The position numbers and the translations under genes are program-made. A DNA stretch of 64,000 bases from Candidatus Dojkabacteria bacterium. Its GTDB lineage: Bacteria > Patescibacteriota > Dojkabacteria > B142 > JAFGMG01. Below, in pieces: positions 1 through 64,000 of the stretch; within the stretch, counting starts at the first letter, position 1; each line of letters opens with the position of its first letter. The notes below the pieces were generated by a model that saw only the letters and a list, made by a program, of their open reading frames with translations, made no database searches and had not been told where the DNA came from. The stretch covers positions 34,818-98,817 of the forward strand of contig JAFGMG010000001.1 in the NCBI GenBank assembly GCA_016927655.1. Reading direction: 5' to 3'.

Positions 1-792
1 CGCTATACTCAAATCAGTTATTTCTTCATCGTTTGAGACTGAATAGATCTTTCCAGATGTCTCTTTTGTGAACATTGCCTTTATAATTCCATAGGCTGCA
101 TCAAGCACATGCACATACATATTTGACTCAAGGCCATCTGATTTCAGCTTCAAATCTTTGCCCATCACTGCTTCCATTACAAGCTGATCAAATGAGTGAT
201 CTAGATCAAAATCCATTCCGGGACCTACTACCCTTCCGAGCCGAACGATGCGTGCGTCCAGGTCTAATTTTTCCATCGCTTCAAATACAAGTGCTTCAGC
301 GTATCTTTGCATCTCTGTTTGAGAATAAACTGCGTGTTTTTCTTTTGTATTTTTACCAAAATCTATTTCTTCTCTTGAGTTTAGAATTATCTGATTTGCT
401 TTTATTGAAGAACTCAGAAGCATTTTTGCCTTGTATTTGCCAGTTAGATTGATTATCAAATCAAGATAATTTGAATATTGCAAAAACTCCTGACTTGAAA
501 GCTTTGAGCTTGGATGATCATAGTTGTGTCCCAGATAAAAAACATAATCAAGTCTTCTAAGGTCGTCATCCAGAAATTCAACTGAAGAATAATCTAGGAT
601 CGTGAGTAATTTCTGATTTTTGATTACCTCATATTTCTCTCTGGTTTTCTCACTGTCCCTGTCAATAATAACCACATACCCGCCCTGCTCGATAAGACTT
701 TTTGCAATTTCTACAGCTAGAAAATCGTCTCCGCCTATTATCAAAGAGGTTGGATATTTCACACTTGATTTTAATTTATTTTTATTACTCAT
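1..792 (-). CDS. NAD(P)-binding Rossmann-fold epimerase/dehydratase-like protein. Partial: start codon at 792, 3' end runs off the window
   Basis: Minus-strand frame stays open across the whole interval with no stop. Translation begins MSNKNKLKSSVKYPTSLIIGGDDFLAVEIAKSL, a Rossmann GxxGxxG-like N-terminus, with later motifs resembling NAD-dependent epimerases. Absent from the ORF track because it is truncated by the window edge. Confidence 0.45.
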   Translation of the reverse strand, partial: MSNKNKLKSSVKYPTSLIIGGDDFLAVEIAKSLIEQGGYVVIIDRDSEKTREKYEVIKNQKLLTILDYSSVEFLDDDLRRLDYVFYLGHNYDHPSSKLSSQEFLQYSNYLDLIINLTGKYKAKMLLSSSIKANQIILNSREEIDFGKNTKEKHAVYSQTEMQRYAEALVFEAMEKLDLDARIVRLGRVVGPGMDFDLDHSFDQLVMEAVMGKDLKLKSDGLESNMYVHVLDAAYGIIKAMFTKETSGKIYSVSNDEEITDLSIA

Positions 793-1480
793 TTACTTCA
801 ATAATTTCAATTGGAATTTGAAAAAGGCTTACTTCAACATTAATATCATATCCGCTGAGTAATTCTCTCTGGACATCATCATCCGGCAGTAGACTAAACT
901 CAATCGTTTCAAAATTTTCTTTTAGAATTTTTATATTATAATCCTCAAATAGATTTATTTCATAATTACTAACAGGCGAACTGCCGGCATCTAAATTATT
1001 GATTATGACATTGCTCACATCTGGAGAAGTCGTGATATTCAACTTTGGGGAACCAGGATTTATTGCCCTGGATGTTGTAATGAGATAACCTTCCGAAAAA
1101 TCCTTTGTTGGTCCAAGCTCATATGCGATGACAGTATTTATACCTTTTTCGAACTTGATTACCCTGTTTAACTGATAATAAATCGGATCGTTTGCCTGAT
1201 CTTCAGGGACACGCTTGACAGTTACTAAATGCTCTCCTGGATCGATTTCGACAATATCTAGCGGGGAACCGTCAACAGTAACGTTCCCGGCAAGTTCGCC
1301 ATCGATTTCTACTTCTATTTCACCTGAGAGAGAATACACCTGAAGCCCTGCATAATCAATACTTTGCTTTAGACCGAAAAACTCCATTAAAGAGAAATCA
1401 AGGTTTCTCCATGGAGACCATACTCCAATGATAACGAGCAGAGTAATAACAACAATTGCGATACTGACTTTTTTCAACAC
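785..1480 (-). CDS. hypothetical membrane-anchored / secreted protein
   Basis: 231-aa ORF with an N-terminal hydrophobic segment (VSIAIVVITLLVIIGV). No recognisable catalytic motifs. Confidence 0.45.
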   Translation of the reverse strand: MLKKVSIAIVVITLLVIIGVWSPWRNLDFSLMEFFGLKQSIDYAGLQVYSLSGEIEVEIDGELAGNVTVDGSPLDIVEIDPGEHLVTVKRVPEDQANDPIYYQLNRVIKFEKGINTVIAYELGPTKDFSEGYLITTSRAINPGSPKLNITTSPDVSNVIINNLDAGSSPVSNYEINLFEDYNIKILKENFETIEFSLLPDDDVQRELLSGYDINVEVSLFQIPIEIIEVNE

Positions 1481-1547
1481 CTTTGGCAGCTAAATATAGA
1501 CTTCATTATAGGTAAGAAGTGGAAATACGTCCAGAGATTTGTGCCGT

Positions 1548-1934
1548 TTACCTCTTTGAGAATTGTCTTTGTTTCCTTGCTTTCCTAAGACCAGTCTTTT
1601 TTCTTTCTGTCATTCGATCATCTCTAGTGAGTAGTCCAGCTTTTTTGACAATTGTCTTGAATTCAGGATTCTCTTTTGCAAGCGCTCTTGCTATTGCGTG
1701 TTTGATTGCGTCAATCTGGGAGCTCACTCCACCACCTTGAGTTTTAGCCGTGAAATAATGCGAATCTATTGTTTCAGTCAGCTTCAACGGCTCAAGAATT
1801 CTGGCTCTGTCGTTTGGATCGGGATATACTTCTTCGATTTTTTTATCATTCACCAAATTATCTCCCTTTTGCGGATATAGTCTTAGAGTTGATGTTGATG
1901 TTTTTCGTCTTCCTTTTGTATATATGTACTTCAT
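1548..1934 (-). CDS. rpsI: 30S ribosomal protein S9
   Basis: C-terminal ...GLRKARKQRQFSKR is the S9 signature. Follows rplM as in the rplM-rpsI operon. Confidence 0.9.
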   Translation of the reverse strand: MKYIYTKGRRKTSTSTLRLYPQKGDNLVNDKKIEEVYPDPNDRARILEPLKLTETIDSHYFTAKTQGGGVSSQIDAIKHAIARALAKENPEFKTIVKKAGLLTRDDRMTERKKTGLRKARKQRQFSKR

Positions 1935-2368
1935 GAGTTTTCTATTTCAATTTTAATAGGTTTTTGTGCTTCATGCGGGTGACTTTCTCCTTCGAAAACA
2001 TAAAGCCTTTTTAACATTGCTGAGCCGATTTTATTATTTGGCAGCATACCCCTTACCGCAAGCCTGATAACCTCTTCAGGTTTCTCATCCATCATAGTTT
2101 TCAGGCTTTTTTGTTTTAGTCCGCCCATATGACCTGAGTGTCTGTAATACATTTTCCTATCAAGCTTTTTTGGGTGTACTGACAATTTTTTCGCATTTAT
2201 CACGACAACTTGATCCCCATTATCCAGATGGCCGGAAAGTTGCACTTTATTTTTGCCGATAAGCCTTGTCGCTATTTCAGTAGCTAATCTCCCCAGCCTT
2301 ATATTTGCTGCATCTATCAGATACCAGTCACGTTTTATTTCTTTTTCAGTCATTGTTCTTGTCTTCAT
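1931..2368 (-). CDS. rplM: 50S ribosomal protein L13
   Basis: N-terminal KRDWYLIDAANIRLGRLATEIA matches the L13 family. Confidence 0.9.
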   Translation of the reverse strand: MKTRTMTEKEIKRDWYLIDAANIRLGRLATEIATRLIGKNKVQLSGHLDNGDQVVVINAKKLSVHPKKLDRKMYYRHSGHMGGLKQKSLKTMMDEKPEEVIRLAVRGMLPNNKIGSAMLKRLYVFEGESHPHEAQKPIKIEIENS

Positions 2369-2775
2369 TTTTTATTCTTTTTAGCTTTTTTATCCTTTTT
2401 ATCTTTTGGCTTATCTTCGAGGCTCAGTTTTAAAAGGGACATTTTAGAATTATCTCCCTTCCTGTTCTCGACTTTATAGATTTTTGTAAATCCGCCAGTT
2501 TTGCTGTTATCCAGCAAAGGTTTGAGATCCTTTATCAAGTAATCATTCAAATCCTTTGTTTTTAGACGTTTTTCCAAAAAGCGCTCTAATTCCATACCTT
2601 CTTTATTTACCAGTCCAAAGAGCAGTTTATCACTAAATTGCTTTACTACTTTTGCTTTTGCAGTTGTAGTTTCAAGACGTTTATAGCGGACAAGCGACTT
2701 TGCCTGAATTATTATCAGAGCATCACGTTCGCTTTTCGGTCTCGATAGGTTGTTTACTTTATTGCCGTGTCTCAT
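2365..2775 (-). CDS. rplQ: 50S ribosomal protein L17 with a Lys-rich C-terminal extension
   Basis: MRHGNKVNNLSRPKSER... is an L17-type start. Sits directly downstream of rpoA. Confidence 0.85.
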   Translation of the reverse strand: MRHGNKVNNLSRPKSERDALIIIQAKSLVRYKRLETTTAKAKVVKQFSDKLLFGLVNKEGMELERFLEKRLKTKDLNDYLIKDLKPLLDNSKTGGFTKIYKVENRKGDNSKMSLLKLSLEDKPKDKKDKKAKKNKK

Positions 2776-3713
2776 TTTTTAAGTGAAAATCCAAAATCAG
2801 TTAATATTTCATTTAATTCTTCAAATGACTTGCTTCCCATTCCCCGATAATTCTCAACCTCTTCATAATCTTTTGAATCTAATTCATTTAGTGTAGCAAT
2901 TCCGGCATTCATCAAAGAATTTGTCAATCTTGTGGACATACTGACCTCGCTGATTTTTATTTTCTCTCCATCTTCCTCTTTTGTACTCTCTTTGCTCATT
3001 GAGGCAACCTCATCGGAATCTCCTCCAAAAATATTCACCAATTTATTTGCGATCATGTCATAAATTTCCGCTGCTTCCAGGAGAACTTCGGCTGGAGTTT
3101 TTACTTTGTTCGTAGTGATATTTAGATTTATCAAATCATAGTCAGTTCTTTGTCCAACTCGAGCTTGTGCAATCTGATACTCAACCCTCACAACAGGATT
3201 AAAGTTCGCATCAATTGGTAAATTCCCGATTTCTTTTCTAATGCTCTCATCAGGATATGCATATCCGATACCCCTTTTTATCCTTATTTCCGCATCAATT
3301 TTGCTTGCAGCTCCTGATAAAGTTGTAATAACAAGATCCTTATTTACAATCTCCACATCAGCATTTGGCTCGATGTCTTTAGCTGTAATTTCGACTACGT
3401 CACCTTTTTTGCCTTTCTTACTTAGCTTCAATACTACGTCATCTTGAGTATGTGAAACTATGGCGAGCTCTTTGATATTTAGTAAAATAGCCAAAACGTC
3501 ATCCTGGACTCCTTCTAAAGAACTATACTCATGATCTACTCCGTTTAGCTTTACTCCAACAACTGCTGCGCCCTCGATTGAAGAAAGAAGTATTCTTCTT
3601 AAAGAATTTGCGACTGTATGTCCGAATCCTTTTGGCAATGGACCGATTTCATATTCACCATGTTCCCCGTCTTCTTTTATTTTCTTTAGTTTAAATTTGT
3701 CAATTTCCAGCAT
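2772..3713 (-). CDS. rpoA: DNA-directed RNA polymerase alpha subunit
   Basis: 313 aa. Has the N-terminal dimerisation domain pattern (GHTVANSLRRILLSS) and lies between S4 and L17 as in the conserved alpha operon. Confidence 0.9.
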   Translation of the reverse strand: MLEIDKFKLKKIKEDGEHGEYEIGPLPKGFGHTVANSLRRILLSSIEGAAVVGVKLNGVDHEYSSLEGVQDDVLAILLNIKELAIVSHTQDDVVLKLSKKGKKGDVVEITAKDIEPNADVEIVNKDLVITTLSGAASKIDAEIRIKRGIGYAYPDESIRKEIGNLPIDANFNPVVRVEYQIAQARVGQRTDYDLINLNITTNKVKTPAEVLLEAAEIYDMIANKLVNIFGGDSDEVASMSKESTKEEDGEKIKISEVSMSTRLTNSLMNAGIATLNELDSKDYEEVENYRGMGSKSFEELNEILTDFGFSLKK

Positions 3714-3754
3714 TTGAATTGAAGTAATAATTAAATCTCAATATTAAATAGTTA

Positions 3755-4354
3755 TTATCTTGAATATAATTCAACTATACTTTGTTCTTTGATACTCTTG
3801 TCCATTTGATCTCTCGTTGGCTCTGCCAAGACTTTCCCGCTTGTTTTGGCCTTCGAAAGCCATTCTGGCGCTTTATGTTTCTCAGCTTTTAACTCTGCAT
3901 CGATTTGATCTGATATCGGAGATTTTGTAAACTTTGACTTCAAGCTGACCTCATCCCCGACATTTAGAATCATCGAAGGAATATCCGCTCTCACGCCATT
4001 AACTTGTACATGACCATGATTTACAAATTGTCTGGCCTGGTTTCTCGTTTTTGCAAATCCAAGCCTATAGACAACATTATCAAGCCTCAATTCAAGTAAT
4101 TGTAGAAATCTCGTTCCAGTATTTCCAGTCGCTTTCTTTGCTTCAGCAAAAAATCTTCTAAATTGTTTCTCAGTCATCAGATACATTCTTTTGACCTTTT
4201 GTTTTTCTCTAAACTGAATAGCAAAGTTAGAAGGTCTTTTCCTGCTAACTGGGTGCTGTCCTGGCAACCCTGTTCTCTTTTTCCAGGCATCACTTCCGAA
4301 TATTGTTGCTTGTTCTCTTCTTTCAAGTTTTCTTTTTGGTCCTGTATATCTCAT
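3755..4354 (-). CDS. rpsD: 30S ribosomal protein S4
   Basis: MRYTGPKRKL..., plus an S4 RNA-binding domain pattern. Confidence 0.9.
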   Translation of the reverse strand: MRYTGPKRKLERREQATIFGSDAWKKRTGLPGQHPVSRKRPSNFAIQFREKQKVKRMYLMTEKQFRRFFAEAKKATGNTGTRFLQLLELRLDNVVYRLGFAKTRNQARQFVNHGHVQVNGVRADIPSMILNVGDEVSLKSKFTKSPISDQIDAELKAEKHKAPEWLSKAKTSGKVLAEPTRDQMDKSIKEQSIVELYSR

Positions 4355-4378
4355 ACTAAGTGATTATTTCAAATTAAA

Positions 4379-4831
4379 CTATTTCTTTGGACTCTTCCTT
4401 GATACTGTCCCTCCATGTTTTACCGGTGTGTAATCAGAAAGTGAGGTAATTTTCAATCCTCCCGATCTAATGCCTTTTACAGCAGCCTGCCTGCCCATTC
4501 CCATACCAGACACAACGACAATCGCTTCTTTTGCTCCGTGTTTAGCTGCTTTAGCAACTGCATCTTCAGCAGCTTTCGTGGCTGCAAACGCAGTACTTTT
4601 TTTCGAACCGGTAAATCCGATTAAACCACCGCTGCTGCTCGCAAGAACGTTCCCATCATAATCAGTTATCGTAACGATGGTGTTGTTGTATCCGCTTTTT
4701 ATTTTAACTTTAACCTTCTGTACATTCTTTTTCTTCGTTTTTTTTGTCGCAACAGGCGCTTTTGCCACCTTCGCTGCTTTGCCCGCCTTTTCAACTTTTA
4801 CATCTTTAGTTTTTTCAGTATTTTTTGCCAT
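4379..4831 (-). CDS. rpsK: 30S ribosomal protein S11 with a Lys/Ala-rich N-terminal extension
   Basis: Core S11 motifs (IVTITDYDGNVLASSSGG...GSKKST). C-terminus is TPVKHGG. Confidence 0.9.
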   Translation of the reverse strand: MAKNTEKTKDVKVEKAGKAAKVAKAPVATKKTKKKNVQKVKVKIKSGYNNTIVTITDYDGNVLASSSGGLIGFTGSKKSTAFAATKAAEDAVAKAAKHGAKEAIVVVSGMGMGRQAAVKGIRSGGLKITSLSDYTPVKHGGTVSRKSPKK

Positions 4832-4851
4832 GTTGTTATTAGTATATTAAA

Positions 4852-5235
4852 TCAAGTTTTTTCAATCTTTCTTTTTAGGCCGCCGACTGCAATATTCCTA
4901 CCTTTTCTAGTAACGGCATTAGTTCTAGTCCGCTGACCTCTAACTGGCAGACTCAATCTGTGTCGCAAACCCCTATAGGATTTGATATCTTTAAGCCTTT
5001 TTATATTTTTGAAAACCTCCTGTTTGAGCTCTCCTTCAACTGTAAAGCTCTCCTCAACGACTTGTGCAATTTTCATCAATTTTTGCTCGTCGAGGTCTTT
5101 TACCCTGACTAACGGATCAATATTTACCATTTTGAGAATTTTTGCTGATGCCGCGTCGCCTACTCCATAAATATAGGTAAGTGCAACTCCGATTCCCTTT
5201 TCGTTTGGTATTTCTACTCCTAATATTCTAGCCAT
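4852..5235 (-). CDS. rpsM: 30S ribosomal protein S13
   Basis: MARILGVEIPNEK..., then GIGVALTYIYGVG and a C-terminal RGQRTRTNA. Confidence 0.9.
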   Translation of the reverse strand: MARILGVEIPNEKGIGVALTYIYGVGDAASAKILKMVNIDPLVRVKDLDEQKLMKIAQVVEESFTVEGELKQEVFKNIKRLKDIKSYRGLRHRLSLPVRGQRTRTNAVTRKGRNIAVGGLKRKIEKT

Positions 5236-5265
5236 TTTTCAAAATATTAATTAAATGTAAAGAGT

Positions 5266-5397
5266 CTAACCTTGTCTTTGTTTATGCCGTGGATTCTTTT
5301 TACAATAAACGTACATTATCGTCTTCCCTTTGGAGTTCTTCCTTTTGACAATGTAACAATGTACACATCTTTTTTTAACTGACGATTTTACGTTCAT
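5266..5397 (-). CDS. rpmJ: 50S ribosomal protein L36. The reading frame as given is disrupted by two compensating 1-nt indels
   Basis: From the ATG at 5397 the translation is [19 protein letters not shown]. The L36 body ([19 protein letters not shown]) is in the +1 frame, and the C-terminal QRQG-stop is back in frame 0. The interval length is a multiple of 3. Confidence 0.4.
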
Positions 5398-5403
5398 TTG
5401 CTA

Positions 5404-5631
5404 TTAGTATCTGTAAGTAATTCTTCCTTTATCAAGATCGTATGGGCTCATCTCTACATCTACCTCATCTCCCTGGATAAGCTTGATGTAGTGCATCCTC
5501 ATCTTTCCCGAGATGTATCCTAAAATTGTATGTTCTTTGCCTTTAAGATCAATCATTACTTTGAATTTTGTGTTGGGCAATACTTCGACAATTTTCCCTC
5601 TTACCTTGATTTTCTTCTTCGGATCCTTCAT
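5404..5631 (-). CDS. infA: translation initiation factor IF-1
   Basis: 75-aa S1-like OB-fold protein: [15 protein letters not shown]...[22 protein letters not shown]. Confidence 0.9.
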
Positions 5632-5708
5632 AAATACCTAAAGACAATAAAATAAGCTCTCTTATTTTTTACCAAAGAGAACTATATGAATTATATCAAA
5701 ATTTGGCT

Positions 5709-6488
5709 TTAAAACAAGCCCTTTTCGCTTCTTTTTGTCAAAATCTCCACTCCTGAGGCATTTAAAGCAACTGTATGTTCAAACATTGCAAATCTTCCAC
5801 CATCTGTTAATCTTGTTGACCAGCCATCCGAGTCTAATGTGATATCCGGTTCATATTCTGCAACCATAGGCTCTATAGTGAAAACCATTCCTTCTTTTAG
5901 CTCTTCCCCCTGGCCTGGTGTCCCGAAACAAGGAATTTTTGGTTCTTCATGCATTTCTTGCCCGATTCCATGCCCGACATAATTTCTCAAAACACTAAAT
6001 CCAAGCGGCTTGATAATTCCCTCCATTGCTGCCCCCAAATCTCCAATTGTCTTTCCGGCCTTTACTGTTGATATTGCTTTTTCCATGGCTTTTTTGGTAT
6101 TTTCAATCAGCTCTCTCCCTTTTGTATCAACATTCCAGATTCCTTTTGTCACAGCATGATCTACAAACCAGCCGTCTTGATCAATAACCATATCGATTGT
6201 TACAATATCTCCATCCTTAAATTTGTTATCTTTAGGTATATTGTGTACTGCCTGATCGTTGACACCAATACAAGTCGCTGCCGGATAACCCATGTAACCC
6301 ATACATGAAGGATTTACTTCAAATTCCCGGCAGAGTTCTATTGCTCTTTTTTCAAGGTCCAGCGGAGTATTTCCTACCTCAACCAGTTCGTATAAATTAG
6401 CAACAATTTCAGCTAGAATTGAACCCAGCTCCTTCATTTTCTCAACCTGCTGGGGTGTTTTGAGTATTATTCCCGTTTTCGCACTCAT
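5709..6488 (-). CDS. map: methionine aminopeptidase type I
   Basis: 259 aa. Metal-ligand pattern (D...D...H...E...E) typical of MetAP. Positioned between secY and infA. Confidence 0.9.
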   Translation of the reverse strand: MSAKTGIILKTPQQVEKMKELGSILAEIVANLYELVEVGNTPLDLEKRAIELCREFEVNPSCMGYMGYPAATCIGVNDQAVHNIPKDNKFKDGDIVTIDMVIDQDGWFVDHAVTKGIWNVDTKGRELIENTKKAMEKAISTVKAGKTIGDLGAAMEGIIKPLGFSVLRNYVGHGIGQEMHEEPKIPCFGTPGQGEELKEGMVFTIEPMVAEYEPDITLDSDGWSTRLTDGGRFAMFEHTVALNASGVEILTKRSEKGLF

Positions 6489-7843
6489 CTTATGTATTTT
6501 TCGTAGCTGCTGGTTACAATATATGATCCGATCTGTCTATATGTGTCAACGATTACCCCGACAATAATCAATATACTAGTCCCTCCGATTCCTGATAGAA
6601 CCAAAAGATTCTGCTCCTGGAATCCGATTTGGAAAAGAGTCGGCACTAATGCTACACTTGCTAAAAATATCGCTCCTACAAATGTAAGTTTTATAAGCAC
6701 GTGGGAAATGAATTTTGCTGTAGAGTCTCCAGGCCTTATACCGGGAATAAATCCGCCGCTCTTTCTAAGATTGTCTGCCACTTCGTCTGGTTTCATCACA
6801 ACAAAAGTATAAAAGTACGAAAATCCAACGATTAAGACAAAGTATGTAATCAAGTAGCCTACAGAATTAAAGTCAGTTAAAAATGAATCGTTTACTGTTC
6901 GTGCAATGTCAAAAAATATTCCAGAATCTAACTGCTGCACTGCAAATTGAGCGATTATTTGAGGGAATGTCAATAATGATGAAGCGAAGATTACCGGGAT
7001 AACTCCTGCCTGGTTAAGTTTCAATGGCAGGAAACTGCTTTGCATGCTTCCTGTAGTCCTTACACGTCTTGCGTATTGGATTTTTAGTTTCCTTGTTGCT
7101 TCAGTCACATATACAATTCCGGCAATCATGACTGTAAACCCAAGGATCAAAACAGCAATTGCATAAAAACTCTGCATTCTAAATAGATCGCTGAATTTAT
7201 CAAGCTCAGAGAAATCCAGGGAAAGTGATTCGAAATCCTGTCTAACTAAGGAAGGCAGCGAACCTAAAATACCAATTGTAATAATGATTGACGAACCATT
7301 TCCAATACCCCTGTCACTTATGTTTTCTCCAAGCCACATAAGCAACATACTGCCTGCTGTAAGGGCGAGAACCATTAAAGCTTTATCAATTGCAGTTACT
7401 CCAACAACGAAATCTGCCAAAGCCGGCTGAGATTCCATTTGAGAAAGCAATAGGACAATAATCACGATAGACTGAATCAATGCAAGCGGCAATGTCAAAT
7501 ATCTTGTGTATTGATTGATAATTTTTTTGCCTCTTTCCCCCTCTTTGGAAATTTCTTCGAGCTGAGGAATAATTGAGCTTAGAAGCTGCATAATAATCGA
7601 AGCGTTAATGTACGGGCCGATACCAATCGCAACAATTGAGAAGCTATCAATTCTTCCCCCGGTAATAAGTGTATAAAACGTTGAAAATGGATTATCCCCT
7701 GTGGTTTCTTGTATTACATCATTTGTAAATCCCGGAATCGGGACTATATTTAGCAGCCTTATAATCAGTATAATACCCAGGGTAAAAATAATTCTGTTAC
7801 GCAATTCTTTGTTTGAAAATACGCTTTTGATTTTCGCTAACAT
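6485..7843 (-). CDS. secY: preprotein translocase subunit SecY
   Basis: 452-aa polytopic membrane protein located after rplO. No adk gene lies between secY and map. Confidence 0.9.
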   Translation of the reverse strand: MLAKIKSVFSNKELRNRIIFTLGIILIIRLLNIVPIPGFTNDVIQETTGDNPFSTFYTLITGGRIDSFSIVAIGIGPYINASIIMQLLSSIIPQLEEISKEGERGKKIINQYTRYLTLPLALIQSIVIIVLLLSQMESQPALADFVVGVTAIDKALMVLALTAGSMLLMWLGENISDRGIGNGSSIIITIGILGSLPSLVRQDFESLSLDFSELDKFSDLFRMQSFYAIAVLILGFTVMIAGIVYVTEATRKLKIQYARRVRTTGSMQSSFLPLKLNQAGVIPVIFASSLLTFPQIIAQFAVQQLDSGIFFDIARTVNDSFLTDFNSVGYLITYFVLIVGFSYFYTFVVMKPDEVADNLRKSGGFIPGIRPGDSTAKFISHVLIKLTFVGAIFLASVALVPTLFQIGFQEQNLLVLSGIGGTSILIIVGVIVDTYRQIGSYIVTSSYEKYIR

Positions 7844-7871
7844 AGGATTATAAGAATATTTTTAGATACCT

Positions 7872-8318
7872 TTACGCCTCGATTTTGCCGCCGGCTTTTT
7901 CAATCGCTGCTCTTGCTGTTTTGGACGTGTCGATCCCTTTGATAGTCAGCTTCTTTTTTAATTCTCCGTTAGCGACAATTTTTATATCAAGATTTTGTGA
8001 TTTACTAGATATCAAACCGCTTTTCTCAAGAGTTTCAGGACTAACTACATCACCTTCAAATTTTTGGAGATCATCAAGTCCTAAAAGGATTTTCTTTGCT
8101 TTTACAAATTCACCTCTTGAAAAACCCTTAAGTTTTGGGATTCTTCTTGAAAGAGGCATTGATCCCCCTTCAAAATCAGGCCTTGGCTTTTTGTAACCTG
8201 CCCTTGATTTTTGACCTTTCTGACCTCTGCCAACAGTATGACCGCCTTTTCCACTCCCATAACCTCTACCAACTCTTTTTCTGCTTTTCGTTTTTATTTT
8301 GTTGAGCTTTTCTAACAT
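7872..8318 (-). CDS. rplO: 50S ribosomal protein L15
   Basis: Gly-rich N-terminus (GRGYGSGKGGHTVGRGQKGQKSR) typical of L15. Follows rpsE directly, with no L30 gene between them. Confidence 0.9.
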   Translation of the reverse strand: MLEKLNKIKTKSRKRVGRGYGSGKGGHTVGRGQKGQKSRAGYKKPRPDFEGGSMPLSRRIPKLKGFSRGEFVKAKKILLGLDDLQKFEGDVVSPETLEKSGLISSKSQNLDIKIVANGELKKKLTIKGIDTSKTARAAIEKAGGKIEA

Positions 8319-8332
8319 ATCGTTTAATTTGT

Positions 8333-8938
8333 TTAAATTCTAGTCGTCTTGATTGAAGCAAGTGCTTCAAGTGTTACATAGGCGTTGTTGATACTATTTC
8401 TACTGCCTAGAACTTTCGTTAATATATCTTTGATACCGGCCATTTCAATAACTGCCCTGACTGAACTCCCGGCAATAATTCCTGTTCCAGGTGCTGCAGG
8501 TTTCAAAAACACTTTAGCTGCACCCTTTTTGTACTGAATATCATGAGCAATAGTATCTCCTTTTTTCTCAATATGAACCAAGTGTTTTTTTGCGTATGAT
8601 ACAGCTTTTTCTTCTGCAGCTTTTACGTCAGCCCCCTTCCCAACACCAATCCCGACATTACCTTTTTTGTCTCCAACCACTACAACAGTACTCAGTCTCA
8701 TTCTTTTTCCTCCTTTGTAAACTCTCGTTACCCGCCTGATTGAAACAATCCTGCTATCATAACCATCATCATTTCCGGCTTTTCTTTTGTCTCTCGACCT
8801 TCTGCCGCTTCTTGGCTGAGTTCTTTTGACTTTAATTCTTTCAAGTGTTTTTTTAGGAGAAGCAGCGTTAGTGCTTACAACTTTTTTTGCCTGCGCTGGT
8901 GTATTTGCTTTTGTTTTCTTTTCTTCGGCGTCTGCCAT
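8333..8938 (-). CDS. rpsE: 30S ribosomal protein S5 with a basic N-terminal extension
   Basis: S5 dsRBD and C-terminal domain motifs (VVVVGDKKGNVGIGVGKGADV...). Confidence 0.9.
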   Translation of the reverse strand: MADAEEKKTKANTPAQAKKVVSTNAASPKKTLERIKVKRTQPRSGRRSRDKRKAGNDDGYDSRIVSIRRVTRVYKGGKRMRLSTVVVVGDKKGNVGIGVGKGADVKAAEEKAVSYAKKHLVHIEKKGDTIAHDIQYKKGAAKVFLKPAAPGTGIIAGSSVRAVIEMAGIKDILTKVLGSRNSINNAYVTLEALASIKTTRI

Positions 8939-8949
8939 TTAAATTTGAA

Positions 8950-9282
8950 TTAAAATTTAAGTCCATTCTGCCTTGCAGCTTCTGCAAGCGCTTTGATTCT
9001 ACCATGATATTTGTAAAAATTCCGATCAAACACGACTTCTTCTATCCCTTTTTTGACAGCTAGTTTTGCAATGGTTTCGCCTACTTTAACCGCCCGCTCT
9101 GTTTTATTTAGTTTTTTATCAATGACTGAATCTGTAGTCCCTACGATAGTATTTCCAGTAGCATCATCAATGACTTGAGCAGAAATATACCTATTGCTTC
9201 TAAAAACTAACAGTCTGTTTTTTCTCTGCTTCTTGAGACCTGCTCTTACTCTGTTTTGTCTTTTTTGTCTTCTTTTTTCCAT
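8950..9282 (-). CDS. rplR: 50S ribosomal protein L18
   Basis: 110-aa basic protein. Position between L6 and S5 and the C-terminal ...[20 protein letters not shown] fit L18. Confidence 0.85.
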
Positions 9283-9298
9283 AATTTTATAATTTTAA

Positions 9299-9862
9299 TT
9301 ATTCGGATGCAGCAGCTGCTTTTCCAGCTTTTCTTTTTACCTGCTCGCCTTTGTATCTGATACCTTTGCCCTTATATGGCTCCGGCTTTCTGATTTCTCT
9401 AATTGCCGCTGCGACTTGACCTACTAGATGTTTATCAATTCCAGTGATTTTGACCTCTGTCTTGTCTGCGACCTCAATTTTGATTCCTTCTGGTGTTTTA
9501 TAAAGAACCGGATGAGTAAGTCCTAGAGATAATTCTATATCATTGCCTTTCATCTCAGCTCTATAGCCGACCCCAACCAATTCCAGATCTTTCTGGAATC
9601 CTTTTGTAACACCTTCAATCATGTTTGCAATTAGACTTCTATATAATCCATGCAGCCCCTTGTTCATTTTTGAGTCATTCTTCCTCTCAAGAATAACAGT
9701 ATCATTCTCAACTTTTACATCAATGCCCTTTCTCACATCTTCACTCAATTCACCTTTTGGGCCTTTTACACTGACACTCAAGTGATTGAACCTGCCACCT
9801 GGACTAACCTCTACGCTAACCCCGTTTTCAATTGTTATTGGATTTTTACCAATTCTTGACAT
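9299..9862 (-). CDS. rplF: 50S ribosomal protein L6
   Basis: MSRIGKNPITI..., with the two-domain L6 pattern. Confidence 0.9.
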   Translation of the reverse strand: MSRIGKNPITIENGVSVEVSPGGRFNHLSVSVKGPKGELSEDVRKGIDVKVENDTVILERKNDSKMNKGLHGLYRSLIANMIEGVTKGFQKDLELVGVGYRAEMKGNDIELSLGLTHPVLYKTPEGIKIEVADKTEVKITGIDKHLVGQVAAAIREIRKPEPYKGKGIRYKGEQVKRKAGKAAAASE

Positions 9863-9878
9863 AATATTTTCTTAATTA

Positions 9879-10280
9879 TTACCAAATTTTGCATAAAAGT
9901 TCTCCTCCTACTTGCTCTTCTTTTGCTTTTTTCCCTGTTAAAAGACCTTTTGGAGTTGTTAAGATACTTATTCCAAGCCCATATTTGATCCTGCCGATAT
10001 CTCTATAACCTGAATATATTCTGACTCCAGGTTTTGATATTCGAATTAGTTCTTTGATCGCTGATTCGCCGTTTATATATTTCAATTTCAAATTAAGTTG
10101 TTTTTGGACTTCTTTCTCTTTTGGCTCTTCAACCTTATAGTCTAGAATATATCCCTCTTCCTTCAAAATCGCTGCTATAGCCTCCAGCATTTTTGTGGAA
10201 GGAACATTCAATGTTTTCTGTTTTCTTGCTATAGCATTCCTTATTCTTGTTAGGAAGTCTGCTATTGGATCATTGACCAT
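9879..10280 (-). CDS. rpsH: 30S ribosomal protein S8
   Basis: MVNDPIADFLTRIRNA... is the S8 signature start. Confidence 0.9.
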   Translation of the reverse strand: MVNDPIADFLTRIRNAIARKQKTLNVPSTKMLEAIAAILKEEGYILDYKVEEPKEKEVQKQLNLKLKYINGESAIKELIRISKPGVRIYSGYRDIGRIKYGLGISILTTPKGLLTGKKAKEEQVGGELLCKIW

Positions 10281-10305
10281 GATTTATCTCTTAAATTAAT
10301 TAAAT

Positions 10306-10515
10306 TTACCAACTTGATTTTGTAACACCGGGCAGCAATCCTTCGTTTGCTTTTTCCCTGACACAAATTCTACACATCCCGAAGTGCCTTATATACCCTC
10401 TTGTCCGGCCACATTGAGAACATCTGCTAAATACTCTTGTCGGCTTTTTTAGGGTGCCTTTTTTGCTTTTTTCTTTTAGCTTTTTTGCTTTGTGTTCTTG
10501 TGCTGCTGTACTCAT
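10306..10515 (-). CDS. rpsZ: 30S ribosomal protein S14, type Z (zinc-binding)
   Basis: 69 aa with a CxxC...CxxC pattern ([20 protein letters not shown]). Confidence 0.85.
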
Positions 10516-10538
10516 TATTTCTTTACAATTTATTTAAA

Positions 10539-11099
10539 TTATTTCGCTTTTTTCACAAAAGGCATTCCCAGATATTTCAATAAAAGCAAACTATTTTCAT
10601 CATTTGAGTTTGCGATATTGATATTGACCTGCATACTAAATGCCTTTGTAACTTTGTTTGTGTCAACCTCGGGAAAAACTGTATGCTCCCTCAATCCTAA
10701 AGAATAGTTTCCCCTTCCATCGAAAGCTTTGTTAGAAATACCTCGAAAATCTTTCAATCTTGGCAACACGATACTTACTAACCTGTCATAAAACTCCCAC
10801 ATTCTATCCCCTCGAAGGGTAACTTTTAGTCCGATATCCTGTCCCTTTCGGATTTTAAAGTTTGAGATAGCTTTCTTGGATTTTGTAATAACCGGTGCCT
10901 GGCCCGCGATCATAGAAATATCTTCAATCGCTTGATCGAACGCCGCCTTGTCTTCCTTGGCACTGCCAAGTCCAACATTTATTACAATTTTATCCAATTT
11001 TGGCAGTGCCATAATATTGGCATCTCCCAAATCTTGTTTAAGCTTTTTAATTATCTCCTCTTTGTATAATTTTTTGAGTCTTGGTATGTAATTTTTCAT
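10539..11099 (-). CDS. rplE: 50S ribosomal protein L5
   Basis: 186 aa with L5 family motifs and the expected position. Confidence 0.9.
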   Translation of the reverse strand: MKNYIPRLKKLYKEEIIKKLKQDLGDANIMALPKLDKIVINVGLGSAKEDKAAFDQAIEDISMIAGQAPVITKSKKAISNFKIRKGQDIGLKVTLRGDRMWEFYDRLVSIVLPRLKDFRGISNKAFDGRGNYSLGLREHTVFPEVDTNKVTKAFSMQVNINIANSNDENSLLLLKYLGMPFVKKAK

Positions 11100-11425
11100 T
11101 TTTTATTAACTGTTTTTTTGCTGTTATTTTTTTTTACTGTCTCTTTTTTTGTTTTGATTTTCTGCTTTGCTTCAATTCTTTTTCTAGTTGTCTTCCCGCT
11201 ATCTGGTGAAACCAGCATCACGTTCGAGACGTGAATTGGAGCTTCAATTTCGATTCGGCCGCCAGGGTTATTTTTATCCCCAGTGTTTTTTTTGTGTTTT
11301 ATAACTTTATTTACACCTTTGATCACAACTCTACCCTTTTTAGGCAGCACTTTTAAAACCTCGCCTTGTTTACCTCGGTCTTTTCCAGTTATGACTTGTA
11401 TCAAATCTCCTTTTTTTATCTTCAT
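11096..11425 (-). CDS. rplX: 50S ribosomal protein L24 with a Lys-rich C-terminal tail
   Basis: KOW motif: [25 protein letters not shown]. Confidence 0.85.
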
Positions 11426-11805
11426 AATACTTCTGGTGCTAAACTAACAATTTTATTGAAACCTTTGTCTTTTAGTTCTCTTGCAATTGGACCAAAAATC
11501 CTGGTTGCTTTCGGCTCTTTTGTGTCTTTATTGATAATCACGGCAGCATTATCATCAAATCTAATATAACTTCCTTCTTTTCTTCTTACTTCTTTTTTAG
11601 TTCTAATGACTACTGCATATACAATTTCTCCCTGCTTGTAGCTTGTGTTTGGCTGTACCTTTTTCGCACTGGCACTTACAAGTTCTCCCACAGTTCCAAA
11701 TCTCTGATGTTTCCCGCCTTTTTTCCTGCCGAGGACTTGGATCACCATGATCTCTTTTACTCCGCTATTATCTGCAATTTTTAGTCTTGATAAAGATTGA
11801 ATCAT
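11422..11805 (-). CDS. rplN: 50S ribosomal protein L14
   Basis: [26 protein letters not shown] is an L14 signature. Confidence 0.9.
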
Positions 11806-12059
11806 TACTTAGCTACTTCTATTAATTTAAATTTCTTATTCTTTGAGACCGGGGTCGTTTCCTCAATAATTACCTGATTACCAACTTCAACTTCGATTCC
11901 ATTCCTGTCTGCTAGATACTTTTTATTGCTCTTTAAAATCTTTTGGTACAAAGGATGTGCAGCTTTTCGCTCAACATCTACTTTTATTGTTTTTTCATCA
12001 ACAATTTTGACTACTACCCCTTTTAGTGTCTTTTTTGTTTTTCTTGCCTCTTGTTCCAA
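11805..12059 (-). CDS. rpsQ: 30S ribosomal protein S17
   Basis: 84-aa OB-fold protein ([19 protein letters not shown]). Position fits S17. Confidence 0.85.
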
Positions 12060-12075
12060 TTGCTTTAATTAATAA

Positions 12076-12264
12076 TTATTTTTTAGATTTTCCCAATTCG
12101 CCTAGTATTGTCAAAGCCTTTGCTAAATCAGCCTTTTTCCTCCTATACTCAGAGACTACTCCCAGATTTTGAGATTTTATCTCAATTCGTAGATCTCTCA
12201 ACTCCTGTCTAAGCTTTGCAATTTCTTCCTGTAATTTTTTTGCGTCTAATTTTCTATAATCCAT
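12076..12264 (-). CDS. rpmC: 50S ribosomal protein L29
   Basis: 62-aa helical protein sitting between L16 and S17. Confidence 0.8.
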   Translation of the reverse strand: MDYRKLDAKKLQEEIAKLRQELRDLRIEIKSQNLGVVSEYRRKKADLAKALTILGELGKSKK

Positions 12265-12268
12265 TTAT

Positions 12269-12676
12269 TTAGTCTTTCGTAATTATTCTTGTTTTTACCG
12301 GCAGCTTATCAGCAGCTCTTTTTAGTGCTGCTCTTGCGACCTCTTCACTTACTCCACCCAACTCAAAAATCATTCTGCCAGGTTTGAGAACAAAGACATA
12401 ACCCTGGACGTCGCCTTTACCTTTTCCCATTCCAACTTCTGCCGGTTTGGCAGTATAAGCCTTGTCAGGAAACAATCTCAACCACAACTTTCCTTTTCTT
12501 TTTGTTTCCCTGACAACTGCTTTTCTAGCCGATTCTATTTGATTTCCATTTAACCAAATTCTATCAGTTGCCTGCAGACCAAATTCTCCTACCGTTAACT
12601 GGTTTCCTCTAGCCGCCTCGCCTTTCATTCTACCTCTAAGTTGTTTTCTGTGTTTTGTTTGTTTTGGCTGCAACAT
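12269..12676 (-). CDS. rplP: 50S ribosomal protein L16
   Basis: MLQPKQTKHRKQLRGRMKG... is the L16 signature. Confidence 0.9.
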   Translation of the reverse strand: MLQPKQTKHRKQLRGRMKGEAARGNQLTVGEFGLQATDRIWLNGNQIESARKAVVRETKRKGKLWLRLFPDKAYTAKPAEVGMGKGKGDVQGYVFVLKPGRMIFELGGVSEEVARAALKRAADKLPVKTRIITKD

Positions 12677-12678
12677 AG

Positions 12679-13308
12679 TTATTTATCCCCTTTAAAGACC
12701 CAAACTTTTATTCCCTGCTTTCCAGCGTTTGGCACTTGAGCTGTAAGATAATAATAATCAATATCTGCTCTTAGCGTCTGAAGCGGAACTGTTCCCCACT
12801 GGAATTTTTCAGTTCTAGCAATTTCAACACCTTTAATTCTTCCCGAAACCCAGATTCTGACCCCATTTACTTCTCCTGAATTCCTTGCATTTTCGATCTC
12901 TCTGCTTGCGACATATTTTGGAACTACCCTTCTCTCTAGCTGCTCTGCAACGTTTTGCGCTATTATTCTAGCTGATGTCTCTGGTCTTTTAATTTCAAGG
13001 ATCTGCAGATCAACGTTTGTTTTCAATAGGTCGTTCAGCTTTTTCTTTAGCTCTTCAATCCCTGCGCCACCCCTGCCTATCACAACTCCAGGCCTTGCAA
13101 CTGTTACTTCAATCCTGATTCTGTTCATTGATCTTTTTATTTTTATATCATGTACCCCTGCATTCTTCAGATTCTTCTTTATAAACTTTCTTGCTTCAAG
13201 GTCACTCTCCAGCAAATTGCTATAAGTCGCCTTGTCTGCGTACCAGACCGACTTCCATCCTTTGTTTACTCCCAGTCTAAATCCTACCGGGTTTACTTTT
13301 TGACCCAT
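12679..13308 (-). CDS. rpsC: 30S ribosomal protein S3
   Basis: MGQKVNPVGFRLG..., plus a KH domain. Confidence 0.9.
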   Translation of the reverse strand: MGQKVNPVGFRLGVNKGWKSVWYADKATYSNLLESDLEARKFIKKNLKNAGVHDIKIKRSMNRIRIEVTVARPGVVIGRGGAGIEELKKKLNDLLKTNVDLQILEIKRPETSARIIAQNVAEQLERRVVPKYVASREIENARNSGEVNGVRIWVSGRIKGVEIARTEKFQWGTVPLQTLRADIDYYYLTAQVPNAGKQGIKVWVFKGDK

Positions 13309-13326
13309 AATTATTTAATTTATAAA

Positions 13327-13872
13327 TTAACCTTTTGCTTGTACTTTTCTTTGTGTACCTGTTGTTTTAATTTGCGCTTTTTTGGCAATGTCCATTCTTT
13401 TCATCTTTTCGAGCGCTTCTTTCTTTTTCTTTTCGATTGTATCACCTTGTTTTTCAATTTCTTCTTTTTGTTCCTCTGTTGACACTGCTTTTACTGCCTT
13501 TGCCTTTGTTTTTTTAGCCGCTGTCTTTTGCTGCTCACCAGATACCGCAATAATTATATGCGAATTTCTTTTTAAGATTTTATGATATCGTCCTTTACTT
13601 ACCGCTCTGCCTCTTTTAAAAATTGGGGCATCATCGACACGCGCTTCAACAATTTTCAACTCTTTCTTGTCCATCCCCTCATTGTTTACTGCATTTGCTA
13701 TTGCAGACTCAAGCGTCTTCCTGACTGGCAAAGCTGCAGCTTTGTTTACAAACTCCAATACCTCACTTGCATAAACAGCATTTTCACCGCGAATCATGTC
13801 AGCTACAAGCCTTACCTTTTGAGCTGACATTCTTACATACTTGCTTTTTGCATAAACATATTTCTTTGTCAT
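13327..13872 (-). CDS. rplV: 50S ribosomal protein L22 with a long Lys/Glu-rich C-terminal extension
   Basis: L22 core (ARVDDAPIFKRGRAVSKGRYHKILKRNSHIIIAV) followed by a ~60-aa charged tail. Confidence 0.85.
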   Translation of the reverse strand: MTKKYVYAKSKYVRMSAQKVRLVADMIRGENAVYASEVLEFVNKAAALPVRKTLESAIANAVNNEGMDKKELKIVEARVDDAPIFKRGRAVSKGRYHKILKRNSHIIIAVSGEQQKTAAKKTKAKAVKAVSTEEQKEEIEKQGDTIEKKKKEALEKMKRMDIAKKAQIKTTGTQRKVQAKG

Positions 13873-13874
13873 TT

Positions 13875-14183
13875 TTATTCTTCTACTGTTCTACCGGCAG
13901 TACCAGTAGCTTTAGCGATTTTACCTTTCTTGCTATGACCAGTAAATTTACGTGTTGGGGCAAATTCTCCCAATTTATGCCCAACCATCGATTCTGTTAC
14001 AAACACATCTAAAAAGTTCCGTCCATTGTGTACAGCAAATGTCATTCCAACCATATCAGGTGTAATTACAGAAGCTCTGGCCCATGTTTTTATTGGCTTT
14101 TTGTCACCTTCTGCTTTTGCCTTTATAATTTTTCTGGCAATTCTCTCGTCGATATATGGTCCTTTTTTTAGTGATCTGCTCAT
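13875..14183 (-). CDS. rpsS: 30S ribosomal protein S19
   Basis: [12 protein letters not shown]... VHNGRNF... are S19 signatures. Confidence 0.9.
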
Positions 14184-14197
14184 ATTATTTTATTAAA

Positions 14198-15070
14198 TTA
14201 AACAATAGTATGTCTGGTCTTTTTTACGTTTGGTCTTCTTCTTGTAGTCCTTCTTTTTATAATGTATTTATCAGTTGATGTGTTCTTCCTGGTTTTTGTA
14301 CCCTGCTTTTTGCCCCAAGGGGTCTTTGCTGGTCCTCCGGTTCCGTGTCTTCCACCTTTACCCTGACCTCCAGAGTGTGGATGACTGTCCGATTGTGCCG
14401 TACCTCTAACAGTCGGCCTGATCCCCATATGTCTTTTTCTTCCTGCTTTACCAAGTCGTACGTTTTGCTTATCCTCATTGCCTACAAGTCCGATAGTAGC
14501 CATATTTTCTTCTCTGACAAGCCTGATTTCTCCACTTGGCATTTTGAGTTGAATATATTTCTTGTCACCTCCTTGAATTTGTACGCTCATTCCTGCACTT
14601 CTTGCAATTTTACCACCTTCACCTCTTCTAAGTTCAATATTATGAACATATGTTCCAAAAGGAATGTTCTTTAAAGGCATTGCATTTCCAGGCTTGATCG
14701 GCGCTTCTTTCTCCCTTGAGATAAGTTCCTGTCCGACTTTTACCCCTTTTGGCGCCAAAATGTATCTTCTCTCGCCATCTGCGTATTTTAAAAGAGCAAT
14801 ATTGCATGATCTATTTGGATCATATTCAATAGCCTCAACATTTGCCGGCACTTCCATTTTATCTCTTTTAAAGTCAATCTCTCTATAATATGTCCTGCCT
14901 TTTCCACTTTTGTGTCTGACAGTAATAGCTCCACTGCCATTTTTGCCTCTTGAGCCTTTTTTCATTTTTTTCAACCTTTTTGTCTTTTTTGTAGTACTGT
15001 CCAGCCCTCTATTATCAAGCAAAGCTGTATGTCTTCTGGTTTGTGTTGTTGGTTTAAATATCTTTATCAT
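14198..15070 (-). CDS. rplB: 50S ribosomal protein L2
   Basis: 290 aa with L2 motifs (...HPHSGGQGKGG...). Confidence 0.9.
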   Translation of the reverse strand: MIKIFKPTTQTRRHTALLDNRGLDSTTKKTKRLKKMKKGSRGKNGSGAITVRHKSGKGRTYYREIDFKRDKMEVPANVEAIEYDPNRSCNIALLKYADGERRYILAPKGVKVGQELISREKEAPIKPGNAMPLKNIPFGTYVHNIELRRGEGGKIARSAGMSVQIQGGDKKYIQLKMPSGEIRLVREENMATIGLVGNEDKQNVRLGKAGRKRHMGIRPTVRGTAQSDSHPHSGGQGKGGRHGTGGPAKTPWGKKQGTKTRKNTSTDKYIIKRRTTRRRPNVKKTRHTIV

Positions 15071-15080
15071 TTTCGACTAT

Positions 15081-15380
15081 TTATTTGATTTCAAAACTAT
15101 CTATTTTGTCTTTCTTATTGAGCTGTACTATTGCCCTTTTCGAATTTTTTCTTCTGCCACTTGATTTTGAGCCAAAACGCTTGATTTTACCAAGTCTGTT
15201 TTGAATCCGGACAGACTCAACCTCAACTTCATATTTCTCAGCAATTCTGGTTGCAACTTGTTTTTTCGTTGTTTCACCAGACACCTCAAATGTGTACTGA
15301 TTCAATTCACTTGCCAAATTTATTGTTTTTTCTGTTAATATTGGCTTTACAATTATTTGTCTCATTTTTTGTCTCCCCAT
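15081..15380 (-). CDS. rplW: 50S ribosomal protein L23
   Basis: 99 aa. Position and KPILTEKT... motif fit L23. Confidence 0.85.
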   Translation of the reverse strand: MGRQKMRQIIVKPILTEKTINLASELNQYTFEVSGETTKKQVATRIAEKYEVEVESVRIQNRLGKIKRFGSKSSGRRKNSKRAIVQLNKKDKIDSFEIK

Positions 15381-15988
15381 TTTTCTGAAATATCTTTAAG
15401 GGCATCTTCCAAAATCACCAGGCATTTGTTATCAAGGATATTAAAGACATTTAGCTCGCCTGTTCGTATTGCTCTTGCGCCTTCAATATTTTTGACCGCC
15501 TTATGCAATCCTTTCTCTTCAACCTGAACAAATGCGACTTTTCCTTTAATTCCAAGATTTTTCAGTACTCCATCGATCTGCTTCGTTTTGTCTGTATCAA
15601 AGTTTTCAATTACAATGACTTCTTTTGCTTCATTTTTCATTGTAAATGCATTTTTAATTGCTTTTTTATTTGCAGATTTATTCAGCTTCTTTTTATAATT
15701 TCTTGCATTCGTTGGGCCGAATGTCACTCCTCCGCCTTTCCAGATTGGACTCCTGGATGATCCATGCCTCGCTCTTCCAGTCCCTTTTTGTTTCCATGGC
15801 TTTTTACCTCCACCGCTGACTTCCGATCTATCTTTCGTCTGTGCGTTTGCCTGCCTCTGATTTTGCAAATAAGTATCAACCGCTTGCGAAATAAGATTTT
15901 GATTGACTTTGGTGCCAAATACCGAGTCATCAAGTTTTACTTTTTTCTCTGTCTTTTTTCCTTTTTTATCGTAAAGATTCAGATTCAT
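15362..15988 (-). CDS. rplD: 50S ribosomal protein L4
   Basis: KPWKQKGTGRARHGSSRSPIWKGGGVTFGP is the L4 signature. Confidence 0.9.
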   Translation of the reverse strand: MNLNLYDKKGKKTEKKVKLDDSVFGTKVNQNLISQAVDTYLQNQRQANAQTKDRSEVSGGGKKPWKQKGTGRARHGSSRSPIWKGGGVTFGPTNARNYKKKLNKSANKKAIKNAFTMKNEAKEVIVIENFDTDKTKQIDGVLKNLGIKGKVAFVQVEEKGLHKAVKNIEGARAIRTGELNVFNILDNKCLVILEDALKDISEKWGDKK

Positions 15989-16599
15989 TATCGCGCTTTT
16001 CTTATTAATACATATGAATTTTTGCTTCCCGGCACTGCACCTTTAACATAAAGCAGACCGTTTTCTGTATCTAATTTTACAACTCTCAGGTTTCCAGTTG
16101 TCTGTCTTTCTCCTCCCATTCGTCCGCCCATTTTCTTGCCTTTATAAACTCTACCCGGTGTAGTCCCGGAACCGATAGAACCTGGTGCTCTTTGCCTATC
16201 TGATTGACCATGGGTCTTTGGCCCGCCTTTAAATCCCCATCTTTTAACTACCCCAGCAAAGCCTTTTCCTTTTGTCGTTCCTGTTATGTCAATTTTTTGA
16301 TCTGGCTTGATATCAAGTTCAACTTCTGCTCCAGTTTCGAGTCCCTCTGGCATCTCCTCTATTCTAAATTCGACTGCCTTTCGAGGTACAATTTTCAATC
16401 CTTTAAATTTGGTCGTTTCTGCTTTATTTGCTTTCTTTTCTCCAATCCCCAAAATGACGGCATTATAACCGTCTTTTTCTTGTGTTTTCGTTCCCGCGAC
16501 AATTGACTTGGAAATATCGATCAGGGTTACAGGAAATACTTTTCCCTCCTCATCATAAATCTGAGTCATTTCTTTTTTTATTCCGATTGTAAAGTCCAT
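15988..16599 (-). CDS. rplC: 50S ribosomal protein L3
   Basis: KGKGFAGVVKRWGFKGGPKTHGQS is the L3 signature. Confidence 0.9.
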   Translation of the reverse strand: MDFTIGIKKEMTQIYDEEGKVFPVTLIDISKSIVAGTKTQEKDGYNAVILGIGEKKANKAETTKFKGLKIVPRKAVEFRIEEMPEGLETGAEVELDIKPDQKIDITGTTKGKGFAGVVKRWGFKGGPKTHGQSDRQRAPGSIGSGTTPGRVYKGKKMGGRMGGERQTTGNLRVVKLDTENGLLYVKGAVPGSKNSYVLIRKAR

Positions 16600-16613
16600 A
16601 TCTTTAATTATTC

Positions 16614-16646
16614 AAAAAAAACTTCTTACCTTCAAAGCGTAAGAAG
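16614..16646 (-). terminator. intrinsic-terminator-like hairpin (8-bp stem CUUCUUAC/GUAAGAAG, 9-nt loop) followed by U8 on the minus-strand transcript. Lies between rpsJ and rplC, 14 nt upstream of the rplC start
   Basis: Read directly from the sequence. The plus strand shows aaaaaaaa + cttcttac cttcaaagc gtaagaag. Confidence 0.5.
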
Positions 16647-16715
16647 CTTTATTTAAGGTAACTTGCCCCTAAGCTTATTAGCTTTGAGACAGTATTGACC
16701 GACTTTGATCCAATA

Positions 16716-17024
16716 TTATTTAATTTCTACGTTGACTCCAGCAGCAAGCTGCAAATGAGTCAGTGAATCAATTGTTTTTGCGTTTGGTTCAATTATCTCA
16801 ACTAATCTTCCATGAATTCTCATCTCATAATGCTCCTTGCTTTTACCATCAACATGCGGGGATTTCAATACCGCCCACTTCCTGATTCTATTTGGCAATG
16901 GAACAGGACCGCTTGTCTTGGCACCAGTCCTGAGTGCTGTATCAAGCACTTGAGAAGCTGCCTTGTCAACGACCTTTGCATCATACCCCTTTATTTTTAT
17001 TCGAATCTTTTGCATTTGAACCAA
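16716..17024 (-). CDS. rpsJ: 30S ribosomal protein S10
   Basis: 102 aa. QKIRIKIKGYD... is the S10 signature. Confidence 0.9.
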   Translation of the reverse strand: MVQMQKIRIKIKGYDAKVVDKAASQVLDTALRTGAKTSGPVPLPNRIRKWAVLKSPHVDGKSKEHYEMRIHGRLVEIIEPNAKTIDSLTHLQLAAGVNVEIK

Positions 17025-17044
17025 TAAACTAAATTCATAACTTT

Positions 17045-17082
17045 AGAGGTGCTCTTCCTGGCACCTCTTTTTGTTTTCTTTA
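17045..17082 (+). terminator. hairpin (AGAGGTGC / GCACCTCT, 8-nt loop) followed by TTTTTGTTTTCTTT on the plus strand. Lies in the tuf-rpsJ spacer. On the minus-strand mRNA it is a hairpin with no U-tract
   Basis: Inverted repeat read from the sequence. The orientation of the T-run fits a plus-strand terminator or a bidirectional or processing element. Confidence 0.3.
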
Positions 17083-18246
17083 TTTCACAACTTTTGTTAC
17101 AACTCCTTCTCCTACTGTCCTTCCACCCTCTCTAATTGCAAATCTCATTTTCTCTTCGATTGCAACTGGAGTTACAAGTTTAATGACGAGTTCTGCATTA
17201 TCACCTGGCATAACCATTTCAGTTCCCTCTTTCAAAGTTACTGCTCCAGTCACATCAGTCGTTCTAATGTAAAACTGTGGTCTGTATCCAGTGAAGAAAG
17301 CTGTGTGTCTACCGCCTTCATCTTTGTTTAGAATGTAGACCTCTGCTTCAAATTCTGTATGTGGCTGAATACTTCCTTTTGCAGCAAGTACCTGACCTCT
17401 TTCAATATCTTCTCTTTTTAGACCTCTAAGTAGAAGTCCGACATTATCTCCAGCCTGACCTTCTTTTAGACTTTTATTAAACATCTCAACTCCAGTTATT
17501 GTTACCGGCTTTACACCTTCCATCATTCCTACCTGATCGACGGTTTCCCCAACCTTCACCGTACCTCGATCGATTCTTCCCGTTGCGACAGTTCCTCTAC
17601 CTTCGATTGAGAAAACATCTTCAACAGACATTAAAAATGGCTGATCAACCGGTCTTTCTGGAACTGGAATATCTTTATCAACAGCTGCCATAAGAGCTTT
17701 TATTGACTCAACATCTTCACCTTTTTCGGCTTTCAATGCATTTCCTCTTACAACAGTAACTTTGTCTCCTTCGAAGCCATGTTTTGTTAGAAGTTCTCGG
17801 ACTTCCTCCTCAACAAGGTCAATCAAATCATCATCCATATCTTCAAAGATATTTATATAAACAACAAAGTGCTTTACTCCTACCTGTTTGGCAAGAAGAA
17901 CGTGCTCTGTTGTTTGAGGCATAGGTCCATCAGAAGCTGATACAACTAGGATAGCCCCATCCATTTGAGCTGCTCCAGTGATCATGTTTTTGATGTAATC
18001 TTTGTGACCTGGACAATCAACAATTGCATAGTGCCTTGCATCGGTCTCTGCCTCTACATGAGCTACTGCAATAGTAATTGATTTTGCTTTCGACTCTGGA
18101 GATTTATCAAGTTTCCCCTTCCATTTATCCTTTTCATCTCCGCCAAAAACATTTAACACACCTCTAAGTAATGTGGTTTTACCATGATCCACATGACCAA
18201 GTGTACCAATATTCACATGAGGTTTATTTCTATCGAAATCTGCCAT
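17080..18246 (-). CDS. tuf: elongation factor Tu
   Basis: [26 protein letters not shown]... The real start is the second Met of the tracked ORF. Confidence 0.95.
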
Positions 18247-18361
18247 TTTAATAAAGTATAAAAAATACAAAAAGTTATACTCGTACAGTCAATACAAGCG
18301 TCTGATTATACGAGAAAGTTTTCTGTTTTGCAACAGTGAAAAAAACTATTCCGATATTTAC

Positions 18362-20503
18362 TTAGGCTCCTAGTATTCCTTCAACCAGATTCCCCGGAAC
18401 CTTCGCATAATGCCCAAATTCCATTACACTATTCGCCTTGCCCTTAGTCATTGAACGAAGATCATTCGTCCAGCCGAACATATTTTCCAGTGGGACTTCT
18501 GCCCAGATCTCCTGGACTTTGCCCTTTGGATTCATTTTTTTAATCTGTCCTCTTTTTGAGCTCAATGCACCGGTTACATCTCCGGCAAATTCATCCGGAG
18601 TACTTACAACAACTTTCATTATTGGCTCAAGAAGGATAGGCTTCGCTTTTTTCATCGCCTCTCTAAATCCTTTAGAACCTACAATTTTGAAAGTATCTGT
18701 ATTTGAGTCAACTTCATGATAAGAGCCATCGATTAATGTGACTTTGAAATCAACTACGGGATAACCCCCAAGCACACCGGTAGACATGGCTTCCTGAATA
18801 CCTTTATCAACTGATGGGACATATTCCCTAGGAATTGCTCCACCTTTAATTTTATTCTCAAATTCATAGCCCTTTCCTCTTTCATTTGGTGCCATAATGA
18901 TAAGAATATCTGCAAATTGTCCTGCTCCTCCACTCTGCTTTTTGAGAACTTCCTGATGCTGAATTTCAGCCTCAATTGTTTCTTTGTATGCTACTTGCGG
19001 CTTACCAGTATTTACTTCAATTCCATATTCTCTCTTCATAATGTCAACTTTGATTTCCAGATGCAATTCCCCCATTCCAGAAACAATAGTCTGACCAGTT
19101 TCTGTATCTGTCTCGGCTTTAAATGTTGGATCCTCCTGCATGAGTTTTCGCAAAACTTCGCCCATTTTTTCTTGGTCACTCTTTGTTTTCGGTTCAATTG
19201 CAAGGCTTACGACTGGATCAGGAAAATCGATACTTTCCAGAACAATCGGATTATTATCGTCACAAAGAGTATTCCCTGTAAATGAATCCTTGAGTCCAAC
19301 TAGTGCAGCAATATCCCCTGCCCTTATCTCATCAACTTCTTCTCTATGATTTGCATGCATGAGCAGAATTCTTCCTACTCTCTCTTTTTTGGATCTTGTT
19401 GAATTGAATACATAAGAGCCATTTTTCAAAGTTCCTGAATATACCCTTATAAATGCAAGAGACCCCACATGCGAATCCATTGAAATTTTAAACACAAGAC
19501 CGCAAAAGTGATCTTCTGGCTTAAGTTCTCTTCGCTGTTCATTGCCAGTATCTGGATGAAGACCCCGGACCATTCCTTTGAGTTCTTTCATCTCTTCGTC
19601 TTCCTCGTCCACGTATGCATAGATTTTTTCAAGCGGTGATGGCAGATATCTGCAAACTGCATCAATGATAAGTTTAGTATCTGCCATTCTTGAATCGCCT
19701 CCAAGTACTGGGAATATTTTCCCGGCTACAGTATTTATTCTGATCGCGCTGTGCATTTCTTCAATTGAGAGAACTCCGTCTTCTAGATATTTTTCAAGAA
19801 GTTCGTCATTTGCATCGGCAATTTTTTCTAAAAGCTGGTTGTGCAATTCCTCTGCTTTAGCAAGCATGTCTTCAGGAATTTCAGTTTCTTCAAATTCAAG
19901 TTTTTCTTCGTCTTTGTATACATATGCTTTCATCTTGACCAGATCAATCACGCCGCGTAAATTTTCTTCCGTTCCTATCGGCAGTTGGATTGCAACTGCA
20001 TTTTCTGAAAGTTCCTCCTGAATAGATTTTAAACTTGCTTCGAAATCTCCGCCAAGAAGGTTGAGCTTATTGATGAAGCAGAGTCTTGGGACATTGTATT
20101 TTGTTGCCTGACCCCAGACTTTGCTTGATTGAGGTTCGACTCCCATTTTTCCGTCAAATACAACAACTGCGCCGTCTAGAACTCTTAGAGATCTCTCGAC
20201 TTCTGCTGTGAAATCAACATGGCCGGGAGTGTCAATGATATTAATCCTGAATTTTCTATCTCCAATTGACCAAAAGCAGGTTGTTGCTGCTGACTGGATT
20301 GTGATTCCTCTTTCCTGTTCCTGCTCCATAAAGTCCATCTCTGCTGCTCCTTCATGCACCTCTCCAATCTTGTGTTTTTTTCCTGTGAAAAACAATATAC
20401 GCTCAGTTGTGGTGGTTTTCCCAGCATCAACATGCGCAATAATTCCAATATTTCGGTAGTCGTTAAGGTCTTTAACGCTCGAATAGTCTAACTTGGTGGT
20501 CAT
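18362..20503 (-). CDS. fusA: elongation factor G
   Basis: 713 aa with G-domain motifs ([18 protein letters not shown]) and an EF-G domain layout. Confidence 0.95.
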
Positions 20504-20600
20504 CCCTTTTTAATAATAATTATCAATAGAATTTGGAAACGACTGTAATATTATAACAGATCGAGCTGAATTGCAACGACAATAGCCCTGAATTTTTCTC

Positions 20601-20629
20601 TTGACAGCGGATCAACTTCTAGCTACTAT
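20601..20629 (+). promoter_or_regulatory. sigma70-type promoter: TTGACA, 17-nt spacer, TACTAT
   Basis: Perfect -35 hexamer with 17-bp spacing to a 4/6 match to the -10 consensus. Faces the small ORF at 20674 and the gene at 20903. Confidence 0.5.
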
Positions 20630-20673
20630 ATTCCCTATTGCATTTTTTAACTAGCTTTTAGGGAAGAGATACT

Positions 20674-20763
20674 ATGAATGACAAAGGCTTTGCCGAGATC
20701 CTGACAATTCTTACCGCTGCTTCAATAACCATTGCCGTAATTGTTCCTGTGGTGCTTCTATAA
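20674..20763 (+). CDS. 29-aa hydrophobic single-TM peptide (MNDKGFAEILTILTAASITIAVIVPVVLL)
   Basis: Purine-rich region (gggaagag) ~6 nt upstream of the ATG. Sits downstream of the predicted promoter. Too short for the ORF track. Confidence 0.25.
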   Translation: MNDKGFAEILTILTAASITIAVIVPVVLL

Positions 20764-20902
20764 AAAACCTCGAAATCTATTGGATAATTTCAATATTATC
20801 TTTTTTATTTTCATTGCTGTCAATTTGAGTTTCATATCCTTGAAATCCCCTCTATGTTCTTGCTAGATTTTCTAGTTGATTTAATATATTACCTTCCCGG
20901 AA

Positions 20903-22249
20903 ATGTCCAAAACAAGCAAATACGATTTTCTTATCGTCGGTGCTGGCCCGGCTGGAATGTTTGCTGTTTATGAGATTCTAAAGAAAAAACCCAAAGCAAA
21001 AATATTGATCCTTGAAAGAGGGAACCTCATAGAAAACAGGGGGCCGAATGAAACTATGATCGGCTTTGGTGGCGGAGGGACTTTCTCTGACGGAAAACTA
21101 CATTACACACCGATTCTCAGCCATGAAAAGGCTTTGGATCTGATTGACGTAAAAGAATATGAGAAATTGATTCAATATGTTGACGATGTATTTACAAATT
21201 ACGGAATAACAGAACCTTATTACCCCAAAAACGAGAAACAAGTTGATGAGCTAATTAATAGATGCCAGAAGAACGGAATTAAATTGTATTCCCGAAGAGT
21301 CAGGCATACCGGAACAGACAAACTAAGAAACCTAGTAGAAAAAATTCAAAAGGACTTTGAAAAAAAGGAAGTTGAGATTATAGGCAAGACAGTTGTTGAA
21401 GATATAATTATCGATAAAACTTGCAAGGGAGTAATCTGCAAAAACGGGAAAAAGTATTTTGCAGATAAGGTGCTTCTAGCTCCGGGCAGAGTTGGAGCAA
21501 GGTGGCTTCAAAACATTGCTATAGAGAAAGGAATTGAATATAAATATGACAAGGTCGAGGTTGGGGTTAGGATAGAGTTCCCATTTGCAATTATGCAGAA
21601 GTTCAGCGATCAAATGTATGAGGCTATTTTTGAAATTGACACATTAACTTATGACGATACAATTAGAACATTCTGTCCTTGTCCACATGGGAAAGTGGCT
21701 ATCGAAAAATACCAGGGTTTTGTCTGCGCAAATGGACATTCCGAATCCATACACAATTCTGAAAATTCAAATTTTGCATTTTTGACAGAAATCAAACTAA
21801 CCGAACCAGTAGAAAACACCACCCTTTATGCAAAATCTATTGCCGAACTTACCACTACGCTTGGCGGAGGGAAAGTGATAATTCAAAGACTGGCCGATCT
21901 TCAAAAAGGAAGAAGAAGTACCTGGAATAGAATTCACAAAAGCTATGTAACTCCAAGCCTTACGGATGTAACGCCCGGCGATATTTCTATGGCTCTTCCA
22001 CATAGAATAGTGGTCAACATTCTTGAAGGTTTGGAAAAATTAGAAAAGGTTATGCCCGGGATAAATTCCGGGTCAACACTGCTTTATGCACCAGAAGTTA
22101 AATACCGAGGGTCAAAGATTATAACTAACAATAATCTCGAAACAAAGATAAAAAATCTTTTTGTAGCTGGTGATGGCGCTGGAGTGTCGGGCAATATAAT
22201 CGGGGCAGCAGTCACCGGAGTGATGGCAGCTCGCGGTATGATGCGATAA
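20903..22249 (+). CDS. FAD-dependent oxidoreductase (COG2509-like NAD(FAD)-utilising dehydrogenase)
   Basis: N-terminal dinucleotide-binding motif DFLIVGAGPAGMFA and C-terminal FVAGDGAGVSGNIIGAAVTG. Confidence 0.6.
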   Translation: MSKTSKYDFLIVGAGPAGMFAVYEILKKKPKAKILILERGNLIENRGPNETMIGFGGGGTFSDGKLHYTPILSHEKALDLIDVKEYEKLIQYVDDVFTNYGITEPYYPKNEKQVDELINRCQKNGIKLYSRRVRHTGTDKLRNLVEKIQKDFEKKEVEIIGKTVVEDIIIDKTCKGVICKNGKKYFADKVLLAPGRVGARWLQNIAIEKGIEYKYDKVEVGVRIEFPFAIMQKFSDQMYEAIFEIDTLTYDDTIRTFCPCPHGKVAIEKYQGFVCANGHSESIHNSENSNFAFLTEIKLTEPVENTTLYAKSIAELTTTLGGGKVIIQRLADLQKGRRSTWNRIHKSYVTPSLTDVTPGDISMALPHRIVVNILEGLEKLEKVMPGINSGSTLLYAPEVKYRGSKIITNNNLETKIKNLFVAGDGAGVSGNIIGAAVTGVMAARGMMR

Positions 22250-22267
22250 TTTTTACAGAATCTGTAA

Positions 22268-22903
22268 ATGCTCAACAAATACAAATTCATTCTTTTCGAC
22301 TTTGACGACACTCTCGTAAACACGCGCGAGCATATTTGGGCACATCACAAATATGTCGCAAAAGAATTTTACGAAATTGAACTCACAGATGAAAAACTAA
22401 AGGAACACTACGGAGAGCCAATGGAGGAACTCGTTTTGAATCTTTATGAGCGTAAAGATACCGCCGAGAATATGCTGACTAATTACACTAAAAGCAGAGA
22501 CCAATTCCCAAAGACAGTTTATCCAGATACAATTCCTACATTAAATAATCTTTTCGCCCTAGACAAACAACTAGGGATCATCACTGCTACTATGAAAGAA
22601 TATCTTGTCTCTGATTTGAAAAAATACCAATTCCCTTATGAAAAATTCTTATTGCTTCAAGGTGCCGACGAGACAGAATTCCACAAGCCAGACGGAAGAG
22701 TTTTTGACTTCGCATTTGAAGAAGCAAATAAGCTAGGGATTTCAAAAGCAGAAATCATCTATATTGGAGATGGACTAAAAGATCTAATGGCTTCTCAGGA
22801 TGCCGGGATTGATTTCATTGGAGTTGCAAAAGGGATGACAACGAAAGAGACTTTTGAAAAAGAGGGTGTGATAGCAATCACCGATCTGAGTGAACTTCTT
22901 TAA
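22268..22903 (+). CDS. HAD-superfamily hydrolase (phosphatase-like)
   Basis: Motif I ILFDFDDTLV, and a late IGDGLKDLMASQDAG matching motif IV. Confidence 0.7.
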   Translation: MLNKYKFILFDFDDTLVNTREHIWAHHKYVAKEFYEIELTDEKLKEHYGEPMEELVLNLYERKDTAENMLTNYTKSRDQFPKTVYPDTIPTLNNLFALDKQLGIITATMKEYLVSDLKKYQFPYEKFLLLQGADETEFHKPDGRVFDFAFEEANKLGISKAEIIYIGDGLKDLMASQDAGIDFIGVAKGMTTKETFEKEGVIAITDLSELL

Positions 22904-23252
22904 CAAAATAGCGGAATTCACAGTCAGGCTCGTTGTATGCGGGGTCTAGTCTTATTCGGGAAAATCTATCAACGACTACTTCCTCACCACAATGAGGTCT
23001 CTCAATTACCCAAAAATCCTCCTCCTCCGGGATTCCTTCCCAGAAAATCCCTGCATGCTCATAGCTGCATTCAGTTGTAACCACATAAATCACAATTCCA
23101 TTCTGCATGCGCATTGCAACATTTTCCAAATCAATTTCTTCAAATTCATTCAATTCAAGGTATAGACGGACAGTCTCAGGACGATCATTTACGATTGCAT
23201 CTACTAAGCCCATGCAATTTGATCTTGTAGTCTGGAATAATTCAATATCCAT
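22878..23252 (-). CDS. hypothetical protein
   Basis: 124-aa ORF with no recognisable motifs. Ends just before direct-repeat copy 1. Confidence 0.35.
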   Translation of the reverse strand: MDIELFQTTRSNCMGLVDAIVNDRPETVRLYLELNEFEEIDLENVAMRMQNGIVIYVVTTECSYEHAGIFWEGIPEEEDFWVIERPHCGEEVVVDRFSRIRLDPAYNEPDCEFRYFVKEVHSDR

Positions 23253-23286
23253 TTATCAAATTATACAGGAAATTCGTCTTGATGAG

Positions 23287-23314
23287 CCTACTCGGACAAA
23301 AGTCGTACCAGATT
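23287..23314 (+). repeat. direct repeat copy 1 (cctactcggacaaaagtcgtaccagatt)
   Basis: One of four near-identical ~30-bp direct repeats read from the sequence. Confidence 0.7.
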
Positions 23315-23342
23315 ATGAAAGCGATAAAATACTTGAATAAAC

Positions 23343-23612
23343 TTATTTATCTAGATTATCGACAAACTTTTTAAGTCTTGTGGAAAGGAGCTCATTTTCA
23401 CCGTCACCGAAATACAATTCCAGAATAATTCTCAAATCCATCAATTCTTTGTCAAAATGTTTATATCTAATATCTGTTTTAGGAATGTCAGTAGCCTTTA
23501 AATAATTGTCTTTTTCTAAGCACTCTCGTAGATGGTCCAGCAAAGCTAATTTACAAAAGTATTTGTTACTCCATTTCCCGTTAAGTAGAGTTTTGAATTG
23601 TTTCTGTTTCAT
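23343..23612 (-). CDS. hypothetical protein (cassette gene)
   Basis: 89-aa ORF lying between repeat copies 1 and 2. Confidence 0.35.
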   Translation of the reverse strand: MKQKQFKTLLNGKWSNKYFCKLALLDHLRECLEKDNYLKATDIPKTDIRYKHFDKELMDLRIILELYFGDGENELLSTRLKKFVDNLDK

Positions 23613-23693
23613 CTATAAAGTATAAAAAGTAATACTGGGCGAATTATAACAAAATTGGCAGGATAGTGGATATTGTTATTGGGTAGGTATTAT

Positions 23694-23726
23694 GACCCTA
23701 GTGGGACAAAAGTCAAACCAGATTTT
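23694..23726 (+). repeat. direct repeat copy 2 (gaccctagtgggacaaaagtcaaaccagatttt)
   Basis: Same repeat family and same orientation. Confidence 0.7.
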
Positions 23727-23784
23727 AATTGGTTTGAAGTGTTTTAAAAAGTTCACAGTTCAGGGTGAACTATGAACTTTTCTG

Positions 23785-23793
23785 TGGTACAAT
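23785..23793 (+). promoter_or_regulatory. extended -10 element TGgTACAAT. The ATG lies 7 nt downstream, consistent with a leaderless transcript
   Basis: Read from the sequence immediately upstream of the 23800 ORF. Confidence 0.4.
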
Positions 23794-23799
23794 AGATCC

Positions 23800-24771
23800 A
23801 TGAAAACATCGGAAAAAATACTAAAATTTATTGAAGAAGAAGGGGAAGCGACACCAAAACAAATCACGACCTACTCCGGTACGACAAATAGGGCTGTATT
23901 TAAACAGCTTGCAAAAATGACAGAGGCAGGGAAATTGATCAAAATAGGTAAACCTCCCAAAGTATTCTATAAGATTAGTATTGAAAAGGATAAAACAGAG
24001 AAAGCTATAAAACTCGACCAAGCTATAGAAAAAGAGATCGAACAGAATTTTCTTTATGTTACACCTTTGGGAGAATATTTTTCTGGTAAAAAGGGTTTTA
24101 TCAAATGGTGCGAGGAAAGGAAACTTAATATAGCACAACAAGCAAAGCAATATTCAAACATGCTTGCAAGAATTTATCGAAGAAAAGATGCTAAGGTGAT
24201 CATTGCAACAGATAAATTTAAAGACACATTTAGTGAAAATTTTCTTAAAGAGGTTTTTTATATTGATTTTTATTCTATCCCGCAGTTTGGGAAGACTAAA
24301 CTTGGACAGCTTTTGCTGTATGCAAAACAAAGCCAAGATAAAAAGAGAATTAAAGAGATTTCAAATATTGTTAGAGATCCTATTGATTATGTGATAAAGA
24401 AATACAAAATTGATGCGATAGGTTATATTCCCCCAACGGTTAGAAGAGAAGTTCAATTTATGAAAGAGCTTGAGAAGAATCTCAATCTACCTCTACCCCA
24501 AATCAAACTAACAAAAATTAAAACTGAGATTATAGTACCTCAAAAGACTTTGAATAAGATTAGAGATAGAATTACCAATGCTAAGAATACTATTATGGTT
24601 GAAGATAAGAGATCGTTTAACAATGTCTTGCTTATTGATGACGCTGCTGGTTCTGGTGCCTCACTTAACGAAACAGCAAAAAAATTACTGAATAGTGGTA
24701 TAGCGAATAAGGTTTATGGGTTGACTATAACAGGCAGCTACAAGGGTTTTGATGTGATTTCTGAAATCTGA
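23800..24771 (+). CDS. winged-helix HTH + phosphoribosyltransferase (PRTase) domain fusion protein
   Basis: N-terminal wHTH-like segment. C-terminal type I PRTase PRPP-binding motif (VLLIDDAAGSGASL). The TGA stop abuts repeat copy 3. Confidence 0.5.
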   Translation: MKTSEKILKFIEEEGEATPKQITTYSGTTNRAVFKQLAKMTEAGKLIKIGKPPKVFYKISIEKDKTEKAIKLDQAIEKEIEQNFLYVTPLGEYFSGKKGFIKWCEERKLNIAQQAKQYSNMLARIYRRKDAKVIIATDKFKDTFSENFLKEVFYIDFYSIPQFGKTKLGQLLLYAKQSQDKKRIKEISNIVRDPIDYVIKKYKIDAIGYIPPTVRREVQFMKELEKNLNLPLPQIKLTKIKTEIIVPQKTLNKIRDRITNAKNTIMVEDKRSFNNVLLIDDAAGSGASLNETAKKLLNSGIANKVYGLTITGSYKGFDVISEI

Positions 24772-24800
24772 CCCTACTCGGACAAAAGTCAAACCAGCTT
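24770..24800 (+). repeat. direct repeat copy 3 (gaccctactcggacaaaagtcaaaccagctt)
   Basis: Same repeat family and same orientation. Confidence 0.7.
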
Positions 24801-24808
24801 CTAAGATG

Positions 24809-25443
24809 GCTCAATTCAGTATCTCAAACTCCAACAACTCTGGGAAATGCTCCTCTATCTGCTCATTGGTTATAGCCTCTAAGTCAAGATCTGTATTTCT
24901 TGAGATTATTTCTTCTAGTCTCTTGGCATTTTTTCGATGTTCTTTAAAGTCTTCCTCTGGAGAACGACTCTTTAAATCCTCGAGTCTTTCAGAAATAGAT
25001 AAAATGCCATTTAATCCAATTCTTATATCACTATAAACGACAATAATAGATCCGATATTTGACTCTTCTATAATATTAGGAATGAACTGCCATTCAGTAT
25101 TTTTTACAATTTCAATTATAGATTTGTCGCATCCTATTTCTTGAACGATTCCAATTAAAGCACTATGCTCGTCATCTCCATGTTTTTTAATAGTTTATTT
25201 TTGAAAACTTATTAAATCCTCTATCTGAGCTGGACTCATGCCGAACTTCGATTGTTTCTGTGGATCGAAGGTTATGGGTTTGGCAATATCATGTAGCAAG
25301 GAAGCTGTGATAATTGCAGATTTATTGAGGTCACGACTAATCCAATGGTCAAGAATTATTTGAGACAAAGCTCCAACTCTTAGCATGTGAGTGACAAGTG
25401 CCGAAGGAGTCTGATATCTTTTATAAACTTCATTTATTGTCAT
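24809..25443 (-). pseudogene. HD-domain phosphohydrolase gene interrupted by an in-frame TAA
   Basis: The 82-aa ORF 25195..25443 carries the HD motif (LLHDIAK) and ends at a TAA. The same frame then continues for ~128 more codons with no Met, down to ~24809. Confidence 0.5.
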
Positions 25444-25511
25444 ATTTCGATCTTAGAGGATTATCGACACGAAAGCAATATTCGGAGAATAGCTGATAGT
25501 AAGGCAAGATG

Positions 25512-25540
25512 GCCCTACTCGGACAAAAGTTAAACCAGAT
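25512..25540 (+). repeat. direct repeat copy 4 (gccctactcggacaaaagttaaaccagat)
   Basis: Same repeat family and same orientation. Confidence 0.7.
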
Positions 25541-25593
25541 AATCAAAACGTTAGATAATGTAATAATATTGGGCAGTCTATACACGACAAAAA

Positions 25594-25602
25594 TGGTATA
25601 AT
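25594..25602 (+). promoter_or_regulatory. extended -10 element TGgTATAAT. The ATG lies 6 nt downstream (leaderless)
   Basis: Read from the sequence upstream of the 25608 ORF. Confidence 0.45.
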
Positions 25603-25607
25603 GTGTT

Positions 25608-25871
25608 ATGGAAAAAAGACTAGAACAACTTATAAAAAAAAATAGAGAAATATTTTGGGATGTGCCTTCTGGAAGCCTAAACCAACTCTCACAAGAAGCC
25701 ATTTTTGAACGCATATTAGAATTTGGAAATATAGAGTCTTTTGAAGAATTAACTGAAGCAACCAAAGGAAATACCGCACAAATTTTTAACAGGCTAATCA
25801 ATAAAAAACGTGTAAACCTATCTCCAAGAATAATAAATTTTATGAATACTTATCTTGAATACAATTCATAG
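25608..25871 (+). CDS. small protein upstream of and overlapping the AbiEii-like gene. Possible cognate antitoxin or regulator
   Basis: 87 aa. Overlaps the downstream toxin-like gene by 17 nt. Leaderless-type promoter. Confidence 0.3.
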   Translation: MEKRLEQLIKKNREIFWDVPSGSLNQLSQEAIFERILEFGNIESFEELTEATKGNTAQIFNRLINKKRVNLSPRIINFMNTYLEYNS

Positions 25872-26466
25872 AGAGGTTTTAAATAAGAAACAGCTAGAGT
25901 TATGGCCACTTCTCCCGCAGTTTAAAGATTTCTATTTGGCTGGAGGAACATCATTAGCATTACAAATTGGACACAGAAAATCTATTGACTTTGATCTTTT
26001 TCATAATGCTCCAATCAATACAGAAGAAATACTAAAATTGCTTGATAAAAATAGAATTAGTAATGTTATTGTGGATACTCAAGATGAGTTCACATTGATT
26101 TACAATCAAATGAAGCTAACATTCTTAAATTATCCTTTTAACGTCAAGACCAACGTTAAGCTTGAAAATATCGAATCAATAGATCCTTTGACTATCGCTG
26201 CAATGAAAGCCTATGCTCTTGGAAGAAGGGCCAAATGGAAGGATTATGTAGACTTGTACTTTGTTTCCAGGAAATACTCTTTGGATCATATTATCGACAG
26301 AGCTAAGAATATTTTTGATAATCTTTTTTCAGAAAAATTATTTCGTACACAACTTTGCTATTTTGATGACGTGGATTATACAGAGAAAGTAGAATACACT
26401 GAAGGACATGAGGTTACAGATAAAAAGATCAAAGAGCACTTGAAGAAAGTTTCCACGGATTTATGA
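25855..26466 (+). CDS. AbiEii-like nucleotidyltransferase (type IV toxin-antitoxin toxin family, DUF1814-like)
   Basis: LAGGTSLALQIGHRKSIDFDLF matches the GGTAL...R.S.D.D motif of AbiEii/DUF1814 nucleotidyltransferases. Confidence 0.5.
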   Translation: MNTIHREVLNKKQLELWPLLPQFKDFYLAGGTSLALQIGHRKSIDFDLFHNAPINTEEILKLLDKNRISNVIVDTQDEFTLIYNQMKLTFLNYPFNVKTNVKLENIESIDPLTIAAMKAYALGRRAKWKDYVDLYFVSRKYSLDHIIDRAKNIFDNLFSEKLFRTQLCYFDDVDYTEKVEYTEGHEVTDKKIKEHLKKVSTDL

Positions 26467-26535
26467 CCCTACCGGGAATCGAACCCGGATTTACAGATTG
26501 AGAATCTGCTGTCCTAACCGTTAGACGATAGGGCC
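26464..26535 (-). tRNA. tRNA-Glu (anticodon CUC)
   Basis: Hand-folded cloverleaf: acceptor GGCCCUA/UAGGGUC, D-arm GUCU-AACGGUUA-GGAC, anticodon stem GCAGA/UCUGU with loop UUCUCAA, T-arm CCGGG-UUCGAUU-CCCGG, discriminator A. Confidence 0.7.
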
Positions 26536-26575
26536 GAAGCGTTTGATTTGTCCTTACGATTATATCAAAAGGAGA

Positions 26576-27595
26576 CTACTTCTCAAACACATAAAGCGGC
26601 ACCTCTTCAAGCCATTTGTCTTTCCAGCCGTTATTCACCGCCAGGAAATCCATTTTCTCAAAGCCTCCTGCAAGTGCATCTTCAATTTCATAAAGATTCA
26701 AGAAGTTCCCAATGCCTGGACAATTATCCACGTCATAACCGCATTTGATCGGAGCATAAATCTTATTATAAAGAAGAATTAGATCAACCCCCATTATTTC
26801 CCCATCAATTTCCACACTAAGCATCCTGATATCGTAAGAATCGTGAATTTTACCAAGCTCGACAACGTTCCTGAAAGCCTCAATCTGACGAGGATCCTCC
26901 CAGTCAGCAAGCTGCCCCTTTTCTTTCAGTCTGGCTTTACTCAGCCTGATCAAATGATCTAAATCTTCAAATCTATCACGAACCACAACAGGATTCCTGG
27001 ATTCAATAACTCTTCTATCACGCTTCATGTTATAACGTCTCTTCTTTTTCAAATTGTTCAGGACCGAATCCAGGGTATTGTATTTTTTCAAATCAAGAAT
27101 ATATTTCGAATCATCTTTTTTGAACCTTTCTGGATTTGCGCTTTTTTTGACAGTTTCGCTTGAAATAGAGCCTAAATGCAGCGGAGCAGGTGCCAGATCC
27201 AAAAGTAGATCAACAAGCGTGTCATCCTTAACCAGAATTTTTGTTTCTTCCTGCCACCAGCTGCCAAACCAGATAAACCTGTTGTTATCAGCTTCAAACC
27301 ATAAGGGGAATAATCCGACATTTGCATCCTGCTTAGAAATCGCAACGAAATACGGAACACGGCCGAATCCCTTCCAAAAAGCATATCGAAATTCCCATGT
27401 ATCGAAAATTGTTTTGAAGCTTGAGAATTCCTTCCACAACACTTTGCAAGAGTCAATATCACTTACTATTTTTACTTCATATCCTTTCGCTTTGAGTTCA
27501 GTTAAAGTTTTTTGGTTTAATTTTTCTATTCCTAAACTAGGAGGCTCATCACTTGAAGTAGTTTCATTTGAAGCACCAGAAATGGCACTTATCAT
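26576..27595 (-). CDS. acyl-CoA N-acyltransferase-fold protein (FemAB / CelD-BcsL-like)
   Basis: 339 aa. The only support is a weak family-level resemblance. Confidence 0.3.
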   Translation of the reverse strand: MISAISGASNETTSSDEPPSLGIEKLNQKTLTELKAKGYEVKIVSDIDSCKVLWKEFSSFKTIFDTWEFRYAFWKGFGRVPYFVAISKQDANVGLFPLWFEADNNRFIWFGSWWQEETKILVKDDTLVDLLLDLAPAPLHLGSISSETVKKSANPERFKKDDSKYILDLKKYNTLDSVLNNLKKKRRYNMKRDRRVIESRNPVVVRDRFEDLDHLIRLSKARLKEKGQLADWEDPRQIEAFRNVVELGKIHDSYDIRMLSVEIDGEIMGVDLILLYNKIYAPIKCGYDVDNCPGIGNFLNLYEIEDALAGGFEKMDFLAVNNGWKDKWLEEVPLYVFEK

Positions 27596-27637
27596 TTATT
27601 CGTCTGTTCCTTTCCTTAAATTTATATAAAATAAAAA

Positions 27638-27988
27638 TTAGTTTTTGATCTTTTCCAATTCTTCTTTTCTCACTCTTATTTTTACAGGCTTATTTGCAGG
27701 GCGGAATTGCTTTTCTTCAACTGCAACCTGGAACTCTTTCTTGATCCTTGTCTTTTCAGCTTTGGTCAGACTTCTTTCAAGTTTCAATGCTTTTTTTATC
27801 ACTCCTTTGTCAAATCCTTTTTCCAGGATCTTGATATCCGGCGAAATATTCGCGCCGCGGCCTCTTATTTTACCTTTCAAATCGACCTTGATCACTCCAT
27901 CCCTATCCTGTACAAGTCTGATCAGCTCATTTTTGAGCTTCTTTTGTTTGGTAACAACACATGTCCTGATGGGCTTATGATCCTTCAT
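27638..27988 (-). CDS. ylxR: YlxR/RnpM-family RNA-binding protein (DUF448)
   Basis: RTCVVTKQKKLKNELIRLV...GRGANI motif. Located immediately downstream of nusA. Confidence 0.7.
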   Translation of the reverse strand: MKDHKPIRTCVVTKQKKLKNELIRLVQDRDGVIKVDLKGKIRGRGANISPDIKILEKGFDKGVIKKALKLERSLTKAEKTRIKKEFQVAVEEKQFRPANKPVKIRVRKEELEKIKN

Positions 27989-29343
27989 AGTGCAGCTTTT
28001 ATCTCCTCAAGAGCTTTTGGTCCTACCCCTTCGATCTTTTCGCCGGCATCGATTTTCCCTTTGAGATCCTCTATCTCGGAAATTCCAGCCTTTATTAGTG
28101 CGTTTAAAGTTCGAGTAGATAATTTCAATCCCGCTAATGGACTATCATCTTCCGGTTTTGCATTTGCCTTCGTCTTTGTCTCCGTCTTTGCCTCACCTGC
28201 TTTTATAGTTTCTCCCTGAATATCAATTTTCCATCCAGTGAGCTTTGCTGCAAGTCTGGCATTTTGCCCATCCCTGCCAATCGCAAGAGAAAGCTGCTCA
28301 TCAGGAACCGTAACTTTTGCGTATTTTATACTTTCGCCAGCCTTTCTTTCTGGATTCGACTTCAAGGCGTCCTCAAGCGAAATTTCCTTTTTCTCATCTT
28401 TAACTTTTTTTACAATTGTTTTATCTGTCACTTCAACTTTTACTGTCTGAGCAGGACTCAAAGCATTTGAAATAAACTGAGCCGGTTCGTCGTCCCAAAG
28501 AATAATATCTACCTTTTCCTCAATCGGCCCCATTTTCAGCTCATTCATAATTGCATTGATTCGCACACCTTTTTGGCCGACGCACGAACCGATAGGATCT
28601 ATTCCATCTACAATAGAACGAACTGCAACCTTTGATCTGCTGCCTGCTTCTCTTGCAATCGATTTAATTTCAATAGAGCCCGAAACAATTTCAGGCACTT
28701 CAAGTGCAAACAATGCCCGAAGAAAGTCAGGATGTGCCCTTGATACAAAAAGCATTTTCCCTCTTGGAGTTTCCTCGATAGATTTGATAAGTACTTTGTG
28801 TCTGCTTCCGCTTTTATAAAATTCGCTGGGCACCCTGTCTTCTTTGCTCATAACTGCCGTTGCACGGTTGATATCCCAAAGCACATCTTCTCCATCCATT
28901 CTCTGGACAACTGCGCTTTCGATTTCTCCGATTCTGTCCTCGAATTCCTTGATTTGTGCTTCCTTTTCTGCCTCACGGATTTTTTGCAGGATAACCTGCT
29001 TTGCAGCTTGGGCTGCTACTCTTCCGAAGTCTCCTTCTGGTGTGACATCAACCTGGATGTGATCTCCGATCCTGAGCTTTGGTTCAATTTTCTGAGCGTC
29101 TGAAAGTGATATCTGCGTTGAATCATCACTTACTTCTTTTACAACTTTTTTATCCGCAATTACAGCAATGCTTCCAGTACCAGAGTCAATTTCAACTTCA
29201 ATATTGAGTCCTTCTTCCTCACTGTCTTTTCTAAATCCTGCCCGGATTGCTTCCTGGATGGCTGTAATGACAATATCTGCGTCAATCCCGCGTTCTGCTG
29301 CGATCTGATGTACTGCAACCATAAAATCTGTTTGTACCGCCAT
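27985..29343 (-). CDS. nusA: transcription termination/antitermination factor NusA with a C-terminal acidic extension
   Basis: 452 aa with the N-terminal domain, S1 and KH layout, and C-terminal HhH-like repeats. Confidence 0.9.
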   Translation of the reverse strand: MAVQTDFMVAVHQIAAERGIDADIVITAIQEAIRAGFRKDSEEEGLNIEVEIDSGTGSIAVIADKKVVKEVSDDSTQISLSDAQKIEPKLRIGDHIQVDVTPEGDFGRVAAQAAKQVILQKIREAEKEAQIKEFEDRIGEIESAVVQRMDGEDVLWDINRATAVMSKEDRVPSEFYKSGSRHKVLIKSIEETPRGKMLFVSRAHPDFLRALFALEVPEIVSGSIEIKSIAREAGSRSKVAVRSIVDGIDPIGSCVGQKGVRINAIMNELKMGPIEEKVDIILWDDEPAQFISNALSPAQTVKVEVTDKTIVKKVKDEKKEISLEDALKSNPERKAGESIKYAKVTVPDEQLSLAIGRDGQNARLAAKLTGWKIDIQGETIKAGEAKTETKTKANAKPEDDSPLAGLKLSTRTLNALIKAGISEIEDLKGKIDAGEKIEGVGPKALEEIKAAL

Positions 29344-29491
29344 TTTAAAAAAATTAACAACTTAATAATACGAATAATTCAGTAAAAAAAAGAGCGGCCC
29401 TTGTCCACCCTTTTACTACTCACCACGTATGAAGTATAGCAGATTATCATTCTTTTTTAAATAGTTTAGTTAAGATATAATCAAAACAACC

Positions 29492-30610
29492 ATGAATGAG
29501 ACTGGAAAAATAAAGATTGCAATTACACATGATTATTTATTGGAATATGGCGGAGCAGAAATGGTGCTATGGGAAATACTAAAAATTTTCCCCCAAGCAG
29601 AGCTTTATTCTCCAATTATCAGACCTACAAAGAAACAGCGAGCTTTTTGGCTTGAAGTTTCCAAACATAAAATACACTCGAGTTTTCTTTCATCGCTGCC
29701 TTTGCCAAAGCTCGCTTTCAAGTTTCTCCTGCCATTGCAGATAGGATTTTTCAAGAGATTGAAATTTGATGATTATGACCTGGTTATCAGCTCATCAGCT
29801 GGCTTTAGTAAATTTTTGAACTTAACGGAGAAGACAAAACACATCGCCTATATCCATACTCCTCCTAGATTTGTCTGGGGTTACGAGACTTCTTTTTTTC
29901 ACAAAATGCCCGGGGTTTTAAGGTTTATTCTTAAGCCGATTTTGAATAAGTGGAAAAGACAGGACATCGAATACGCAAAAAAAGCCGATCTTATTCTGAC
30001 TAATTCGAAAAACATTCAGGGAAAAATCCGTCAAGCATACAAAAAAGATTCTACAGTTATTTATCCGCCGGCAGATGTTGCTAACTTGCTTTCTAGTGAG
30101 CCATCAGGCAAAGAAGACTTTTATCTCACTATCGGCAGGATTTACCCTTATAAAAGAATTGATCTTATTGTAGAAGCGTTTGGGAAAACAAAAGAGAAAC
30201 TGATTGTCATCGGAGATGGGCCTGGAAGAAGACGGCTGGAAAGGATTTCCAGGGAGAATATAAGTTTTCGGGGATTTGTGGACGAGGACGTGAAGGTTGA
30301 ACTGCTGCAAAAAGCAAAAGGCTTTGTTTTTGCAGCAGAGGAAGACTTCGGAATAGTGATGGTGGAGGCACTTGCTGCAGGGACTCCCGTAATTGCCTTT
30401 GCGAAAGGCGGAGCAATCGAGATTGTCCAGGAAGGGAAAAATGGAATTTTATTTGAAGAACAGACTAAAGAATCCATCATCCAGGGTCTTAAAGAATTCG
30501 CGAGTAAGAAATTCGATTCGGAATTTATCAAAAAAAGTGCCTGGAAATTTTCAAGTGAGAATTTCAGGAAAGAAATGGAAAAATCAGTTCTTCGGACTGT
30601 CACTTCCTAA
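29492..30610 (+). CDS. glycosyltransferase family 1 (GT4-type)
   Basis: EDFGIVMVEALAAGTPVIAF is the GT1 EX7E region. Confidence 0.75.
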   Translation: MNETGKIKIAITHDYLLEYGGAEMVLWEILKIFPQAELYSPIIRPTKKQRAFWLEVSKHKIHSSFLSSLPLPKLAFKFLLPLQIGFFKRLKFDDYDLVISSSAGFSKFLNLTEKTKHIAYIHTPPRFVWGYETSFFHKMPGVLRFILKPILNKWKRQDIEYAKKADLILTNSKNIQGKIRQAYKKDSTVIYPPADVANLLSSEPSGKEDFYLTIGRIYPYKRIDLIVEAFGKTKEKLIVIGDGPGRRRLERISRENISFRGFVDEDVKVELLQKAKGFVFAAEEDFGIVMVEALAAGTPVIAFAKGGAIEIVQEGKNGILFEEQTKESIIQGLKEFASKKFDSEFIKKSAWKFSSENFRKEMEKSVLRTVTS

Positions 30611-31141
30611 GCTTTCTAAATCTTCCAGCTCCAGTATAAAAGCGCGCAATTTGGCCCATTCAAACAACATCGTAGGGAAAATTACAACCGGGAAAAGAAC
30701 TATCGTCCAGACATGAATATCAATAGCAATAGTTAGAAATGTTATTAGATAAATAACATAATAAATCAAAAAGCCAATCGAGAGACTACTGATCTTTCTT
30801 AGATCCTTTGTAAAATAAAGCACTATGGCAAACCAAAGAAAAGGCGTCGACAAGATCAAAGAGAGGGTGAGAATCGGCCTTATTAGCAGACTGTAATCAT
30901 AACCTTTCATATAAACCGCAAATACCGGGGATAAATAAGCTACAAAAAAAACCAGGAATGAACCGTATTTGAAATTTTTGGGGCTCAAAAACGCATTTTC
31001 CCTGATGAGCATTTGTAATTTCTTTGGTTTGCCCTTAAACGAGTCTTCCAATTCGTCAAATATCTCCGTCTGGCTTTTGCCTTGGATAAACATTTTTAGA
31101 ATATTTTTCTTTATATCGCTTAAAGAAGATTTAGTAGGCAT
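30584..31141 (-). CDS. hypothetical polytopic membrane protein
   Basis: 185 aa with several hydrophobic helices. Confidence 0.4.
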   Translation of the reverse strand: MPTKSSLSDIKKNILKMFIQGKSQTEIFDELEDSFKGKPKKLQMLIRENAFLSPKNFKYGSFLVFFVAYLSPVFAVYMKGYDYSLLIRPILTLSLILSTPFLWFAIVLYFTKDLRKISSLSIGFLIYYVIYLITFLTIAIDIHVWTIVLFPVVIFPTMLFEWAKLRAFILELEDLESLGSDSPKN

Positions 31142-32333
31142 ATTTCTCTTCCGGGGTTAATTCCTGGCTGACTGGATCTTTAGGTTTGTTTTTCTCCCTT
31201 TCTCTTTTACGGCGCCAGTTTAGCTTGTAAAGAACTCCAAGCAGGGTAAAGAATAGAATGATCAGGACAATCCCTGCTGTCAAAAATACAAAATCGGTGC
31301 TGAATCCTCCGAAATAAAAAGCTACCACACAAAAAACCAGAAAAATCGAAAGTTCTATCCTGAGGGTTTCTTTTGAATTAAATCCAAGATTCATAATCCT
31401 GTGATGAAGATGCGTTGTATCACTGATTGAAAGCAGGTCAAGGGCGCTATTGAGCCTATTAGCCCTAAGCCTCCCGGCTAGAACCCACAGCATGTCTATA
31501 ATCGGCACACTAAGTATCAATATTGCACTAGGTAGTTTCGTCCCGCTGATAACACCCATAGTTGCCAGAAAAAAGCCATAATTAATATGTCCGCTCGTCC
31601 CTGCAAATATTTTTGCCTTTGGGAAATTGTACGGAATGAAACCGTAAACCGCACCAGCAAACAAGAAAAACATCAAGGTATACTGCGGATTGCCGAATTT
31701 GATAGAAAGCGCTGCAAATGTCACCGCTGCAATCACTGTAATACTCTCCCCAAGAGCATCTATTCCGCATACCCATGCAAGAGCATTCATTACGATCATA
31801 ATCCATAAAAGAGTGAATAAATCAGCCGGAAGTATCATATTGTAGCTGAATAGACCGAAATCGAGAGTAGTATTAAAAGAGCTTAGATCTATAAACTGAC
31901 CGGCGATTTGAATATCAGCAATCGTAATTCCCGAAACTATCACTACGAGAGCCACGAAAAGCTGGATAAGTATTTGATATTTGCCTGAAATATCGTATTT
32001 ATCGTCCAAAATACCCATAAGAGTCAGCACCCCCATCCCGAAAAGTATCGGGAATATTTCAGCCGGGACATTGTCATAGACAAGGAGTGCTGAAAAGAAA
32101 GAAATCATTATTGCAAGACCCCCAAGTTTGGGAATAATTCCTTCATGAATTCTGCGGTCTCTTGTCTTGTCATGAAGAGATCGTTTTTCCTTTGGTAGAT
32201 CGACAATATCCAAGATTTTGGCAATTTTGCCGATTATTGGAGTTATGAGAAAAGCGATCAGAAAAGCAAACCCTGCCTTTGGGATGTAGGGTAAATACAA
32301 GTTTGTAATATCGTTTATTGTTCCTTCCATCAA
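31131..32333 (-). CDS. MraY/WecA-family polyprenyl-phosphate sugar-1-phosphate transferase
   Basis: ILGILDDKYDISGKYQILIQL, NALAWVCGIDALGES and a polytopic topology typical of Glycos_transf_4 (MraY/WecA). Confidence 0.7.
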   Translation of the reverse strand: MMEGTINDITNLYLPYIPKAGFAFLIAFLITPIIGKIAKILDIVDLPKEKRSLHDKTRDRRIHEGIIPKLGGLAIMISFFSALLVYDNVPAEIFPILFGMGVLTLMGILDDKYDISGKYQILIQLFVALVVIVSGITIADIQIAGQFIDLSSFNTTLDFGLFSYNMILPADLFTLLWIMIVMNALAWVCGIDALGESITVIAAVTFAALSIKFGNPQYTLMFFLFAGAVYGFIPYNFPKAKIFAGTSGHINYGFFLATMGVISGTKLPSAILILSVPIIDMLWVLAGRLRANRLNSALDLLSISDTTHLHHRIMNLGFNSKETLRIELSIFLVFCVVAFYFGGFSTDFVFLTAGIVLIILFFTLLGVLYKLNWRRKREREKNKPKDPVSQELTPEEKYAY

Positions 32334-32346
32334 ATTCTTTCTTGAA

Positions 32347-32802
32347 CTAGATTGAAACTATGCTCAGCAACTGTGCGAACGCTATTAAATATAGTATGTT
32401 GAAAATCCCAACCGAGCCTGCAATTATCTGTGCAAGCCTTCTATCGAATTGGAATATAGAATAAACAATGTTTAATAAAAGAAGGTTTAGACCTGTGTAA
32501 ACAATCGGCACAAGAACAACCCAGCCCTTTTCCAGAAACAGCCAGCTTGATTTGGTCGGATCATAAAACAAAGGAATTTCAAAAGGGAGATCTTTGTAAT
32601 TTATAAGAATCGCAACTTCAATGATCAAAGAAAAAGCAATTGAGGAAAAAAGCATAAAGACGAATGCAAAGTTTTTCCAGAAAGGCATTACTTCGATTTT
32701 TCTTTCAAGATTATTAAGCCTTCTCTGGACAAATATTACTGGCTGGAATCTATTGACCCTAATGCCAAGCCCGAGTTGTCCCAGTTCATTTTTGTTTTCC
32801 AT
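32347..32802 (-). CDS. hypothetical membrane protein
   Basis: 151 aa, hydrophobic. Confidence 0.4.
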   Translation of the reverse strand: MENKNELGQLGLGIRVNRFQPVIFVQRRLNNLERKIEVMPFWKNFAFVFMLFSSIAFSLIIEVAILINYKDLPFEIPLFYDPTKSSWLFLEKGWVVLVPIVYTGLNLLLLNIVYSIFQFDRRLAQIIAGSVGIFNILYLIAFAQLLSIVSI

Positions 32803-32822
32803 ATACGGGCATTATACAAGCT

Positions 32823-34421
32823 CTAGTTGCGAACGACAATCGCGATTTCTTCTTTATTGAGCCTTTTAAATGGAGCTTCACTGCCTGAATACACCTCAAC
32901 GTTTGAACCACCCAGTTCAACTAGTCTGCCAATGGCCCATTGCTTCTCTCCGTTTGAAAAATCGTAAATTTGAATATCGGGCCCATCCGCCCTTGTCTGC
33001 AAAGCATACTTACTTTCACTGAAAAACAGTGCTTCATTTTCAGCCCGAGCCTTGAAAGCTCTATAAGCGGGATTATTGAAAACTGCTTTCCCGCCTGTGT
33101 AAGCATTTACATAAGTATAAATTGCTGCCTGTTTTGGTTTTGCGTCTGGATTTTGGATCAGCTCCTGAATATACTGTCTGACTAGCTTCCATTCATCATT
33201 TGAACAGCAGGATTTGTCCCAGGCGGTTGGTATTAGATAATAACCGGATCTTGTGTGCGTACCAGGCTTTGAATATAACGGCTTGGTAAGATATGCATTT
33301 TGCCCCCCGAACTGGTCGTCAAGGACAATTTTGTTTATATTTGTCAGATCCGCCTCCCGCATGATTTCTAAGCCCATTGTGATGTCCTGCAACGAAATAC
33401 TGCTCATTTCCATTTTTGAGTTAAAATGGTTGTATAGATCAAGGAGTTTGATCGGATTAGTAAGCGTGCTATTATTTGTAATCAGATGCATAATCTCGGT
33501 GATCAACTGCTGCTGCCTTCTATTTCTATCAAAGTCACTGCTTGTTTTTCTAACCCGTACATAACAGAGAGCCTCTTTGGCATTTAGAAATTGCCTGCCC
33601 TGCGGGAAGTATACGTAATCATAGCCATACCAGTCATTTGGACAGTAATCTCCGATGTTTCTTGGAGAATCTATCCAGACGCCTTTTTCGCCACCGCTAT
33701 CCTCACCGACGATGTTTATCAGCTCGACAAATGTGTCAAGGGTTGTGATGACGTAATGATCTATCTCGTAGCCGGTAATATATGTGACATATTTTTTCAT
33801 GGCATCAGATCCGCTGAATGGGCAGTTATTTTTCTCTGCCATATCGTAGAAGCGGTTGATGTATTTTTGATCTTCTCGTTCCTGATGCATGCATTCTTCT
33901 TCCGCGGTGATGCTTGTATCTCTTGGGATGCTGATGAAATTCACCCTTTTTGTCTCGCGGTCGTAGACAATTTGCATTATAACGTCGATTTTTCTTGTTC
34001 CATCCCACTTGTCTGGGACAAATTCATCACCATCAAACTCTACTCCTCTTGTGTCTATTCCCATTACTAGTACTGAGTAGTAACGTTTTTCGGATACATT
34101 TGGATTGACCAGTTCTGCTGAACGGCTGACTACCTGCCCTGCAACGTTTGAGATTGAATCTGCGCTAGCGTCTTTGAGATTGCCTATGCTGAGTACTAAG
34201 TAGCTAAGGGATGCAACGAGAATTATCATGACAAATGATACGCTCCAATTGGTCCAGTTGATGTTGGATTTCTTTTTGGCTTTTTGGTTGGGGAAAGCTA
34301 TAGATTTAGCTCTAGCTGGTGCCATATCTGGCTCTTCCTGTGATCCTTCATCAATCTCAAATTTTCCCGACCTTTGTGTAAGGCTAATTTTTTTACTTAG
34401 CATGGCAGTATCTAGTTTCAA
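32823..34421 (-). CDS. LytR-CpsA-Psr (LCP) family glycopolymer ligase with a long C-terminal extension
   Basis: Cytoplasmic N-terminus, a single TM, then LCP motifs (VLVMGIDTRG... DVIMQIVYD... FISIPRDT). Confidence 0.7.
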   Translation of the reverse strand: MKLDTAMLSKKISLTQRSGKFEIDEGSQEEPDMAPARAKSIAFPNQKAKKKSNINWTNWSVSFVMIILVASLSYLVLSIGNLKDASADSISNVAGQVVSRSAELVNPNVSEKRYYSVLVMGIDTRGVEFDGDEFVPDKWDGTRKIDVIMQIVYDRETKRVNFISIPRDTSITAEEECMHQEREDQKYINRFYDMAEKNNCPFSGSDAMKKYVTYITGYEIDHYVITTLDTFVELINIVGEDSGGEKGVWIDSPRNIGDYCPNDWYGYDYVYFPQGRQFLNAKEALCYVRVRKTSSDFDRNRRQQQLITEIMHLITNNSTLTNPIKLLDLYNHFNSKMEMSSISLQDITMGLEIMREADLTNINKIVLDDQFGGQNAYLTKPLYSKPGTHTRSGYYLIPTAWDKSCCSNDEWKLVRQYIQELIQNPDAKPKQAAIYTYVNAYTGGKAVFNNPAYRAFKARAENEALFFSESKYALQTRADGPDIQIYDFSNGEKQWAIGRLVELGGSNVEVYSGSEAPFKRLNKEEIAIVVRN

Positions 34422-34517
34422 AATTGTGAGACATTGATTTTTCTTACCAATTTTCTGAAGAGAAAATAACGGCTCGTAAACTCAATGTCTCACTTTATCG
34501 TAAATTAGGTTTTATAT

Positions 34518-37500
34518 CTAGTCTGGACTCGGGGTAAATTTGACATCACTTCCCCCTCCATTTTGGACTCTGATGAAGTATCCTCTACCATCCACTATGT
34601 TGTAGTCATTTCCATACAATAATTCATCTTCTAGCACTACCGATGTATACAGTCCTCCTTCATACTTACTCACTACGTCTGCTTCTATACCCTGATTGCT
34701 CATTTCTCTTAGTAAACTCTCCCCAGTATAGTCTTTATCTTTAGATATTATTCCCACTAAATTCCAACCATTTCCAATCCCAATTTCCACATTGTCATCT
34801 ATCTTCTTTCCCGTATATGCCACATCATGTTGCCCATAAGAGAGTACAAATAATCCTTGTCCGGGAATTAAGTTAAAATCGTTTGAAAATTCCACATCAC
34901 CTTCTCTTACTGAAAATATTATCCACTGTCCTCCCTCATATTTCGCAATATGCTTGATATTCGCTCCTTGCTCCAACCAGGAATCCATCAGATCCCCAGC
35001 CATTTTCACCTCTTCATTCACTAACTCAAGATCGATCAAATTCCATCCATCTACTAAAGAGAACCCCTGTGCTTCATCAACTTTCTCCAAAGTTATATTC
35101 TGAATATCCTCTTGGAAAGGTTCCACTGGATCCTTTTGTCCATTTTTATTCACATCATCAAAAAATTTCACGGTCGCAGAATCCCCCTCGACAATGAATA
35201 CCTTTTCATATGTAGAACCCTTGTCTGTTATCTCATAGACACCTGATTCAACTATTTCAAGCTTTGTATCAGTATCTTTTGCCGGAACTTCTTCAGTCCC
35301 AGCATAATCACCTTTATCTTCGACATTTTCATCTTGGGCTCTCACCGGGCTAATAAATAGCCCTAAAACATCATTTGCAGAAGGTGTGTAATTATCTGCA
35401 AATACTCTGGTATTCCCATTCAAACTATGAACTATCTGATTAAACTGATCAGCATTCTGAATATCCCATTGCTGAAGAGCTGCTCCATTTGGGAGACCAT
35501 TTACAACAATTTGAACGCCAATTTGGAAATTACCGACATCAACATTTCCAAATTCATCTATAGCACCCTCAGGGAAGATATATTGAATATCTATAGTATC
35601 AATACCTAATTCAGCCAATTGAGGATTCACAGTAAAACTATAGTTAGTAGTATTGGCAGGATTAGCATAATCAATAAAGAAAGTTGCTCCTTCATCCGGA
35701 TCGCCATTTATTCCATATGTTGCTGATGGTGTGCCATGCACACGTCGATCTCCTGACTCAAAACTAATCAAAGGGATTCTCCTTCCATCCGCTGTCTCGA
35801 TATATGAGGTAACTAATGCTTGATCAAGAGTAACTAGTGCCATACAAGCTCCAGCCCCAAATCCATGTGCTTGCGTATTAACATATGGATAGTCAGCCCC
35901 TAGACTTACATCATCTATCCAAGAGTATTCATCTCCAGGTCGCAAACCCTCTATGTTATCGTTAAATTCCAGAGCTGCAGCATATGCATTTTGTTCCTTT
36001 CCTTCATAATGATCAACAGGTACCACAGCCTTTACAACTTCGACTGTATCATTGCCAACTCTTATGTCTTCTCTGTTATAGGCTTCAGTTATATCCGTAG
36101 AGGTTCTTGGGCATGATCTCCCATCCGCAACAATAAAAACTTCTCCATTCCTCGTAATGCAGCTTCTCTCTATAGTATTGTCCCCAACCCCCAAACAATC
36201 ACAATTTGAATTAAGGTTACCCCCTACTTCACTACATTTATTTACTATCGCTATACTACATCTACTATTAGCTCCTATACCTTCAACACATGTATTCCTG
36301 TCATCTAAACAGACTACCTGGCCATTGTCACAATAATTTGTTCCCGTTCCTCCATTGCAACCACAAGTCACACCCCATCTACCATCATTATGCCCTTCAC
36401 AAGTTGAAGATGGAACGTAAGCATAATCCTCAACCAAGCCCTTTTGATCATCAGTTCTGTGTAGGGGGATCCCCGTTATTTCAACAAATTGGTCCTCTCC
36501 TATCGCCTGTATTTGGATGCGCACGAACTCTTCTTGTTCTTCTTTTGTCATGGCAGCCATATCATAATCATCGTCGCCGCTATAGTTACCAGAGGGGGAA
36601 TAACCACATGCATTTTCTTCACAAGCTCCATAACCAGTGACAGTGATGCCAACACAATAACTTCTTCCAACACCACAAGAATGACATTTTGTCCCTCCTA
36701 GACATTGAGTATCATTTTCACACCCCTTTTTGCATTCATAACCTGAAGGCCCAGCTTCTTGAACATTATCTGGTTGAATTTCTGGTGCTGGCGGTGGAGT
36801 TTGTGCTTCTTGCTCTTGTGGTATAGGTTGTATGGGATTCCCACCAATACCTGGGCATTCTACTAATCCCTCCGCCCTTCCACTATTACAGCTCCCACCC
36901 AATTCGACAAATCTTCCCCAATTATCCCAACTTACACAACCGTAATAATTTGAATCGGCTGGACAGGTGCATTGCACAGGATTCGCGAATTGACACTGTA
37001 CTTGAGTTTGAGCACTAACCTGTGTGATTAGACTCATTGAATTCTCATTGAGAATTCTTGTATTTGGACTTGAAGTCTTCTCATCTTCATCACCCACGAT
37101 ATCTTCGAAGATAATGTTTACTAGTGGTTTATAGTTCTCTAATTTGAACTTATTTCTATACCTTACTTGCTCTTCATTGCTTGTTTCTAACCTTAATACT
37201 GTATCTGCTTTTACTGTATACTTAATTCCCTGCTGATTTCTAAAACTTGTCACATCCAATGTCCAGCCACCTTCCTTATTTGTATATGTACTTAGTTTCC
37301 CACTTTCTTCTATCTCTTCCTCATTATTCCCATACTTGAATAAGGTTGCTTCAACATAAATATCTCCTTTACCATTTCCCTCCTCATCTATTATCTTCCC
37401 ATACATCGGATCTGGTGTTTCTAAATCCTCATTCACAATTAACGTCTTTATCTGGGGTAGTTTGTTCCCTTCTGCATCTGTATCCTTACTCAGTATCCTT

Positions 37501-37871
37501 CCTGCTACTAATACTTCATACTCTTTCTCTGGTTCTAGTCCTGTCACACTTACATGATGTATGTGCCTCTTTTGTAGTCCTTCTTCCTTTATCTTGTACT
37601 CTCCTGTCTCTGTATCTTGTTCTACATCTCTATCATCATAAAACGTTCCTACTTTTCTTCCTCCTCCCTCTTTCACCAGTAATCTCCCAGTCGTTTTTTC
37701 TTTTGTGTACCACATATATGTTACTCCGGTCTCTGTTACATTTGTGACCTGAATATTCTCAATGTCCATCTTTCGGTCTTGATATATCAAATAGCTAATA
37801 GTCCCTGACAACAAAACTAACAAAGAAAAAAAGAGGACATACACAACATACTGAAGAAATCGACTTTTCAT
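34518..37871 (-). CDS. giant secreted/surface protein (1117 aa). N-terminal signal/TM and FN3-like domain, Cys-rich central region, two C-terminal ~90-aa GWNL...YEGG repeats
   Basis: Paralogue of 40552..43326, with conserved N- and C-termini and a divergent middle. Has a DxNxNGxxD calcium-binding-like motif. Confidence 0.6.
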   Translation of the reverse strand: MKSRFLQYVVYVLFFSLLVLLSGTISYLIYQDRKMDIENIQVTNVTETGVTYMWYTKEKTTGRLLVKEGGGRKVGTFYDDRDVEQDTETGEYKIKEEGLQKRHIHHVSVTGLEPEKEYEVLVAGRILSKDTDAEGNKLPQIKTLIVNEDLETPDPMYGKIIDEEGNGKGDIYVEATLFKYGNNEEEIEESGKLSTYTNKEGGWTLDVTSFRNQQGIKYTVKADTVLRLETSNEEQVRYRNKFKLENYKPLVNIIFEDIVGDEDEKTSSPNTRILNENSMSLITQVSAQTQVQCQFANPVQCTCPADSNYYGCVSWDNWGRFVELGGSCNSGRAEGLVECPGIGGNPIQPIPQEQEAQTPPPAPEIQPDNVQEAGPSGYECKKGCENDTQCLGGTKCHSCGVGRSYCVGITVTGYGACEENACGYSPSGNYSGDDDYDMAAMTKEEQEEFVRIQIQAIGEDQFVEITGIPLHRTDDQKGLVEDYAYVPSSTCEGHNDGRWGVTCGCNGGTGTNYCDNGQVVCLDDRNTCVEGIGANSRCSIAIVNKCSEVGGNLNSNCDCLGVGDNTIERSCITRNGEVFIVADGRSCPRTSTDITEAYNREDIRVGNDTVEVVKAVVPVDHYEGKEQNAYAAALEFNDNIEGLRPGDEYSWIDDVSLGADYPYVNTQAHGFGAGACMALVTLDQALVTSYIETADGRRIPLISFESGDRRVHGTPSATYGINGDPDEGATFFIDYANPANTTNYSFTVNPQLAELGIDTIDIQYIFPEGAIDEFGNVDVGNFQIGVQIVVNGLPNGAALQQWDIQNADQFNQIVHSLNGNTRVFADNYTPSANDVLGLFISPVRAQDENVEDKGDYAGTEEVPAKDTDTKLEIVESGVYEITDKGSTYEKVFIVEGDSATVKFFDDVNKNGQKDPVEPFQEDIQNITLEKVDEAQGFSLVDGWNLIDLELVNEEVKMAGDLMDSWLEQGANIKHIAKYEGGQWIIFSVREGDVEFSNDFNLIPGQGLFVLSYGQHDVAYTGKKIDDNVEIGIGNGWNLVGIISKDKDYTGESLLREMSNQGIEADVVSKYEGGLYTSVVLEDELLYGNDYNIVDGRGYFIRVQNGGGSDVKFTPSPD

Positions 37872-37964
37872 TTCAGGAGAATTTAATAATTATCTAAAAA
37901 TAGATTACCCAAAAAGAAGATTTGCGTCAATTTGATATAATTAAGTAAATTTAGACTAGACATT

Positions 37965-38699
37965 ATGCTAAAAGTATCAGAATTAATTGCGGAGATAGAA
38001 AATACAAAAGTCTTAGATGGCTTATATCTTGAGGTAGGGGAAGGCCAGATCCATGTTTTACTAGGTCCAAATGGCTCGGGCAAAAGTAGCCTTTCAAAAG
38101 TCATTATGGGAGTGGGCGGGTACGAAGTGACAAGTGGAAGTATAGAGTTTGAGGGCAAAGATATCACAAATATAAGCCCAGATGAACGAGCGAGAATGGG
38201 GATATTCTTGGCGAATCAATACCCAATTGAAGTCCCAGGAGTTGGTCTCGCGAATTTCTTGCGACTTGCATACAATTCCAGATTTAGTGATGACAAAAAT
38301 AAACTATCAGTAACAAAATTTAAGAAATTGTTACAAGAAAAAGCAAAACTCGTAGATCTAGATGAAAAATTCCTGGACCGCAATCTCAATGAAGGCTTCT
38401 CAGGCGGAGAAAAGAAAAAAAGTGAGATCCTCCAAATGGCAGTCCTTGAGCCAAAGCTCGCAATTCTTGATGAGACCGACTCCGGACTAGATGTAGACGC
38501 ACTCAAACAAGTCTTTAAAGCAGTCAGCAAAATCAAAAAAGAAAATAAAGATATGACACTTCTAGTCATTACCCACTACGAAAGAGTATTTGAATACATC
38601 ACTCCAGACAAAGTACACGTGATGAAAGATGGAAAAATCATAGAAACAGGAGGCAAAGAATTAGCAGATAAAATCCAAAAACATGGCTTCAAAAAATAA
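37965..38699 (+). CDS. sufC: Fe-S cluster assembly ATPase SufC
   Basis: ABC ATPase with Walker [10 protein letters not shown], signature LSGGEKKK, and Walker [11 protein letters not shown]. Confidence 0.9.
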
Positions 38700-40098
38700 A
38701 CCCGCAATTGGCGGAAAAACCGAATACAAGGAGAAATATGGCTTTTCAGACCATATAAAGTATGCAAAAAAATTCCCAAAAGGCATCAATGAAGATGTGG
38801 TGAGGCAGATCTCAGCACTCAAAAATGAACCCAAATGGATGCTGGATATCAGACTGCGAGCTTACAAAGAGTTCATATCCAGGCCTATGCCAAAATGGGG
38901 AGCAGATCTCTCGCAAATTGACTTTGACAATATCCACTACTACGCCCAGGCAAGTGAAGGCGCCAAAAATGACTGGGAAGACGTTCCAGAAAAAATCAAG
39001 AGAACTTTTGATAAACTCCAAATTCCGCAAAGCGAAAGGAAATTCCTCGCAGGGACGGCCACACAATACGAATCAGAAGTGGTTTATAGCAACCTCAAAA
39101 AACAATGGTCTGATCTTGGCATAGTTTTCGAAGACACAGATACAGGATTACGAGAACATCCAGAGATTTTCAAAAAATATTTTGGAAAACTAATTCCATA
39201 CAAAGACAACAAATTCGCAGCACTCAATACTGCCGTTTGGAGTGGCGGGAGTTTCATCTACATACCAAAAGGAGTCAAGCTCGATATGCCACTACAGACA
39301 TACTTCAGGATCAATCTTGCAAATATGGGGCAGTTTGAAAGGACTTTAATAATCGCAGAAGAGAGGAGTAGTATATCCTACATAGAGGGGTGCTCGGCAC
39401 CAATGTATTCACGAGACTCACTCCACGCAGCAGTTGTGGAGATTTTTGTCCTCCCTGGTGCCAAAGTAAGATACACTACAATTCAAAACTGGTCAGACAA
39501 TGTATACAACCTTGTCACCAAACGGGCAGCAGCCTACAAAGACTCCAGAATGGAATGGATCGATTGCAATCTAGGCTCAAAAGTCACCATGAAATATCCT
39601 GCCGTCTGGCTCAAAGGTGCAGGCGCACATGGCGAAGTGCTCTCAATTGCATACGCCGACAAAGGACAAGTACTAGACGCAGGGGCAAAAATAGTTCACC
39701 ATGCGCCGCACACATCAAGCTTGATCAATTCCAAATCAATCTGCCTAAATGGAGGAAGAACAAGCTACAGAGGGCTTCTCAAAGCCACAGAAAAAGCAGC
39801 CAATTCTAAATCAAAAGTAATTTGTGACGCATTGATCTTCGATGATCAATCCAGAACAGATACATATCCAACAAACGAAATCGACAATCCATCATTCTCG
39901 CTCGAGCACGAGGCAAGCGTGAGCAAAGTTTCCACCGAGCAACTAGAATATTTAATGAGTAGAGGTTTGAGCGAAGAAGATGCATCAGCACTCATCGTTT
40001 CAGGCTTTCTAGAGCCAGTTGCCAAAGAACTACCAATTGAATATGCAGTTGAACTCAATGCTTTGATTAATATGAGCATGGAGGATAGCGTTGGTTAA
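38683..40098 (+). CDS. sufB: Fe-S cluster assembly protein SufB
   Basis: 471 aa with a SufB/SufD beta-helix core. Overlaps the sufC stop. Confidence 0.9.
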
Positions 40099-40555
40099 TT
40101 TGAAATTTAGTAAACAAATGCAAAAACTAGAAAAACTAAAAAATGAAATACTTATCGATACAACTGGGCAAACCAAGGCATATTTCCATGGGACTAGAGA
40201 TGACCAATTCAAAGGGAAGTTGGTTTTCGAAGTAAAAACTCCAAATATCAAGCATGAGGTGATTATCAAAGCAGTTCTGGAAGGCAGTTCAGAGCTAGAT
40301 CTCGAAGCAATTCTCAAAGTTCCAAAAGGTGCCAAAAATACAGACACTTATCTCAAACTCGAATGCCTACTACTTTCAGATAAAGCTAAAGCACGGGTGA
40401 TCCCCAGTCTGGAAATCATGGAAGATGCGGTCAAATCCGGCCATGGAGCGACGGTCAGTTCGGTCAATAAAGAACACATGGACTATTTAATGAGTCGGGG
40501 CCTAAGCAAAGACAATGCCAAAAAGATTATTATTGAAGGATTTTTAGATTTTTAG
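40091..40555 (+). CDS. sufD: short SufD-like protein (C-terminal SufBD-type domain only)
   Basis: 154 aa. Its C-terminus ([23 protein letters not shown]) parallels the SufB C-terminus ([23 protein letters not shown]). Confidence 0.5.
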
Positions 40556-43326
40556 TTCGGTGTGGGAGTAAATTTAACATCACTTCCCCCTCCATTTTGC
40601 ACTCTGATGAAATATCCGCTCCTTTCGAAGATGTTGTAGTCATTTCCATAGAGAGTGCTGTCTTCATATACTATGCTTGTGTAGAGTCCTCCTTCATACT
40701 TACTTACTACATCTGCTTCTATTCCTGCTTCATTCATATCTCTTACTAGCTCCTCTGCTGTGTAAGGGGCTTCATTTGTATATACTCCTACCAGATTCCA
40801 TCCGTTTCTGACTCTAAATGGTATTGGTTCATCAAATTTGTTTCCTTTGATCTTCGCTTCTACTGGTGTGTAGTTTAGTACAAAGTAGCTTTGTCCTGGG
40901 ACTATGTTGTAGTCATTTGAGAACTCCTGCTCATTTTCTCTCTTGGTATACATCTCAAAGCCACTGTCTGTGTATTTGGCGATATGCTTGATATCTGCTC
41001 CTTGGTTATTGAAGTGATCTAGGAGTTCACTTGCTGTACTTATTCCATCACTGCTAATGAGCGGCATTGTTATCAGGTTCCAGCCTGCGCTTAGATTGTA
41101 TGTTGCTACTTCACTGTCTTTCTTCAAGCTTAGTGATGTGTAGTCATCCAGCACTGGTTCATCTTTGTCTTTCTTCCCATTTCCGTTTGTATCGATGAAT
41201 AACCTGATCTCTGCTCTATCAGCTCCATCTAGATTCACTGCAAATTCACTTACTGGCTGTTCGAAGTTATCCCCGTAGTACACTACATAGTCTCCTGATT
41301 CGGTCGTTACTAACTTGTCTGTTGCTGCTGTAATTGGGCTCATCAGAGTTCCCGGAAGATCGCTTTCTCCTAATACCTTCTCCCTTCCTGACTCATCGAC
41401 TGCGAAACGCGATGTACCTGCCCTGATAGCAGTACAGGCTGTTTGAAATTCTGGATGTGTACCGATGATACAGGGGTATCCACCATAATCTCCAATTTCT
41501 AATGCATAAGTAGGGTAGACAGCCAAAATTTCAGACAATGTAGCTTCTGGCGAAATACACTGTCTATTATTTCCGGCAGTTGTTTTACGAAATACCGAGC
41601 CATTGTTCTCCGGACTACAATATAAACACCCTACTGGATAATTTAAACCTTGAAAAATACACGTTTCGTCGTCTACATTTCCATTATCTACAACCTCATC
41701 AGCTCTACAACGAATCATCCCATACTCTTCATTAATATAATCAGCAAGGTAGTTTAAAACTCCATCATAATTAACCCTGATAACCTTTGATGGGCTAATT
41801 GTACAACCATTATTACCATCCGAGATCACGTTAACCGTGACCTCCCACACATTATCTCCTACTCCTGTTGGAGTATCCGGGTCGAAATATTCGCATCCTG
41901 GTTTATAATCATATTCAATTCCAAGTCCTGGATGATCATAAGTGCAAACACCACTACCCTCTGCAAGAACAATATTAGCAACACCGGAGAGAGTCAAAGT
42001 CGGTGTGTTACCTACAGTCTCAGCTCCGTTAATAATAGCTGTATTGTTTCCCGCTGGAGCACCAACAGCACCGGTGGCAGCAGGGGCACCCCCGGCTTCC
42101 TGTCCTGCATATTTCCTCAATATCCCGCTTGCTTCTGCTGATACCTGCCCGCCAGTCGGGATACACCGGTCACAATATGATGCTGCTGTCCAGGGACAAC
42201 TCGAATCCTGCAAGCCACAAGGATTCTGGCTATTTACCTTGTGACATTTTCTGCTCCCTAAGTTCCCATCTGCATTACAAGGTTCATCATATGAATGATC
42301 ACAGGATTTTACTTCTCCCCCTTCACAAGTGGCAGCAGTTGGGGGATTGGAACTCCCATTCACCTGCACCCATTCACCACTCTCGCAAACATAAGTCCCA
42401 AAAGGCTTTGTAGTATCAGCATTATTTACCGCAAGAAAGCCATTCCCATAACACGCACCACCAGCCTCACAGGCACTTGCACCGCAGCCATCGGCTGTAG
42501 ACGCAAAAACCTTGCCGATAAGACCAGTACTCGAAGCAGAACCTTCTTCAACTACATCATCTCCTAGATAAATCACAGGTAATGGTTTGTACTCAACCAA
42601 TGTATAACTTGTAGAATCAGACATTTCGTCAGTTAATACATCGATTTTAATCAGGGTTGTGTCTAATTTCTGAAAAGTATTTCCGCTCACATCCCTAATA
42701 TTGGCTAAATCTGCTGCCCAGCTATGAGTTTCACTAATGACTGTAGAATATAGCTGACTTTTTATTTCAAAATCTCCCCGATTCACAAGATAGAAATAAA
42801 CAATCCCATCATTTGGCGGCTCTTTGGTAAGGTCTGAGGACAAAACACTTCCATAAACTGGATCTGGAGTAACTAAATCTTCATTAACCGACAGCGTTGT
42901 AATCCCAGGCAGGGCCACTCCATTCTCATCTTTGTCTACATTCAATAACCGGCCGACCACACTCACCTCATATTCTTTTTCCGGTTCCAGTCCTCTGATA
43001 CTTATATGATGAGTATTACGTTTCTGCGCACCAACGGGTTTCAGATCATACTCTCCAGTTGCGACATTTTGCTCAATATCCCGGTCATCATAAAATACTT
43101 CATCCATCCACATCCCGCCAACCTCGCGAATTCTTACTTTCGCTACTAGCTTTTCTTCAGAATACCAGCTGAAAGCAGCTCCGGAATCCGTTACATTTGA
43201 AACGATGGGATTTTCAATCCTGATATTTTGGTCTTTATAAATTGCAAACCCAAACAAAATTGCAAAAATAGCAATAATGCCTGCAGCAAAAAGTCCAATT
43301 ATAAGAGATGTCGTCTTCTTTTGCAT
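40552..43326 (-). CDS. giant secreted/surface protein paralogue (924 aa)
   Basis: Shares the N-terminal FN3-like module and the C-terminal double GWNL repeat with 34518..37871, including a near-identical last ~60 aa. The Cys-rich middle differs. Confidence 0.6.
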   Translation of the reverse strand: MQKKTTSLIIGLFAAGIIAIFAILFGFAIYKDQNIRIENPIVSNVTDSGAAFSWYSEEKLVAKVRIREVGGMWMDEVFYDDRDIEQNVATGEYDLKPVGAQKRNTHHISIRGLEPEKEYEVSVVGRLLNVDKDENGVALPGITTLSVNEDLVTPDPVYGSVLSSDLTKEPPNDGIVYFYLVNRGDFEIKSQLYSTVISETHSWAADLANIRDVSGNTFQKLDTTLIKIDVLTDEMSDSTSYTLVEYKPLPVIYLGDDVVEEGSASSTGLIGKVFASTADGCGASACEAGGACYGNGFLAVNNADTTKPFGTYVCESGEWVQVNGSSNPPTAATCEGGEVKSCDHSYDEPCNADGNLGSRKCHKVNSQNPCGLQDSSCPWTAASYCDRCIPTGGQVSAEASGILRKYAGQEAGGAPAATGAVGAPAGNNTAIINGAETVGNTPTLTLSGVANIVLAEGSGVCTYDHPGLGIEYDYKPGCEYFDPDTPTGVGDNVWEVTVNVISDGNNGCTISPSKVIRVNYDGVLNYLADYINEEYGMIRCRADEVVDNGNVDDETCIFQGLNYPVGCLYCSPENNGSVFRKTTAGNNRQCISPEATLSEILAVYPTYALEIGDYGGYPCIIGTHPEFQTACTAIRAGTSRFAVDESGREKVLGESDLPGTLMSPITAATDKLVTTESGDYVVYYGDNFEQPVSEFAVNLDGADRAEIRLFIDTNGNGKKDKDEPVLDDYTSLSLKKDSEVATYNLSAGWNLITMPLISSDGISTASELLDHFNNQGADIKHIAKYTDSGFEMYTKRENEQEFSNDYNIVPGQSYFVLNYTPVEAKIKGNKFDEPIPFRVRNGWNLVGVYTNEAPYTAEELVRDMNEAGIEADVVSKYEGGLYTSIVYEDSTLYGNDYNIFERSGYFIRVQNGGGSDVKFTPTPN

Positions 43327-43416
43327 CAGAATTTATAAATGAGAATCAGGTATTTACAAAATAGCCAAAAACACAGTCAAAGTCAACAAATACAGAATAA
43401 ATGATATAATAATTTC

Positions 43417-44598
43417 ATGGAAATCAAGAATATAAAAAAGCACTTCCCAATCCTCAGCCAAAATCCAGATTTTACATATCTGGACAATGCTGCAACTACC
43501 CAGAAAACCAAAAAAGTCATCAAATCAATCAGCAGATTCTACCGCCAGCACAATGCAAATGTGCACAGAGGTATTTATGAGCTGAGCGAAAAAGCAACTG
43601 AGAAATACGAAGAGGTGAGAAAAACTGCAGCGAAATTTATCGGGGCAAAGGAAAAAGAAATAGTTTTCACATCAGGAACGACAGATTCGTTCAACCTATT
43701 GGCAAGGAGTTTGGGCAAAACTCCAGAGATTGTGAAGAAAAACCCCAAAATTCTAATCACTGAAATCGAGCACCATGCAAACTATCTGCCCTGGCGGGAA
43801 ATCAGCGATGATATTCACTTTGCCAGGCAGAAAGAAGATTTTACGATTGAATGGCCTGAAGGTGACTTTGACATAGTCTCAATCACTCATGCAAGCAACG
43901 TAACCGGCCTTATGCCAGATGCAAAAGAAGTCAGAAAGAAATATCCGAAAGCACTATTTATACTCGATGCAGCACAATCAATTGCGCACAAAAAAATAGA
44001 CGTCAAAAATCTGGATGTTGATTTTCTGGCATTTTCAAGTCACAAAATGTACGGGCCGACCGGTATTGGAGTTTTGTATGGGAAACAAGAACTGCTGGAA
44101 AAACTATACCCTCTCAAAGTCGGCGGCGGTATGATAGCAGAAGTCACAAAGAAAAGCGCCAAATGGGCGGAGCTTCCTGAAAGACATGAAGCTGGAACGC
44201 CACCAATCGCGCAGGCAATAGGCCTTCAAGCAGCAATAGAATTCCTGGAAAAAATCGGCATGGAAAAAATTGAAGAATATGAGAAAGAACTTCGCAAATA
44301 CGCTTTTGAAGAATTGTCCAAGATCAAAGGCCTGAAACTTTTCCACCCAAATTTAGAAATTGATGCCGGGACCGTGTTTAGTTTTCAGCTTGAGGGGATT
44401 CATCCTCATGATATCGCAGAGATGCTAAGCGAAAGAAATATTGCGGTTCGAGCCGGCCATCATTGCTGCCAGATTCTGCACCGGGAAGTATTGAAAATCC
44501 CCGCGTCAACCCGGGCAAGCTTTGCCGTTTATAATACAAAAGACGATGTTGATAAGCTTGCCAAAAGATTAAATGAAATTGTAAAAATATTTACGTGA
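43417..44598 (+). CDS. sufS: cysteine desulfurase SufS (class V aminotransferase)
   Basis: PLP-lysine region SSHKMYGPTGIGVL, and a C-terminal RAGHHC active-site Cys loop. Confidence 0.85.
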   Translation: MEIKNIKKHFPILSQNPDFTYLDNAATTQKTKKVIKSISRFYRQHNANVHRGIYELSEKATEKYEEVRKTAAKFIGAKEKEIVFTSGTTDSFNLLARSLGKTPEIVKKNPKILITEIEHHANYLPWREISDDIHFARQKEDFTIEWPEGDFDIVSITHASNVTGLMPDAKEVRKKYPKALFILDAAQSIAHKKIDVKNLDVDFLAFSSHKMYGPTGIGVLYGKQELLEKLYPLKVGGGMIAEVTKKSAKWAELPERHEAGTPPIAQAIGLQAAIEFLEKIGMEKIEEYEKELRKYAFEELSKIKGLKLFHPNLEIDAGTVFSFQLEGIHPHDIAEMLSERNIAVRAGHHCCQILHREVLKIPASTRASFAVYNTKDDVDKLAKRLNEIVKIFT

Positions 44599-44957
44599 AT
44601 GACCAGATCAGCCGTCAAAATCTAATTGATCACTACAAAAACCCCCGAAATGTCGGGGTACTTAAAAAAGCCACAAATACAGTTGAGTGCTCAAATGTAA
44701 CTTGCGGGGATGAGGTTAAAGTAAGCCTCCTTATAAAAGCCGGGAAAATCGAAGAGATCAGACATGAAAGTGCAGGATGTGTGATGAGCGTCGCAGGCAT
44801 TTCAATACTTAGCGAAGAACTGATCGGCATGGAAGTTGAAAAGGTTAAAAAATTAGATAAAGATGCACTCCAGGAAATCCTCGGAATAGAAATCACTCCT
44901 TCCAGGCTTAAATGCGCTATGCTTGGACTGGAAGCAATAAAGAAAGCGCTTAATTGA
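44595..44957 (+). CDS. sufU: SufU/IscU-like Fe-S scaffold
   Basis: NPRNVG...C..CGD...HESAGC pattern. 4-nt overlap with sufS. Confidence 0.8.
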   Translation: MNDQISRQNLIDHYKNPRNVGVLKKATNTVECSNVTCGDEVKVSLLIKAGKIEEIRHESAGCVMSVAGISILSEELIGMEVEKVKKLDKDALQEILGIEITPSRLKCAMLGLEAIKKALN

Positions 44958-44994
44958 TTGAACGAGCTTAGCACTCTATGCTATACTTTGACAG

Positions 44995-45390
44995 ATGAGA
45001 AACATTTCAGACACAACTAAAAGACAATCAGACCTTAAAAAACAGGAGCTTAAAGACCAGGCCCTAAAAGAGGCCCGTGCAGTTGCTCCAAAATACTGCG
45101 AGAAATGCGGCACACAGTACAAAGATGAGAATTTCAATCTTGTTAAAAAAGAACAGAATCAAGCGGTGTTCCACCTTAAATGCCCAAACTGTAACAATAC
45201 GTACATGCTCAATGTCGTTGCTCCGGCCCCTCATATGATGGCCAGCCAGCGAAGCAGTATAAATATTGATGTAAATTCTCCTGAAGAATTGTCTAAATTT
45301 GCCGGCAAAGGCTCAGTGACAAGAGACGAAGTAATCGATATCTATCAGAAATTAAAATCCGGTGATATCGAGGAGTTCCTGCGAAGCTAA
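44995..45390 (+). CDS. hypothetical zinc-ribbon protein
   Basis: CEKCG...CPNCNN cysteine pairs. 131 aa. Confidence 0.4.
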   Translation: MRNISDTTKRQSDLKKQELKDQALKEARAVAPKYCEKCGTQYKDENFNLVKKEQNQAVFHLKCPNCNNTYMLNVVAPAPHMMASQRSSINIDVNSPEELSKFAGKGSVTRDEVIDIYQKLKSGDIEEFLRS

Positions 45391-46466
45391 ACAAGATTTA
45401 TTTTTTTTAAGAAACTCCCAGTAAATAATTCTTTCTGCGAACTTGTTATAAATATCTGGTTATTGAGCTTCAGCAGAGAATTTTCAATATTCACCCTGTG
45501 TTTTTCATCAAGTTCAGAAAAAATATCGTCAAAAAGTAAAACCGGAGAAACTGAGAAGTCTTTATTGAAAAGCGAGTTTAGAGCAAAAAGAAGAATAATT
45601 CCGGCAATTCTCTGCTGACCTCTCGATCCTGCAGTCCGAAGTAAATTACCGTTTAAAAGGAATTCATAATCATCTCTATGTGGCCCATAAAGACCCATTC
45701 CAGCTTGGATTTCCTTCATTCTGCCGGAAGCAAGCTTCTCTTTCATTCTCAAAACCTGGTTTTCAACCACCTTGGAACTATAATTGATTCGCAGATCAAA
45801 GCCATTTTTATACAATTCTTTTGAGGCTAAATAAATGTATTCTTCTAAATCAGCAAGTAACTTCAATCTTTTTGTTAGGATCTCTTCGCCAAGGTTTACA
45901 AATCTGGTATCCCAATAATCCAGCTGCATTTCACTTTCTCTTCCTTCGCTGATTCTTGCTAAAAGCTTATTTCTGCTTTTCAGAACGAATCTGTATTCTT
46001 TGAGAATCTTGTCGTAATCTGCGTCAAATTCAGAAATATAACGGTCAAATTGGTTCCTTCTGATGTCAGGCGTTGAGCTGACTATATCCGCATTGTGCGG
46101 TGAATACATAAACGTCGCAAGCTGGCTTCTAAATTTTTTGGGAGTTGTATTTGCCCCACTGATTTTAACTGTTTTTTTTGCTCTAGAATTACCTGGATCG
46201 GAACTGATTATAACTTCAAGCTCCACAGGCTTGTCTAAAAGACATTTCGCATGAATTTTGAAATAGTCGTCCCCACTTTCCCAATTTTTCATCTCGCTAT
46301 CACCTAGCCCTCTAAATGATTTGAGTGAAGAAAGGTAGTCTATTGCTTCAAGCAGATTGGTTTTGCCCCATCCATTTGGATAAATCAGGATATTGATTCC
46401 ATTTTGGAAATTGAACCCGGTATTAAGATTCTTATAATTTTTAAGCTTCAGCTCTTTTAATATCAT
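45387..46466 (-). CDS. recF: DNA replication and repair protein RecF
   Basis: Walker A YPNGWGKTNLLEAI and RecF signature LLFDDIFSELD. Confidence 0.8.
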   Translation of the reverse strand: MILKELKLKNYKNLNTGFNFQNGINILIYPNGWGKTNLLEAIDYLSSLKSFRGLGDSEMKNWESGDDYFKIHAKCLLDKPVELEVIISSDPGNSRAKKTVKISGANTTPKKFRSQLATFMYSPHNADIVSSTPDIRRNQFDRYISEFDADYDKILKEYRFVLKSRNKLLARISEGRESEMQLDYWDTRFVNLGEEILTKRLKLLADLEEYIYLASKELYKNGFDLRINYSSKVVENQVLRMKEKLASGRMKEIQAGMGLYGPHRDDYEFLLNGNLLRTAGSRGQQRIAGIILLFALNSLFNKDFSVSPVLLFDDIFSELDEKHRVNIENSLLKLNNQIFITSSQKELFTGSFLKKINLV

Positions 46467-46473
46467 GCAGATA

Positions 46474-47496
46474 TTATACAGATTTCACCTGGTCTTTGAT
46501 GAGCTTGACTGCTTTTTGCTGAATAATCACTGAGGCAATGAAGTTCCGCCCTTGTTCAGTATCGTATTGAGCCTTGAGCTTTGGGTCCTGGATTACAGCA
46601 AGTTCTGCGTCAACATCTTCTTTGTTCACTTTTATTTCATTCTTTTTTGCAACTTCTATTAGAAGAATTTCTCTGCCAATTCTTTTTTCCGCCTCTTCTT
46701 TCCAGTCTTTCTTGAGATCTTCAAGATTGACCTTTTTTGTCTTTAAAAATGTTTCATATTCAAGTCCAAGCTCTTCAATTCTTTTTTTGTATCCCTCTTC
46801 TCTGGCTTTCATTTCTTTTTCGACCAGAATTTCCGGGATCTTGATTCCAGCCTTTTTAACTGCTTCATCTATGAGTTCCGCAGCGTATTTATCCTCTGCC
46901 ATATGTTCTTTCTGGTGTTTTAGCTGTTCTTCAATCACTTTTTTCAAGCCTTTTACATCTTCTACTCCGTCAATTTTTAGATTTTTTGCCCATTCATCAC
47001 TTGGTTTATTCTTTTTATCTTCTTGCTTAGCTTTTTCCTTGCCCTGTTTCAACATATCTTCCAGAACTGCATCGACTTCTTTGGCAGTGACTTCCGCTTT
47101 CTCCTTCCTAACTTTCAATTTTGAGAAATCCGGGAGTTTGACTTCCCCGATCCCTTCAAATTCAAAATGATACTGCAGTCCGTCATCTTCTGAAACTTTT
47201 TCCAGGTGGTATTCAAGCTGACCTACTGGATTGAGCTTTTCTTTTCTGACAATTTCTAGTGCTACGGATGGGAAAAGTGCATTTATTGCTTCTTCATAAA
47301 TGCTTGCTCCCAGTTTTGCTTCAACCACATTTTTTGGAGCTTTGCCTGGACGGAAACCTTTGACCTCGACAGTCTTGCTGAGTTTGTTGTATGCCTTTTC
47401 TTTCTGCTCCGCGAAAAATTCCTTTTTTATTTTTACAGATATTTTGTATTTAGTATCGGTCAAATTTTCTATTTCGTATGTGTAATTGTCACTCAT
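46474..47496 (-). CDS. tig: trigger factor (short form, apparently lacking a PPIase domain)
   Basis: N-terminal ribosome-binding signature GFRPGKAPKNVVEAK. 340 aa. Confidence 0.7.
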   Translation of the reverse strand: MSDNYTYEIENLTDTKYKISVKIKKEFFAEQKEKAYNKLSKTVEVKGFRPGKAPKNVVEAKLGASIYEEAINALFPSVALEIVRKEKLNPVGQLEYHLEKVSEDDGLQYHFEFEGIGEVKLPDFSKLKVRKEKAEVTAKEVDAVLEDMLKQGKEKAKQEDKKNKPSDEWAKNLKIDGVEDVKGLKKVIEEQLKHQKEHMAEDKYAAELIDEAVKKAGIKIPEILVEKEMKAREEGYKKRIEELGLEYETFLKTKKVNLEDLKKDWKEEAEKRIGREILLIEVAKKNEIKVNKEDVDAELAVIQDPKLKAQYDTEQGRNFIASVIIQQKAVKLIKDQVKSV

Positions 47497-47650
47497 TTGT
47501 AGTGTTTTAAATGTTAAATAGGCTGATTTAATTATAACATAAGAAACCTCTTGACTTTTCAGTTTTGCTTAGGTAATAATTGTCTGACAGAAATTGCGGA
47601 GAATGGCTGGCAGCAGGAGGTTCTCCAACTTTAATCATTAAGAAATTTAA

Positions 47651-47845
47651 ATGAGCGACCAGGACGATAATACCAATGCGGTTCAGGAAGACTTTGGCGA
47701 TTTAAATGAAGCACCTTTCGTCGATGAAGAAAATATCGGCTTTGCTGAACTGGAAAGTGAGGATGATCCAGAGATTGACCCCGTACATGAAGACGAGGAC
47801 GACGATGGGCTTAGTGATTTTGAATTACCTGACGAGGAGGAGTAA
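47651..47845 (+). CDS. highly acidic 64-aa protein (Asp/Glu roughly 40%)
   Basis: A TTGACT-17-TAATAA promoter-like element lies at ~47552. Overlaps the dus 3' end on the opposite strand. Confidence 0.3.
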   Translation: MSDQDDNTNAVQEDFGDLNEAPFVDEENIGFAELESEDDPEIDPVHEDEDDDGLSDFELPDEEE

Positions 47846-48898
47846 TTTTTCGACTTCCTTTGGACTATTTACCCTTACAAGTTTAGCTCTCAGCTCCCTG
47901 GCTCCGTCAATTCCTTTGATATAATCAGCTAGAATTCTGCGCATCTGAACGAAAGCCTTGGGATCTTTCAATTTGTAGTGAAATTGCGCGTGTTCGATCA
48001 TCACATCAAATAGCTTTTTCCCCTCGGGTTTTGGAGCTGAACTGAACACCCATGGATTGCCGACTGCAGCCCTGCCGATCATAACTCCATCGACGGAGTA
48101 TTTCTCTGCGTACTTTGCCCCCATTTCACGGGTTTGGATATCCCCATTCCCAATGACAATTGTCTGCGGGCTGATTTGTTTGATCAATTTCGCTGCTGCC
48201 TCGATTTGATCCCAGTCTGCTTTGCCGCGATATGCCTGACGAAGCGTTCTGCCATGAATAGAGACAGCATCCAGATTCATCTTTGCCAGAGCAGTAAACC
48301 AGTTTTTGATATCCGGGGAATCGTAGCCTATCCGGGTTTTGACTGAAACTGGGATTTGTGTGCGGACTGGATTTTTGGCCTTTGCTTCAAGCAATTTCTT
48401 TTGGATTCTTCCTTTTTTGGCTTCTTTTGGGAAATTGTCCCAGCTGATTCCGTTTTCCACCCAATCATCAATTCCCGATTTCACTGCGTGGACAATCTTG
48501 CCTGCAACATCTGGAGTTTTTATAAGTCCTGCGCCTGCACCTCTCTGCTCAATTTTTCTGGCAGGACATCCCATATTGATATCGATTCCATCGAAGCCAA
48601 GTTCTGCTGTTATCTGCGCGCAGAAGTAGAAAAGCTCGGGCTCATGACCGTAGAGCTGCGCGATGATTGGATGCTCGCTCTCCTCGTATCGCAAATCCTC
48701 GAATGCTTTCTTAATGCCGCGGATCAAAGCCTCCACCGGTACGAATTCAGTTACTAGAAGGTCCGGATTGCCGTATTTATTTGTAATCAGTCTGAATGGC
48801 AGATCAGTTACTCCATCCATGGGAGCAAGGGCAAAAAATGGCCTTGGCAGCTCCATCCAGAAGTTATTATTTTGTTTACTATTTTTCTCCATTGACAT
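47825..48898 (-). CDS. dus: tRNA-dihydrouridine synthase
   Basis: FALAPMDGVTDLPFR and a Dus TIM-barrel pattern with a catalytic Cys region (NMGCP). Confidence 0.85.
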   Translation of the reverse strand: MSMEKNSKQNNNFWMELPRPFFALAPMDGVTDLPFRLITNKYGNPDLLVTEFVPVEALIRGIKKAFEDLRYEESEHPIIAQLYGHEPELFYFCAQITAELGFDGIDINMGCPARKIEQRGAGAGLIKTPDVAGKIVHAVKSGIDDWVENGISWDNFPKEAKKGRIQKKLLEAKAKNPVRTQIPVSVKTRIGYDSPDIKNWFTALAKMNLDAVSIHGRTLRQAYRGKADWDQIEAAAKLIKQISPQTIVIGNGDIQTREMGAKYAEKYSVDGVMIGRAAVGNPWVFSSAPKPEGKKLFDVMIEHAQFHYKLKDPKAFVQMRRILADYIKGIDGARELRAKLVRVNSPKEVEKLLLLVR

Positions 48899-48945
48899 AC
48901 AGGAATTATAACACTAAGATTTGACAGTTTTTAGAATTAAATTAA

Positions 48946-49665
48946 ATGCCAGTAAGAGGGAAATTCATTGTCTTTGAAGGATTAAATGGCTGCGGAAAGG
49001 GCGTTGCGGTTAATTATGCAAAAGAATATTTTAATAAAAATGAAGTATATGATCTTCGTGATCATATGCGTAAATATAACAATCTTCCAGAAGCTTCAGA
49101 TCTAAAAAAGTACAAAGTTATTTTATCAGCCGAACCCACGCATAGTTGGGTGGGAGCAGCCATTAGGCAGGAAATGTTTTATGATAATGGCCGGGACTAT
49201 ACCGGGGAGAATATGTTATCCGCCTATTCTTTAGACAGGCTAATTTTATACAAGAGAGTACTTGTACCATTTAGGGAACTTGGAGGAATAGTCATTCAGG
49301 AAAGAACTATCAGTACAACGTTAATACAGCAGCCTGTGCAAGAACATAAACCAGTTGATATTGATACAATTATAAATCATCCAAATCATGAGTACATCCT
49401 AAAAAACTTACCTGATGAAATTATTATTTATAGAGTTGATCCAAAAAAAGTCGGAGAGTGGTTATTTGTAAGAGAAGAACAAGAAAATGACATTTTTGAA
49501 AAGCTCAAAATGCAGAAAAAATTTCAGAAGCGCTGGGAATCTACCTGGTTTAAAGAATTTTTTGAAAAGCGAGGAACAAAAATCAGCTATATTGATAATT
49601 TTGGAAGCTTAAATGAATTTGAACAAACCGTAGAAGAACTCTACAAGAATTTATTCCCGAAATAA
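48946..49665 (+). CDS. P-loop nucleoside/nucleotide kinase, thymidylate-kinase-like
   Basis: N-terminal FIVFEGLNGCGKG resembles the Tmk/dNK P-loop (IVFEGxDGxGK). Confidence 0.45.
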   Translation: MPVRGKFIVFEGLNGCGKGVAVNYAKEYFNKNEVYDLRDHMRKYNNLPEASDLKKYKVILSAEPTHSWVGAAIRQEMFYDNGRDYTGENMLSAYSLDRLILYKRVLVPFRELGGIVIQERTISTTLIQQPVQEHKPVDIDTIINHPNHEYILKNLPDEIIIYRVDPKKVGEWLFVREEQENDIFEKLKMQKKFQKRWESTWFKEFFEKRGTKISYIDNFGSLNEFEQTVEELYKNLFPK

Positions 49666-49674
49666 TTATAAAAC

Positions 49675-49902
49675 TCAGTTATAAACCGTCTCCATTGAAT
49701 AGCCGCAGGTTGGGCATAGAAATCCTGCTTCAAGGAAAAAGATCTGGTTGCCGCACTCCGGACAATGCGTTTTTGCCTCGACCTCTTTTGAAGGACGCAT
49801 TTCCCGCTCAAGCACCTTTATCTGCTCAGAAGCAAAGCTTCGCTGATATTTGTGCATAAAAGCCTGTTGTAACAAGTAAAACCAAGCATACACAAGAAGC
49901 AA
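49675..49902 (-). CDS. small zinc-ribbon protein
   Basis: CPECGN...CPTCGY. 75 aa. Confidence 0.35.
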   Translation of the reverse strand: MLLVYAWFYLLQQAFMHKYQRSFASEQIKVLEREMRPSKEVEAKTHCPECGNQIFFLEAGFLCPTCGYSMETVYN

Positions 49903-50025
49903 AGGCAGAAATAGCTAGAGTATTTATTAGAACGCTAAAACGATAAATCAATTACATCTTTTGACGGATGAGGAATAAAAAGATATCATCAGAGCACAAA
50001 GATTCTAAATCTTACCCCAAACTTT

Positions 50026-51621
50026 ATGAAATTAAAGTCGAGCTTCAATAAAGTTTTAAATATTGCATCACTCGAATCAAAGGATGCTCAAATCAAGGTG
50101 CATACTCTTCTGCAAAGCGAGAAAAATAAGCAGCCTTCCATCAATGCCTATCTTGGTGCAAGATACAGCAGATCAGCAGATTCAATAACTGATATCGCAA
50201 AAGAGATCATGGAGAGCAAGACAGATGCTGCTAAAAAACTCGAGATGATATTTCAAGGATATGGACACAAATCAGTAGGCGACATGGCAGGAATTTTTGT
50301 CTGTATAGAAAATATTCCGATGTTTCTTGCTCAAAAATTGTTTTACATGAACCCGGTACACGCAGGCCAGGAGAGATCTACCAGATACCAGAACTTTCAA
50401 GAGCCGGAATTTGCCAAAATGCCAAAAGGGACAGATCCTGAGATTGCAAAAGAATACGAGGAAATATTTAACTTGTGGATGCAAAATTACCTGGAAGTAA
50501 TGGAGCCTACAAAACAAGCTCTACAAAAGCAATTCAAGCCAGATAAGGGCGATAAAATGCAGAAAGGCGCTCTCCAGGCGAGGACTTTCGATACAGCAAG
50601 ATTCTTTCTGCCAATAGGGCTGCAAACAAGCCTAGCACTCTCAATGTCCGCAAGAAGCTGGGCAGAGCTTATCGGCTACTTGCGGGCAAGCAATCTTGGG
50701 GTCGCAAGAGAACTTGGAGAAATGCTCTATGTTCTGCTGACAGGAAACGATGAGTTGAAAAAAGAAGGCTACGTTCCGGAAGCAGATGGATTGATCAGGC
50801 ACACAGAGGCAAATCAAACTAGAAATAATTCGACGAGAGAAATACTAGAGCTTATTAGAAACAAATCCCTTCCAAAGAAAAATCTAAGCCTGCAGACTCC
50901 TCAGACCAGCAACTCAAAAGTAAATCTTGGAAATTCCGCGATTAGAGATTTCAGCAGACACTATGCTTTACTGATAAATCCTCTTGCAGATGTGGATAAA
51001 TTCAAACTTGATAATGTAACACTCAAAAAAATCGGCAGAATCCTCTCAAAATACCACAACCAGCACAATCAAATCGGGACAATCGCTCAAACCGGGGCAA
51101 TTTTAATCGAAGGTTTTGGCGACTATGGAAGTGTACTCAAAGATATCAACCGCCACAGAAGTCTGGAAAGATTTTTCCCTTTGCTTGAAGATTGGGTTGA
51201 TATTGACGCCGAACTTGGAAGAGAAGAGTCCGAGTGCTTCTTCCTTTGTGATTACCTCGAAATCAACTCGTTTGAAAAATTAAGAGCTGATTATAAAAAG
51301 CGTTTCGATCGAACATACAAAAGACTTAAGAACTGGTCTTTAAATGCAAAGGGAAAAATCTCAGAAGATCTGAGACTTGAGTATACGAGATATCTTCTTC
51401 CTCATGCACATGCCTGCAGATACAGGCTTTATGGATCGATTGATGATTGGCAGTATTTGATCCATCTTCGAATCCGTAATGGCGGACATATCTCGTATAG
51501 AAAGCTTGCCTATGACTGGCTTGTCAGATTGAGTAAGGCAGCTCCTGTATTTACAGGGATGGCGGATAAACTTGAAAAAGTAGACCATAATTCGCGGGAG
51601 CAATTCTTTGATAGATCATGA
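50026..51621 (+). CDS. ThyX-family (flavin-dependent thymidylate synthase-like) domain protein with a degenerate active-site motif and a ~280-aa C-terminal extension
   Basis: Residues ~90-230 align by eye with ThyX core blocks: IPMFLAQKLFYMNPVHAGQERSTRY against [24 protein letters not shown], and ARFFLPIGLQTSLALSMSARSWAELIGYLRA against [30 protein letters not shown]. The RHR motif is replaced by PVH. Confidence 0.5.
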   Translation: MKLKSSFNKVLNIASLESKDAQIKVHTLLQSEKNKQPSINAYLGARYSRSADSITDIAKEIMESKTDAAKKLEMIFQGYGHKSVGDMAGIFVCIENIPMFLAQKLFYMNPVHAGQERSTRYQNFQEPEFAKMPKGTDPEIAKEYEEIFNLWMQNYLEVMEPTKQALQKQFKPDKGDKMQKGALQARTFDTARFFLPIGLQTSLALSMSARSWAELIGYLRASNLGVARELGEMLYVLLTGNDELKKEGYVPEADGLIRHTEANQTRNNSTREILELIRNKSLPKKNLSLQTPQTSNSKVNLGNSAIRDFSRHYALLINPLADVDKFKLDNVTLKKIGRILSKYHNQHNQIGTIAQTGAILIEGFGDYGSVLKDINRHRSLERFFPLLEDWVDIDAELGREESECFFLCDYLEINSFEKLRADYKKRFDRTYKRLKNWSLNAKGKISEDLRLEYTRYLLPHAHACRYRLYGSIDDWQYLIHLRIRNGGHISYRKLAYDWLVRLSKAAPVFTGMADKLEKVDHNSREQFFDRS

Positions 51622-51672
51622 GGATTAGTATATAATGGTAATGTAGTCTCTATCTGTTAGAAAAATTTACTG

Positions 51673-52203
51673 ATGAAAGGAATCATTTTATTTGCAAGTA
51701 ATACTGGAAACGTTGAGAAATTCGCCAGTCAGCTTACAGATAAACTTGACGGAAGCTTCGAAATAGTAAATATAAAAACTACCAGCCCGAATAATATAAA
51801 AATCCGTGAATTTGAAAAAGTTGTGATTGGCACCTATATGAGAAGACAGAAGGCCGATCCTGATATCATCGATTTTATTATTCGAAACAGAGATATACTC
51901 CTGGAAAAGGACGTTTACATTTTTGTTTCAGCACTTGAAGCCGGTGGCAGCTACGAAAGAGAAATAATGCTTTCTTTCCCGGACAAAATCAGAGACACTT
52001 TTGAGATTTACAATGTCGGCGCTATATTTAATTATGATGGATTGAGATACATTGAGAAGGTCATGCTCAAGAATATCGCCAGCAGGCAGGGGAAAACTAT
52101 CGAGGAACTCCAGACATTTAATGAAAAACGCCTGGATAAATTTGCAGAAATCGTAAACACCACTAAACCTCAAGATAACATTGAGAAGAAGAAAGAAGAC
52201 TGA
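51673..52203 (+). CDS. flavodoxin-like / NrdI-like flavoprotein
   Basis: N-terminal MKGIILFASNTGNVEKFA matches the flavodoxin-fold FMN-binding loop (S/T-x-T-G-N-T/V). Confidence 0.4.
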   Translation: MKGIILFASNTGNVEKFASQLTDKLDGSFEIVNIKTTSPNNIKIREFEKVVIGTYMRRQKADPDIIDFIIRNRDILLEKDVYIFVSALEAGGSYEREIMLSFPDKIRDTFEIYNVGAIFNYDGLRYIEKVMLKNIASRQGKTIEELQTFNEKRLDKFAEIVNTTKPQDNIEKKKED

Positions 52204-52220
52204 AGGTCTTTTTTTAAACC

Positions 52221-52607
52221 CTAAATTGCCTCGAAATGTTCCAATCTCAAAATTTCATTCTCATCTCCAAGTAATATTGCCACATGATCCACTCTCCAAT
52301 TTTCATCTTCTAAACTTTTTTCGAATAGAAACCTCTTGGCGATTTTCTTTATATGATATACCTGTTCACCTCCTACTGTTTGATCTAGATCAAACCAATG
52401 TGTATCTCTTCTTGTTTTGACTTCAATAAATACAATTTCCTGCTGCTCCCGGTCTCTTGCAATAATATCGATTTCTCCGCCCCATTTGCGATAATTTCTT
52501 GCTAATACCTGATAACCCTTCCTCGCGAGGTAGTCACAGCACAGCTCTTCTCCAAGATTTCCCAGAAATTTCTTTTGTTTGGTGTCCAGCATGAACAAGT
52601 CTAGCAA
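52221..52607 (-). CDS. yraN: YraN-family (UPF0102) endonuclease
   Basis: GEIDIIARD...IVFIEVKTRR is the UPF0102 signature. Confidence 0.7.
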   Translation of the reverse strand: MLDLFMLDTKQKKFLGNLGEELCCDYLARKGYQVLARNYRKWGGEIDIIARDREQQEIVFIEVKTRRDTHWFDLDQTVGGEQVYHIKKIAKRFLFEKSLEDENWRVDHVAILLGDENEILRLEHFEAI

Positions 52608-52659
52608 AAAAGGATTGCCGGATTATGGAAATTTGATGGGAGTTTTGTGGAAAATCGAT

Positions 52660-53796
52660 TTATTTCCCCACTTTTTGTTCGAAATTCTCTCTTTTTCTAA
52701 TTGCCCTGTTTTCTCTAGCCTGCTTAGTCCTCTCATACATATCAATGACAAATCCTTTTATATTGAATTGAAGAAGGAATAATCCTCCAACAATTGCAAG
52801 GGCAGCATAGAGTAATTCGTCTGTTTTATCATCAATTATTGCCGTTTTCGGAAGTCCGCCGTCAACCGGGATATATGCTTCGCATCTGCATGTTGTAGTG
52901 CAGGTTTCGCCACTCAAACAGCCAGTAGGATTTGCTGCATAATCGCAGTACTCACCCGGATCAAGAGTGCCATCGCCGCACGTTTCAAGAACCTCTTCGC
53001 AAAGACAGGTTCTCGTATTGCAAGTAAATCCCTCCTCACAGTCTACACCAACCTCGCATTCCTCGTCGTCCTGGTTGATCTCGCCATCACCGCAAGTTGC
53101 TTGTGTTGTAACTGTTTTACATAGACATGTTGTAGTGTTGCATTTCTTACCAGCATAAGTACCCGTGCAGGGGATTCCGACTTCGCACTGTTCACTGGTT
53201 TGATTTATCTTGCCATCTCCGCATTTTGGCTCTGCTGGCACACACCGGCAAACACCCGTATTTACCCCACCGCCATCAGCATCGATTTGTACGCAATAGC
53301 CAGGAGAATATGCTCTATAGGTCGCTCCAGCTTGACCATCTTCATTGGCATAATTTGTCCCGTTCGAAGCATCTGTAATACAATCTGGGTAGAATGTATG
53401 ACTTGTACCAGTATATGCTCTTCTAAATTTCTTGATTTTTACACTGCTGGTACAGCCAGAGCTTAAAGAAAATGAAGTCACATCACCGCTAACTGTTGCA
53501 TAACAGGAGGTTGTTCCCTGACATTGAGACCAGCCTGCCATCCATTCATCCGTGGTATCACACCTTCCATCTGCCCAATCCCCACCGGTACAACACTTGT
53601 TGCAATCTTGAGTTTCAACACACCAGCCACATCCTGCATTACATTGTCCAGCAACAGAAGTATCTTCGGTCGTCTCCGTAGGCGTTTCCTCCTGTGTCAG
53701 TTGATATCCGAAATAAATTGCTCCAGCTCCTAGTGCAAGAGCTACAATTATCAGGATAATGGTGATTGTTTTGTTCATAGCAAGATGTCTCAACAA
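52660..53796 (-). CDS. cysteine-rich surface protein with tandem CGDG(x)4-6EEC repeats. N-terminal TM plus a C-terminal TM with a short basic tail
   Basis: KCGDGKINQTSEQCEVG, TCGDGEINQDDEECEVG and TCGDGTLDPGEYCDY resemble the Myxococcus-type cysteine-rich repeat. Confidence 0.5.
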   Translation of the reverse strand: MLRHLAMNKTITIILIIVALALGAGAIYFGYQLTQEETPTETTEDTSVAGQCNAGCGWCVETQDCNKCCTGGDWADGRCDTTDEWMAGWSQCQGTTSCYATVSGDVTSFSLSSGCTSSVKIKKFRRAYTGTSHTFYPDCITDASNGTNYANEDGQAGATYRAYSPGYCVQIDADGGGVNTGVCRCVPAEPKCGDGKINQTSEQCEVGIPCTGTYAGKKCNTTTCLCKTVTTQATCGDGEINQDDEECEVGVDCEEGFTCNTRTCLCEEVLETCGDGTLDPGEYCDYAANPTGCLSGETCTTTCRCEAYIPVDGGLPKTAIIDDKTDELLYAALAIVGGLFLLQFNIKGFVIDMYERTKQARENRAIRKRENFEQKVGK

Positions 53797-53872
53797 AATG
53801 TATCTATAACATTTAACAGGAAATCTAAAGAAATGGCAAATGTCCGGATTTTTGTGTTAAAATTGCGACGTG

Positions 53873-53945
53873 GCGCCGGTAGCTCAATGGATAGAGCAAC
53901 AGCCTTCTAAGCTGTAGGTTACAGGTTCGAGTCCTGTTCGGCGCA
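53873..53945 (+). tRNA. tRNA-Arg (anticodon UCU)
   Basis: Hand-folded: acceptor GCGCCGG/UCGGCGC, UA, D-arm GCUC-AAUGGAUA-GAGC, anticodon stem ACAGC/GCUGU with loop CUUCUAA, T-arm ACAGG-UUCGAGU-CCUGU. Confidence 0.75.
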
Positions 53946-53966
53946 CATATTACTGCCAAACAAAAA

Positions 53967-54737
53967 ATGAATTTACTAGCAGCGTTCGGGTTTCTGAGTT
54001 TAATAATTCAACCTCTACTTCCAATAAATCTTGGCGGCGTCCCGGTAAGAACAGAAGAAGGGCCGGTTTACGTCGAAGGAGAAATTGATGACGCAACATT
54101 AGATGCAAGACCGCCTGAAGTCCCAATAGAACTTCCCTCAATCAGCGCCGATTTCACAGAAATTACCCATGTGATAGCAGAACTTGATCTGCCCTTGCTC
54201 CAGCAGGACTTTTATTGGGGTAAATACGAGAATGGAAAAGCCGGAGCTGATGAATTGAACGACATGCCTATCCTCAAGCCGGGGGACAGAATAAGCGTCA
54301 TTGCAGACGGCTACGTTACCTTGAATCCAAAAAGAGGATACGTCCAATCTCAAGCAGGATACTACTACGGCTCCGGCCTCTGCTGGAGTATCAGTACTCT
54401 TGGAGGAACAATGGATGAAGCCAATAAAGTCTTTAAAGCAAAATATGGGATTGACTTGTTTGTTTTTAACTACGGTGATCGTTACGGACATTCTCACTAC
54501 TATCAAACATATCTTAATAGTAATCACGGTTATGGTTATACTGTGATCAAAGTCAGCTCCGGCAAAGGACAGGTGGATTATACTTTTACAATAAATCCGA
54601 AGATCAAGACAATCGAAGGCCTTGAAAACGCGGAGTTTAGAATTCAGATCCAAGCTACTGATAAACACAAAACCGCTTACAAAGGGCAGGCATTGAAGGG
54701 GATTGTGTACACAAATATCGACTCTTTATCGCAATAG
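53967..54737 (+). CDS. secreted protein with a VanW-like motif
   Basis: Signal-peptide-like N-terminus. GSGLCWSISTLGG resembles the VanW GGGxCQVSSTL region. Confidence 0.3.
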   Translation: MNLLAAFGFLSLIIQPLLPINLGGVPVRTEEGPVYVEGEIDDATLDARPPEVPIELPSISADFTEITHVIAELDLPLLQQDFYWGKYENGKAGADELNDMPILKPGDRISVIADGYVTLNPKRGYVQSQAGYYYGSGLCWSISTLGGTMDEANKVFKAKYGIDLFVFNYGDRYGHSHYYQTYLNSNHGYGYTVIKVSSGKGQVDYTFTINPKIKTIEGLENAEFRIQIQATDKHKTAYKGQALKGIVYTNIDSLSQ

Positions 54738-54778
54738 AATTTCCCGATTCTCACGCTGTTTGGTATAATTACATCAGT

Positions 54779-54853
54779 GGTGGTTGTAGCTCAATTGGTT
54801 AGAGCACCGGTTTGTGGTACCGGGGGTTGTGGGTTCAAGTCCCATCTACCACC
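54779..54853 (+). tRNA. tRNA-His (anticodon GUG) with G-1 and discriminator C. CCA is encoded immediately 3' (to 54856)
   Basis: Hand-folded: G-1, acceptor GUGGUUG/CUACCAC (one mismatch), UA, D-arm GCUC-AAUUGGUUA-GAGC, anticodon stem CCGGU/ACCGG with loop UUGUGGU, T-arm GUGGG-UUCAAGU-CCCAU. Confidence 0.8.
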
Positions 54854-56305
54854 CCATACTGTACTATCTTCCAAATTTGCAAGTAGATTGAACGGTTCTA
54901 AGTAGTCGTAGTGCAGTTTTTTGCCATCCCATGTAACGTTCTGAAGTACAGTCTTGATTAAAAGCTGAGCTTCATGAGGTTCCGAACGTTTAAATAACTC
55001 TGCACTATGCTTAGCCAGCTCTACAATAAGGTTTGCGGTCACATAGAAGGCTCTATCGACCTTTTGTACATTGGTTAATTTCCTTTCTATTTCGTCTAGT
55101 TGAGATTGATACTGTTTGTTCTTTTTTTCATACAATTCATTAGTAATACTTTCATCATATTTATCATCTAGTAGTTTTAGCATTCTATTATTAATAGCCT
55201 CTCTTTCTGAAACCAGATGTTTTATCAGGTCTTTTGAAATACCGTAGCTAGTCTCATTTAAATCTCTTAGGTCTTTGAGTACTTTTTCTGCAGTATTTTT
55301 ATCAAGTTGGATATTCTTAAAAGCTTTGGCAAATTGGTTCTTAAGAATTTCCTCACTTACATATTGAGCTCCATGCTTTCCTCCGTATTGTGTACATCTG
55401 TAATAGTTTTTCCCTCTTTGTTCTTCTGGGCTTAATGTATAACCGCAGACAGAGCATTTTATTAATGTTCTATAATGGAACTCCTTGCCCCTATATTTTT
55501 CTTTTCCATCCCATTTTGTTCGTCCTTCTTTAATATCTTGTACTTGATTAAATAAGTGTTCAGATACTATCGTTTCGTAGATATGTGGATACTCAAGATT
55601 TTTCTTTTTGTAGGTTGCAATGCCTATATAAAACTTATCTCCAAGTATTCTACCTATCATGGATTTACCAAGTTTTATATTATAGTCTTCAAGTATTTTT
55701 GCTGATAGTTGGCTCATTGAGTAAGTTTGTGTTGCGTATAATTCATATAGCTTTGCAACAACAATAGCCTCAATAGGTACTACTTTAACTGTCTTAATGC
55801 CTTTATCTGCATCAATAGTTATATTTTTATATCCAAATGGAGCTTTAGTAAGTATTTCTCCACTTTTTACTTTTACATCTATTTTCCTTTTTACATTGTC
55901 ACTTATAGCATCCGAATAATATTGAGCGAGTAATGCCCCAAGGTTAAATTTGAATTTCTCTGTAGCATATGAGTTCTTATCAATAATCAAGTTTTCAGAT
56001 GAAAAATGTAGTACAACTTTATCATCGTCTAATAGCCTTTGTATAGGGACTATGTGCATGAAATTTCTTAGTAGTCTGTCTACCTTATCGACTACCAATG
56101 CCACTTTCTCTTTTTGTGACTCAACATGCTTAATTACTGCATCAAACTTTTCTCTTTGAGTTTTATAAGCTGATTCGTGGAAGTCAAAAACATCTTGTTC
56201 AGAATATGTGAAGTTCACTTTTTCAGCATAGTCCTTCAACTTCAACAGCTGACCATCTGTTTCTTGTTCGTCTGTTGATACTCTAGCTAAAAGAATTGCT
56301 TTCAT
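54791..56305 (-). CDS. large serine recombinase (resolvase/invertase catalytic domain + recombinase domain + zinc ribbon)
   Basis: N-terminal ILLARVSTDEQ (catalytic Ser) and VDRLLRN. C-terminal CSVCGY...YYRCTQY zinc ribbon. The last ~25 codons of the ORF are antisense to tRNA-His. Confidence 0.8.
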   Translation of the reverse strand: MKAILLARVSTDEQETDGQLLKLKDYAEKVNFTYSEQDVFDFHESAYKTQREKFDAVIKHVESQKEKVALVVDKVDRLLRNFMHIVPIQRLLDDDKVVLHFSSENLIIDKNSYATEKFKFNLGALLAQYYSDAISDNVKRKIDVKVKSGEILTKAPFGYKNITIDADKGIKTVKVVPIEAIVVAKLYELYATQTYSMSQLSAKILEDYNIKLGKSMIGRILGDKFYIGIATYKKKNLEYPHIYETIVSEHLFNQVQDIKEGRTKWDGKEKYRGKEFHYRTLIKCSVCGYTLSPEEQRGKNYYRCTQYGGKHGAQYVSEEILKNQFAKAFKNIQLDKNTAEKVLKDLRDLNETSYGISKDLIKHLVSEREAINNRMLKLLDDKYDESITNELYEKKNKQYQSQLDEIERKLTNVQKVDRAFYVTANLIVELAKHSAELFKRSEPHEAQLLIKTVLQNVTWDGKKLHYDYLEPFNLLANLEDSTVWGGRWDLNPQPPVPQTGALTN

Positions 56306-56310
56306 GTTTG

Positions 56311-57261
56311 TTAATAATTTGATCCATAAGTCTTATTTGTTAGTTCTGCCATAGTCTTCGAATTCAGGATATCTTCCAACTTGTAGTATCTAGGACCATA
56401 GAGAGCTAATTGAGGGGTATCACCTAAGATTACAGGATTCTCAAGTTTTTGAATGTTTCCATCATGATGAATAATGTACTTTCCTGGTTTACCTTCAAAT
56501 GGCTCAATTTTGGTAATTTTTGCATAATATCTAATACTACTGATTGGGGCGGCTTCGTAAAGTGCAACGTATTTTAATTTATCAATATTTGATTGACCTA
56601 TCCTTACAGCCCACCAAGCATTTTTCTCTTCGAAAGCCTTTATTCTTCCCTCTCCTTTACATGGTCCTACGATTGTATCGTAAACTCTCTCAGCATTTGT
56701 CTGATGCTCTTTTACTGGCTTTTCTTCTATTGCTACATCACCTTCATCTTTAAGTGGCTCAAAAAGGTTAAAGCCCAAAGTAGAAACGAGTAGTTCAACG
56801 TCATCAAAGAAATCTAGAATTGTTTCCTGTTTAAATTCATGAAGGTTGTTTTGGTTTGGATTTGTCCTATTTTGCACTTCAAATCTTCCTATTTCGATTG
56901 CCTTCATTACTGCATATGATTCAAGGAACTTAACATCTGCTTTATCTAGGCTTCCATTCGAAGATACTACTACTACTGCCCATTGCCAAAAATCTTTATT
57001 GACCTCGTGATTTTTTATTCGGTGGATAAAATTTTCACACTCTCCGATGTAAACACTTGTTCTTTCATCATCAAATAACATATACAAAGCAGGAGATGTA
57101 AGGTCTTGTCTTGTATTTGCAAAACTAATTTGATTCCTTGGGATTACATAGACTTTAGCTGTACTAACAGATAATTCAGCGATTTTCACTCCATTAGGAT
57201 CAGAGTCTTTAAGAAAAATCTGTATTGTTTTTGCTCGTGCCATGTTTATTTTATTAATCAA
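56311..57261 (-). CDS. GIY-YIG (T5orf172-like) nuclease domain protein with a C-terminal domain of unknown function
   Basis: ALYMLFDDERTSVYIGECENFIHRIKNH fits the GIY...YIG...N...R...H pattern. Confidence 0.45.
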   Translation of the reverse strand: MINKINMARAKTIQIFLKDSDPNGVKIAELSVSTAKVYVIPRNQISFANTRQDLTSPALYMLFDDERTSVYIGECENFIHRIKNHEVNKDFWQWAVVVVSSNGSLDKADVKFLESYAVMKAIEIGRFEVQNRTNPNQNNLHEFKQETILDFFDDVELLVSTLGFNLFEPLKDEGDVAIEEKPVKEHQTNAERVYDTIVGPCKGEGRIKAFEEKNAWWAVRIGQSNIDKLKYVALYEAAPISSIRYYAKITKIEPFEGKPGKYIIHHDGNIQKLENPVILGDTPQLALYGPRYYKLEDILNSKTMAELTNKTYGSNY

Positions 57262-57262
57262 A

Positions 57263-59149
57263 TTATGCTACCCAAAGGTTTTGACCAAATATACTCTTTA
57301 GATTCCACTTCTTTGTAGTGTCTACAGCCCGCTCTAAGCATATAAATCGCATGTCTTTCATGCCTTCCAGTATCTTTAGTGTTGAATTACTTATCGTGTC
57401 GTCTAGACACACTAGAGCTTCTTTCTCACCATCTGAAATCTTCCATATTTTGTTTTCTTTTATCTCTTCAATTAGTTCTTTATTGAAAGTAAGTTTGAAT
57501 CCATCTTTTAGAGCGATTTCATAAAGTAACTCTTCTTCTTCAAATTCAAACTTCATTTGAGACTTTGCTTTTTCTAAGTACTCCTCAAAAGCTTTCATAT
57601 TCTCATCTTCTGATTTCTCAGGATCAGGTGTAAATTGATTTTCAGGGAAGAAGCTAGGAGCCAATTTGAATACTTTAAATCCCAAATCGAGATTTTTACC
57701 ATCTTTGAGTAGTTTCCCTTCGTCTTCTTTCTTAATTTTTTCCGAAACTCTTTTAACTCTTTCAATACAGATATCTGATATTGTTTTATATCCTGCTTTG
57801 TACGCTTCACTCTTTTCATCTGTAAGTTCAGGAAGTTGTACTAGTATGTATTTTCTATTCCCACCATCTTCTTTATTTAGTTCCATTACTGCATGAGCAG
57901 TAGTTCCTGAGCCTGCAAAGAAGTCTAGAATTATATCGTCATTTTTACCATCAGAGGAAAGTTTTAATAGGTGCGATAATAGCTGGACTGGTTTGGTATA
58001 GTTGAAATAGTTATAGTTAAATATACTAAGAAAATCTAATGTAGCTGATTGTGTACTTCCTGCAATTGAGTGATCTAAAAATGAACGAGGTACGACCTTC
58101 TCCGCTTCACTAAGAAATTGCTTTTTTCTTGGGGATTTACTATTCCCGTCACTTCCCCAATAAAGCAAATTGTCCTCTAAATGCTTTTGATGTGTTTCTT
58201 TTGAATAGGCCCATACTGCAGTCTCACGTGGCCATATTTCCTCTCCTGTATTTGGATTTATAATAGGATAATACAAATTTGGTCTCTCATTTTTATTCTT
58301 ATTGCATGTATATGCAGCAGAATTCCAAGCACCTCGAGGATCATTATCGGGATTGGAATAATATGAGTTTTGTTTCGCTGTTCTTTCAAGTCGTTGTGGA
58401 TACCAGCTGTTTTTATCCTTTCCATAAACAAGTAAGTATTCATGATCACTGCTAAACCATTTTGAATCGTTTGCTGGAGAAACCCTTTTTTTCCAAACGA
58501 GCATAGCTACAAAATTTTCCTCTCCAAACACCTCATCCGTTATCTTTCTCAAATTATGGACTTCATTGTCATCAATACTCACGAATATAACTCCGTCATC
58601 TTTTAGAAGTTCTCTTGCTAAAACAAGCCTTGGATACATCATGTTTAGCCAATTGCTATGGTATCTACCTTGTGTTTCTGTGTTTGTATCTATCTTTACT
58701 CCATTTTCTGTAGTTCCACTCTTTTCCCAATATGCTTTTTTATCTTCTGAATAGTTATCTGAATATACAAAATCATTTCCAGTATTGTATGGAGGATCAA
58801 TATAAATACATTTAATCTTTCCTGAATATGACTTTTGTAAGAGCTTTAGAACCTCTAGATTGTCTCCTTCTATTATCATATTGTCTGTACTCTCAAACTC
58901 TATACTTCGCTCCTTGTCAGGCGTTAGATTCGCTCTGCTAGGCTTGTAGGCATTCCTTTTAGCAGATATTTTACCTGCCCAATTAAATTCATATTTACCT
59001 GTTGCAAGACTTGGATAGTTTTTACTCAAAAGTTCAAGCTCTTTGATGTCTAAAACCCCGTCTTCATTGAATAATTGAGGCATAGCACTTTGGAGTGCTT
59101 TAAGCTTTTCTTCTTGTAAATCGAGTGACTGTTTGTTGATTTTGTTCAT
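57263..59149 (-). CDS. mod: Type III restriction-modification methyltransferase (Mod). Beta-class N6-adenine / N4-cytosine MTase
   Basis: Motif IV YIDPPYNTGNDF near the N-terminus, motif I FFAGSGTTAHA near the C-terminus (beta permutation), and a central variable region. Confidence 0.75.
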   Translation of the reverse strand: MNKINKQSLDLQEEKLKALQSAMPQLFNEDGVLDIKELELLSKNYPSLATGKYEFNWAGKISAKRNAYKPSRANLTPDKERSIEFESTDNMIIEGDNLEVLKLLQKSYSGKIKCIYIDPPYNTGNDFVYSDNYSEDKKAYWEKSGTTENGVKIDTNTETQGRYHSNWLNMMYPRLVLARELLKDDGVIFVSIDDNEVHNLRKITDEVFGEENFVAMLVWKKRVSPANDSKWFSSDHEYLLVYGKDKNSWYPQRLERTAKQNSYYSNPDNDPRGAWNSAAYTCNKNKNERPNLYYPIINPNTGEEIWPRETAVWAYSKETHQKHLEDNLLYWGSDGNSKSPRKKQFLSEAEKVVPRSFLDHSIAGSTQSATLDFLSIFNYNYFNYTKPVQLLSHLLKLSSDGKNDDIILDFFAGSGTTAHAVMELNKEDGGNRKYILVQLPELTDEKSEAYKAGYKTISDICIERVKRVSEKIKKEDEGKLLKDGKNLDLGFKVFKLAPSFFPENQFTPDPEKSEDENMKAFEEYLEKAKSQMKFEFEEEELLYEIALKDGFKLTFNKELIEEIKENKIWKISDGEKEALVCLDDTISNSTLKILEGMKDMRFICLERAVDTTKKWNLKSIFGQNLWVA

Positions 59150-59151
59150 AT

Positions 59152-61818
59152 TTAGAAAATATTAAGATTAAGTTTGTTATTCGCCTTTGATTTAAAATCA
59201 GTAAAGCTTTCTACAGGTGCTAAGTACTCTTTTAGTCCAATAGCTTCAAAGTGTTTAATAGCACATTGTATTTTCATCTTCTCTGTTTCCTTTAGTTGAT
59301 TCCATTCTGTAGAACCTTTTGTTTCTATTACAAAGTAGTACTTTGTTGATTCTCCATCTTCAAGCGAGGTCTTTTCTAAAACAAGTGCAAAATCTGGATT
59401 GTATTTGCCAATTGGAGTATCGATCTCATACCATTTGGGAAGTTTTATAAATGCTTTGACCTTATTTTCATTATCAACTCCAAGTGTGAAGTCTTTCTCA
59501 ATATCTGAGTCGTAAATCACACCATCGTATAAGCCATTTTTAACTGGAACAATTTCACCGTATGTTTCGATAATTTCTTGAAAGAGCGAAGTATCGTAGC
59601 TATAGCCTAAGGTCTGATAATTCACTAGATTTACCATTTCATCTTCAAGTATGTGCTGAATCCTTTTAACTGCCTCTGCTACATAGATAATTGGATTTTT
59701 GTTAAGCATATGTTTATTATTTAACCCTTCAAATATCTGAATAACTGTATTTACACTTAGTGCAGTTTGTTCGGATATTTCATCTACAAAATCTATACTC
59801 ACAACTGATACCTTTGAAACAGCTTCATCACTTCCTACATGTCTTGAGCTTTCTGTAATGCCTACATCTTCAGATAGAGATTGAATTTTGTTAAGCTCTG
59901 AAATGATAGTTTGTTCTTGTACTACTATCTCGTTAAGTGATTCGATACATTTATCTACTAGCTCAGGTTCTCTAAATACAACAGAGTATTTAGTTTTTTG
60001 AGATATTTTCTTCCATAAGTTTTTAAAGTCATCACCTCCTAGAACTGATTTATTAAGCTTAATTTTATTGAGGTTCTTTCTGGCATCTCTTGGTTTTGGT
60101 AGAGGTGATTTAGTACCAAATTCTTCGATAAGTTCGCTTTGATAACTTTCAGCAAAAGAATAATAGCTTTGATTTGCAACAACCGTTAGTAAATTCACTT
60201 CTTGACCTTCTGAAATGTCTTCTGCATCTCTGTATCGCTTACCATCTTGCATAACTGATATTCTCAAACCTCTTCCTATCTCTTGCCTTTTCTTGATCGT
60301 ACTTTCGGATTCATTTAGTGTACAGATGTTAAACACATTCGGATTATCCCATCCAACGCCTAAAGCAGAGTGAGAGAATATAAATTCAAGTGGCTCATCA
60401 AATGAAAGCAATCTCTCTTTATCTTTCATAATAAGGTTGAATATCTCACTGTTTTTTGTCATTGAGTTCTCATTATCTGTATACTCTCCTGTTGATTTTG
60501 TCTTTGCAAAATAACCGTTATGAACTTTAGCTATATCATCAGGCTCAACTCCATATTTATTCTTGAACTCTTCTTGATAGATTTCTACAAATAACTTTCT
60601 AATAATTCCGTCTACTTCAACATAGTTAGCAACTCTATCAATGAAAAACAGTGATAAGACTTTAATGTCCTTTTCTTTATAAATTTCTTTTTTCTGGAAA
60701 TGTTTTTTAATCGTCCATCTTATTTGTTCTCTAAAAATTCCTTCTTTGTCCCACCCAATTTTATTCCCTTTAGTAAGTTCTGTTCCGTTAGAGAATCTAA
60801 CTTTTTCAGTACCATCTAGAGGATCAATCAAAATTCTACTAATTACCCAACCTCTGTATACAGGGTTCTTAGTTTTTTCTTCCAAATTATCACCATCTTT
60901 AAAATACATAGATTTAGTCCGAAGTTGATTTCCAAAGCTCACATTTAGCTTGGCCTCAGGCGGTTTTCCAGTATTTGAAGTTCGGAGTCCTTCGAACATA
61001 ATCTGTACATTACTCTGCATATTACTCTCATGAATTGAGAATACTTCTATCTTTTTAACCAAACCTTGATTATATGCATCATAAGGTGTTAATCGATAAA
61101 CCAGGTTAATTTGCTTTTTGTGTGTAGCAGAGTATCTTAATTTGAATAGAGGATTGAGTCCTGCAAATCTTTTCTTCATATTAGCTGAATCCATGCCCTC
61201 TTGTGGCTCATCCATTATGATAATAGGATTTGTTTGCTTGATTAGGTCAATGAGTTTAACTCCTTGGTTTGAATCTCTTTCTTGATTGATAATCCTGTCA
61301 TCCGTATTGAATGCTTGTACATTAGTAACCATGATTTGAAGTGTATTTCCAGTTGCAAAGTTTCTAACTCTTACAGGCTTTTTACTGTCGTATTCAAAGT
61401 AGTCTGCTTTTGTGTTGTAGAGCTGTTTAAAGTGTTGTTCTGTCATTTTAAGTGTTTTTATAACACCCTCTTTGACAGGAATACTTGGGACAACAATAAT
61501 AAACTTGTTTAATCCATATTCTTTGTGAAGCTCTAGAATTGTCCTTAGATAAACATAGGTTTTACCTGTACCTGTTTCCATTTCAATTGAGAAATCTAGT
61601 GTATCTTTATCTAAAAATGTTTCTAAAATTGAATTTTCTGTAGTAATTTGATTGAAGTTTTCAAATACCTTTTCAGGAGTGATTTTTAATACATTTTTTG
61701 AGACCTCACTGAATACTCTATTTTCAGCTTTAATGTAGGGTGCTCCATCAAAGAGCTTAACTACTGAGTTAATAGCATCTATTTGGTACTGTAAGTTTGG
61801 TTCAAATTGTATTTTCAT
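59152..61818 (-). CDS. res: Type III restriction endonuclease Res subunit (SF2 helicase-like ATPase + nuclease)
   Basis: Walker A METGTGKTY, DEAH-like box IIIMDEPQ, ~890 aa. Sits immediately upstream of and co-oriented with mod. Confidence 0.7.
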   Translation of the reverse strand: MKIQFEPNLQYQIDAINSVVKLFDGAPYIKAENRVFSEVSKNVLKITPEKVFENFNQITTENSILETFLDKDTLDFSIEMETGTGKTYVYLRTILELHKEYGLNKFIIVVPSIPVKEGVIKTLKMTEQHFKQLYNTKADYFEYDSKKPVRVRNFATGNTLQIMVTNVQAFNTDDRIINQERDSNQGVKLIDLIKQTNPIIIMDEPQEGMDSANMKKRFAGLNPLFKLRYSATHKKQINLVYRLTPYDAYNQGLVKKIEVFSIHESNMQSNVQIMFEGLRTSNTGKPPEAKLNVSFGNQLRTKSMYFKDGDNLEEKTKNPVYRGWVISRILIDPLDGTEKVRFSNGTELTKGNKIGWDKEGIFREQIRWTIKKHFQKKEIYKEKDIKVLSLFFIDRVANYVEVDGIIRKLFVEIYQEEFKNKYGVEPDDIAKVHNGYFAKTKSTGEYTDNENSMTKNSEIFNLIMKDKERLLSFDEPLEFIFSHSALGVGWDNPNVFNICTLNESESTIKKRQEIGRGLRISVMQDGKRYRDAEDISEGQEVNLLTVVANQSYYSFAESYQSELIEEFGTKSPLPKPRDARKNLNKIKLNKSVLGGDDFKNLWKKISQKTKYSVVFREPELVDKCIESLNEIVVQEQTIISELNKIQSLSEDVGITESSRHVGSDEAVSKVSVVSIDFVDEISEQTALSVNTVIQIFEGLNNKHMLNKNPIIYVAEAVKRIQHILEDEMVNLVNYQTLGYSYDTSLFQEIIETYGEIVPVKNGLYDGVIYDSDIEKDFTLGVDNENKVKAFIKLPKWYEIDTPIGKYNPDFALVLEKTSLEDGESTKYYFVIETKGSTEWNQLKETEKMKIQCAIKHFEAIGLKEYLAPVESFTDFKSKANNKLNLNIF

Positions 61819-62028
61819 TTATTTCATTAAGTCATCAATTGATATGTTTAGAGCTTTGCAAAGCATAACCACCTGCAAAAAGGCAGGATTTTTTGTTTTT
61901 CCTGTTTCAATCTTTGTAATAGTGGAGTAGCTGACACCTGATATCAAGGCTAAATGCCTTTGTGTTATATGTTGAGATTCTCTTTCTTCTCGAATTTTTG
62001 TTACAACTTTTTTTATTACACTTTCCAT
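61819..62028 (-). CDS. XRE-family HTH transcriptional regulator
   Basis: HTH_3 motif ITQRHLALISGVSYSTITKIETGK. Confidence 0.75.
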   Translation of the reverse strand: MESVIKKVVTKIREERESQHITQRHLALISGVSYSTITKIETGKTKNPAFLQVVMLCKALNISIDDLMK

Positions 62029-62029
62029 A

Positions 62030-63097
62030 TTATGAAACAGTATATGGTATTTTATGTTGCTTTGTAAAATTGTTTAATCTTATTGGCTTGTAGTTTATTA
62101 ATTGTCTTTCTATCTCTGTTATCCAATTTTCAGTCTTTTTATCTATAGGAAGTTTCTTCATCAATTGGTTAAGTGAGTACCACGTCTCCCTTGAGTATCT
62201 ATATTCAATAATTTCTCTCACCCTTTTCAAACCTATCTCTTTGGTAAGTACATACATTGCAAAGATATTATTGACAGTCCTAATTCTCATTTTCGGATTA
62301 CTCATAAGAATTTCAGCATAGATTGTTTCTAAAGAAATATCCTCATATGAAAAGCTGATTAATTCTTTAGCCAGAATATCCCAATATGACTTGCATAAAT
62401 CGGTAAGGAAATAGTGGGAGGTGAGTTTTACTAATGTGTTATTATCTTTTTCTAAAGCCAATTCTCTTAAGATAACACTTTCCATTTTTAACCTAATTTC
62501 TAACCTCAAAATTTGAAAGCCATTGTTTCTCAGTAAAGTAACTAATTGTTTATTTGCTTTCTCTTTGGTTAATTCTGCAACTTTATCGTAAATAATAATT
62601 TCCCTTGATTTATTACCGATTCTCAAACTACTTCCGTTGTTGTTATAGTCTCTAATAAGACCGCTAAACCTATTACTCCAATTAGTACCTCGTAACTTAT
62701 CAATTATCATTGAGGGGAAGATATTTGATGGTAGTATTACGTTCTTACCAAAATGAACTTTAACAACCTTTGCTTTATTGAGCTCATTAAGTGGTATATA
62801 AACATCCATTTTATCAAGTGTCTTTTGTAATACTTCAAAAAGCTTTTGAATGTCATTTTGAGAAAGTTCTTCAAGATTGTTTCCGAATAGCAATTTGGGG
62901 GCTGAAAACTCAATGTATAAATATTCTTTGCTGTAACCTCTACTGCGAATTCTTAATGATGGAAAATAATCTTTGCTTTTGGTTGCCTCATGTATACGGT
63001 CATAATATCCATTACCTTTTCTTATAATACTGAATTTTGATTTATTATTGATTTTGAACTTTTTCTCATCCAACCTCAAAGTTATTGTGTCTATCAT
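62030..63097 (-). CDS. hypothetical protein, possibly a replication-initiation-like protein of a phage or plasmid
   Basis: 355 aa. The N-terminus MIDTITLRL... is reminiscent of replication initiation factor family starts. Very weak. Confidence 0.2.
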   Translation of the reverse strand: MIDTITLRLDEKKFKINNKSKFSIIRKGNGYYDRIHEATKSKDYFPSLRIRSRGYSKEYLYIEFSAPKLLFGNNLEELSQNDIQKLFEVLQKTLDKMDVYIPLNELNKAKVVKVHFGKNVILPSNIFPSMIIDKLRGTNWSNRFSGLIRDYNNNGSSLRIGNKSREIIIYDKVAELTKEKANKQLVTLLRNNGFQILRLEIRLKMESVILRELALEKDNNTLVKLTSHYFLTDLCKSYWDILAKELISFSYEDISLETIYAEILMSNPKMRIRTVNNIFAMYVLTKEIGLKRVREIIEYRYSRETWYSLNQLMKKLPIDKKTENWITEIERQLINYKPIRLNNFTKQHKIPYTVS

Positions 63098-63377
63098 TTA
63101 ATTCATTAAGTTTTCTAATTACTTCTTCCTCAATAACTTTTCCGATTTCTTTGTTGATTGGATAAAAGATGGCAATACTTCTTTCACCTCTTTGTTTAGT
63201 GGGATATACAAGGCGATATGAGCCATCTAGGCGGGTGAAAATAGCAATTGAGCTACAATAGATCCCTTCAAATAAAACGAATGTACAAAATGCGATTAAA
63301 CCATCTTTTGGCTTTACTGGAATTATCTCTATCTCTGAAATTATATTAGTTGTTCTTAACAAGTTTCTCTCTTTCAT
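63066..63377 (-). CDS. spoVG: SpoVG-family nucleic-acid-binding protein
   Basis: IAFCTFVLFEGIYCSSIAIFTRLDGSYRLVYPTKQRGERSIAIFYPINKEIGKVIEEEV parallels the SpoVG core [59 protein letters not shown]. Confidence 0.55.
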   Translation of the reverse strand: MKERNLLRTTNIISEIEIIPVKPKDGLIAFCTFVLFEGIYCSSIAIFTRLDGSYRLVYPTKQRGERSIAIFYPINKEIGKVIEEEVIRKLNELNDRHNNFEVG

Positions 63378-63566
63378 TTATCTTGATGAGGGTTTCAATA
63401 AATGTAACAAGTCTTGCACTAGCATCTGGTTTGCTTAGTACTTCTTGTAGTCTTTTCTGTTTTAGTGCGACTTGCTCGTTTTTCATAATAAGAGCTTATC
63501 GCTTGCATGAAGAATTATCCCTTTGGTAGGGATATTTGGGGTGGTTTAGTGGTGTTTAGGGGCGTT

Positions 63567-63998
63567 TTAGTATTCTAGTTTTTCAATTCCGAGTTCTAAT
63601 AAATCCCTTTGTGTAATAGGATTATTAAACTGTATATGTGTTTTTGAGATATTGAAAAACACTTTTCTTAGATTTCCTTTAAATCCGAGATTCTCGACAA
63701 TTTTATCAAAGCTTTTGCCTACTGAAATTTTACCTTGTTGCTTTATCTCATCTTTAGACCATGGTTTATTAGGGTTGTTGTATAGGAAATCAAACACTAA
63801 ATCATTTTCCTGCATAAAGTTGGGCTTTCCAATTTCATGTTCGCCATCAAGTAGGATTCGCCTATCTTTTGTTAAAGATATTTTATGAATAACTGGATTT
63901 TCATCTAAATCACCAGCAATAATCGACTTAACCAATTGATTTGTTAATCCAGCTTCAAAACGGAATAGGATTAAAGGATTGTAGTAGAGATTTAGCAT
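63567..63998 (-). CDS. hypothetical protein
   Basis: 143-aa ORF with no recognisable motifs. Confidence 0.3.
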   Translation of the reverse strand: MLNLYYNPLILFRFEAGLTNQLVKSIIAGDLDENPVIHKISLTKDRRILLDGEHEIGKPNFMQENDLVFDFLYNNPNKPWSKDEIKQQGKISVGKSFDKIVENLGFKGNLRKVFFNISKTHIQFNNPITQRDLLELGIEKLEY

Positions 63999-64000
63999 GT

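Follow-up and report, generated by a model that had tools for sequence, protein, structure and literature searches.

Four direct repeats as probable recombination-site scars at the 3' end of tRNA-Glu in a Dojkabacteria bacterium

Introduction

In staphylococci, composite SCC and pseudo-SCC arrays are formed by the CcrAB large serine recombinases, which insert elements at the 3' end of rlmH (orfX). Both in SCC arrays and in the CIME accretion of streptococcal ICEs the elements are separated by short direct repeats, and members without a recombinase use enzymes provided in trans. The locus described here likewise is an array at the 3' end of one conserved gene with short direct repeats in between, whereas SCC and CIME belong to Firmicutes, have a protein-coding target, comprise elements of 10-60 kb and use sites that are not tRNA look-alikes. 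SCC is also discussed in the study of the ssrA islands of Dehalococcoides, which form tandem arrays with 20-bp repeat boundaries and, just before the repeat, a conserved non-ssrA motif of 15 bp (PMC3146451). A serine integrase (DsiB) lies beside ssrA, integrase-less members occur, and islands without an integration module were read as cis-mobilisable or fixed (PMC3146451). The present locus shares with them the tandem units downstream of a small RNA gene, bounded by direct repeats of the 3' end of this gene, the motif just upstream of each repeat that cannot be aligned to the target gene, and the reverse-strand large serine recombinase against a target gene (here tRNA-His, and tRNA-Glu in the related locus L004; L numbers denote the loci compared). 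In difference to Dehalococcoides, where the target is tmRNA, the repeat 20 bp, the islands ~10 kb and the integrase often kept, the target here is tRNA-Glu, the exact core ~9 bp and the unit size 0.4-1.1 kb, with no integrase in any unit. The +5 bp spacing rule reported below is not described for the Dehalococcoides islands (PMC3146451).

Of the tycheposon-type elements of Prochlorococcus, 910/937 use tyrosine integrases, and integrase-less DNA and scattered partial tRNAs are interpreted as remnants or cargo left by transient elements (bioRxiv 10.1101/2020.12.28.424599). Like these islands, our array lies in a streamlined genome, would be seeded at a tRNA gene, has putative defence genes in its cargo and carries partial tRNA copies between what would be successive integrations, newer elements pushing older ones outward. 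In contrast, tycheposons mostly have tyrosine recombinases and often replication genes, and their repeats are true partial tRNAs of ~40 nt, whereas the repeat here is a short core with a non-tRNA arm. Tycheposon activity has been shown by experiment, while the present array is known from sequence alone. Integron cassette arrays resemble it in their growth at one end from a fixed point, in single genes with minimal spacers and an own site after each, and in ORF ends that extend into the recombination site. They differ from it in having IntI, attI/Pc and attC hairpins; the units here are self-promoted and the anchor is a tRNA gene.

The genomes of CPR bacteria are tiny; to our knowledge, their mobile elements and gene flow are poorly described and few integrative elements are known. 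The window analysed here is a stretch of 64,000 nucleotides from the genome of a Candidatus Dojkabacteria bacterium.

Results

Four direct repeats beside tRNA-Glu

Four same-orientation repeats of ~30 bp had been predicted next to tRNA-Glu, and this was borne out by pattern matching and shuffles. The 28-mer CCCTACTCGGACAAAAGTCAAACCAGAT matches the + strand at 23286-23313, 23696-23723, 24772-24799 and 25513-25540 (n=4), with 3, 2, 1 and 1 mismatches from copy 1 to copy 4, where the expectation from dinucleotide shuffles of the window is 0.00 matches. Preceded by a GA prefix it gives the 30-mer whose copies are listed in Table 1; the originally predicted positions 23694 and 24770 agree with these starts, whereas 23287 and 25512 were off by 1-3 nt. 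The copies are all direct, with start-to-start distances of 410, 1076 and 741 nt. No fifth copy was found in the 64-kb window, even when 9/30 mismatches were allowed or an nhmmer profile of the four copies was used, and the sole other weak match at the expected place in these searches was the 3' end of tRNA-Glu (26463-26484). The pattern was not found in the three public collections searched either, and the comparative sample is therefore small.

The 3.2 kb that adjoin the 3' end of the tRNA-Glu(CTC) gene (TGACCCTACC on the + strand), to its left in window coordinates, contain all four copies. These subdivide the low-GC DNA of the island (23284-26463; GC 0.33-0.35 over 23-26 kb vs 0.38-0.40 in the flanks) into four units of one or two genes. 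The tRNA has an identity of 100% with its counterpart in L044 and of 90% with its counterparts in L045 and L004. The order NusA-YlxR-GNAT-tRNA-Glu is conserved: L044 retains the synteny, and in L045 GNAT is likewise next to tRNA-Glu; downstream of the tRNA both relatives, each on a short contig, have different genes. A search for an integrase to the right of tRNA-Glu had been proposed, but the gene there is the conserved GNAT, and since the island lies on the left (3') side no integrase is expected on the right. At the other end of the island, the 124-aa ORF has no family match in Pfam, PADLOC, NCBIfam or PHROGs and carries a TGTATAAT box of its own, 7 nt ahead of the ATG. No relative yielded a true empty site that shares the left flank, and none was found with the HAD or the 124-aa flank.

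Table 1. Features of the tRNA-Glu island, its flanks and the tRNA-His locus (window coordinates).
Feature	Position	Strand	Evidence and remarks
124-aa ORF	22878..23252	-	just past copy 1; presumed old chromosomal (B') side
Repeat copy 1	23284..23313	+	furthest from tRNA; tRNA orientation: ATCTGGTACGACTTTTGTCCGAGTAGGCTCA
Unit 1: 89-aa ORF	23343..23612	-	open reading frame; function unassigned
Repeat copy 2	23694..23723	+	tRNA orientation: ATCTGGTTTGACTTTTGTCCCACTAGGGTCA
PRTase control region	23747..23793	+	palindromic operator 23747-23781 (inverted repeat), then extended -10 box
Unit 2: wHTH-PRTase, 323 aa	23800..24771	+	Pfam PRTase-CE (weak); PADLOC PsyrT E 3.6e-15
Repeat copy 3	24770..24799	+	core equals tRNA end over 9 nt (GTAGGGTCA); PRTase TGA stop inside core
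Unit 3: HD-domain gene	24811..25443	-	Pfam HD E 1.1e-6; 82 aa, stop, then 127 aa
Repeat copy 4	25511..25540	+	nearest tRNA
Unit 4a: extended -10 box and 87-aa ORF	25594..25871	+	ORF 25608-25871; DUF6922 match weak
Unit 4b: AbiEii-like nucleotidyltransferase, 203 aa	25855..26466	+	Pfam PF08843 E 2e-12; PADLOC AbiEii (weak)
tRNA-Glu(CTC)	26464..26535	-	ARAGORN; Rfam tRNA 65.6 bits; intact; anchor and presumed attB; 3' end toward island
GNAT/FemAB-like gene	26576..27595	-	Pfam; 5' side of tRNA; conserved flank
tRNA-His	54780..54856	+	context, elsewhere in window
Large serine recombinase gene, 504 aa	54791..56305	-	Resolvase, Recombinase and Zn-ribbon; adjoins/overlaps tRNA-His

Each copy joins a common arm to the tRNA end

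In tRNA orientation the copies are laid out as ATCTGGTTTGAC-TTTTG-TCCGA-GTAGGGTCA. The left arm resembles the T-arm of the tRNA but is 5 bp longer, and only the last ~9 nt (GTAGGGTCA) are identical to the tRNA. The four cores, all direct relative to the tRNA, are GTAGGGTCA (exact), GTAGGGCCA, CTAGGGTCA and GTAGGCTCA. As predicted, the start of the repeat matches the 3' acceptor end of tRNA-Glu: on the + strand both have (T)GACCCTAC in common in the same orientation, exactly in copy 3 and with one mismatch each in copies 1, 2 and 4. The additional claim that the repeats are degenerate att copies, each decayed from the tRNA, is refuted by the non-tRNA arm ATCTGGTTTGAC and the 5-nt insertion, which are common to all copies including those of other genomes. 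In a MAFFT alignment both tRNAs have a single 5-nt gap against all seven copies, which is not expected from independent decay of tRNA copies. Because arm and insertion are common to all, each copy is best read as one half of a recombination site, contributed by an element and fused to ~9 nt of tRNA end.

From the start of the GTTY box to the end of ..TCA there are 26 nt in the copies of the window, L045, L046, L055 and L077 and 21 nt in the cognate tRNAs; for the tRNA-His of L084 the values are 28 nt in the copies vs 23 nt in the tRNA. In 11/11 copies from 5 loci, a count that spans at least three sequence-unrelated site families, the distance of the T-loop-like box from the tRNA-end core thus exceeds that in the cognate tRNA by exactly 5 bp. 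For serine integrases, the attB motif of the zinc-ribbon domain lies 5 bp closer to the centre than its attP counterpart, and the offset found here equals this published attP-vs-attB geometry of large serine recombinases (PMC3783163). No consistent inverted box that would represent a right half-site (P' or B') follows the cores at the 22 junctions examined; as the site of a serine recombinase should have two half-sites, this counts against that enzyme type. L044 shows one inverted arm after the tRNA with 9/12 matches, which is marginal (P ~0.02 per junction before correction for 13 junctions). At the copy 3 junction, a GGTTTGA box on the left and TCAAAACC on the right, the latter in the 3' end of the PRTase gene, lie at nearly mirrored distances.

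Genes and promoters of the units

The predicted contents of the units, i.e., an 89-aa ORF, a wHTH-PRTase gene, a broken HD gene and an AbiEii-like module ending at tRNA-Glu, were confirmed by ORFs and Pfam. The 89-aa ORF has no match in Pfam, PADLOC, NCBIfam or PHROGs. The wHTH-PRTase, a winged-helix plus phosphoribosyltransferase protein, also matches the PADLOC ShosT and retron PRTase models and is probably a defence or toxin-type effector. It has 2574 homologues at E<=0.001 and, among the matches listed, all are from Patescibacteria (CPR) lineages. The TGA stop of this gene (24769-24771) overlaps the first bases of copy 3, and in L055 the PRTase stop is likewise fused to an att-like copy. 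The HD-domain gene is broken by an in-frame TAA (25195-25197), a nonsense codon and not a frameshift. In the fourth unit the 87-aa ORF is the putative antitoxin partner of the AbiEii-like gene, and the TGA of the latter (26464-26466) coincides with the last 3 nt of tRNA-Glu.

Extended -10 boxes had been predicted just before two of these genes and were found there, TGGTACAAT (23785-23793) 6 nt before the ATG of the PRTase gene and TGGTATAAT (25594-25602) 5 nt before that of the 87-aa ORF. A palindromic operator, a TGnTAnnnT box and a start codon 5-9 nt later recur upstream of PRTase homologues at many loci, and this conserved layout supports the prediction that the PRTase gene is transcribed leaderless.

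Sites and cargo in related genomes

Repeat copies that flank variable content beside tRNA-Glu were expected in relatives, and L045 and L046 indeed carry other cargo. In L045, tRNA-Glu is followed by one alpha/beta-hydrolase gene and then by the repeat ATCTGGTTCGACTTTTGTCCGAGTAGGATCA, which matches copy 1 at 32/34 positions; the conservation of the site between this locus and the window is 94%, whereas the flanking GNAT protein is only 72% identical. As with the AbiEii-like gene of the window, a stop codon lies inside the tRNA end. L046 (Dojkabacteria GCA_016931155.1) has two copies behind tRNA-Glu(TTC), with the arm ATCTGGTTTG and a spacer of 12 nt in each. As for the cores, that of the outer copy (CCGTGAGGTCAT) is the end of L046's own tRNA-Glu(TTC), and that of the inner copy is degenerate (CCTTCGGGGTCAT). 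The units divided by these copies contain NYN and NUDIX, PRTase and NUDIX', and AbiEii/Ei, respectively, and the orientation of the PRTase gene to the site in L046 is opposite to that in the window. No copy was detected in the 21 kb of L046 outside the tRNA island.

Among 80 metagenome PRTase loci, 15/16 tRNAs within 2.1 kb point their 3' end at the gene, and the closest PRTase relatives (L048, L055, L059) adjoin tRNA-Glu(CTC). In L044, an 18-nt stretch of the tRNA end recurs without mismatch 158 nt downstream.

Recombinases

The ORFs of 22.8-26.6 kb, i.e., of the array, include no recombinase according to Pfam, PADLOC, NCBIfam and PHROGs. The large serine recombinase at tRNA-His is the only site-specific recombinase among the window ORFs screened; its ORF overlaps the antisense strand of this tRNA by 18-19 codons, and a type III restriction-modification island comes after it. 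Homologues of this recombinase end at ~485 aa or have other tRNA-antisense tails, and in L004 a recombinase-like ORF runs into tRNA-Glu. By tblastn no serine-recombinase homologues were found in L046, L055, L077, L084 or the other PRTase loci searched, and Pfam revealed no recombinase of any kind among selected ORFs of L046, L077 and L084. Tyrosine recombinases were absent from the window ORFs run against Pfam and from the ORFs tested in L046, L077 and L084. The odds that the enzyme behind the array would be a large serine recombinase are about even; this type is favoured by the +5 bp shift of the outer box, which is the attP-vs-attB difference, and by the fact that such recombinases abut tRNA 3' ends in the window and in a relative.

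Discussion

We consider the repeats to be recombination-site scars, each at the outer edge of one in a series of insertions at the tRNA-Glu(CTC) 3' end, with a probability of roughly 0.68. Within the sequences searched the repeat family is restricted to tRNA-Glu islands and follows the +5 bp rule, and serial site-specific insertion, as proposed in the original prediction, is favoured by cargo that varies between genomes (L045), by a core that tracks the local tRNA (in L046 its own) and by the lack of copies anywhere else in the 64 kb. In this process a recombinase would join the P-core-P' site of a circular element to the tRNA (B-core-B'), where the tRNA would remain intact and an attR-type junction with the P-core half would mark the end of the insert away from the tRNA. 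Every later insertion at the tRNA would displace the older units outward. The order that we infer for the insertions, as we do the enzyme family, would then result in the tRNA followed by the AbiE pair, copy 4, the HD gene, copy 3, the PRTase gene, copy 2, the 89-aa ORF, copy 1 and the old flank. The inserted modules would be integrase-less cargo, and our guess is that recombinase modules have since been lost while small self-promoted defence or toxin-type genes remain. The insertion reading is weakened by the lack of a recombinase gene in the array, by the unit size of 0.4-1.1 kb, which is far below that of usual integrative elements, and by four separate losses of a recombinase, each with tight gene boundaries, which call for a special explanation.

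Alternatively, the array might be an active integron-like platform, in which the units are mobile mini-circles with one arm-core site each and a recombinase encoded elsewhere inserts, excises and reshuffles them. Units of one or two genes with almost no spare DNA would suit such cassettes, and the stops of the PRTase gene (in copy 3) and of the AbiEii-like gene (in the tRNA) within the core recall integron cassette ORFs that end in attC, the former case being repeated in L055 and the latter in L045. Cassette arrays also show site conservation on one side, the site exceeds the flanking protein in conservation (94% vs 72%, L045), the copy 3 junction is nearly mirrored, and all arrays are without recombinase. 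However, no circular form, excision variant or changed order was seen, the right half-site is unconserved at junctions other than copy 3, and the orientation of the PRTase gene relative to the site flips between the window and L046, so gene and site are not one fixed travelling unit. With no hairpin attC, no intI and cassettes that have their own promoters, the integron-like array that had been offered as a second possibility also fails at what defines an integron, and we regard mobile cassettes as unlikely. Accretion by a tyrosine integrase at the tRNA 3' end, with the repeats as imperfect tRNA identity segments of related elements, appears distinctly unlikely. Most tRNA-targeted islands use such integrases (e.g., 910/937 tycheposon-type elements), the 9-nt exact acceptor-end core would fit a 6-8-bp overlap region, and the tRNA-end repeat of L044 is the classical pattern; but tyrosine recombinases are missing from the ORFs screened, nothing known of tyrosine-integrase sites would account for an outer box that is offset by a constant +5 bp in unrelated families of sites, and the recombinases seen against tRNA ends, at tRNA-His in the window and at tRNA-Glu in L004, are serine-type.

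Least of all would we expect a generic genome-specific repeat or regulatory element such as a -35 promoter module, clustered by chance or local duplication, which we hold to be highly improbable. It is true that the minus strand of the repeat contains TTGACT, that a promoter (TTGACT-16-CATAAT) is scored in copy 2, upstream of the 89-aa ORF, and that copies 1, 2 and 4 each stand before a minus-strand gene. But a -10 box at the right distance occurs in copy 2 only, copy 3 faces the antisense strand of the PRTase gene, and the adjoining genes have -10 boxes of their own. This reading finds no support within the window, as no copy is present in its other ~61 kb, nor in the 21 kb of L046 outside the tRNA island, and a promoter or dispersed repeat would not follow the local tRNA end as the L046 core does.

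Several known repeat classes were also compared with the copies and rejected. For integron attC, the single-strand DNA folds of three copies equal those of shuffles, and copy 2 folds only with outside sequence, forming a hairpin with the following 14 nt that is seen at no other copy; an integron was further dismissed as no tyrosine recombinase occurs among the Pfam-screened window ORFs and as the PRTase and AbiE units have their own extended -10 promoters. A CRISPR array has regular spacers of 25-50 nt, whereas the copies here start 410, 1076 and 741 nt apart, with entire genes in between. Xer/dif sites (pdif) have 28 bp with inverted 11-nt arms and a 6-nt centre, whereas our copies are all direct and show no dyad past GAC..GTC.

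If serial insertion at the tRNA-Glu end is correct, the accretion principle known for Dehalococcoides, Prochlorococcus and staphylococci would also underlie the building of a defence island at a tRNA gene in a Dojkabacteria genome. Accretion at tRNA ends is an already known way of island building; the small units of one or two genes are unusual. The scars would offer a reusable rule, i.e., a pseudo-tRNA end with a T-loop box displaced by exactly 5 bp, and if this holds more widely, att sites of serine recombinases at tRNA genes would become detectable without the enzyme. Should the units be individually mobile, they would represent an integron-like system of a new mechanistic type. It is rather unlikely that Patescibacteria (CPR) possess a tRNA-anchored cassette system that does the job of the integron with different parts. 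In such a system, every defence module would comprise a single gene under a leaderless promoter of its own, with a pseudo-tRNA half-site of ~31 bp behind it. Supplied in trans, a serine recombinase would read the universal T-loop box and the acceptor end to insert the modules and perhaps reshuffle them, and the recombinase module would depart after delivery, leaving the tRNA end free for the next cassette. The wHTH-PRTase family is common in these loci and appears to recur as cargo targeted to tRNAs; the layout of its operator and leaderless promoter is conserved.

Four direct repeats divide a small gene island beside tRNA-Glu

The original prediction described four direct repeats of about 30 bp beside tRNA-Glu, and this was confirmed, as a 28-mer matched the plus strand four times and gave 0 matches in the shuffled sequence used as a chance control (see the table; copy 4 is nearest to the tRNA). 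Copies are spaced by 410, 1076 and 741 nt. No fifth copy was found in the 64-kb window, either with up to 9 mismatches in 30 or with an nhmmer profile, whose sole additional match at the expected place is the tRNA-Glu 3' end. The GC content is 0.33-0.35 within 23-26 kb versus 0.38-0.40 on either side. The repeat pattern CCTANTNGGACAAAAGTNNNACCAG had 0 matches in genome_contigs, metagenome_contigs and viral_contigs, and a second degenerate repeat pattern had 0 in viral contigs. A generic pattern of arm, 12 nt and core gave two viral matches, which were read as chance: no tRNA is near either, and one locus has 62% GC. An RNA family search returned nothing known besides the tRNA itself.

Coordinates of the repeat copies, the units between them and further features in the window and in comparison loci
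Feature	Position	Strand	Details
Copy 1 (28-mer)	23286-23313	plus	3 mismatches; 30-mer (28-mer plus two leading bases) begins at 23284
Copy 2 (28-mer)	23696-23723	plus	2 mismatches; 30-mer begins at 23694
Copy 3 (28-mer)	24772-24799	plus	1 mismatch; 30-mer begins at 24770
Copy 4 (28-mer)	25513-25540	plus	1 mismatch; 30-mer begins at 25511
89-aa ORF	copy 1 to copy 2	minus	no family match
wHTH-PRTase unit	copy 2 to copy 3		palindromic operator, extended -10 box, 323-aa winged-helix and PRTase protein
Operator layout of PRTase	23747-23802
HD-domain gene	copy 3 to copy 4	minus	in-frame TAA at 25195-25197; frame runs on 127 codons to 24811
AbiEii-like unit	copy 4 to tRNA-Glu		extended -10 box, 87-aa ORF, 203-aa AbiEii-like nucleotidyltransferase
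tRNA-Glu(CTC)	26464-26535	minus
-10 box of 124-aa ORF	23253-23283
tRNA-His	54780-54856
504-aa recombinase	54791-56305	minus	Resolvase, Recombinase and zinc-ribbon domains; phrog_95 integrase, E 1.7e-63
tRNA-His island	54780-64000		GC 0.30-0.35
Type III methylase	57263-59149
Type III restriction helicase-endonuclease	59152-61818
Duplicated block, L046	9374-9842 and 10986-11453		same as L036 5374-5842 and 6986-7453
Insert behind tRNA-Glu, L044	4242-4416
Duplicated tRNA 5' part, L044	4100-4165
Duplicated tRNA 5' part, L004	2074-2180
PRTase paralogues, L084	2745-5057
tRNA-Lys repeat array, L038	12101-12519		Dojkabacteria CP129477.1

The TGA stop of the PRTase gene coincides with the start of copy 3, and the TGA stop of the AbiEii-like gene is formed by the last three bases of tRNA-Glu. 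The PRTase protein is identical to a Candidatus Dojkabacteria MAG protein (locus tag JW978_00370), and its best PADLOC matches are PsyrT (E 3.6e-15), ShosT and retron PRTase effectors. The gene content therefore makes the island a small collection of defence or toxin-type genes. Its conserved flank, GNAT-YlxR-NusA, adjoins tRNA-Glu on the 5' side; a HAD hydrolase and a 124-aa ORF form the opposite flank.

The HD gene had been described as broken, which was borne out: the break is a nonsense codon, a single in-frame TAA with no frameshift, reflecting either a recent mutation or an assembly error. The HD protein of the comparison locus L077 was rejected as its counterpart, as the two are unrelated. 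Past copy 1, the 124-aa ORF has an extended -10 box (TGTATAAT) 7 nt ahead of its ATG, and the leaderless-type layout therefore extends beyond the cassette genes.

The repeats combine a conserved arm with a short tRNA core

In tRNA orientation the copies read ATCTGGTTTGACTTTTGTCCGAGTAGGGTCA. When they are aligned to the 3' part of the tRNA (AATCCGGGTTCGAT-----TCCCGGTAGGGTCA), the last 9 nt (the core) equal the tRNA end, the T-arm region is merely imitated, and a 5-nt insertion is common to all copies. Four tRNA-end copies decaying independently would not be expected to acquire identical derived changes, and therefore the copies descend from each other or from a common element-borne site. In every copy of the window and of the comparison loci L045, L046, L055 and L077, a T-loop-like box (GTTY) opens 26 nt ahead of the end of ..TCA, versus 21 nt in their cognate tRNAs; for L084, a tRNA-His locus, the distances are 28 and 23. 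This +5 bp shift was seen in 11/11 copies, which fall into three or more site families whose arms are unrelated in sequence.

[quoted passage not shown] The shift matches this difference, so that the repeats resemble attP-type left half-sites to which the tRNA end has been joined. With the crossover placed near the terminal TCA, the box falls at positions ~18-24 of the repeat and ~13-19 of the tRNA, where the published ranges are 16-24 and 11-19 (PMC3783163). Integration into the tRNA, serving as attB, would have produced the copies as attR-type junctions. At the junctions checked, no consistent conserved right half-site follows the cores and no inverted arm is consistently present, L044 alone being marginal: its first 20 nt past the tRNA (TAAAAAGTCCAACCAAAGG) resemble the inverted window arm with a 9/12 match, only marginally above chance.

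Serial insertion at tRNA-Glu, as first proposed, holds in outline, whereas decayed tRNA copies do not agree with the shared 5-nt insertion and arm. On the alignments, the repeats are best read as element-derived half-sites plus a short tRNA core. A large serine recombinase probably carried out the insertions.

Similar tRNA-linked sites in comparison loci

At L045, where the flanking GNAT is 72% identical, the order is GNAT, tRNA-Glu(CTC), one alpha/beta-hydrolase gene and the repeat ATCTGGTTCGACTTTTGTCCGAGTAGGATCA. This repeat is identical to copy 1 in 32/34 positions, the tRNA itself in just 90%, and L045 is the same site carrying different cargo. In L046, from a different Dojkabacteria genome of the same sample (GCA_016931155.1), tRNA-Glu(TTC) is followed by NYN and NUDIX genes, a copy, PRTase and a further NUDIX gene (NUDIX'), a second copy, and a unit opening with AbiEii/AbiEi. 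The arm ATCTGGTTTG and a 12-nt spacer are kept in both copies; the outer core CCGTGAGGTCAT equals the genome's own tRNA end and the inner core is degenerate (CCTTCGGGGTCAT). Between genomes the arm is thus conserved, and the core changes with the local tRNA.

In L055 (PRTase 67% identical), tRNA-Glu and two genes are followed by a pseudo-tRNA-end copy that merges with the stop codon of PRTase (ATA TGA CCCCTCGCGG...), resembling copy 3 of the window. Behind the tRNA-Glu of L077 there are two copies of CCAGTTCTGAAAGCCAGCCTAAT joined to GGGTCACA, 3.7 and 7.1 kb downstream, and in L084 tRNA-His is followed by PRTase and then by the arm and AGCCACCCA. In L044 (GNAT 75% identical, tRNA identical to that of the window), 18 nt of the tRNA end recur without mismatch 158 nt further downstream, and the recombinase-like ORF of L004 runs into the 3' end of tRNA-Glu. 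In this lineage, insertions thus recur at the 3' end of tRNA-Glu. A NusA scan of genome_contigs gave only two relatives (65-68% identity), on short contigs, the remainder being unrelated phyla. Exact-protein matches were fragmented Logan contigs of the same sample only, whose breaks at the tRNA are uninformative.

Further rearrangements were seen at these loci. The 158-nt insert of L044 contains no genes. Just upstream of the intact tRNA-Glu, both L044 and L004 carry a duplicated tRNA 5' part (GGCCCTATCGTCTAAC...) with the D-loop interrupted by a GC-rich hairpin, and in L004 this fragment is separated from the tRNA by a GIY-YIG endonuclease ORF. A ~470-nt direct duplication of 83-88% identity, comprising most of a NUDIX gene and the att-like copy, flanks the PRTase gene in L046. 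In L084 two wHTH-PRTase paralogues stand in tandem behind tRNA-His, separated by an arm and a 9-nt tRNA-His core copy. A further tRNA-end repeat array of the phylum is found in L038, where tRNA-Lys is followed by two more copies of a ~63-nt unit, each opening with the final 12 nt of the tRNA and including a hairpin and a T-run.

A serine recombinase is linked to tRNA-His

The last 18-19 codons of the recombinase encoded in the window are the antisense strand of tRNA-His. Among its homologues (P0195-P0213), some end at ~485 aa with ...VWGG or ...RGA, where the WGG codons read antisense to the acceptor end of tRNA-His, and others have tails such as RPDLNRRPLGPQPSALTRLSYAHH or WWGSNPRPPLPQSGALTN, which resemble antisense tRNA. 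The C-terminal residues (window 54791-54850) therefore seem to follow the acceptor end of the target tRNA. Judged by these tails, the attP of this family overlaps the recombinase stop codon, and its recombinases insert at the very 3' terminus of tRNA genes. No second Dojkabacteria paralogue was recognised in the homologue search, and the recombinase is absent from viral contigs.

The recombinase opens a second tRNA-linked island and is followed by a 316-aa unknown protein, the type III methylase and restriction genes and a replication-protein-like ORF. This island extends past the end of the window.

Origin of the array

It had been proposed to look for an integrase to the right of tRNA-Glu, which is not the place to seek it. 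No recombinase lies inside the tRNA-Glu array, the analogous arrays and the other PRTase loci searched yielded no serine-recombinase homologue, and no empty site with both flanks turned up. The units are far below the size of ordinary integrative elements, and their gene ends abut the cores exactly, which random loss of four recombinase modules does not obviously explain. As alternatives to fossil scars, the units may be cargo left by a recombinase module that departs again, as proposed for tycheposon islands (bioRxiv 10.1101/2020.12.28.424599), or individually mobile cassettes.

An integron-like array, also considered in the original prediction, fails on attC structure (an attC-like or hairpin structure of the repeat was rejected), on intI and on promoterless cassettes. 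A CRISPR array fails on repeat spacing and a dif-type site on symmetry, and a dispersed repeat is not supported by the distribution within the 64-kb window, where no copy lies outside the island. The repeat was also rejected as a promoter, because a -10 box occurs only at copy 2. The closest known match, by analogy, is the tandem ssrA-specific island array of Dehalococcoides, in which the 3' end of the RNA gene recurs as a direct repeat, each repeat is directly preceded by a conserved non-target motif, a large serine recombinase abuts the target gene on the reverse strand, and some members have no integrase (PMC3146451). Tycheposon islands and composite SCC arrays share the same accretion logic, and the island is probably a miniature example, from a little-studied phylum, of such already known tRNA-anchored accretion islands.

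The wHTH-PRTase cargo family

At E<=0.001, the wHTH-PRTase matched 2574 homologues; the 120 best listed are 49-68% identical and ~323 aa long, the named ones coming from Patescibacteria (CPR) lineages. PRTase is absent from viral contigs. Homology between PRTase loci starts ~55 nt upstream, at the palindromic operator, and stops at the stop codon, the operator being followed by a TGnTAnnnT extended -10 box and, 5-9 nt later, the start codon. This layout, also seen upstream of PRTase in L036, L038, L042, L048, L050 and L055-L102, is suggestive of leaderless mRNAs and of autoregulation through the N-terminal winged helix. The leaderless transcripts proposed earlier for cassette genes gain support here, as the layout is conserved across PRTase loci and is thus a family trait. 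The operator half-sites vary by lineage (GTTCAnnGTTCA.., GTTCCTAGT.., GTTGACAGT..).

A tRNA lies within 2.1 kb in 16/80 metagenome PRTase loci, with its 3' end toward the gene in 15/16, and the three closest PRTase relatives adjoin tRNA-Glu(CTC). This fits a PRTase unit that formerly stood beside the tRNA and was moved outward by later insertions. In L050 and L052, which belong to one lineage, a long gene-free stretch with GC-rich paired segments (e.g., GAGCGCGAGGGCCTGACCTTCGGTCATGC) lies ~370 nt downstream of PRTase and could be a structured RNA.

Follow-up and report, generated by a model that had tools for sequence, protein, structure and literature searches.

A minimal DUF1814/AbiEii-family nucleotidyltransferase paired with a DUF6922-like helical protein: a candidate toxin–antitoxin module in Candidatus Dojkabacteria

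In a 64,000-nt stretch of DNA from a Candidatus Dojkabacteria bacterium (hereafter the window) we identified an intact two-gene module that pairs a minimal nucleotidyltransferase (NTase) of the DUF1814/AbiEii family, 203 aa long, with an 87-aa protein encoded directly upstream. Minimal toxins of the AbiEii/MenT type are known; what is new here is the pairing with a DUF6922-like small helical protein instead of AbiEi. We think it reasonably probable, though well short of certain, that the pair constitutes a self-contained, horizontally mobile toxin–antitoxin (TA) module made up of a DUF1814 toxin and its cognate 87-aa antitoxin.

Results

An overlapping gene pair lies between a direct repeat and a tRNA-Glu gene

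The small gene has an ATG start and occupies positions 25608..25871 of the plus strand. The putative toxin gene follows on the same strand at 25855..26466 with a TTG start, and the two frames share the 17 nt at 25855..25871, as the first-pass annotation had reported. Three other loci, in which the toxin (P0004) is 61% identical to the 203-aa protein, have the same 17-nt overlap (L002, L003 and L011); in loci elsewhere the most common overlap is 8 nt and the typical range 8–17 nt.

The module is bounded on the right by a tRNA-Glu(CTC) gene on the minus strand (26464..26535; ARAGORN, with an Rfam tRNA score of 65.6 bits), the last three bases of which are also the TGA stop codon of the 203-aa frame (26464–26466). 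Rfam recognizes no other known RNA family in 22800–26700. On the left, the boundary is the fourth copy of a ~31-nt direct repeat that resembles the tRNA-Glu 3' end (GATGGCCCTACTCGGACAAAAGTTAAACCAGA; 25508..25538, plus strand). The window has copies at 23281, 23691, 24767 and 25508, with none expected by chance. The gene pair is enclosed by the last of these copies and the tRNA end, which bears out its earlier description as the last cassette, set directly against the tRNA 3' end. When the copies are aligned with gaps to the tRNA-Glu end, the copy at 25508 gives a weak match, equalled by 23 of 500 shuffles, and the matches of the other three are equalled by 0–4 of 500. The full 31-nt pattern has no match elsewhere in metagenome and viral contigs, and the 41 matches to its 18-nt core are all single chance matches that lack flanking repeat sequence. 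A pseudogene, in which an in-frame TAA interrupts an HD-domain gene, lies in the neighbouring cassette. Further along, the window encodes a large serine recombinase (54791..56305).

Reading of the sequence places an extended -10 element (TGGTATAAT; 25594..25602, plus strand) 5–6 nt ahead of the small gene's ATG. There is no Shine–Dalgarno sequence between this element and the small gene, nor one ahead of the TTG start of the toxin gene. Because the extended -10 element sits so close to the ATG and a Shine–Dalgarno sequence is absent, the operon transcript is probably leaderless. This arrangement recurs in homologous modules: of 57 distinct modules, 22 have a TGnTAnnnT element that ends 4–10 nt ahead of the start codon, against 0.55 expected, and a Shine–Dalgarno-like sequence is present in just 5 of the 57. 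The 17-nt overlap in turn suggests that the toxin is translated through translational coupling.

The 203-aa protein is a minimal DUF1814/AbiEii nucleotidyltransferase

The 203-aa protein is established as an intact, minimal and bona fide member of the DUF1814/AbiEii family by a Pfam score that exceeds the gathering threshold, by its intact motifs and by its fold. The profile search proposed alongside the original annotation gave a PF08843 match at 48 bits (E = 2e-12; cut-off 22.5 bits), and the same Pfam family is the precomputed assignment of all 120 listed homologues. NCBI names the protein 'nucleotidyl transferase AbiEii/AbiGii toxin family protein [Candidatus Dojkabacteria bacterium]'. It has at least 7,885 relatives in the database (clusters at 90% identity), homologues are 199–211 aa long, and the closest non-self relative among the matches listed is 67% identical (E = 8e-90).

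The peptide on which the first-pass annotation had based its GGT(S/A)L...R.S.D.D motif (LAGGTSLALQIGHRKSIDFDLF) corresponds to residues 28–49, and the motifs are indeed intact. The catalytic N-terminal motifs (25942..25995, plus strand) consist of G30-G31-T32 and, 12 residues further on, D45-F46-D47-L48, which satisfies the Pol-beta signature hG[GS]-x9-13-Dh[DE]h. Across 32 diverse homologues there is no variation at T32, H40, R41, S43, D45 or D47 and almost none at G30, G31 or G39. Within R41-K42-S43-I44-D45, S43 falls into the place of a serine or threonine two residues ahead of the first catalytic aspartate. In position, R41-K42-S43 corresponds to the R-x-S/T phosphoacceptor of MenT3 (R76/S78) and AbiEii (R63/T65), as well as to T39 of MenT1 with D41 two residues on, where the equivalences are inferred from spacing (PMC11375011; bioRxiv 10.64898/2026.01.19.700257). 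Towards the C-terminus lies the DUF1814 motif K118-AYALG-R125-AKW-K129-D130-YV-D133 (26206..26253, plus strand), in which K118, L122, G123, R125, K127, W128, K129, D130, Y131 and D133 are invariant in our homologue alignment (A2). Motif IV is unique to DUF1814 (PMC10435456), and a C-terminal motif K..A...R...[RK]D..D is attributed to Dy et al. 2014 as relayed in that article.

An AlphaFold2 (AF2) model of the protein has a pLDDT of 95. Its top 12 Foldseek matches in the PDB are to JHP933, MenT4, MenT1 and MenT3/TglT only (probability 1.00, TMq 0.40–0.63), with E = 1e-5 for JHP933, a TMq of 0.63 for MenT4 and E-values of 1e-5 to 1e-3 for DUF1814 matches overall. Identity to the solved DUF1814 NTases in these structural alignments is 13–20%. 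Searched against the PDB, the family profile matches nothing at E <= 1 (a single spurious match has E = 7.5), and the PADLOC AbiEii models score weakly on the 203-aa protein (best E = 7.6e-5). The clade is too distant from characterized toxins for sequence searches to connect it with them, and its substrate and toxicity are therefore extrapolated.

The 87-aa partner is a DUF6922-like protein predicted to be all-helical

Used on its own as the query of a word-based homology search, the 87-aa protein returns only itself, and homologues were found through a profile built from the partners extracted from the loci. By this route the family amounts to at least 545 clusters at 50% identity. The Pfam DUF6922 model (PF21956) aligns to residues 13–49 of the 87-aa protein with E = 7e-4 and 19.4 bits, which is below the 27-bit cut-off; among orthologous partners, 21 of 35 match the model at E <= 0.01, the best at 6e-13. 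In hhalign, the profile of the partner family aligns with 82% probability and E = 1e-5 to a bona fide HTH_3-DUF6922 protein. The conserved C-terminal half of the partner (residues ~50–87), which includes a conserved loop at residues 65–72 (KKRVNLSP) with an invariant N70, falls outside the 52-position Pfam model, and we regard the protein as a divergent member within an extended DUF6922 family. Its pI is near-neutral (6.3, against a family median of 9.4).

Structure prediction, which used database homologues, yields a confident seven-helix bundle (pLDDT 92.8), and a fold search of the PDB with this AF2 model found no solved structural relative. The winged helix-turn-helix (wHTH) that had been proposed as something to look for is not there: the predicted structure is all-helical and contains no winged helix. 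We also recognized no catalytic motif or fold in the small protein.

Several more familiar identities were considered for it. The protein is not AbiEi, to judge from the missing winged helix and from the lack of any match to the Pfam, PADLOC or NCBIfam AbiEi models; with no AbiEi/COG5340 protein at the locus, the pair is not AbiE in the strict sense in which it was first labelled. Nor is it MenA1, and comparisons of sequence and structure found no relation to any solved antitoxin. A split gene, in which the 87 aa would be the detached N-terminal domain of a long AbiEii, is at odds with the Pfam AbiEii model, which already begins near residue 11 of the 203-aa protein and has its profile position 9 aligned to residue 20; rare fusions of the small domain to the C-terminal half of the toxin (P0261 and P0371) are decayed copies. 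Finally, one family does not account for all small partners of short AbiEii proteins, since the 82-aa partner of a 206-aa AbiEii on Aquifex plasmid ece1 has no detectable DUF6922-like similarity.

The pair is conserved and co-diverges across phyla

Of 90 loci in other genomes, 89 have a small homologue of 84–95 aa encoded immediately ahead of the toxin gene and in the same orientation; the remaining locus is truncated by a contig end. About one-third of these loci are from CPR bacteria and about one-third from Bacteroidota, and the module as a whole is spread over at least 559 species genomes. With homologues of the 87-aa protein so regularly upstream and relatives of the 203-aa protein so numerous, neither ORF is a chance frame, and the two-gene module is intact.

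Pairwise distances of partners and toxins are correlated (r = 0.755), a value reached by none of 2,000 Mantel permutations. Partners evolve faster than toxins (mean identity 36% against 47%), which is usual for antitoxins. The pair is a conserved unit, and the small upstream gene, pairing and co-diverging with the toxin as it does, is the genuine, non-canonical partner that it had been taken for. Some relatives of the small protein carry an additional DNA-binding domain: the cluster representatives P0325 and P0389 join an XRE-HTH, and P0294 an HTH_17, to the whole small domain. Such a fusion to an HTH is a classic antitoxin architecture.

Genomic context is not conserved, and 187 Pfam families occur among 141 flanking genes. 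Most of the genes next to the module have housekeeping functions. Among neighbours that recur, MNT nucleotidyltransferase domains come up most often (4 members each) and HepT is found twice, and some neighbours are therefore other TA genes. One homologous copy lies in a type I R-M operon, with an Abi_2 gene next to it, another adjoins ParE, and some genomes contain tandem multi-copy arrays of the module. As is generic for TA modules, the two genes are small, adjacent and co-oriented, and they are scattered as a pair regardless of context. No relative was confirmed among 2.9 million IMG/VR viral contigs, and a role in phage defence or abortive infection has little comparative support.

Comparison with known systems

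Among characterized systems, MenAT1 of Mycobacterium tuberculosis (MenA1-MenT1, Rv0078B-Rv0078A) resembles the module in combining a minimal DUF1814 NTase toxin of ~190–200 aa with a small upstream antitoxin that lacks a DNA-binding domain (68 aa for MenA1, 87 aa here; PMC10435456). MenT1 (8an4/8an5) is among the top fold matches, at 13–16% identity to the 203-aa protein in structural alignment, and both toxins place a serine or threonine two residues before the first catalytic aspartate (T39-x-D41 in MenT1, S43-x-D45 here, with S43 as a putative phosphoacceptor). The small proteins are unrelated: MenA1 meets MenT1 through a single extended helix, whereas the partner here is predicted to be a seven-helix bundle and does not belong to the MenA1 family. 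MenA1 has ~21 known homologues (PMC10435456), as compared with the hundreds of clusters of the partner family.

With AbiE of Lactococcus and Streptococcus agalactiae, MenAT3/4, RlegTA and SanaTA, the module shares the toxin superfamily PF08843, its motifs, the R-x-S/T loop and a bicistronic operon in which the antitoxin gene comes first. The AbiE antitoxin, AbiEi, is a COG5340 protein that joins an N-terminal wHTH to a C-terminal neutralization domain; the partner here is no COG5340 wHTH protein, and the toxin here is ~90 aa shorter than AbiEii or MenT3. As the stand-alone partner lacks a DNA-binding domain, autoregulation of the AbiEi type is not expected. Judging from PADLOC model scores, which are weak for the toxin and nil for the small protein, an AbiE rule requiring both genes would, we expect, miss the pair.

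The Phocaeicola vulgatus plasmid pPvulCL10_1 offers another parallel. There, a 171-aa HTH_3(XRE)-DUF6922 protein (E = 4e-21) is encoded directly upstream of, and overlapping, a short AbiEii gene (WP_117926422.1, WP_117926424.1). Partners of this type carry an N-terminal DNA-binding HTH that the 87-aa protein is without; the toxins beside them are ~32% identical to the 203-aa protein, and both proteins are annotated generically. The best structural match, the Helicobacter pylori plasticity-zone NTase JHP933 (PDB 4O8S/4OK0; TM 0.56–0.58, 17–20% identity), is like the 203-aa protein a short DUF1814 NTase on a mobile region, and has no known DUF6922 partner. JHP933 is not known as a TA toxin.

Discussion

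If the pair functions as a TA module, family precedent suggests that the 203-aa protein would be a toxin that modifies tRNA 3' ends, blocking aminoacylation and arresting translation (PMC7450476; PMC10435456; PMC11375011; bioRxiv 10.64898/2026.01.19.700257). Genetics and architecture point to the 87-aa protein as the cognate antitoxin, which would neutralize the toxin by direct protein–protein contact and could represent the toxin-recognition domain alone of a family that elsewhere bears an N-terminal XRE or MerR-type HTH. The module would be expressed as a leaderless mRNA from its own extended -10 promoter, with the overlap coupling translation of the toxin to that of its partner. In the most speculative step, the antitoxin may push S43, in the R41-x-S43-x-D45 loop, toward bound NTP and so promote autophosphorylation in a type VII-like manner. 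The type IV label given to the pair in the first-pass annotation is doubtful even for canonical AbiE, which a 2026 preprint reclassifies as type VII on the grounds of antitoxin-induced autophosphorylation (bioRxiv 10.64898/2026.01.19.700257).

The enzyme could instead be a non-toxic NTase with a small accessory or specificity subunit, either an ANT(2'')/KNTase-like modifier of small molecules or antibiotics or a regulatory RNA-modifying enzyme. ANT(2'')-Ia (TM 0.50–0.57) and TM1012-type NTases do appear among the Foldseek matches, with weaker scores (E >= 8e-3) than the DUF1814 matches, and the DUF1814-specific C-terminal motif is invariant. The top fold match, JHP933, has no known role as a toxin, and the neighbours of the module are largely housekeeping genes. 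Overexpression of MenT2 is not toxic (PMC10435456). Against these points stand a patchy cross-phylum spread, the absence of conserved context, tandem arrays and HTH-fused partners, all of which are typical of TA modules and unlike metabolic enzymes, and we regard a non-toxic enzyme as unlikely. The NTase acts as the antitoxin in HEPN-MNT modules of type VII, and a comparable reversal of polarity, with the NTase modifying and neutralizing a toxic small helical protein, would find some encouragement in the recurrence of HepT and MNT genes as neighbours and the coexistence of HEPN-MNT systems in these genomes. We consider this very improbable, given that the characterized members of the DUF1814 clade are all toxins, that the small protein has no recognizable catalytic motif or fold, and that its gene is upstream, faster-evolving and HTH-fused in relatives, three hallmarks of antitoxins.

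The first-pass annotation had left open whether the small gene encodes a minimal or novel antitoxin or is part of a degraded module. The former part is upheld: a partner of 84–95 aa and the overlap are conserved across phyla, and the partner co-evolves with the toxin. Decay of an AbiE locus, in which a 200–300-aa AbiEi gene would have been reduced to the 87-aa ORF and AbiEii truncated to the 203-aa ORF, has in its favour that both proteins are shorter than their canonical counterparts, that the neighbouring cassette contains a pseudogene and that the decayed fusions exist elsewhere. The recurrence of both protein sizes and the overlap in hundreds of species, the confident prediction of both domains as complete, the retention of all family-invariant residues in the 203-aa protein and the lack of similarity between the small protein and any AbiEi model leave this reading effectively refuted.

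Returning to the TA module that we favour, a broader proposal joins two ideas, and taken as a whole we hold it to be unlikely: that DUF6922-like proteins are a fourth, structurally new antitoxin family for DUF1814 toxins, and that the ~0.9-kb module is a recombinase-less mobile cassette. DUF6922-like antitoxins would then be the predominant form in CPR and Bacteroidota and would be expected to escape current AbiE models. The cassette, with its own leaderless promoter, would insert at gene ends and duplicate 20–130 nt of the target. Repeated insertions at the tRNA-Glu 3' end could have built a four-cassette, integron-like accretion array, of which the TA pair would be the newest, tRNA-proximal and possibly stabilizing unit.

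Few toxin and defence families are as abundant as the DUF1814 toxins (AbiEii, MenT), and how structurally unrelated antitoxins control them through induced autophosphorylation is an active research question. To these toxins the module adds a very widespread and hitherto unstudied partner family, of which we found no mention in the literature searched. Because PADLOC AbiEi models miss the partner entirely and AbiEii models are weak on the toxin, censuses of defence and TA systems probably include too few DUF6922-like/DUF1814 pairs, and we would expect the shortfall to be greatest in CPR/Patescibacteria and Bacteroidota. Stand-alone and HTH-fused partners provide a natural experiment that separates toxin neutralization from autoregulation, and the target duplications at the module flanks offer a handle on the movement of small TA modules.

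A minimal AbiEii nucleotidyltransferase overlaps a small upstream gene

The first-pass annotation of this Candidatus Dojkabacteria (CPR/Patescibacteria) metagenome-assembled genome (MAG) had proposed that overlapping genes for an 87-aa protein and a 203-aa AbiEii/DUF1814 nucleotidyltransferase lie directly against the 3' end of a tRNA-Glu gene. Both ORFs are present: the small gene (25608..25871, + strand, ATG start) and the toxin gene (25855..26466, + strand, TTG start) share 17 nt on the same strand, and each occurs once in the window. tRNA-Glu(CTC), detected by both ARAGORN and Rfam, occupies 26464..26535 on the - strand, so the TGA stop of the 203-aa ORF coincides with the final three tRNA bases. 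In NCBI, the larger product is called 'nucleotidyl transferase AbiEii/AbiGii toxin family protein'; the smaller is a 'hypothetical protein'.

HMM searches confirmed the family assignment of the 203-aa protein, which matches Pfam AbiEii (PF08843) at E = 2e-12 and 48 bits (gathering score 22.5); PADLOC AbiEii models match weakly (best 7.6e-5) and an NCBIfam search gave no match. A database search identified at least 7,885 relatives, and nearly all of the best 120 are 199-211 aa long (two are 238-239 aa). Across an alignment of 32 diverse family members, several elements vary little or not at all: the Pol-beta signature (G30-G31-T32, 12 residues, D45-x-D47) carried by LAGGTSLALQIGHRKSIDFDLF (residues 28-49), the loop H40-R41-x-S43 and a C-terminal K118...R125...K129-D130..D133 motif. 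The AlphaFold2 model is confident (pLDDT 95, pTM 0.90), and its top PDB matches are all DUF1814 nucleotidyltransferases, namely JHP933 (E = 1e-5), MenT4 (TMq 0.63), MenT1 and MenT3/TglT, with 13-20% identity in the structural alignments. A search of the PDB with the toxin family profile returned 0 matches at E <= 1, and sequence alone ties the clade to no solved structure. This AbiEii/MenT superfamily member is minimal, deeply divergent and intact; truncation was considered and rejected.

A DUF6922-like family partners the nucleotidyltransferase

Queried alone, the 87-aa protein gave a sub-threshold match to Pfam DUF6922 (E = 7e-4, 19.4 bits vs 27) and, in a word-indexed search, only itself; we therefore gathered the genes upstream of toxin homologues. 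An exact-protein look-up (ten places, eight with DNA) revealed an 84-89-aa gene overlapping the toxin start in five other homologues; a sixth look-up led back to the protein of the window. The first-pass annotation had viewed the partner as either a minimal or novel antitoxin or part of a degraded module. No AbiEi match was found in Pfam, PADLOC or NCBIfam, and an upstream ORF homologous to the 87-aa protein is present in 89 of 90 loci (80 genome loci fetched by toxin profile plus the contigs of the exact-protein look-ups), the sole exception being a toxin gene at a contig edge. The non-canonical partner is thus upheld and degradation is rejected. Homology is supported by phmmer E-values down to 1e-24 and 94 jackhmmer matches.

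A profile of the partner recovers at least 1,064 proteins from 90% clusters and 545 representatives from 50% clusters (323 at E <= 1e-10). Nearly all are 84-130 aa long, and the few that have a source name are, with one exception, labelled 'hypothetical protein'. DUF6922 matches are found in 21 of 35 partners (best 6e-13), and the partner family is a DUF6922-like Pfam DUF.

Partner and toxin pairwise distances are correlated (r = 0.755 over 85 distinct pairs; 0 of 2,000 Mantel permutations as high), with the partner evolving faster (mean identity 36% vs 47% for the toxin). Domain fusions provide a second connection. Directly upstream of a short AbiEii gene on a plasmid of Phocaeicola vulgatus lies a gene whose 171-aa product carries an XRE HTH (HTH_3) at its N terminus and DUF6922 (E = 4e-21) at its C terminus; this C-terminal part aligns to the partner family profile with an hhalign probability of 82%. 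Two cluster representatives of the small-protein family, P0325 and P0389, combine an XRE-HTH with a complete small domain, and a third, P0294, combines HTH_17 with the small domain. The classic antitoxin layout joins a DNA-binding domain to a toxin-recognition domain; the 87-aa protein in the window is the recognition domain alone, without an HTH. From co-divergence, domain fusions, context and distribution, we infer that the pair is a functional unit whose small gene encodes the putative antitoxin.

Expression signals

An extended -10 element, TGGTATAAT (25594-25602, + strand), ends 5 nt before the ATG at 25608, and no Shine-Dalgarno sequence accompanies it (region 25594-25610). Of 57 distinct modules, 22 have TGnTAnnnT ending 4-10 nt ahead of the start codon (0.55 expected); the commonest TAWAAT hexamer-to-start spacing is 6 nt, and SD-like sequences occur in only 5 of the 57. 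Since the extended -10 is conserved near the start and SD sequences are rare, the module carries its own promoter and its mRNA is probably leaderless; the pattern, conserved across phyla, suggests that a leaderless operon mRNA is a family trait. A strong extended -10 (TGnTATAAT) also stands 5-6 nt before the small-gene start, with no SD sequence, in homologous loci L002, L004, L017, L018, L024, L037 and others. Because the toxin TTG has no SD and lies inside the small ORF, the toxin and the small gene are probably translationally coupled.

Genomic setting, flanking repeats and distribution

A small low-GC stretch (0.33-0.35 vs 0.38-0.40 around) separates a HAD hydrolase gene from tRNA-Glu, and the module forms its tRNA-proximal unit. 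A ~31-nt direct repeat with consensus TGACCCTACTCGGACAAAAGTCAAACCAGAT occurs four times (23281-23311, 23691-23721, 24767-24797 and 25508-25538) and splits this stretch into four small units of about gene size; the repeat-to-repeat spacings are 410, 1076, 741 and 953 nt. Compared with the tRNA-Glu 3' end (26461-26492), three of the four copies beat 496-500 of 500 shuffles; the copy next to the module shows weak likeness (23 of 500 shuffles reach its score). The ORFs of both + strand units have their TGA stop inside the repeat or tRNA end (24769-24771, 26464-26466). The array encodes no recombinase, and the 31-nt repeat was not found in metagenome and viral contig collections. Judged from its layout, the array looks like serial insertion at a tRNA end or an integron-like array.

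The other units contain an 89-aa protein, a wHTH-PRTase protein and an HD-domain gene. The 323-aa wHTH-PRTase protein (23800-24771, + strand) occupies a repeat-bounded unit of its own, is winged-helix-like in its N-terminal region and ends in a phosphoribosyltransferase domain. It is related to the defence PRTases PsyrT and ShosT: PADLOC matches it best to PsyrT (3.6e-15), retron type III-A PRTase and ShosT, and Pfam weakly to PRTase-CE and ComF. Possibly it is a stand-alone PRTase of the defence or toxin type. The HD-domain phosphohydrolase gene (24798-25507, - strand, ~216 codons; third unit) is open in one frame save a single in-frame TAA (25195-25197) after codon 82, and is probably a recent pseudogene. 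At the distal end of the stretch are an ORF of 124 aa (22878-23252, - strand) and that of the 89-aa protein (23343-23612, - strand), neither with a Pfam match, the former convergently overlapping the HAD hydrolase gene 3' end by 26 nt. A second island (54780-61818, GC 0.32-0.35) contains a gene for a large serine recombinase (54791..56305, - strand; Resolvase + Recombinase + Zn_ribbon_recom) whose 3' end overlaps tRNA-His (54780..54856, + strand). Next come an uncharacterised 316-aa protein and the Mod (57263..59149) and Res (59152..61818) genes of a type III restriction-modification system.

Elsewhere, the module occupies unrelated settings: trmD/FemAB and pheS/pheT gaps, inside a type I R-M operon by Abi_2, and beside a ParE pair. 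The 141 genes nearest to the modules cover 187 Pfam families; MNT nucleotidyltransferase domains (4 members each) recur most often, and HepT is found twice. Imperfect direct repeats of 20-128 nt, specific to each locus, flank ten of 83 homologous modules (~0.9-1.0 kb in size) and copy the end of the adjacent gene (scores 14-39 vs a control maximum of 13). Examples are L071 (735-779 and 1716-1760; first 15 codons of an rpiB-like gene), L009 (3710-3737 and 4618-4645; pheS 3' end) and L031 (2629-2756 and 3607-3734). No homologous module encodes a recombinase.

At least 559 species genomes contain the module. About one third of the best 80 are CPR lineages and about one third Bacteroidota, the remainder being labelled Gammaproteobacteria, Bdellovibrionales, Nitrospirae, Kiritimatiellae, Omnitrophota and others; a search of 2.9 million viral contigs yielded no confirmed relative. 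Several genomes encode two to four tandem copies. In a Draconibacterium orientale MAG (L083:1-6609), four paralogous small-protein and short-AbiEii modules lie in tandem over 6.6 kb, with a ~85-nt repeat after three of the four toxin genes.

Relation to characterized DUF1814 toxins

The characterized toxins MenT1, MenT3, MenT4 and AbiEii extend tRNA 3'-CCA ends with nucleotides, mainly pyrimidines, and thereby block aminoacylation. Unrelated antitoxins, namely MenA1 and the COG5340 proteins MenA3 and AbiEi, bind these toxins and induce autophosphorylation of an active-site S/T (MenT1 T39, MenT3 S78, AbiEii T65; PMC7450476, PMC10435456, PMC11375011, bioRxiv 10.64898/2026.01.19.700257). The toxin in the window has a clade-invariant R-x-S-x-D arrangement (R41-K42-S43-I44-D45). 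In the predicted model, S43 falls in the loop that links helix 31-38 to strand 46-50, equivalent in position to the phosphoacceptors of MenT1, MenT3 and apo-AbiEii. Since characterized DUF1814 toxins act in this way and R-x-S-x-D is shared, we propose by analogy that the 203-aa protein would be a tRNA-targeting toxin, that the helical 87-aa partner would neutralize it by binding, and that binding could possibly induce S43 autophosphorylation.

MenAT1, a minimal toxin with a small antitoxin that lacks DNA binding, offers the most similar working scheme. The 87-aa partner is not a MenA1-family protein, and the pair is not an AbiE system, as no AbiEi is present. The literature searched contained no mention of DUF6922, and searches for AbiEii with Patescibacteria or XRE returned no description of an AbiEii/DUF6922-like pairing. 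Because diverse antitoxins for DUF1814 toxins are already established, the module represents a modest novelty, of specialist interest rather than cause for astonishment.

Follow-up and report, generated by a model that had tools for sequence, protein, structure and literature searches.

Bacteria of the CPR are thought to live attached to a host, and their attachment machinery is largely unknown. Among the systems with which a pair of variable surface-protein genes may be compared, those of the flagellin and pilin type combine conserved N- and C-termini with a hypervariable, recombining centre, and the dispersed paralogues tufA and tufB of the enterobacteria undergo concerted evolution by gene conversion. 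The Neisseria pilE/pilS and Borrelia vlsE systems are based on the segmental, non-reciprocal transfer of sequence between paralogous surface-protein genes, each with a single expression site, a large set of silent cassettes that lack promoters, and flanking repeats that are nearly identical, and their variants arise within a population. In the CPR themselves, large Cys-rich extracellular proteins are encoded in the genomes of Peribacteria, where attachment was proposed as their role and the proteins were noted to vary between strains (Anantharaman et al. 2016, PMC4736985).

The window analysed here, a stretch of 64 kb from a Dojkabacteria genome, contains two genes, A and B, which are old paralogues of a mosaic family, with 3' ends that were probably homogenised by an old conversion event and have since been kept alike by purifying selection. 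Gene A (34518..37871, minus strand, 1117 aa) encodes a predicted membrane-anchored modular surface protein, which matches its own database entry (P0001, where the annotation reads FN3 domain-containing protein of Candidatus Dojkabacteria), although the NCBI version has only 1083 aa, given that it starts 34 codons later, without the transmembrane (TM) helix. Its paralogue, gene B (40552..43326, minus strand, 924 aa, P0004), lies on the far side of three genes of the plus strand, that is, sufC (37965-38699; NCBIfam TIGR01978, 325.5 bits, above the cutoff of 212.8), sufB (38683-40098; TIGR01980, 688.1 bits, above the cutoff of 346.4), and a short sufD-like ORF of 154 aa (40091-40555), which has a partial match to TIGR01981 of 112.4 bits, below the cutoff of 222. 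The Pfam family SUFBD_core was also matched in the suf genes between A and B. This run of genes (37965..40555) is divergent from A and convergent with B, whose stop is overlapped by 4 nt by the short sufD-like gene. The arrangement described in the initial annotation, in which two Cys-rich paralogues flank sufCB(D) in direct orientation, is confirmed. Two further ORFs of 393 and 120 aa (43417..44957, plus strand), divergent from B, look, by eye, like sufS and sufU, and if this reading is right, the suf cluster would be interrupted by gene B.

Both proteins have the same architecture, in which a TM helix at the N-terminus is followed by a pair of beta-sandwich domains, a sandwich with a calcium-type loop, and two C-terminal GWNL modules of approximately 90 aa. 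In A, the N-terminal conserved region (37077..37853, minus strand) contains a hydrophobic helix at aa ~7-29, which is kept in the family alignment, an FN3-like sandwich, and a second beta-sandwich reaching aa ~265. The Pfam matches to the FN3-like module are weak, with PF16656 (Pur_ac_phosph_N) just below its gathering threshold of 30 bits in A (29.6 bits, E 1.1e-6; 20.1 bits in B) and PF00041 (fn3) below its threshold of 25 bits (17.2 bits, E 0.006 in A; 13.2 bits in B). In the AF2 model of B, by comparison, aa 34-150 adopt the seven-stranded Ig-like beta-sandwich fold, with pLDDT mostly 90-97, and Foldseek matched the two-domain stalk (aa 34-255; 42562..43227, minus strand) to tandem FN3 domains (prob 0.99-1.0), with Ihog and tenascin at prob 1.0, and to Gram-positive pilins (prob 0.84-0.94). 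The full-length model of B places a helix at aa 2-33, followed by the stalk (pLDDT ~75-97, mostly >85), a core at aa 257-668 with pLDDT <50, and a C-terminal region at aa 669-924 with pLDDT 80-97.

The variable core of A (aa 271-850; 35322..37061, minus strand) contains all 27 of its Cys, 26 of them within aa 293-587 and one at aa 676, and ends in a Cys-poor stretch, and the Cys-rich core of B (aa 257-668; 41323..42558, minus strand) has 22 Cys between aa 281 and 631. These counts, of about two dozen each, are lower than the dozens per core claimed initially. Following the core, the Ca-loop beta-sandwich and GWNL module 1 of A are found at 34782..35321 (loop aa 906-917, 35121-35156) and its GWNL module 2 at 34521..34781 (aa 1031-1117), and the equivalent tri-domain of B, with the sandwich and two alpha/beta GWNL modules, at 40555..41322 (loop aa 712-723, 41158-41193), all on the minus strand. 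The EF-hand-like loop, D-x-N-x-N-G-x-x-D-x-x-E, is invariant or nearly so in 31 family members and has the pattern of a 12-residue DxDxDG-type loop, in which positions 1, 3, 5, 9 and 12 are occupied by an acidic or amide residue and position 6 by Gly, so that it is a putative calcium-binding loop of the C-terminal sandwich. The helix, the FN3-like module, this loop, and the paired GWNL modules were thus all correctly recognised from the start. The GWNL region matched no Pfam family and no solved structure. As in the wall-binding repeats of monoderm surface proteins, such as the Listeria GW modules, SLH and CWB2, the C-terminus consists of tandem modules of ~80-90 aa with conserved Gly-Trp, but the combination of a GW/SH3_8 profile match and an SH3-like all-beta fold that marks the Listeria type was not found here. 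The two proteins resemble those of the Peribacteria, likewise from the CPR (PMC4736985), in their large size, their high Cys content and the presence of an N-terminal signal for export or anchoring, a likeness by description only, and they differ from these in that their family is defined by the FN3-like stalk, the Ca-sandwich and the two GWNL modules, and in that some members have no Cys whatsoever (L009_2633).

The similarity between A and B is concentrated at the two ends of the proteins. In BLASTP comparisons, the N-terminal regions (aa 27-268) are 37% identical (E 7e-46; 37-41% across all the comparisons made) and the C-terminal regions (aa 848-1117) 46% identical (E 5e-70), while the two cores have no significant match and cannot be aligned, as had been noted at the outset. 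At the DNA level, the sole strong blastn match is a tract of 186 nt with 79.6% identity (A nt 3158-3341, B nt 2579-2762), located at 34531..34714 in A and 40565..40748 in B (both on the minus strand), which thus form a direct repeat at a distance of 6034 nt. An independent repeat search recovered this tract, with the same spacing, as the repeats D2 (103 nt, 83%) and D3 (88 nt, 75%). Apart from these, the 64-kb window contains no long repeats, only some short families of 35-46 nt. The longest exact matches within the tract have 23, 20 and 20 nt. These values agree well with the approximately 75-80% DNA identity first reported for the 3' ends, but the last ~57-66 aa, at about 76-82% identity, fall short of the near identity claimed for the last ~60 aa. 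The expectation of elevated DNA identity at the termini holds for the 3' tract but fails at the 5' end, where the match is at most 162 nt at 67%, and nothing exceeds what the conservation of the protein provides.

The individual modules of A do not share one history. Its GWNL module 2 finds its best family match in its genome-mate B (70-71%), but the Ca-loop sandwich and GWNL module 1 that precede it represent a divergent lineage of this region, with 30-43% identity to nearly all the sampled members (24% in one case), among which the B clade does not stand out as closer.

Evidence that the 3' tract was homogenised comes from the codons used at conserved residues. Here, A and B use the same codon at 33 of 50 positions, where 21.2 would be expected (z 3.5-3.6), whereas the other conserved blocks of the two genes show no excess (z -0.4 to 0.8), and the difference in same-codon use between the tract and the rest is significant by the Fisher test (p 0.024). 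When the same 66 codons were compared in 21 pairs of family genes, an excess was found only in A-B (z 3.5) and B-L001_799 (z 3.6), and pairs with 58-73% amino acid identity in this stretch gave z values of about 0 (A-L001_799 at 72% and L001-L002 at 73%, 0.2-1.2). Given this, a generic codon constraint in module 2 does not account for the excess, and a gene-conversion signal beyond the protein-level constraint is supported by these codon comparisons, which, for A and B, comprise only ~50 conserved codons. Neighbor-joining bootstraps placed the leaf nearest to module 2 of A within the B clade in 58 of 100 replicates (B itself in 10/100), and, as this support is moderate, it is chiefly the codon test, together with its controls, that carries the case for conversion. 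In synonymous divergence, the tract is comparable to the pair of B and P0002, whose two genomes have housekeeping proteins that are only 70-78% identical, and the conversion event must therefore be old. As in tufA/tufB, full-length paralogues separated by a few kb or more have exchanged tracts, but the exchange between A and B is limited to ~190 bp of 3' sequence and is old, with about 80% identity.

The family to which A and B belong is large, uncharacterised and unannotated, and is found in the Dojkabacteria and some other CPR bacteria. An exhaustive profile search retrieved 1209 cluster representatives at E <=1e-3, mainly from Dojkabacteria, and in nearly all of the 150 members listed, most of which have 600-1700 aa, the module is located at the extreme C-terminus. 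The cores are wholly different among the members compared, except for a few short common segments. For example, the core of A has in common with P0003 only a 45-aa Cys motif (55% identical), and that of B has partial homologues only in P0038 and P0043 (36% over 150-165 aa).

Chimeric alleles, which the initial annotation proposed to seek in related genomes, are indeed present. P0002, which occupies the position of A in another Dojkabacteria genome, has a sharp breakpoint near aa 650 when compared with B, with saturated N-termini and unrelated cores, followed by ~270 C-terminal codons of recent divergence. The same-codon fraction rises from 0.35 upstream to 0.67 downstream of this breakpoint (z 8.1, p 4.5e-7), and the flanking housekeeping genes have a fraction of 0.44-0.51. 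Members of the family commonly occur as tandem pairs (L002, L003, L005, L007, L009), and the pair of L007 has nucleotide identities of mostly 81-94%, with dips to about 70%, over the first ~180 codons, and of 84-97% over the last ~100 (94-97% over the last ~80; z up to 5.5), on either side of an unalignable core. The L009 pair is similar, with DNA similarity only at both ends. This organisation recalls the flagellin and pilin type, in that the conserved ends recombine between genes and lineages and the centre, presumably exposed, is unalignable. Unlike that type, however, the family has neither sequence nor fold similarity to it, has a membrane anchor instead of a filament-forming coiled coil, and provides no evidence of polymerisation.

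The analyses show that A and B are paralogues with a common architecture, that synonymous divergence is lowered in the 3' tract only, that relatives are mosaic, and that their alleles are stable across samples. Most probably, A and B are anciently diverged members of such a mosaic family, in which the N-terminal helix anchors each protein and the two Ig/FN3-like sandwiches form a conserved stalk, followed by a lineage-specific central region, often disulphide-rich, and by the conserved tri-domain, in which the beta-sandwich with its EF-hand-like calcium loop precedes the two alpha/beta GWNL modules. The family probably evolves by module-wise recombination, with separate histories of the N-terminus, core and C-terminus, and the final ~62 codons of the two genes were probably homogenised by a segmental gene conversion about as old as the split from the nearest sequenced genome, after which purifying selection on GWNL module 2 has kept the two ends alike.

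That selection had a part in this similarity follows from the fact that module 2 is the most conserved part of the family (about 50% against a background of 37%), and a rather unlikely alternative attributes the whole of it, without any conversion, to strong purifying selection on this module or to its co-evolution with a lineage-specific partner. The L009 pair demonstrates that such forces alone can keep the copies within a genome alike, since its modules 2 have 88-93% amino acid identity with near-random synonymous codons (z 1.2-2.3), and the aromatic-x-Pro ending is conserved throughout the family. The codon excess in A and B, however, stands well apart from the z values of 0.2-1.2 in pairs of comparable amino acid identity, and the profile of A is discordant, given that the 180 aa ahead of module 2 resemble the B clade no more than they do distant members. 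The ends might also be similar because the genes were duplicated recently and only the cores diverged, explosively, under positive selection, as the frequency of tandem pairs may suggest, together with the presence of two copies in L003 and one in L006 in what is, by eye, the same FtsH-PolA context. This is improbable, given that the synonymous sites of the N-terminal and C1 regions are saturated (pS ~0.74, z 0.2-0.8), from which an ancient duplication follows, with a later date for the 3' tract alone, and given that the cores are wholly unalignable. The least credible of the alternatives is a metagenome-assembly chimera, in which two alleles or strains of a single gene were joined on one contig, although the source is indeed a MAG contig and a look-up of the exact B protein in the contig index gave no match. 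The A side of the locus (sufC-A-LCP-...-GT1) is syntenic with an independent genome, the GC content is uniform across the region (0.39-0.42), A and B differ far too much for alleles of one gene, and loci with multiple copies are the norm in this family.

The initial annotation went further, proposing gene conversion or cassette exchange with surface or antigenic variation as its outcome, in which case the conserved ends would be handles for the frequent switching of cores and the occasional deletion of sufCBD. The recurrence of conserved ends and variable cores in L007 and L009, with ends of up to 94-97% nucleotide identity in the former, the mosaic alleles found between genomes, and the strain variation reported in large Cys-rich CPR proteins (PMC4736985) are all in line with this proposal. 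An old conversion at the 3' end stands, as seen above, but active exchange is highly improbable. A and B are the only two copies in the window, both are complete, and each carries its own TM anchor; no silent cassettes or promoterless partial copies were found in the window, and tblastn searches with all the A and B segments returned the two full genes only. High-identity recombination handles do not flank the core, considering the 20% divergence and 23-nt maximum exact match of the 3' tract and the lack of 5' DNA similarity beyond the short match at 67%, and the sequences upstream of the two genes are unrelated (score 10 against 4.6 +/- 3.8 in shuffles). A scan for promoters and terminators found nothing above the shuffles. 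Diversification of the DGR type was also considered and rejected, as the 64-kb window contains no template and variable repeat pair of ~100-150 nt, and inverted repeats were absent from it at the length threshold used. The alleles of the relatives are, furthermore, stable across samples, being identical on 3-5 contigs from several sources (on 7 in the case of P0038) or 1-3 residues apart. The locus resembles pilE/pilS and vlsE in the segmental, non-reciprocal transfer between paralogous surface-protein genes, but their single expression site, silent cassettes and near-identical repeats are not seen here, and the databases contain no strain variants of A or B. Active antigenic variation is thus not supported at this locus, and the 3' similarity is better seen as a relic of an old conversion. 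As for the deletion of sufCBD, the geometry is right and the repeats are direct, but the poor substrate makes the event unlikely, and recombination between the tracts would take out most of gene A along with the suf genes. A lesson for annotation is that paralogous surface-protein genes may end in direct repeats without any active variation switch.

The placement of A and B around sufCBD is most likely incidental, with the suf genes as bystanders. A functional link with SUF was considered and rejected, given that the relatives are located in unrelated housekeeping contexts (RecO/tRNA-synthetase, CCA-adding enzyme/RNase J-like and, by eye, FtsH/PolA) and that linkage to suf is not a property of the family in the loci examined. 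On the other side of A, directly downstream, is a LytR_cpsA_psr (LCP) gene (32823..34421, minus strand; Pfam E 9.5e-26), and the same order, of a family gene followed by LCP, is found in the related loci L001 and L009. The LCP/MraY-like/GT neighbourhood was also considered as functional evidence, and is weak as such, because the window, L001 and L009, the only places where it occurs, represent a single sub-clade. The confinement of the LCP and glycosyltransferase neighbourhood to one sub-clade was counted against the preferred explanation of old, partly homogenised paralogues.

In functional terms, we infer that the proteins of this family are displayed extracellularly, with the core as their exposed, specificity-determining part, and that the conserved ends serve all members as scaffold or anchor and may bind a partner common to the paralogues of a genome. 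This family, which is abundant, unannotated and prone to the exchange of modules, is thus a concrete candidate for surface specificity in the Dojkabacteria, and its conserved C-terminal module, which has neither a Pfam model nor a solved relative, offers a well-delimited subject for work on structure and binding. A broader and more tentative reading, which is possible but doubtful as a whole, sees the FN3-stalk and Ca-sandwich-GWNL chassis as a CPR-wide display scaffold of >1200 sequence clusters, in which unrelated central cassettes would be swapped by recombination at the conserved ends. In this case, the GWNL tri-domain would be an undescribed fold that tethers or co-assembles the paralogues of a cell on one lineage-specific partner, such as a wall glycopolymer or a host receptor, and the existence of one common partner would explain the concerted evolution of the C-termini of paralogues within genomes. 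If true, the family would be a principal determinant of the specificity of attachment to hosts or substrates in the Dojkabacteria.

In the same broader reading, the central cassettes would include Cys-knot-like regions and others that, judged from the sequences, have an SH3b-like, beta-helix-like or enzyme-like appearance. Gene A and its two nearest relatives adjoin LCP and glycosyltransferase genes, which invites comparison with cell-wall-binding repeat proteins.

Genes A (34518-37871, an open reading frame of 1117 aa) and B (40552-43326, 924 aa), both on the minus strand, flank sufC, sufB and a 154-aa SufD-like gene (40091-40555), which are on the plus strand. The match of the SufD-like gene to the SufD/SufBD core models is confined to their C-terminal half (112 bits, where the cutoff is 222), and the gene is convergent with B, with a 4-nt overlap at the B stop. 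Putative sufS (43417-44598) and sufU (44595-44957), read by eye from plus-strand translations, lie on the far side of B, and the suf cluster appears to be split by B into sufCBD and the putative sufS/sufU. A LytR_cpsA_psr (LCP) gene is located directly downstream of A. The nearest database entries are annotated as Candidatus Dojkabacteria. In the public entry for A, P0001, the start is placed 34 codons after the first ATG, which shortens the protein to 1083 aa and leaves out the segment 37770-37871 (minus strand) with an N-terminal hydrophobic helix. This helix is retained in B and in those family relatives that were compared. The upstream ATG is probably the true start.

The initial annotation described A and B as paralogues with shared ends and differing Cys-rich cores, which was borne out with a slight correction of the wording. 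The BLASTP identity is 37% over the N-terminal 240 aa and 46% over the C-terminal 270 aa, with no alignment of the central parts. The N-terminal TM helix, the FN3-like module, the D-x-N-G-x-x-D loop (in full, D-x-N-x-N-G-x-x-D-x-x-E) and the two GWNL modules of ~90 aa were all found and are conserved, and all the Cys residues (27 in A, 22 in B) fall within the cores (aa 271-850 and aa 257-668, respectively). The DNA-level likeness noted for the 3' ends also held, as the only strong match between the genes is a stretch of 186 nt, with 79.6% identity, at their extreme 3' ends. An independent repeat search also picked out this tract (34531-34714 in A, 40565-40748 in B), its two copies spaced by 6034 nt, and reported no other long repeat in the window; tblastn found no third copy of A or B there.

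Structure prediction, which had been suggested for both the GWNL region and the core, was informative for the former only. The C-terminal 250 aa of B are predicted to form a beta-sandwich followed by two alpha/beta modules (pLDDT 89.9, pTM 0.78), and had no Foldseek match among viral models. The module had no match in PDB sequence searches, and in none of 26 sequences were the GWNL modules covered by a Pfam family. In the full-length model of B, residues 2-33 form a confident helix, and the two sandwiches in the N-terminal part are similar to tandem FN3 domains and to pilin domains of Gram-positive bacteria; the core (pLDDT <50) has no confident structure.

The proposal of gene conversion or cassette exchange was examined by comparing codons at residues identical in A and B, with the expectation taken from the codon usage of the genes themselves. 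In the last ~65 codons, the same codon is used at 33 of 50 residues, versus 21.2 expected (z 3.6), whereas the N-terminal conserved block and the remaining C-terminal region have z values of -0.4 to 0.6 (tract versus other conserved parts, Fisher p 0.024). The Nei-Gojobori pS is ~0.74 overall, i.e., saturated, and 0.43-0.57 in the last windows. A general codon constraint on the module is contradicted by a control that covered seven family genes, compared over the same stretch of 66 codons in every one of the 21 pairings: only A-B (z 3.5) and B-L001_799, a pair involving a gene from another genome (z 3.6), had a codon excess, with none in pairs of comparable protein identity. The common ancestor of A and B is thus more recent in the tract than elsewhere. 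The identity profiles of A agree with this, as nearly all sampled family members have 30-43% identity to the 180 aa that precede the tract (24% in one case), the B clade being no nearer than the others, and the last 86 aa are nearest to B (70-71%) and then to its closest relatives, with only moderate bootstrap support for this placement. Over 66 codons, the two copies of the tract have 74% nucleotide identity, the same value as for B and its counterpart in another genome, which makes the conversion event old. The likeness of the 3' ends is best explained by old segmental gene conversion together with purifying selection that acts strongly on the last GWNL module.

Chimeric alleles, sought in relatives, were found. 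In another Dojkabacteria genome (order sufC, P0002, LCP, ..., GT1), in which the housekeeping neighbours are 59-78% identical to those of the window, the C-terminal 270 aa of the family protein P0002 are of the B type (86-89% identity), despite its A position. A sliding codon analysis of B and P0002 revealed a sharp breakpoint near aa 650, upstream of which the same codon is used at 33 of 93 residues (0.35), the FN3 block being 70% identical, yet with random synonymous codons, versus 148 of 222 downstream (0.67; z 8.1, p 4.5e-7). The downstream fraction is higher than in the LCP (0.51) and MraY-like (0.44) genes on the flanks, and the contrast implies that the C-terminal segment moved between genes or lineages after the genomes diverged. 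The gene pairs at loci L007 and L009 of other genomes also have similar ends and unalignable cores. At L007, the first ~180 codons have mostly 81-94% nucleotide identity, dipping to ~70%, and the last ~100 have 84-97% (94-97% in the last ~80; z up to 5.5). At L009, identity is ~76% at both ends, over 489 nt (5') and 745 nt (3'). The L003 pair gave no conversion signal. In the second GWNL module at L009, the proteins are 88-93% identical with nearly random synonymous codons, so that the similarity of copies within one genome is also maintained by selection or co-evolution. Module-wise recombination is a trait of this family on evolutionary timescales.

The surface or antigenic variation drawn from the conversion proposal found no support as an active process. 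Within the window, tblastn found no silent cassettes of A or B, the repeat search found no repeat pair like that of a diversity-generating retroelement, and no inverted repeat passed the length threshold; the upstream regions of A and B share no similarity. The longest exact match within the tract is 23 nt, and the tract is a poor recombination substrate. In relatives, family alleles are stable: the protein P0038 occurs unchanged on seven contigs, which come from several samples, and mates in 90% clusters differ by 1-3 residues. Programmed antigenic variation is not supported. Tract-to-tract recombination would remove sufCBD, as had been pointed out, along with most of A, but nothing suggests that it occurs.

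A and B are genuine paralogous, membrane-anchored, modular and presumably surface-located proteins of a large, uncharacterised CPR family. A word-indexed search gave at least four proteins, and an exhaustive search with a profile of the C-terminal 266 positions retrieved 1209 cluster representatives at E <=1e-3 (260 at <=1e-30); among the best 150 of the 1209, most have 600-1700 aa and nearly all carry the module at the very C-terminus. Judged by eye, most of 22 sampled members have an apparent TM helix and FN3-like stalk, and their centres look dissimilar (Cys-rich, SH3b-like, beta-helix-like, enzyme-like or Cys-free). BLASTP comparison of 14 cores gave only two short matches of ~45 aa, and the A and B cores had only a few partial matches to sampled proteins. 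One L009 gene (2633-4603, 656 aa, the protein P0041) has no Cys in its core and its tandem neighbour has 24, so Cys-richness is a trait of particular cassettes rather than of the family. In P0039 and P0072, the GWNL tri-domain is internal and precedes a ~360-aa C-terminal extension, enzyme-like by sequence alone, which suggests a chassis that may also bear C-terminal payloads. Genome-collection matches came from four Dojkabacteria MAGs, one MAG labelled Saccharibacteria and one Roizmanbacteria protein, which matched only the N-terminal region of A and lacks the GWNL motif; remoter GWNL module pairs end proteins with cohesin, TIG or BACON domains in other organisms. Large Cys-rich extracellular CPR proteins with strain variation are already in the literature (PMC4736985). 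A limited literature search and the Pfam, NCBIfam and PDB libraries yielded no description of this family, its mosaic evolution or its C-terminal module.

A functional tie of A and B to sufCBD was considered and rejected, as the suf association occurs only in the window and at L001, and other members adjoin other surface proteins, with DUF2341 or VWA domains, or varied housekeeping genes, such as RecO and a class II tRNA synthetase in one case, and an RNase J-like gene together with a CCA-adding enzyme in another. Only the window, L001 and L009 have the LCP/MraY-like/GT1 neighbourhood, which is a hint of a cell-envelope connection but not evidence for the family as a whole. At L003 (2505-8805, a tandem pair in one Dojkabacteria genome) and L006 (9851-13387, a single gene in another), translations read by eye place the family genes in a putative common context between FtsH and PolA ORFs, and the contrast points to local duplication or loss of members.

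Elsewhere in the window, a 46-nt motif (core CCCTACTCGGACAAAAGTnAAACCAGAT) occurs four times within 23281-25553, at intervals of 410-1076 nt and with 70-80% identity to the reference copy. The stretch is low in GC (0.33) and has several small ORFs. The copies could be a recurring regulatory site or else represent a small mobile or defence-island feature.
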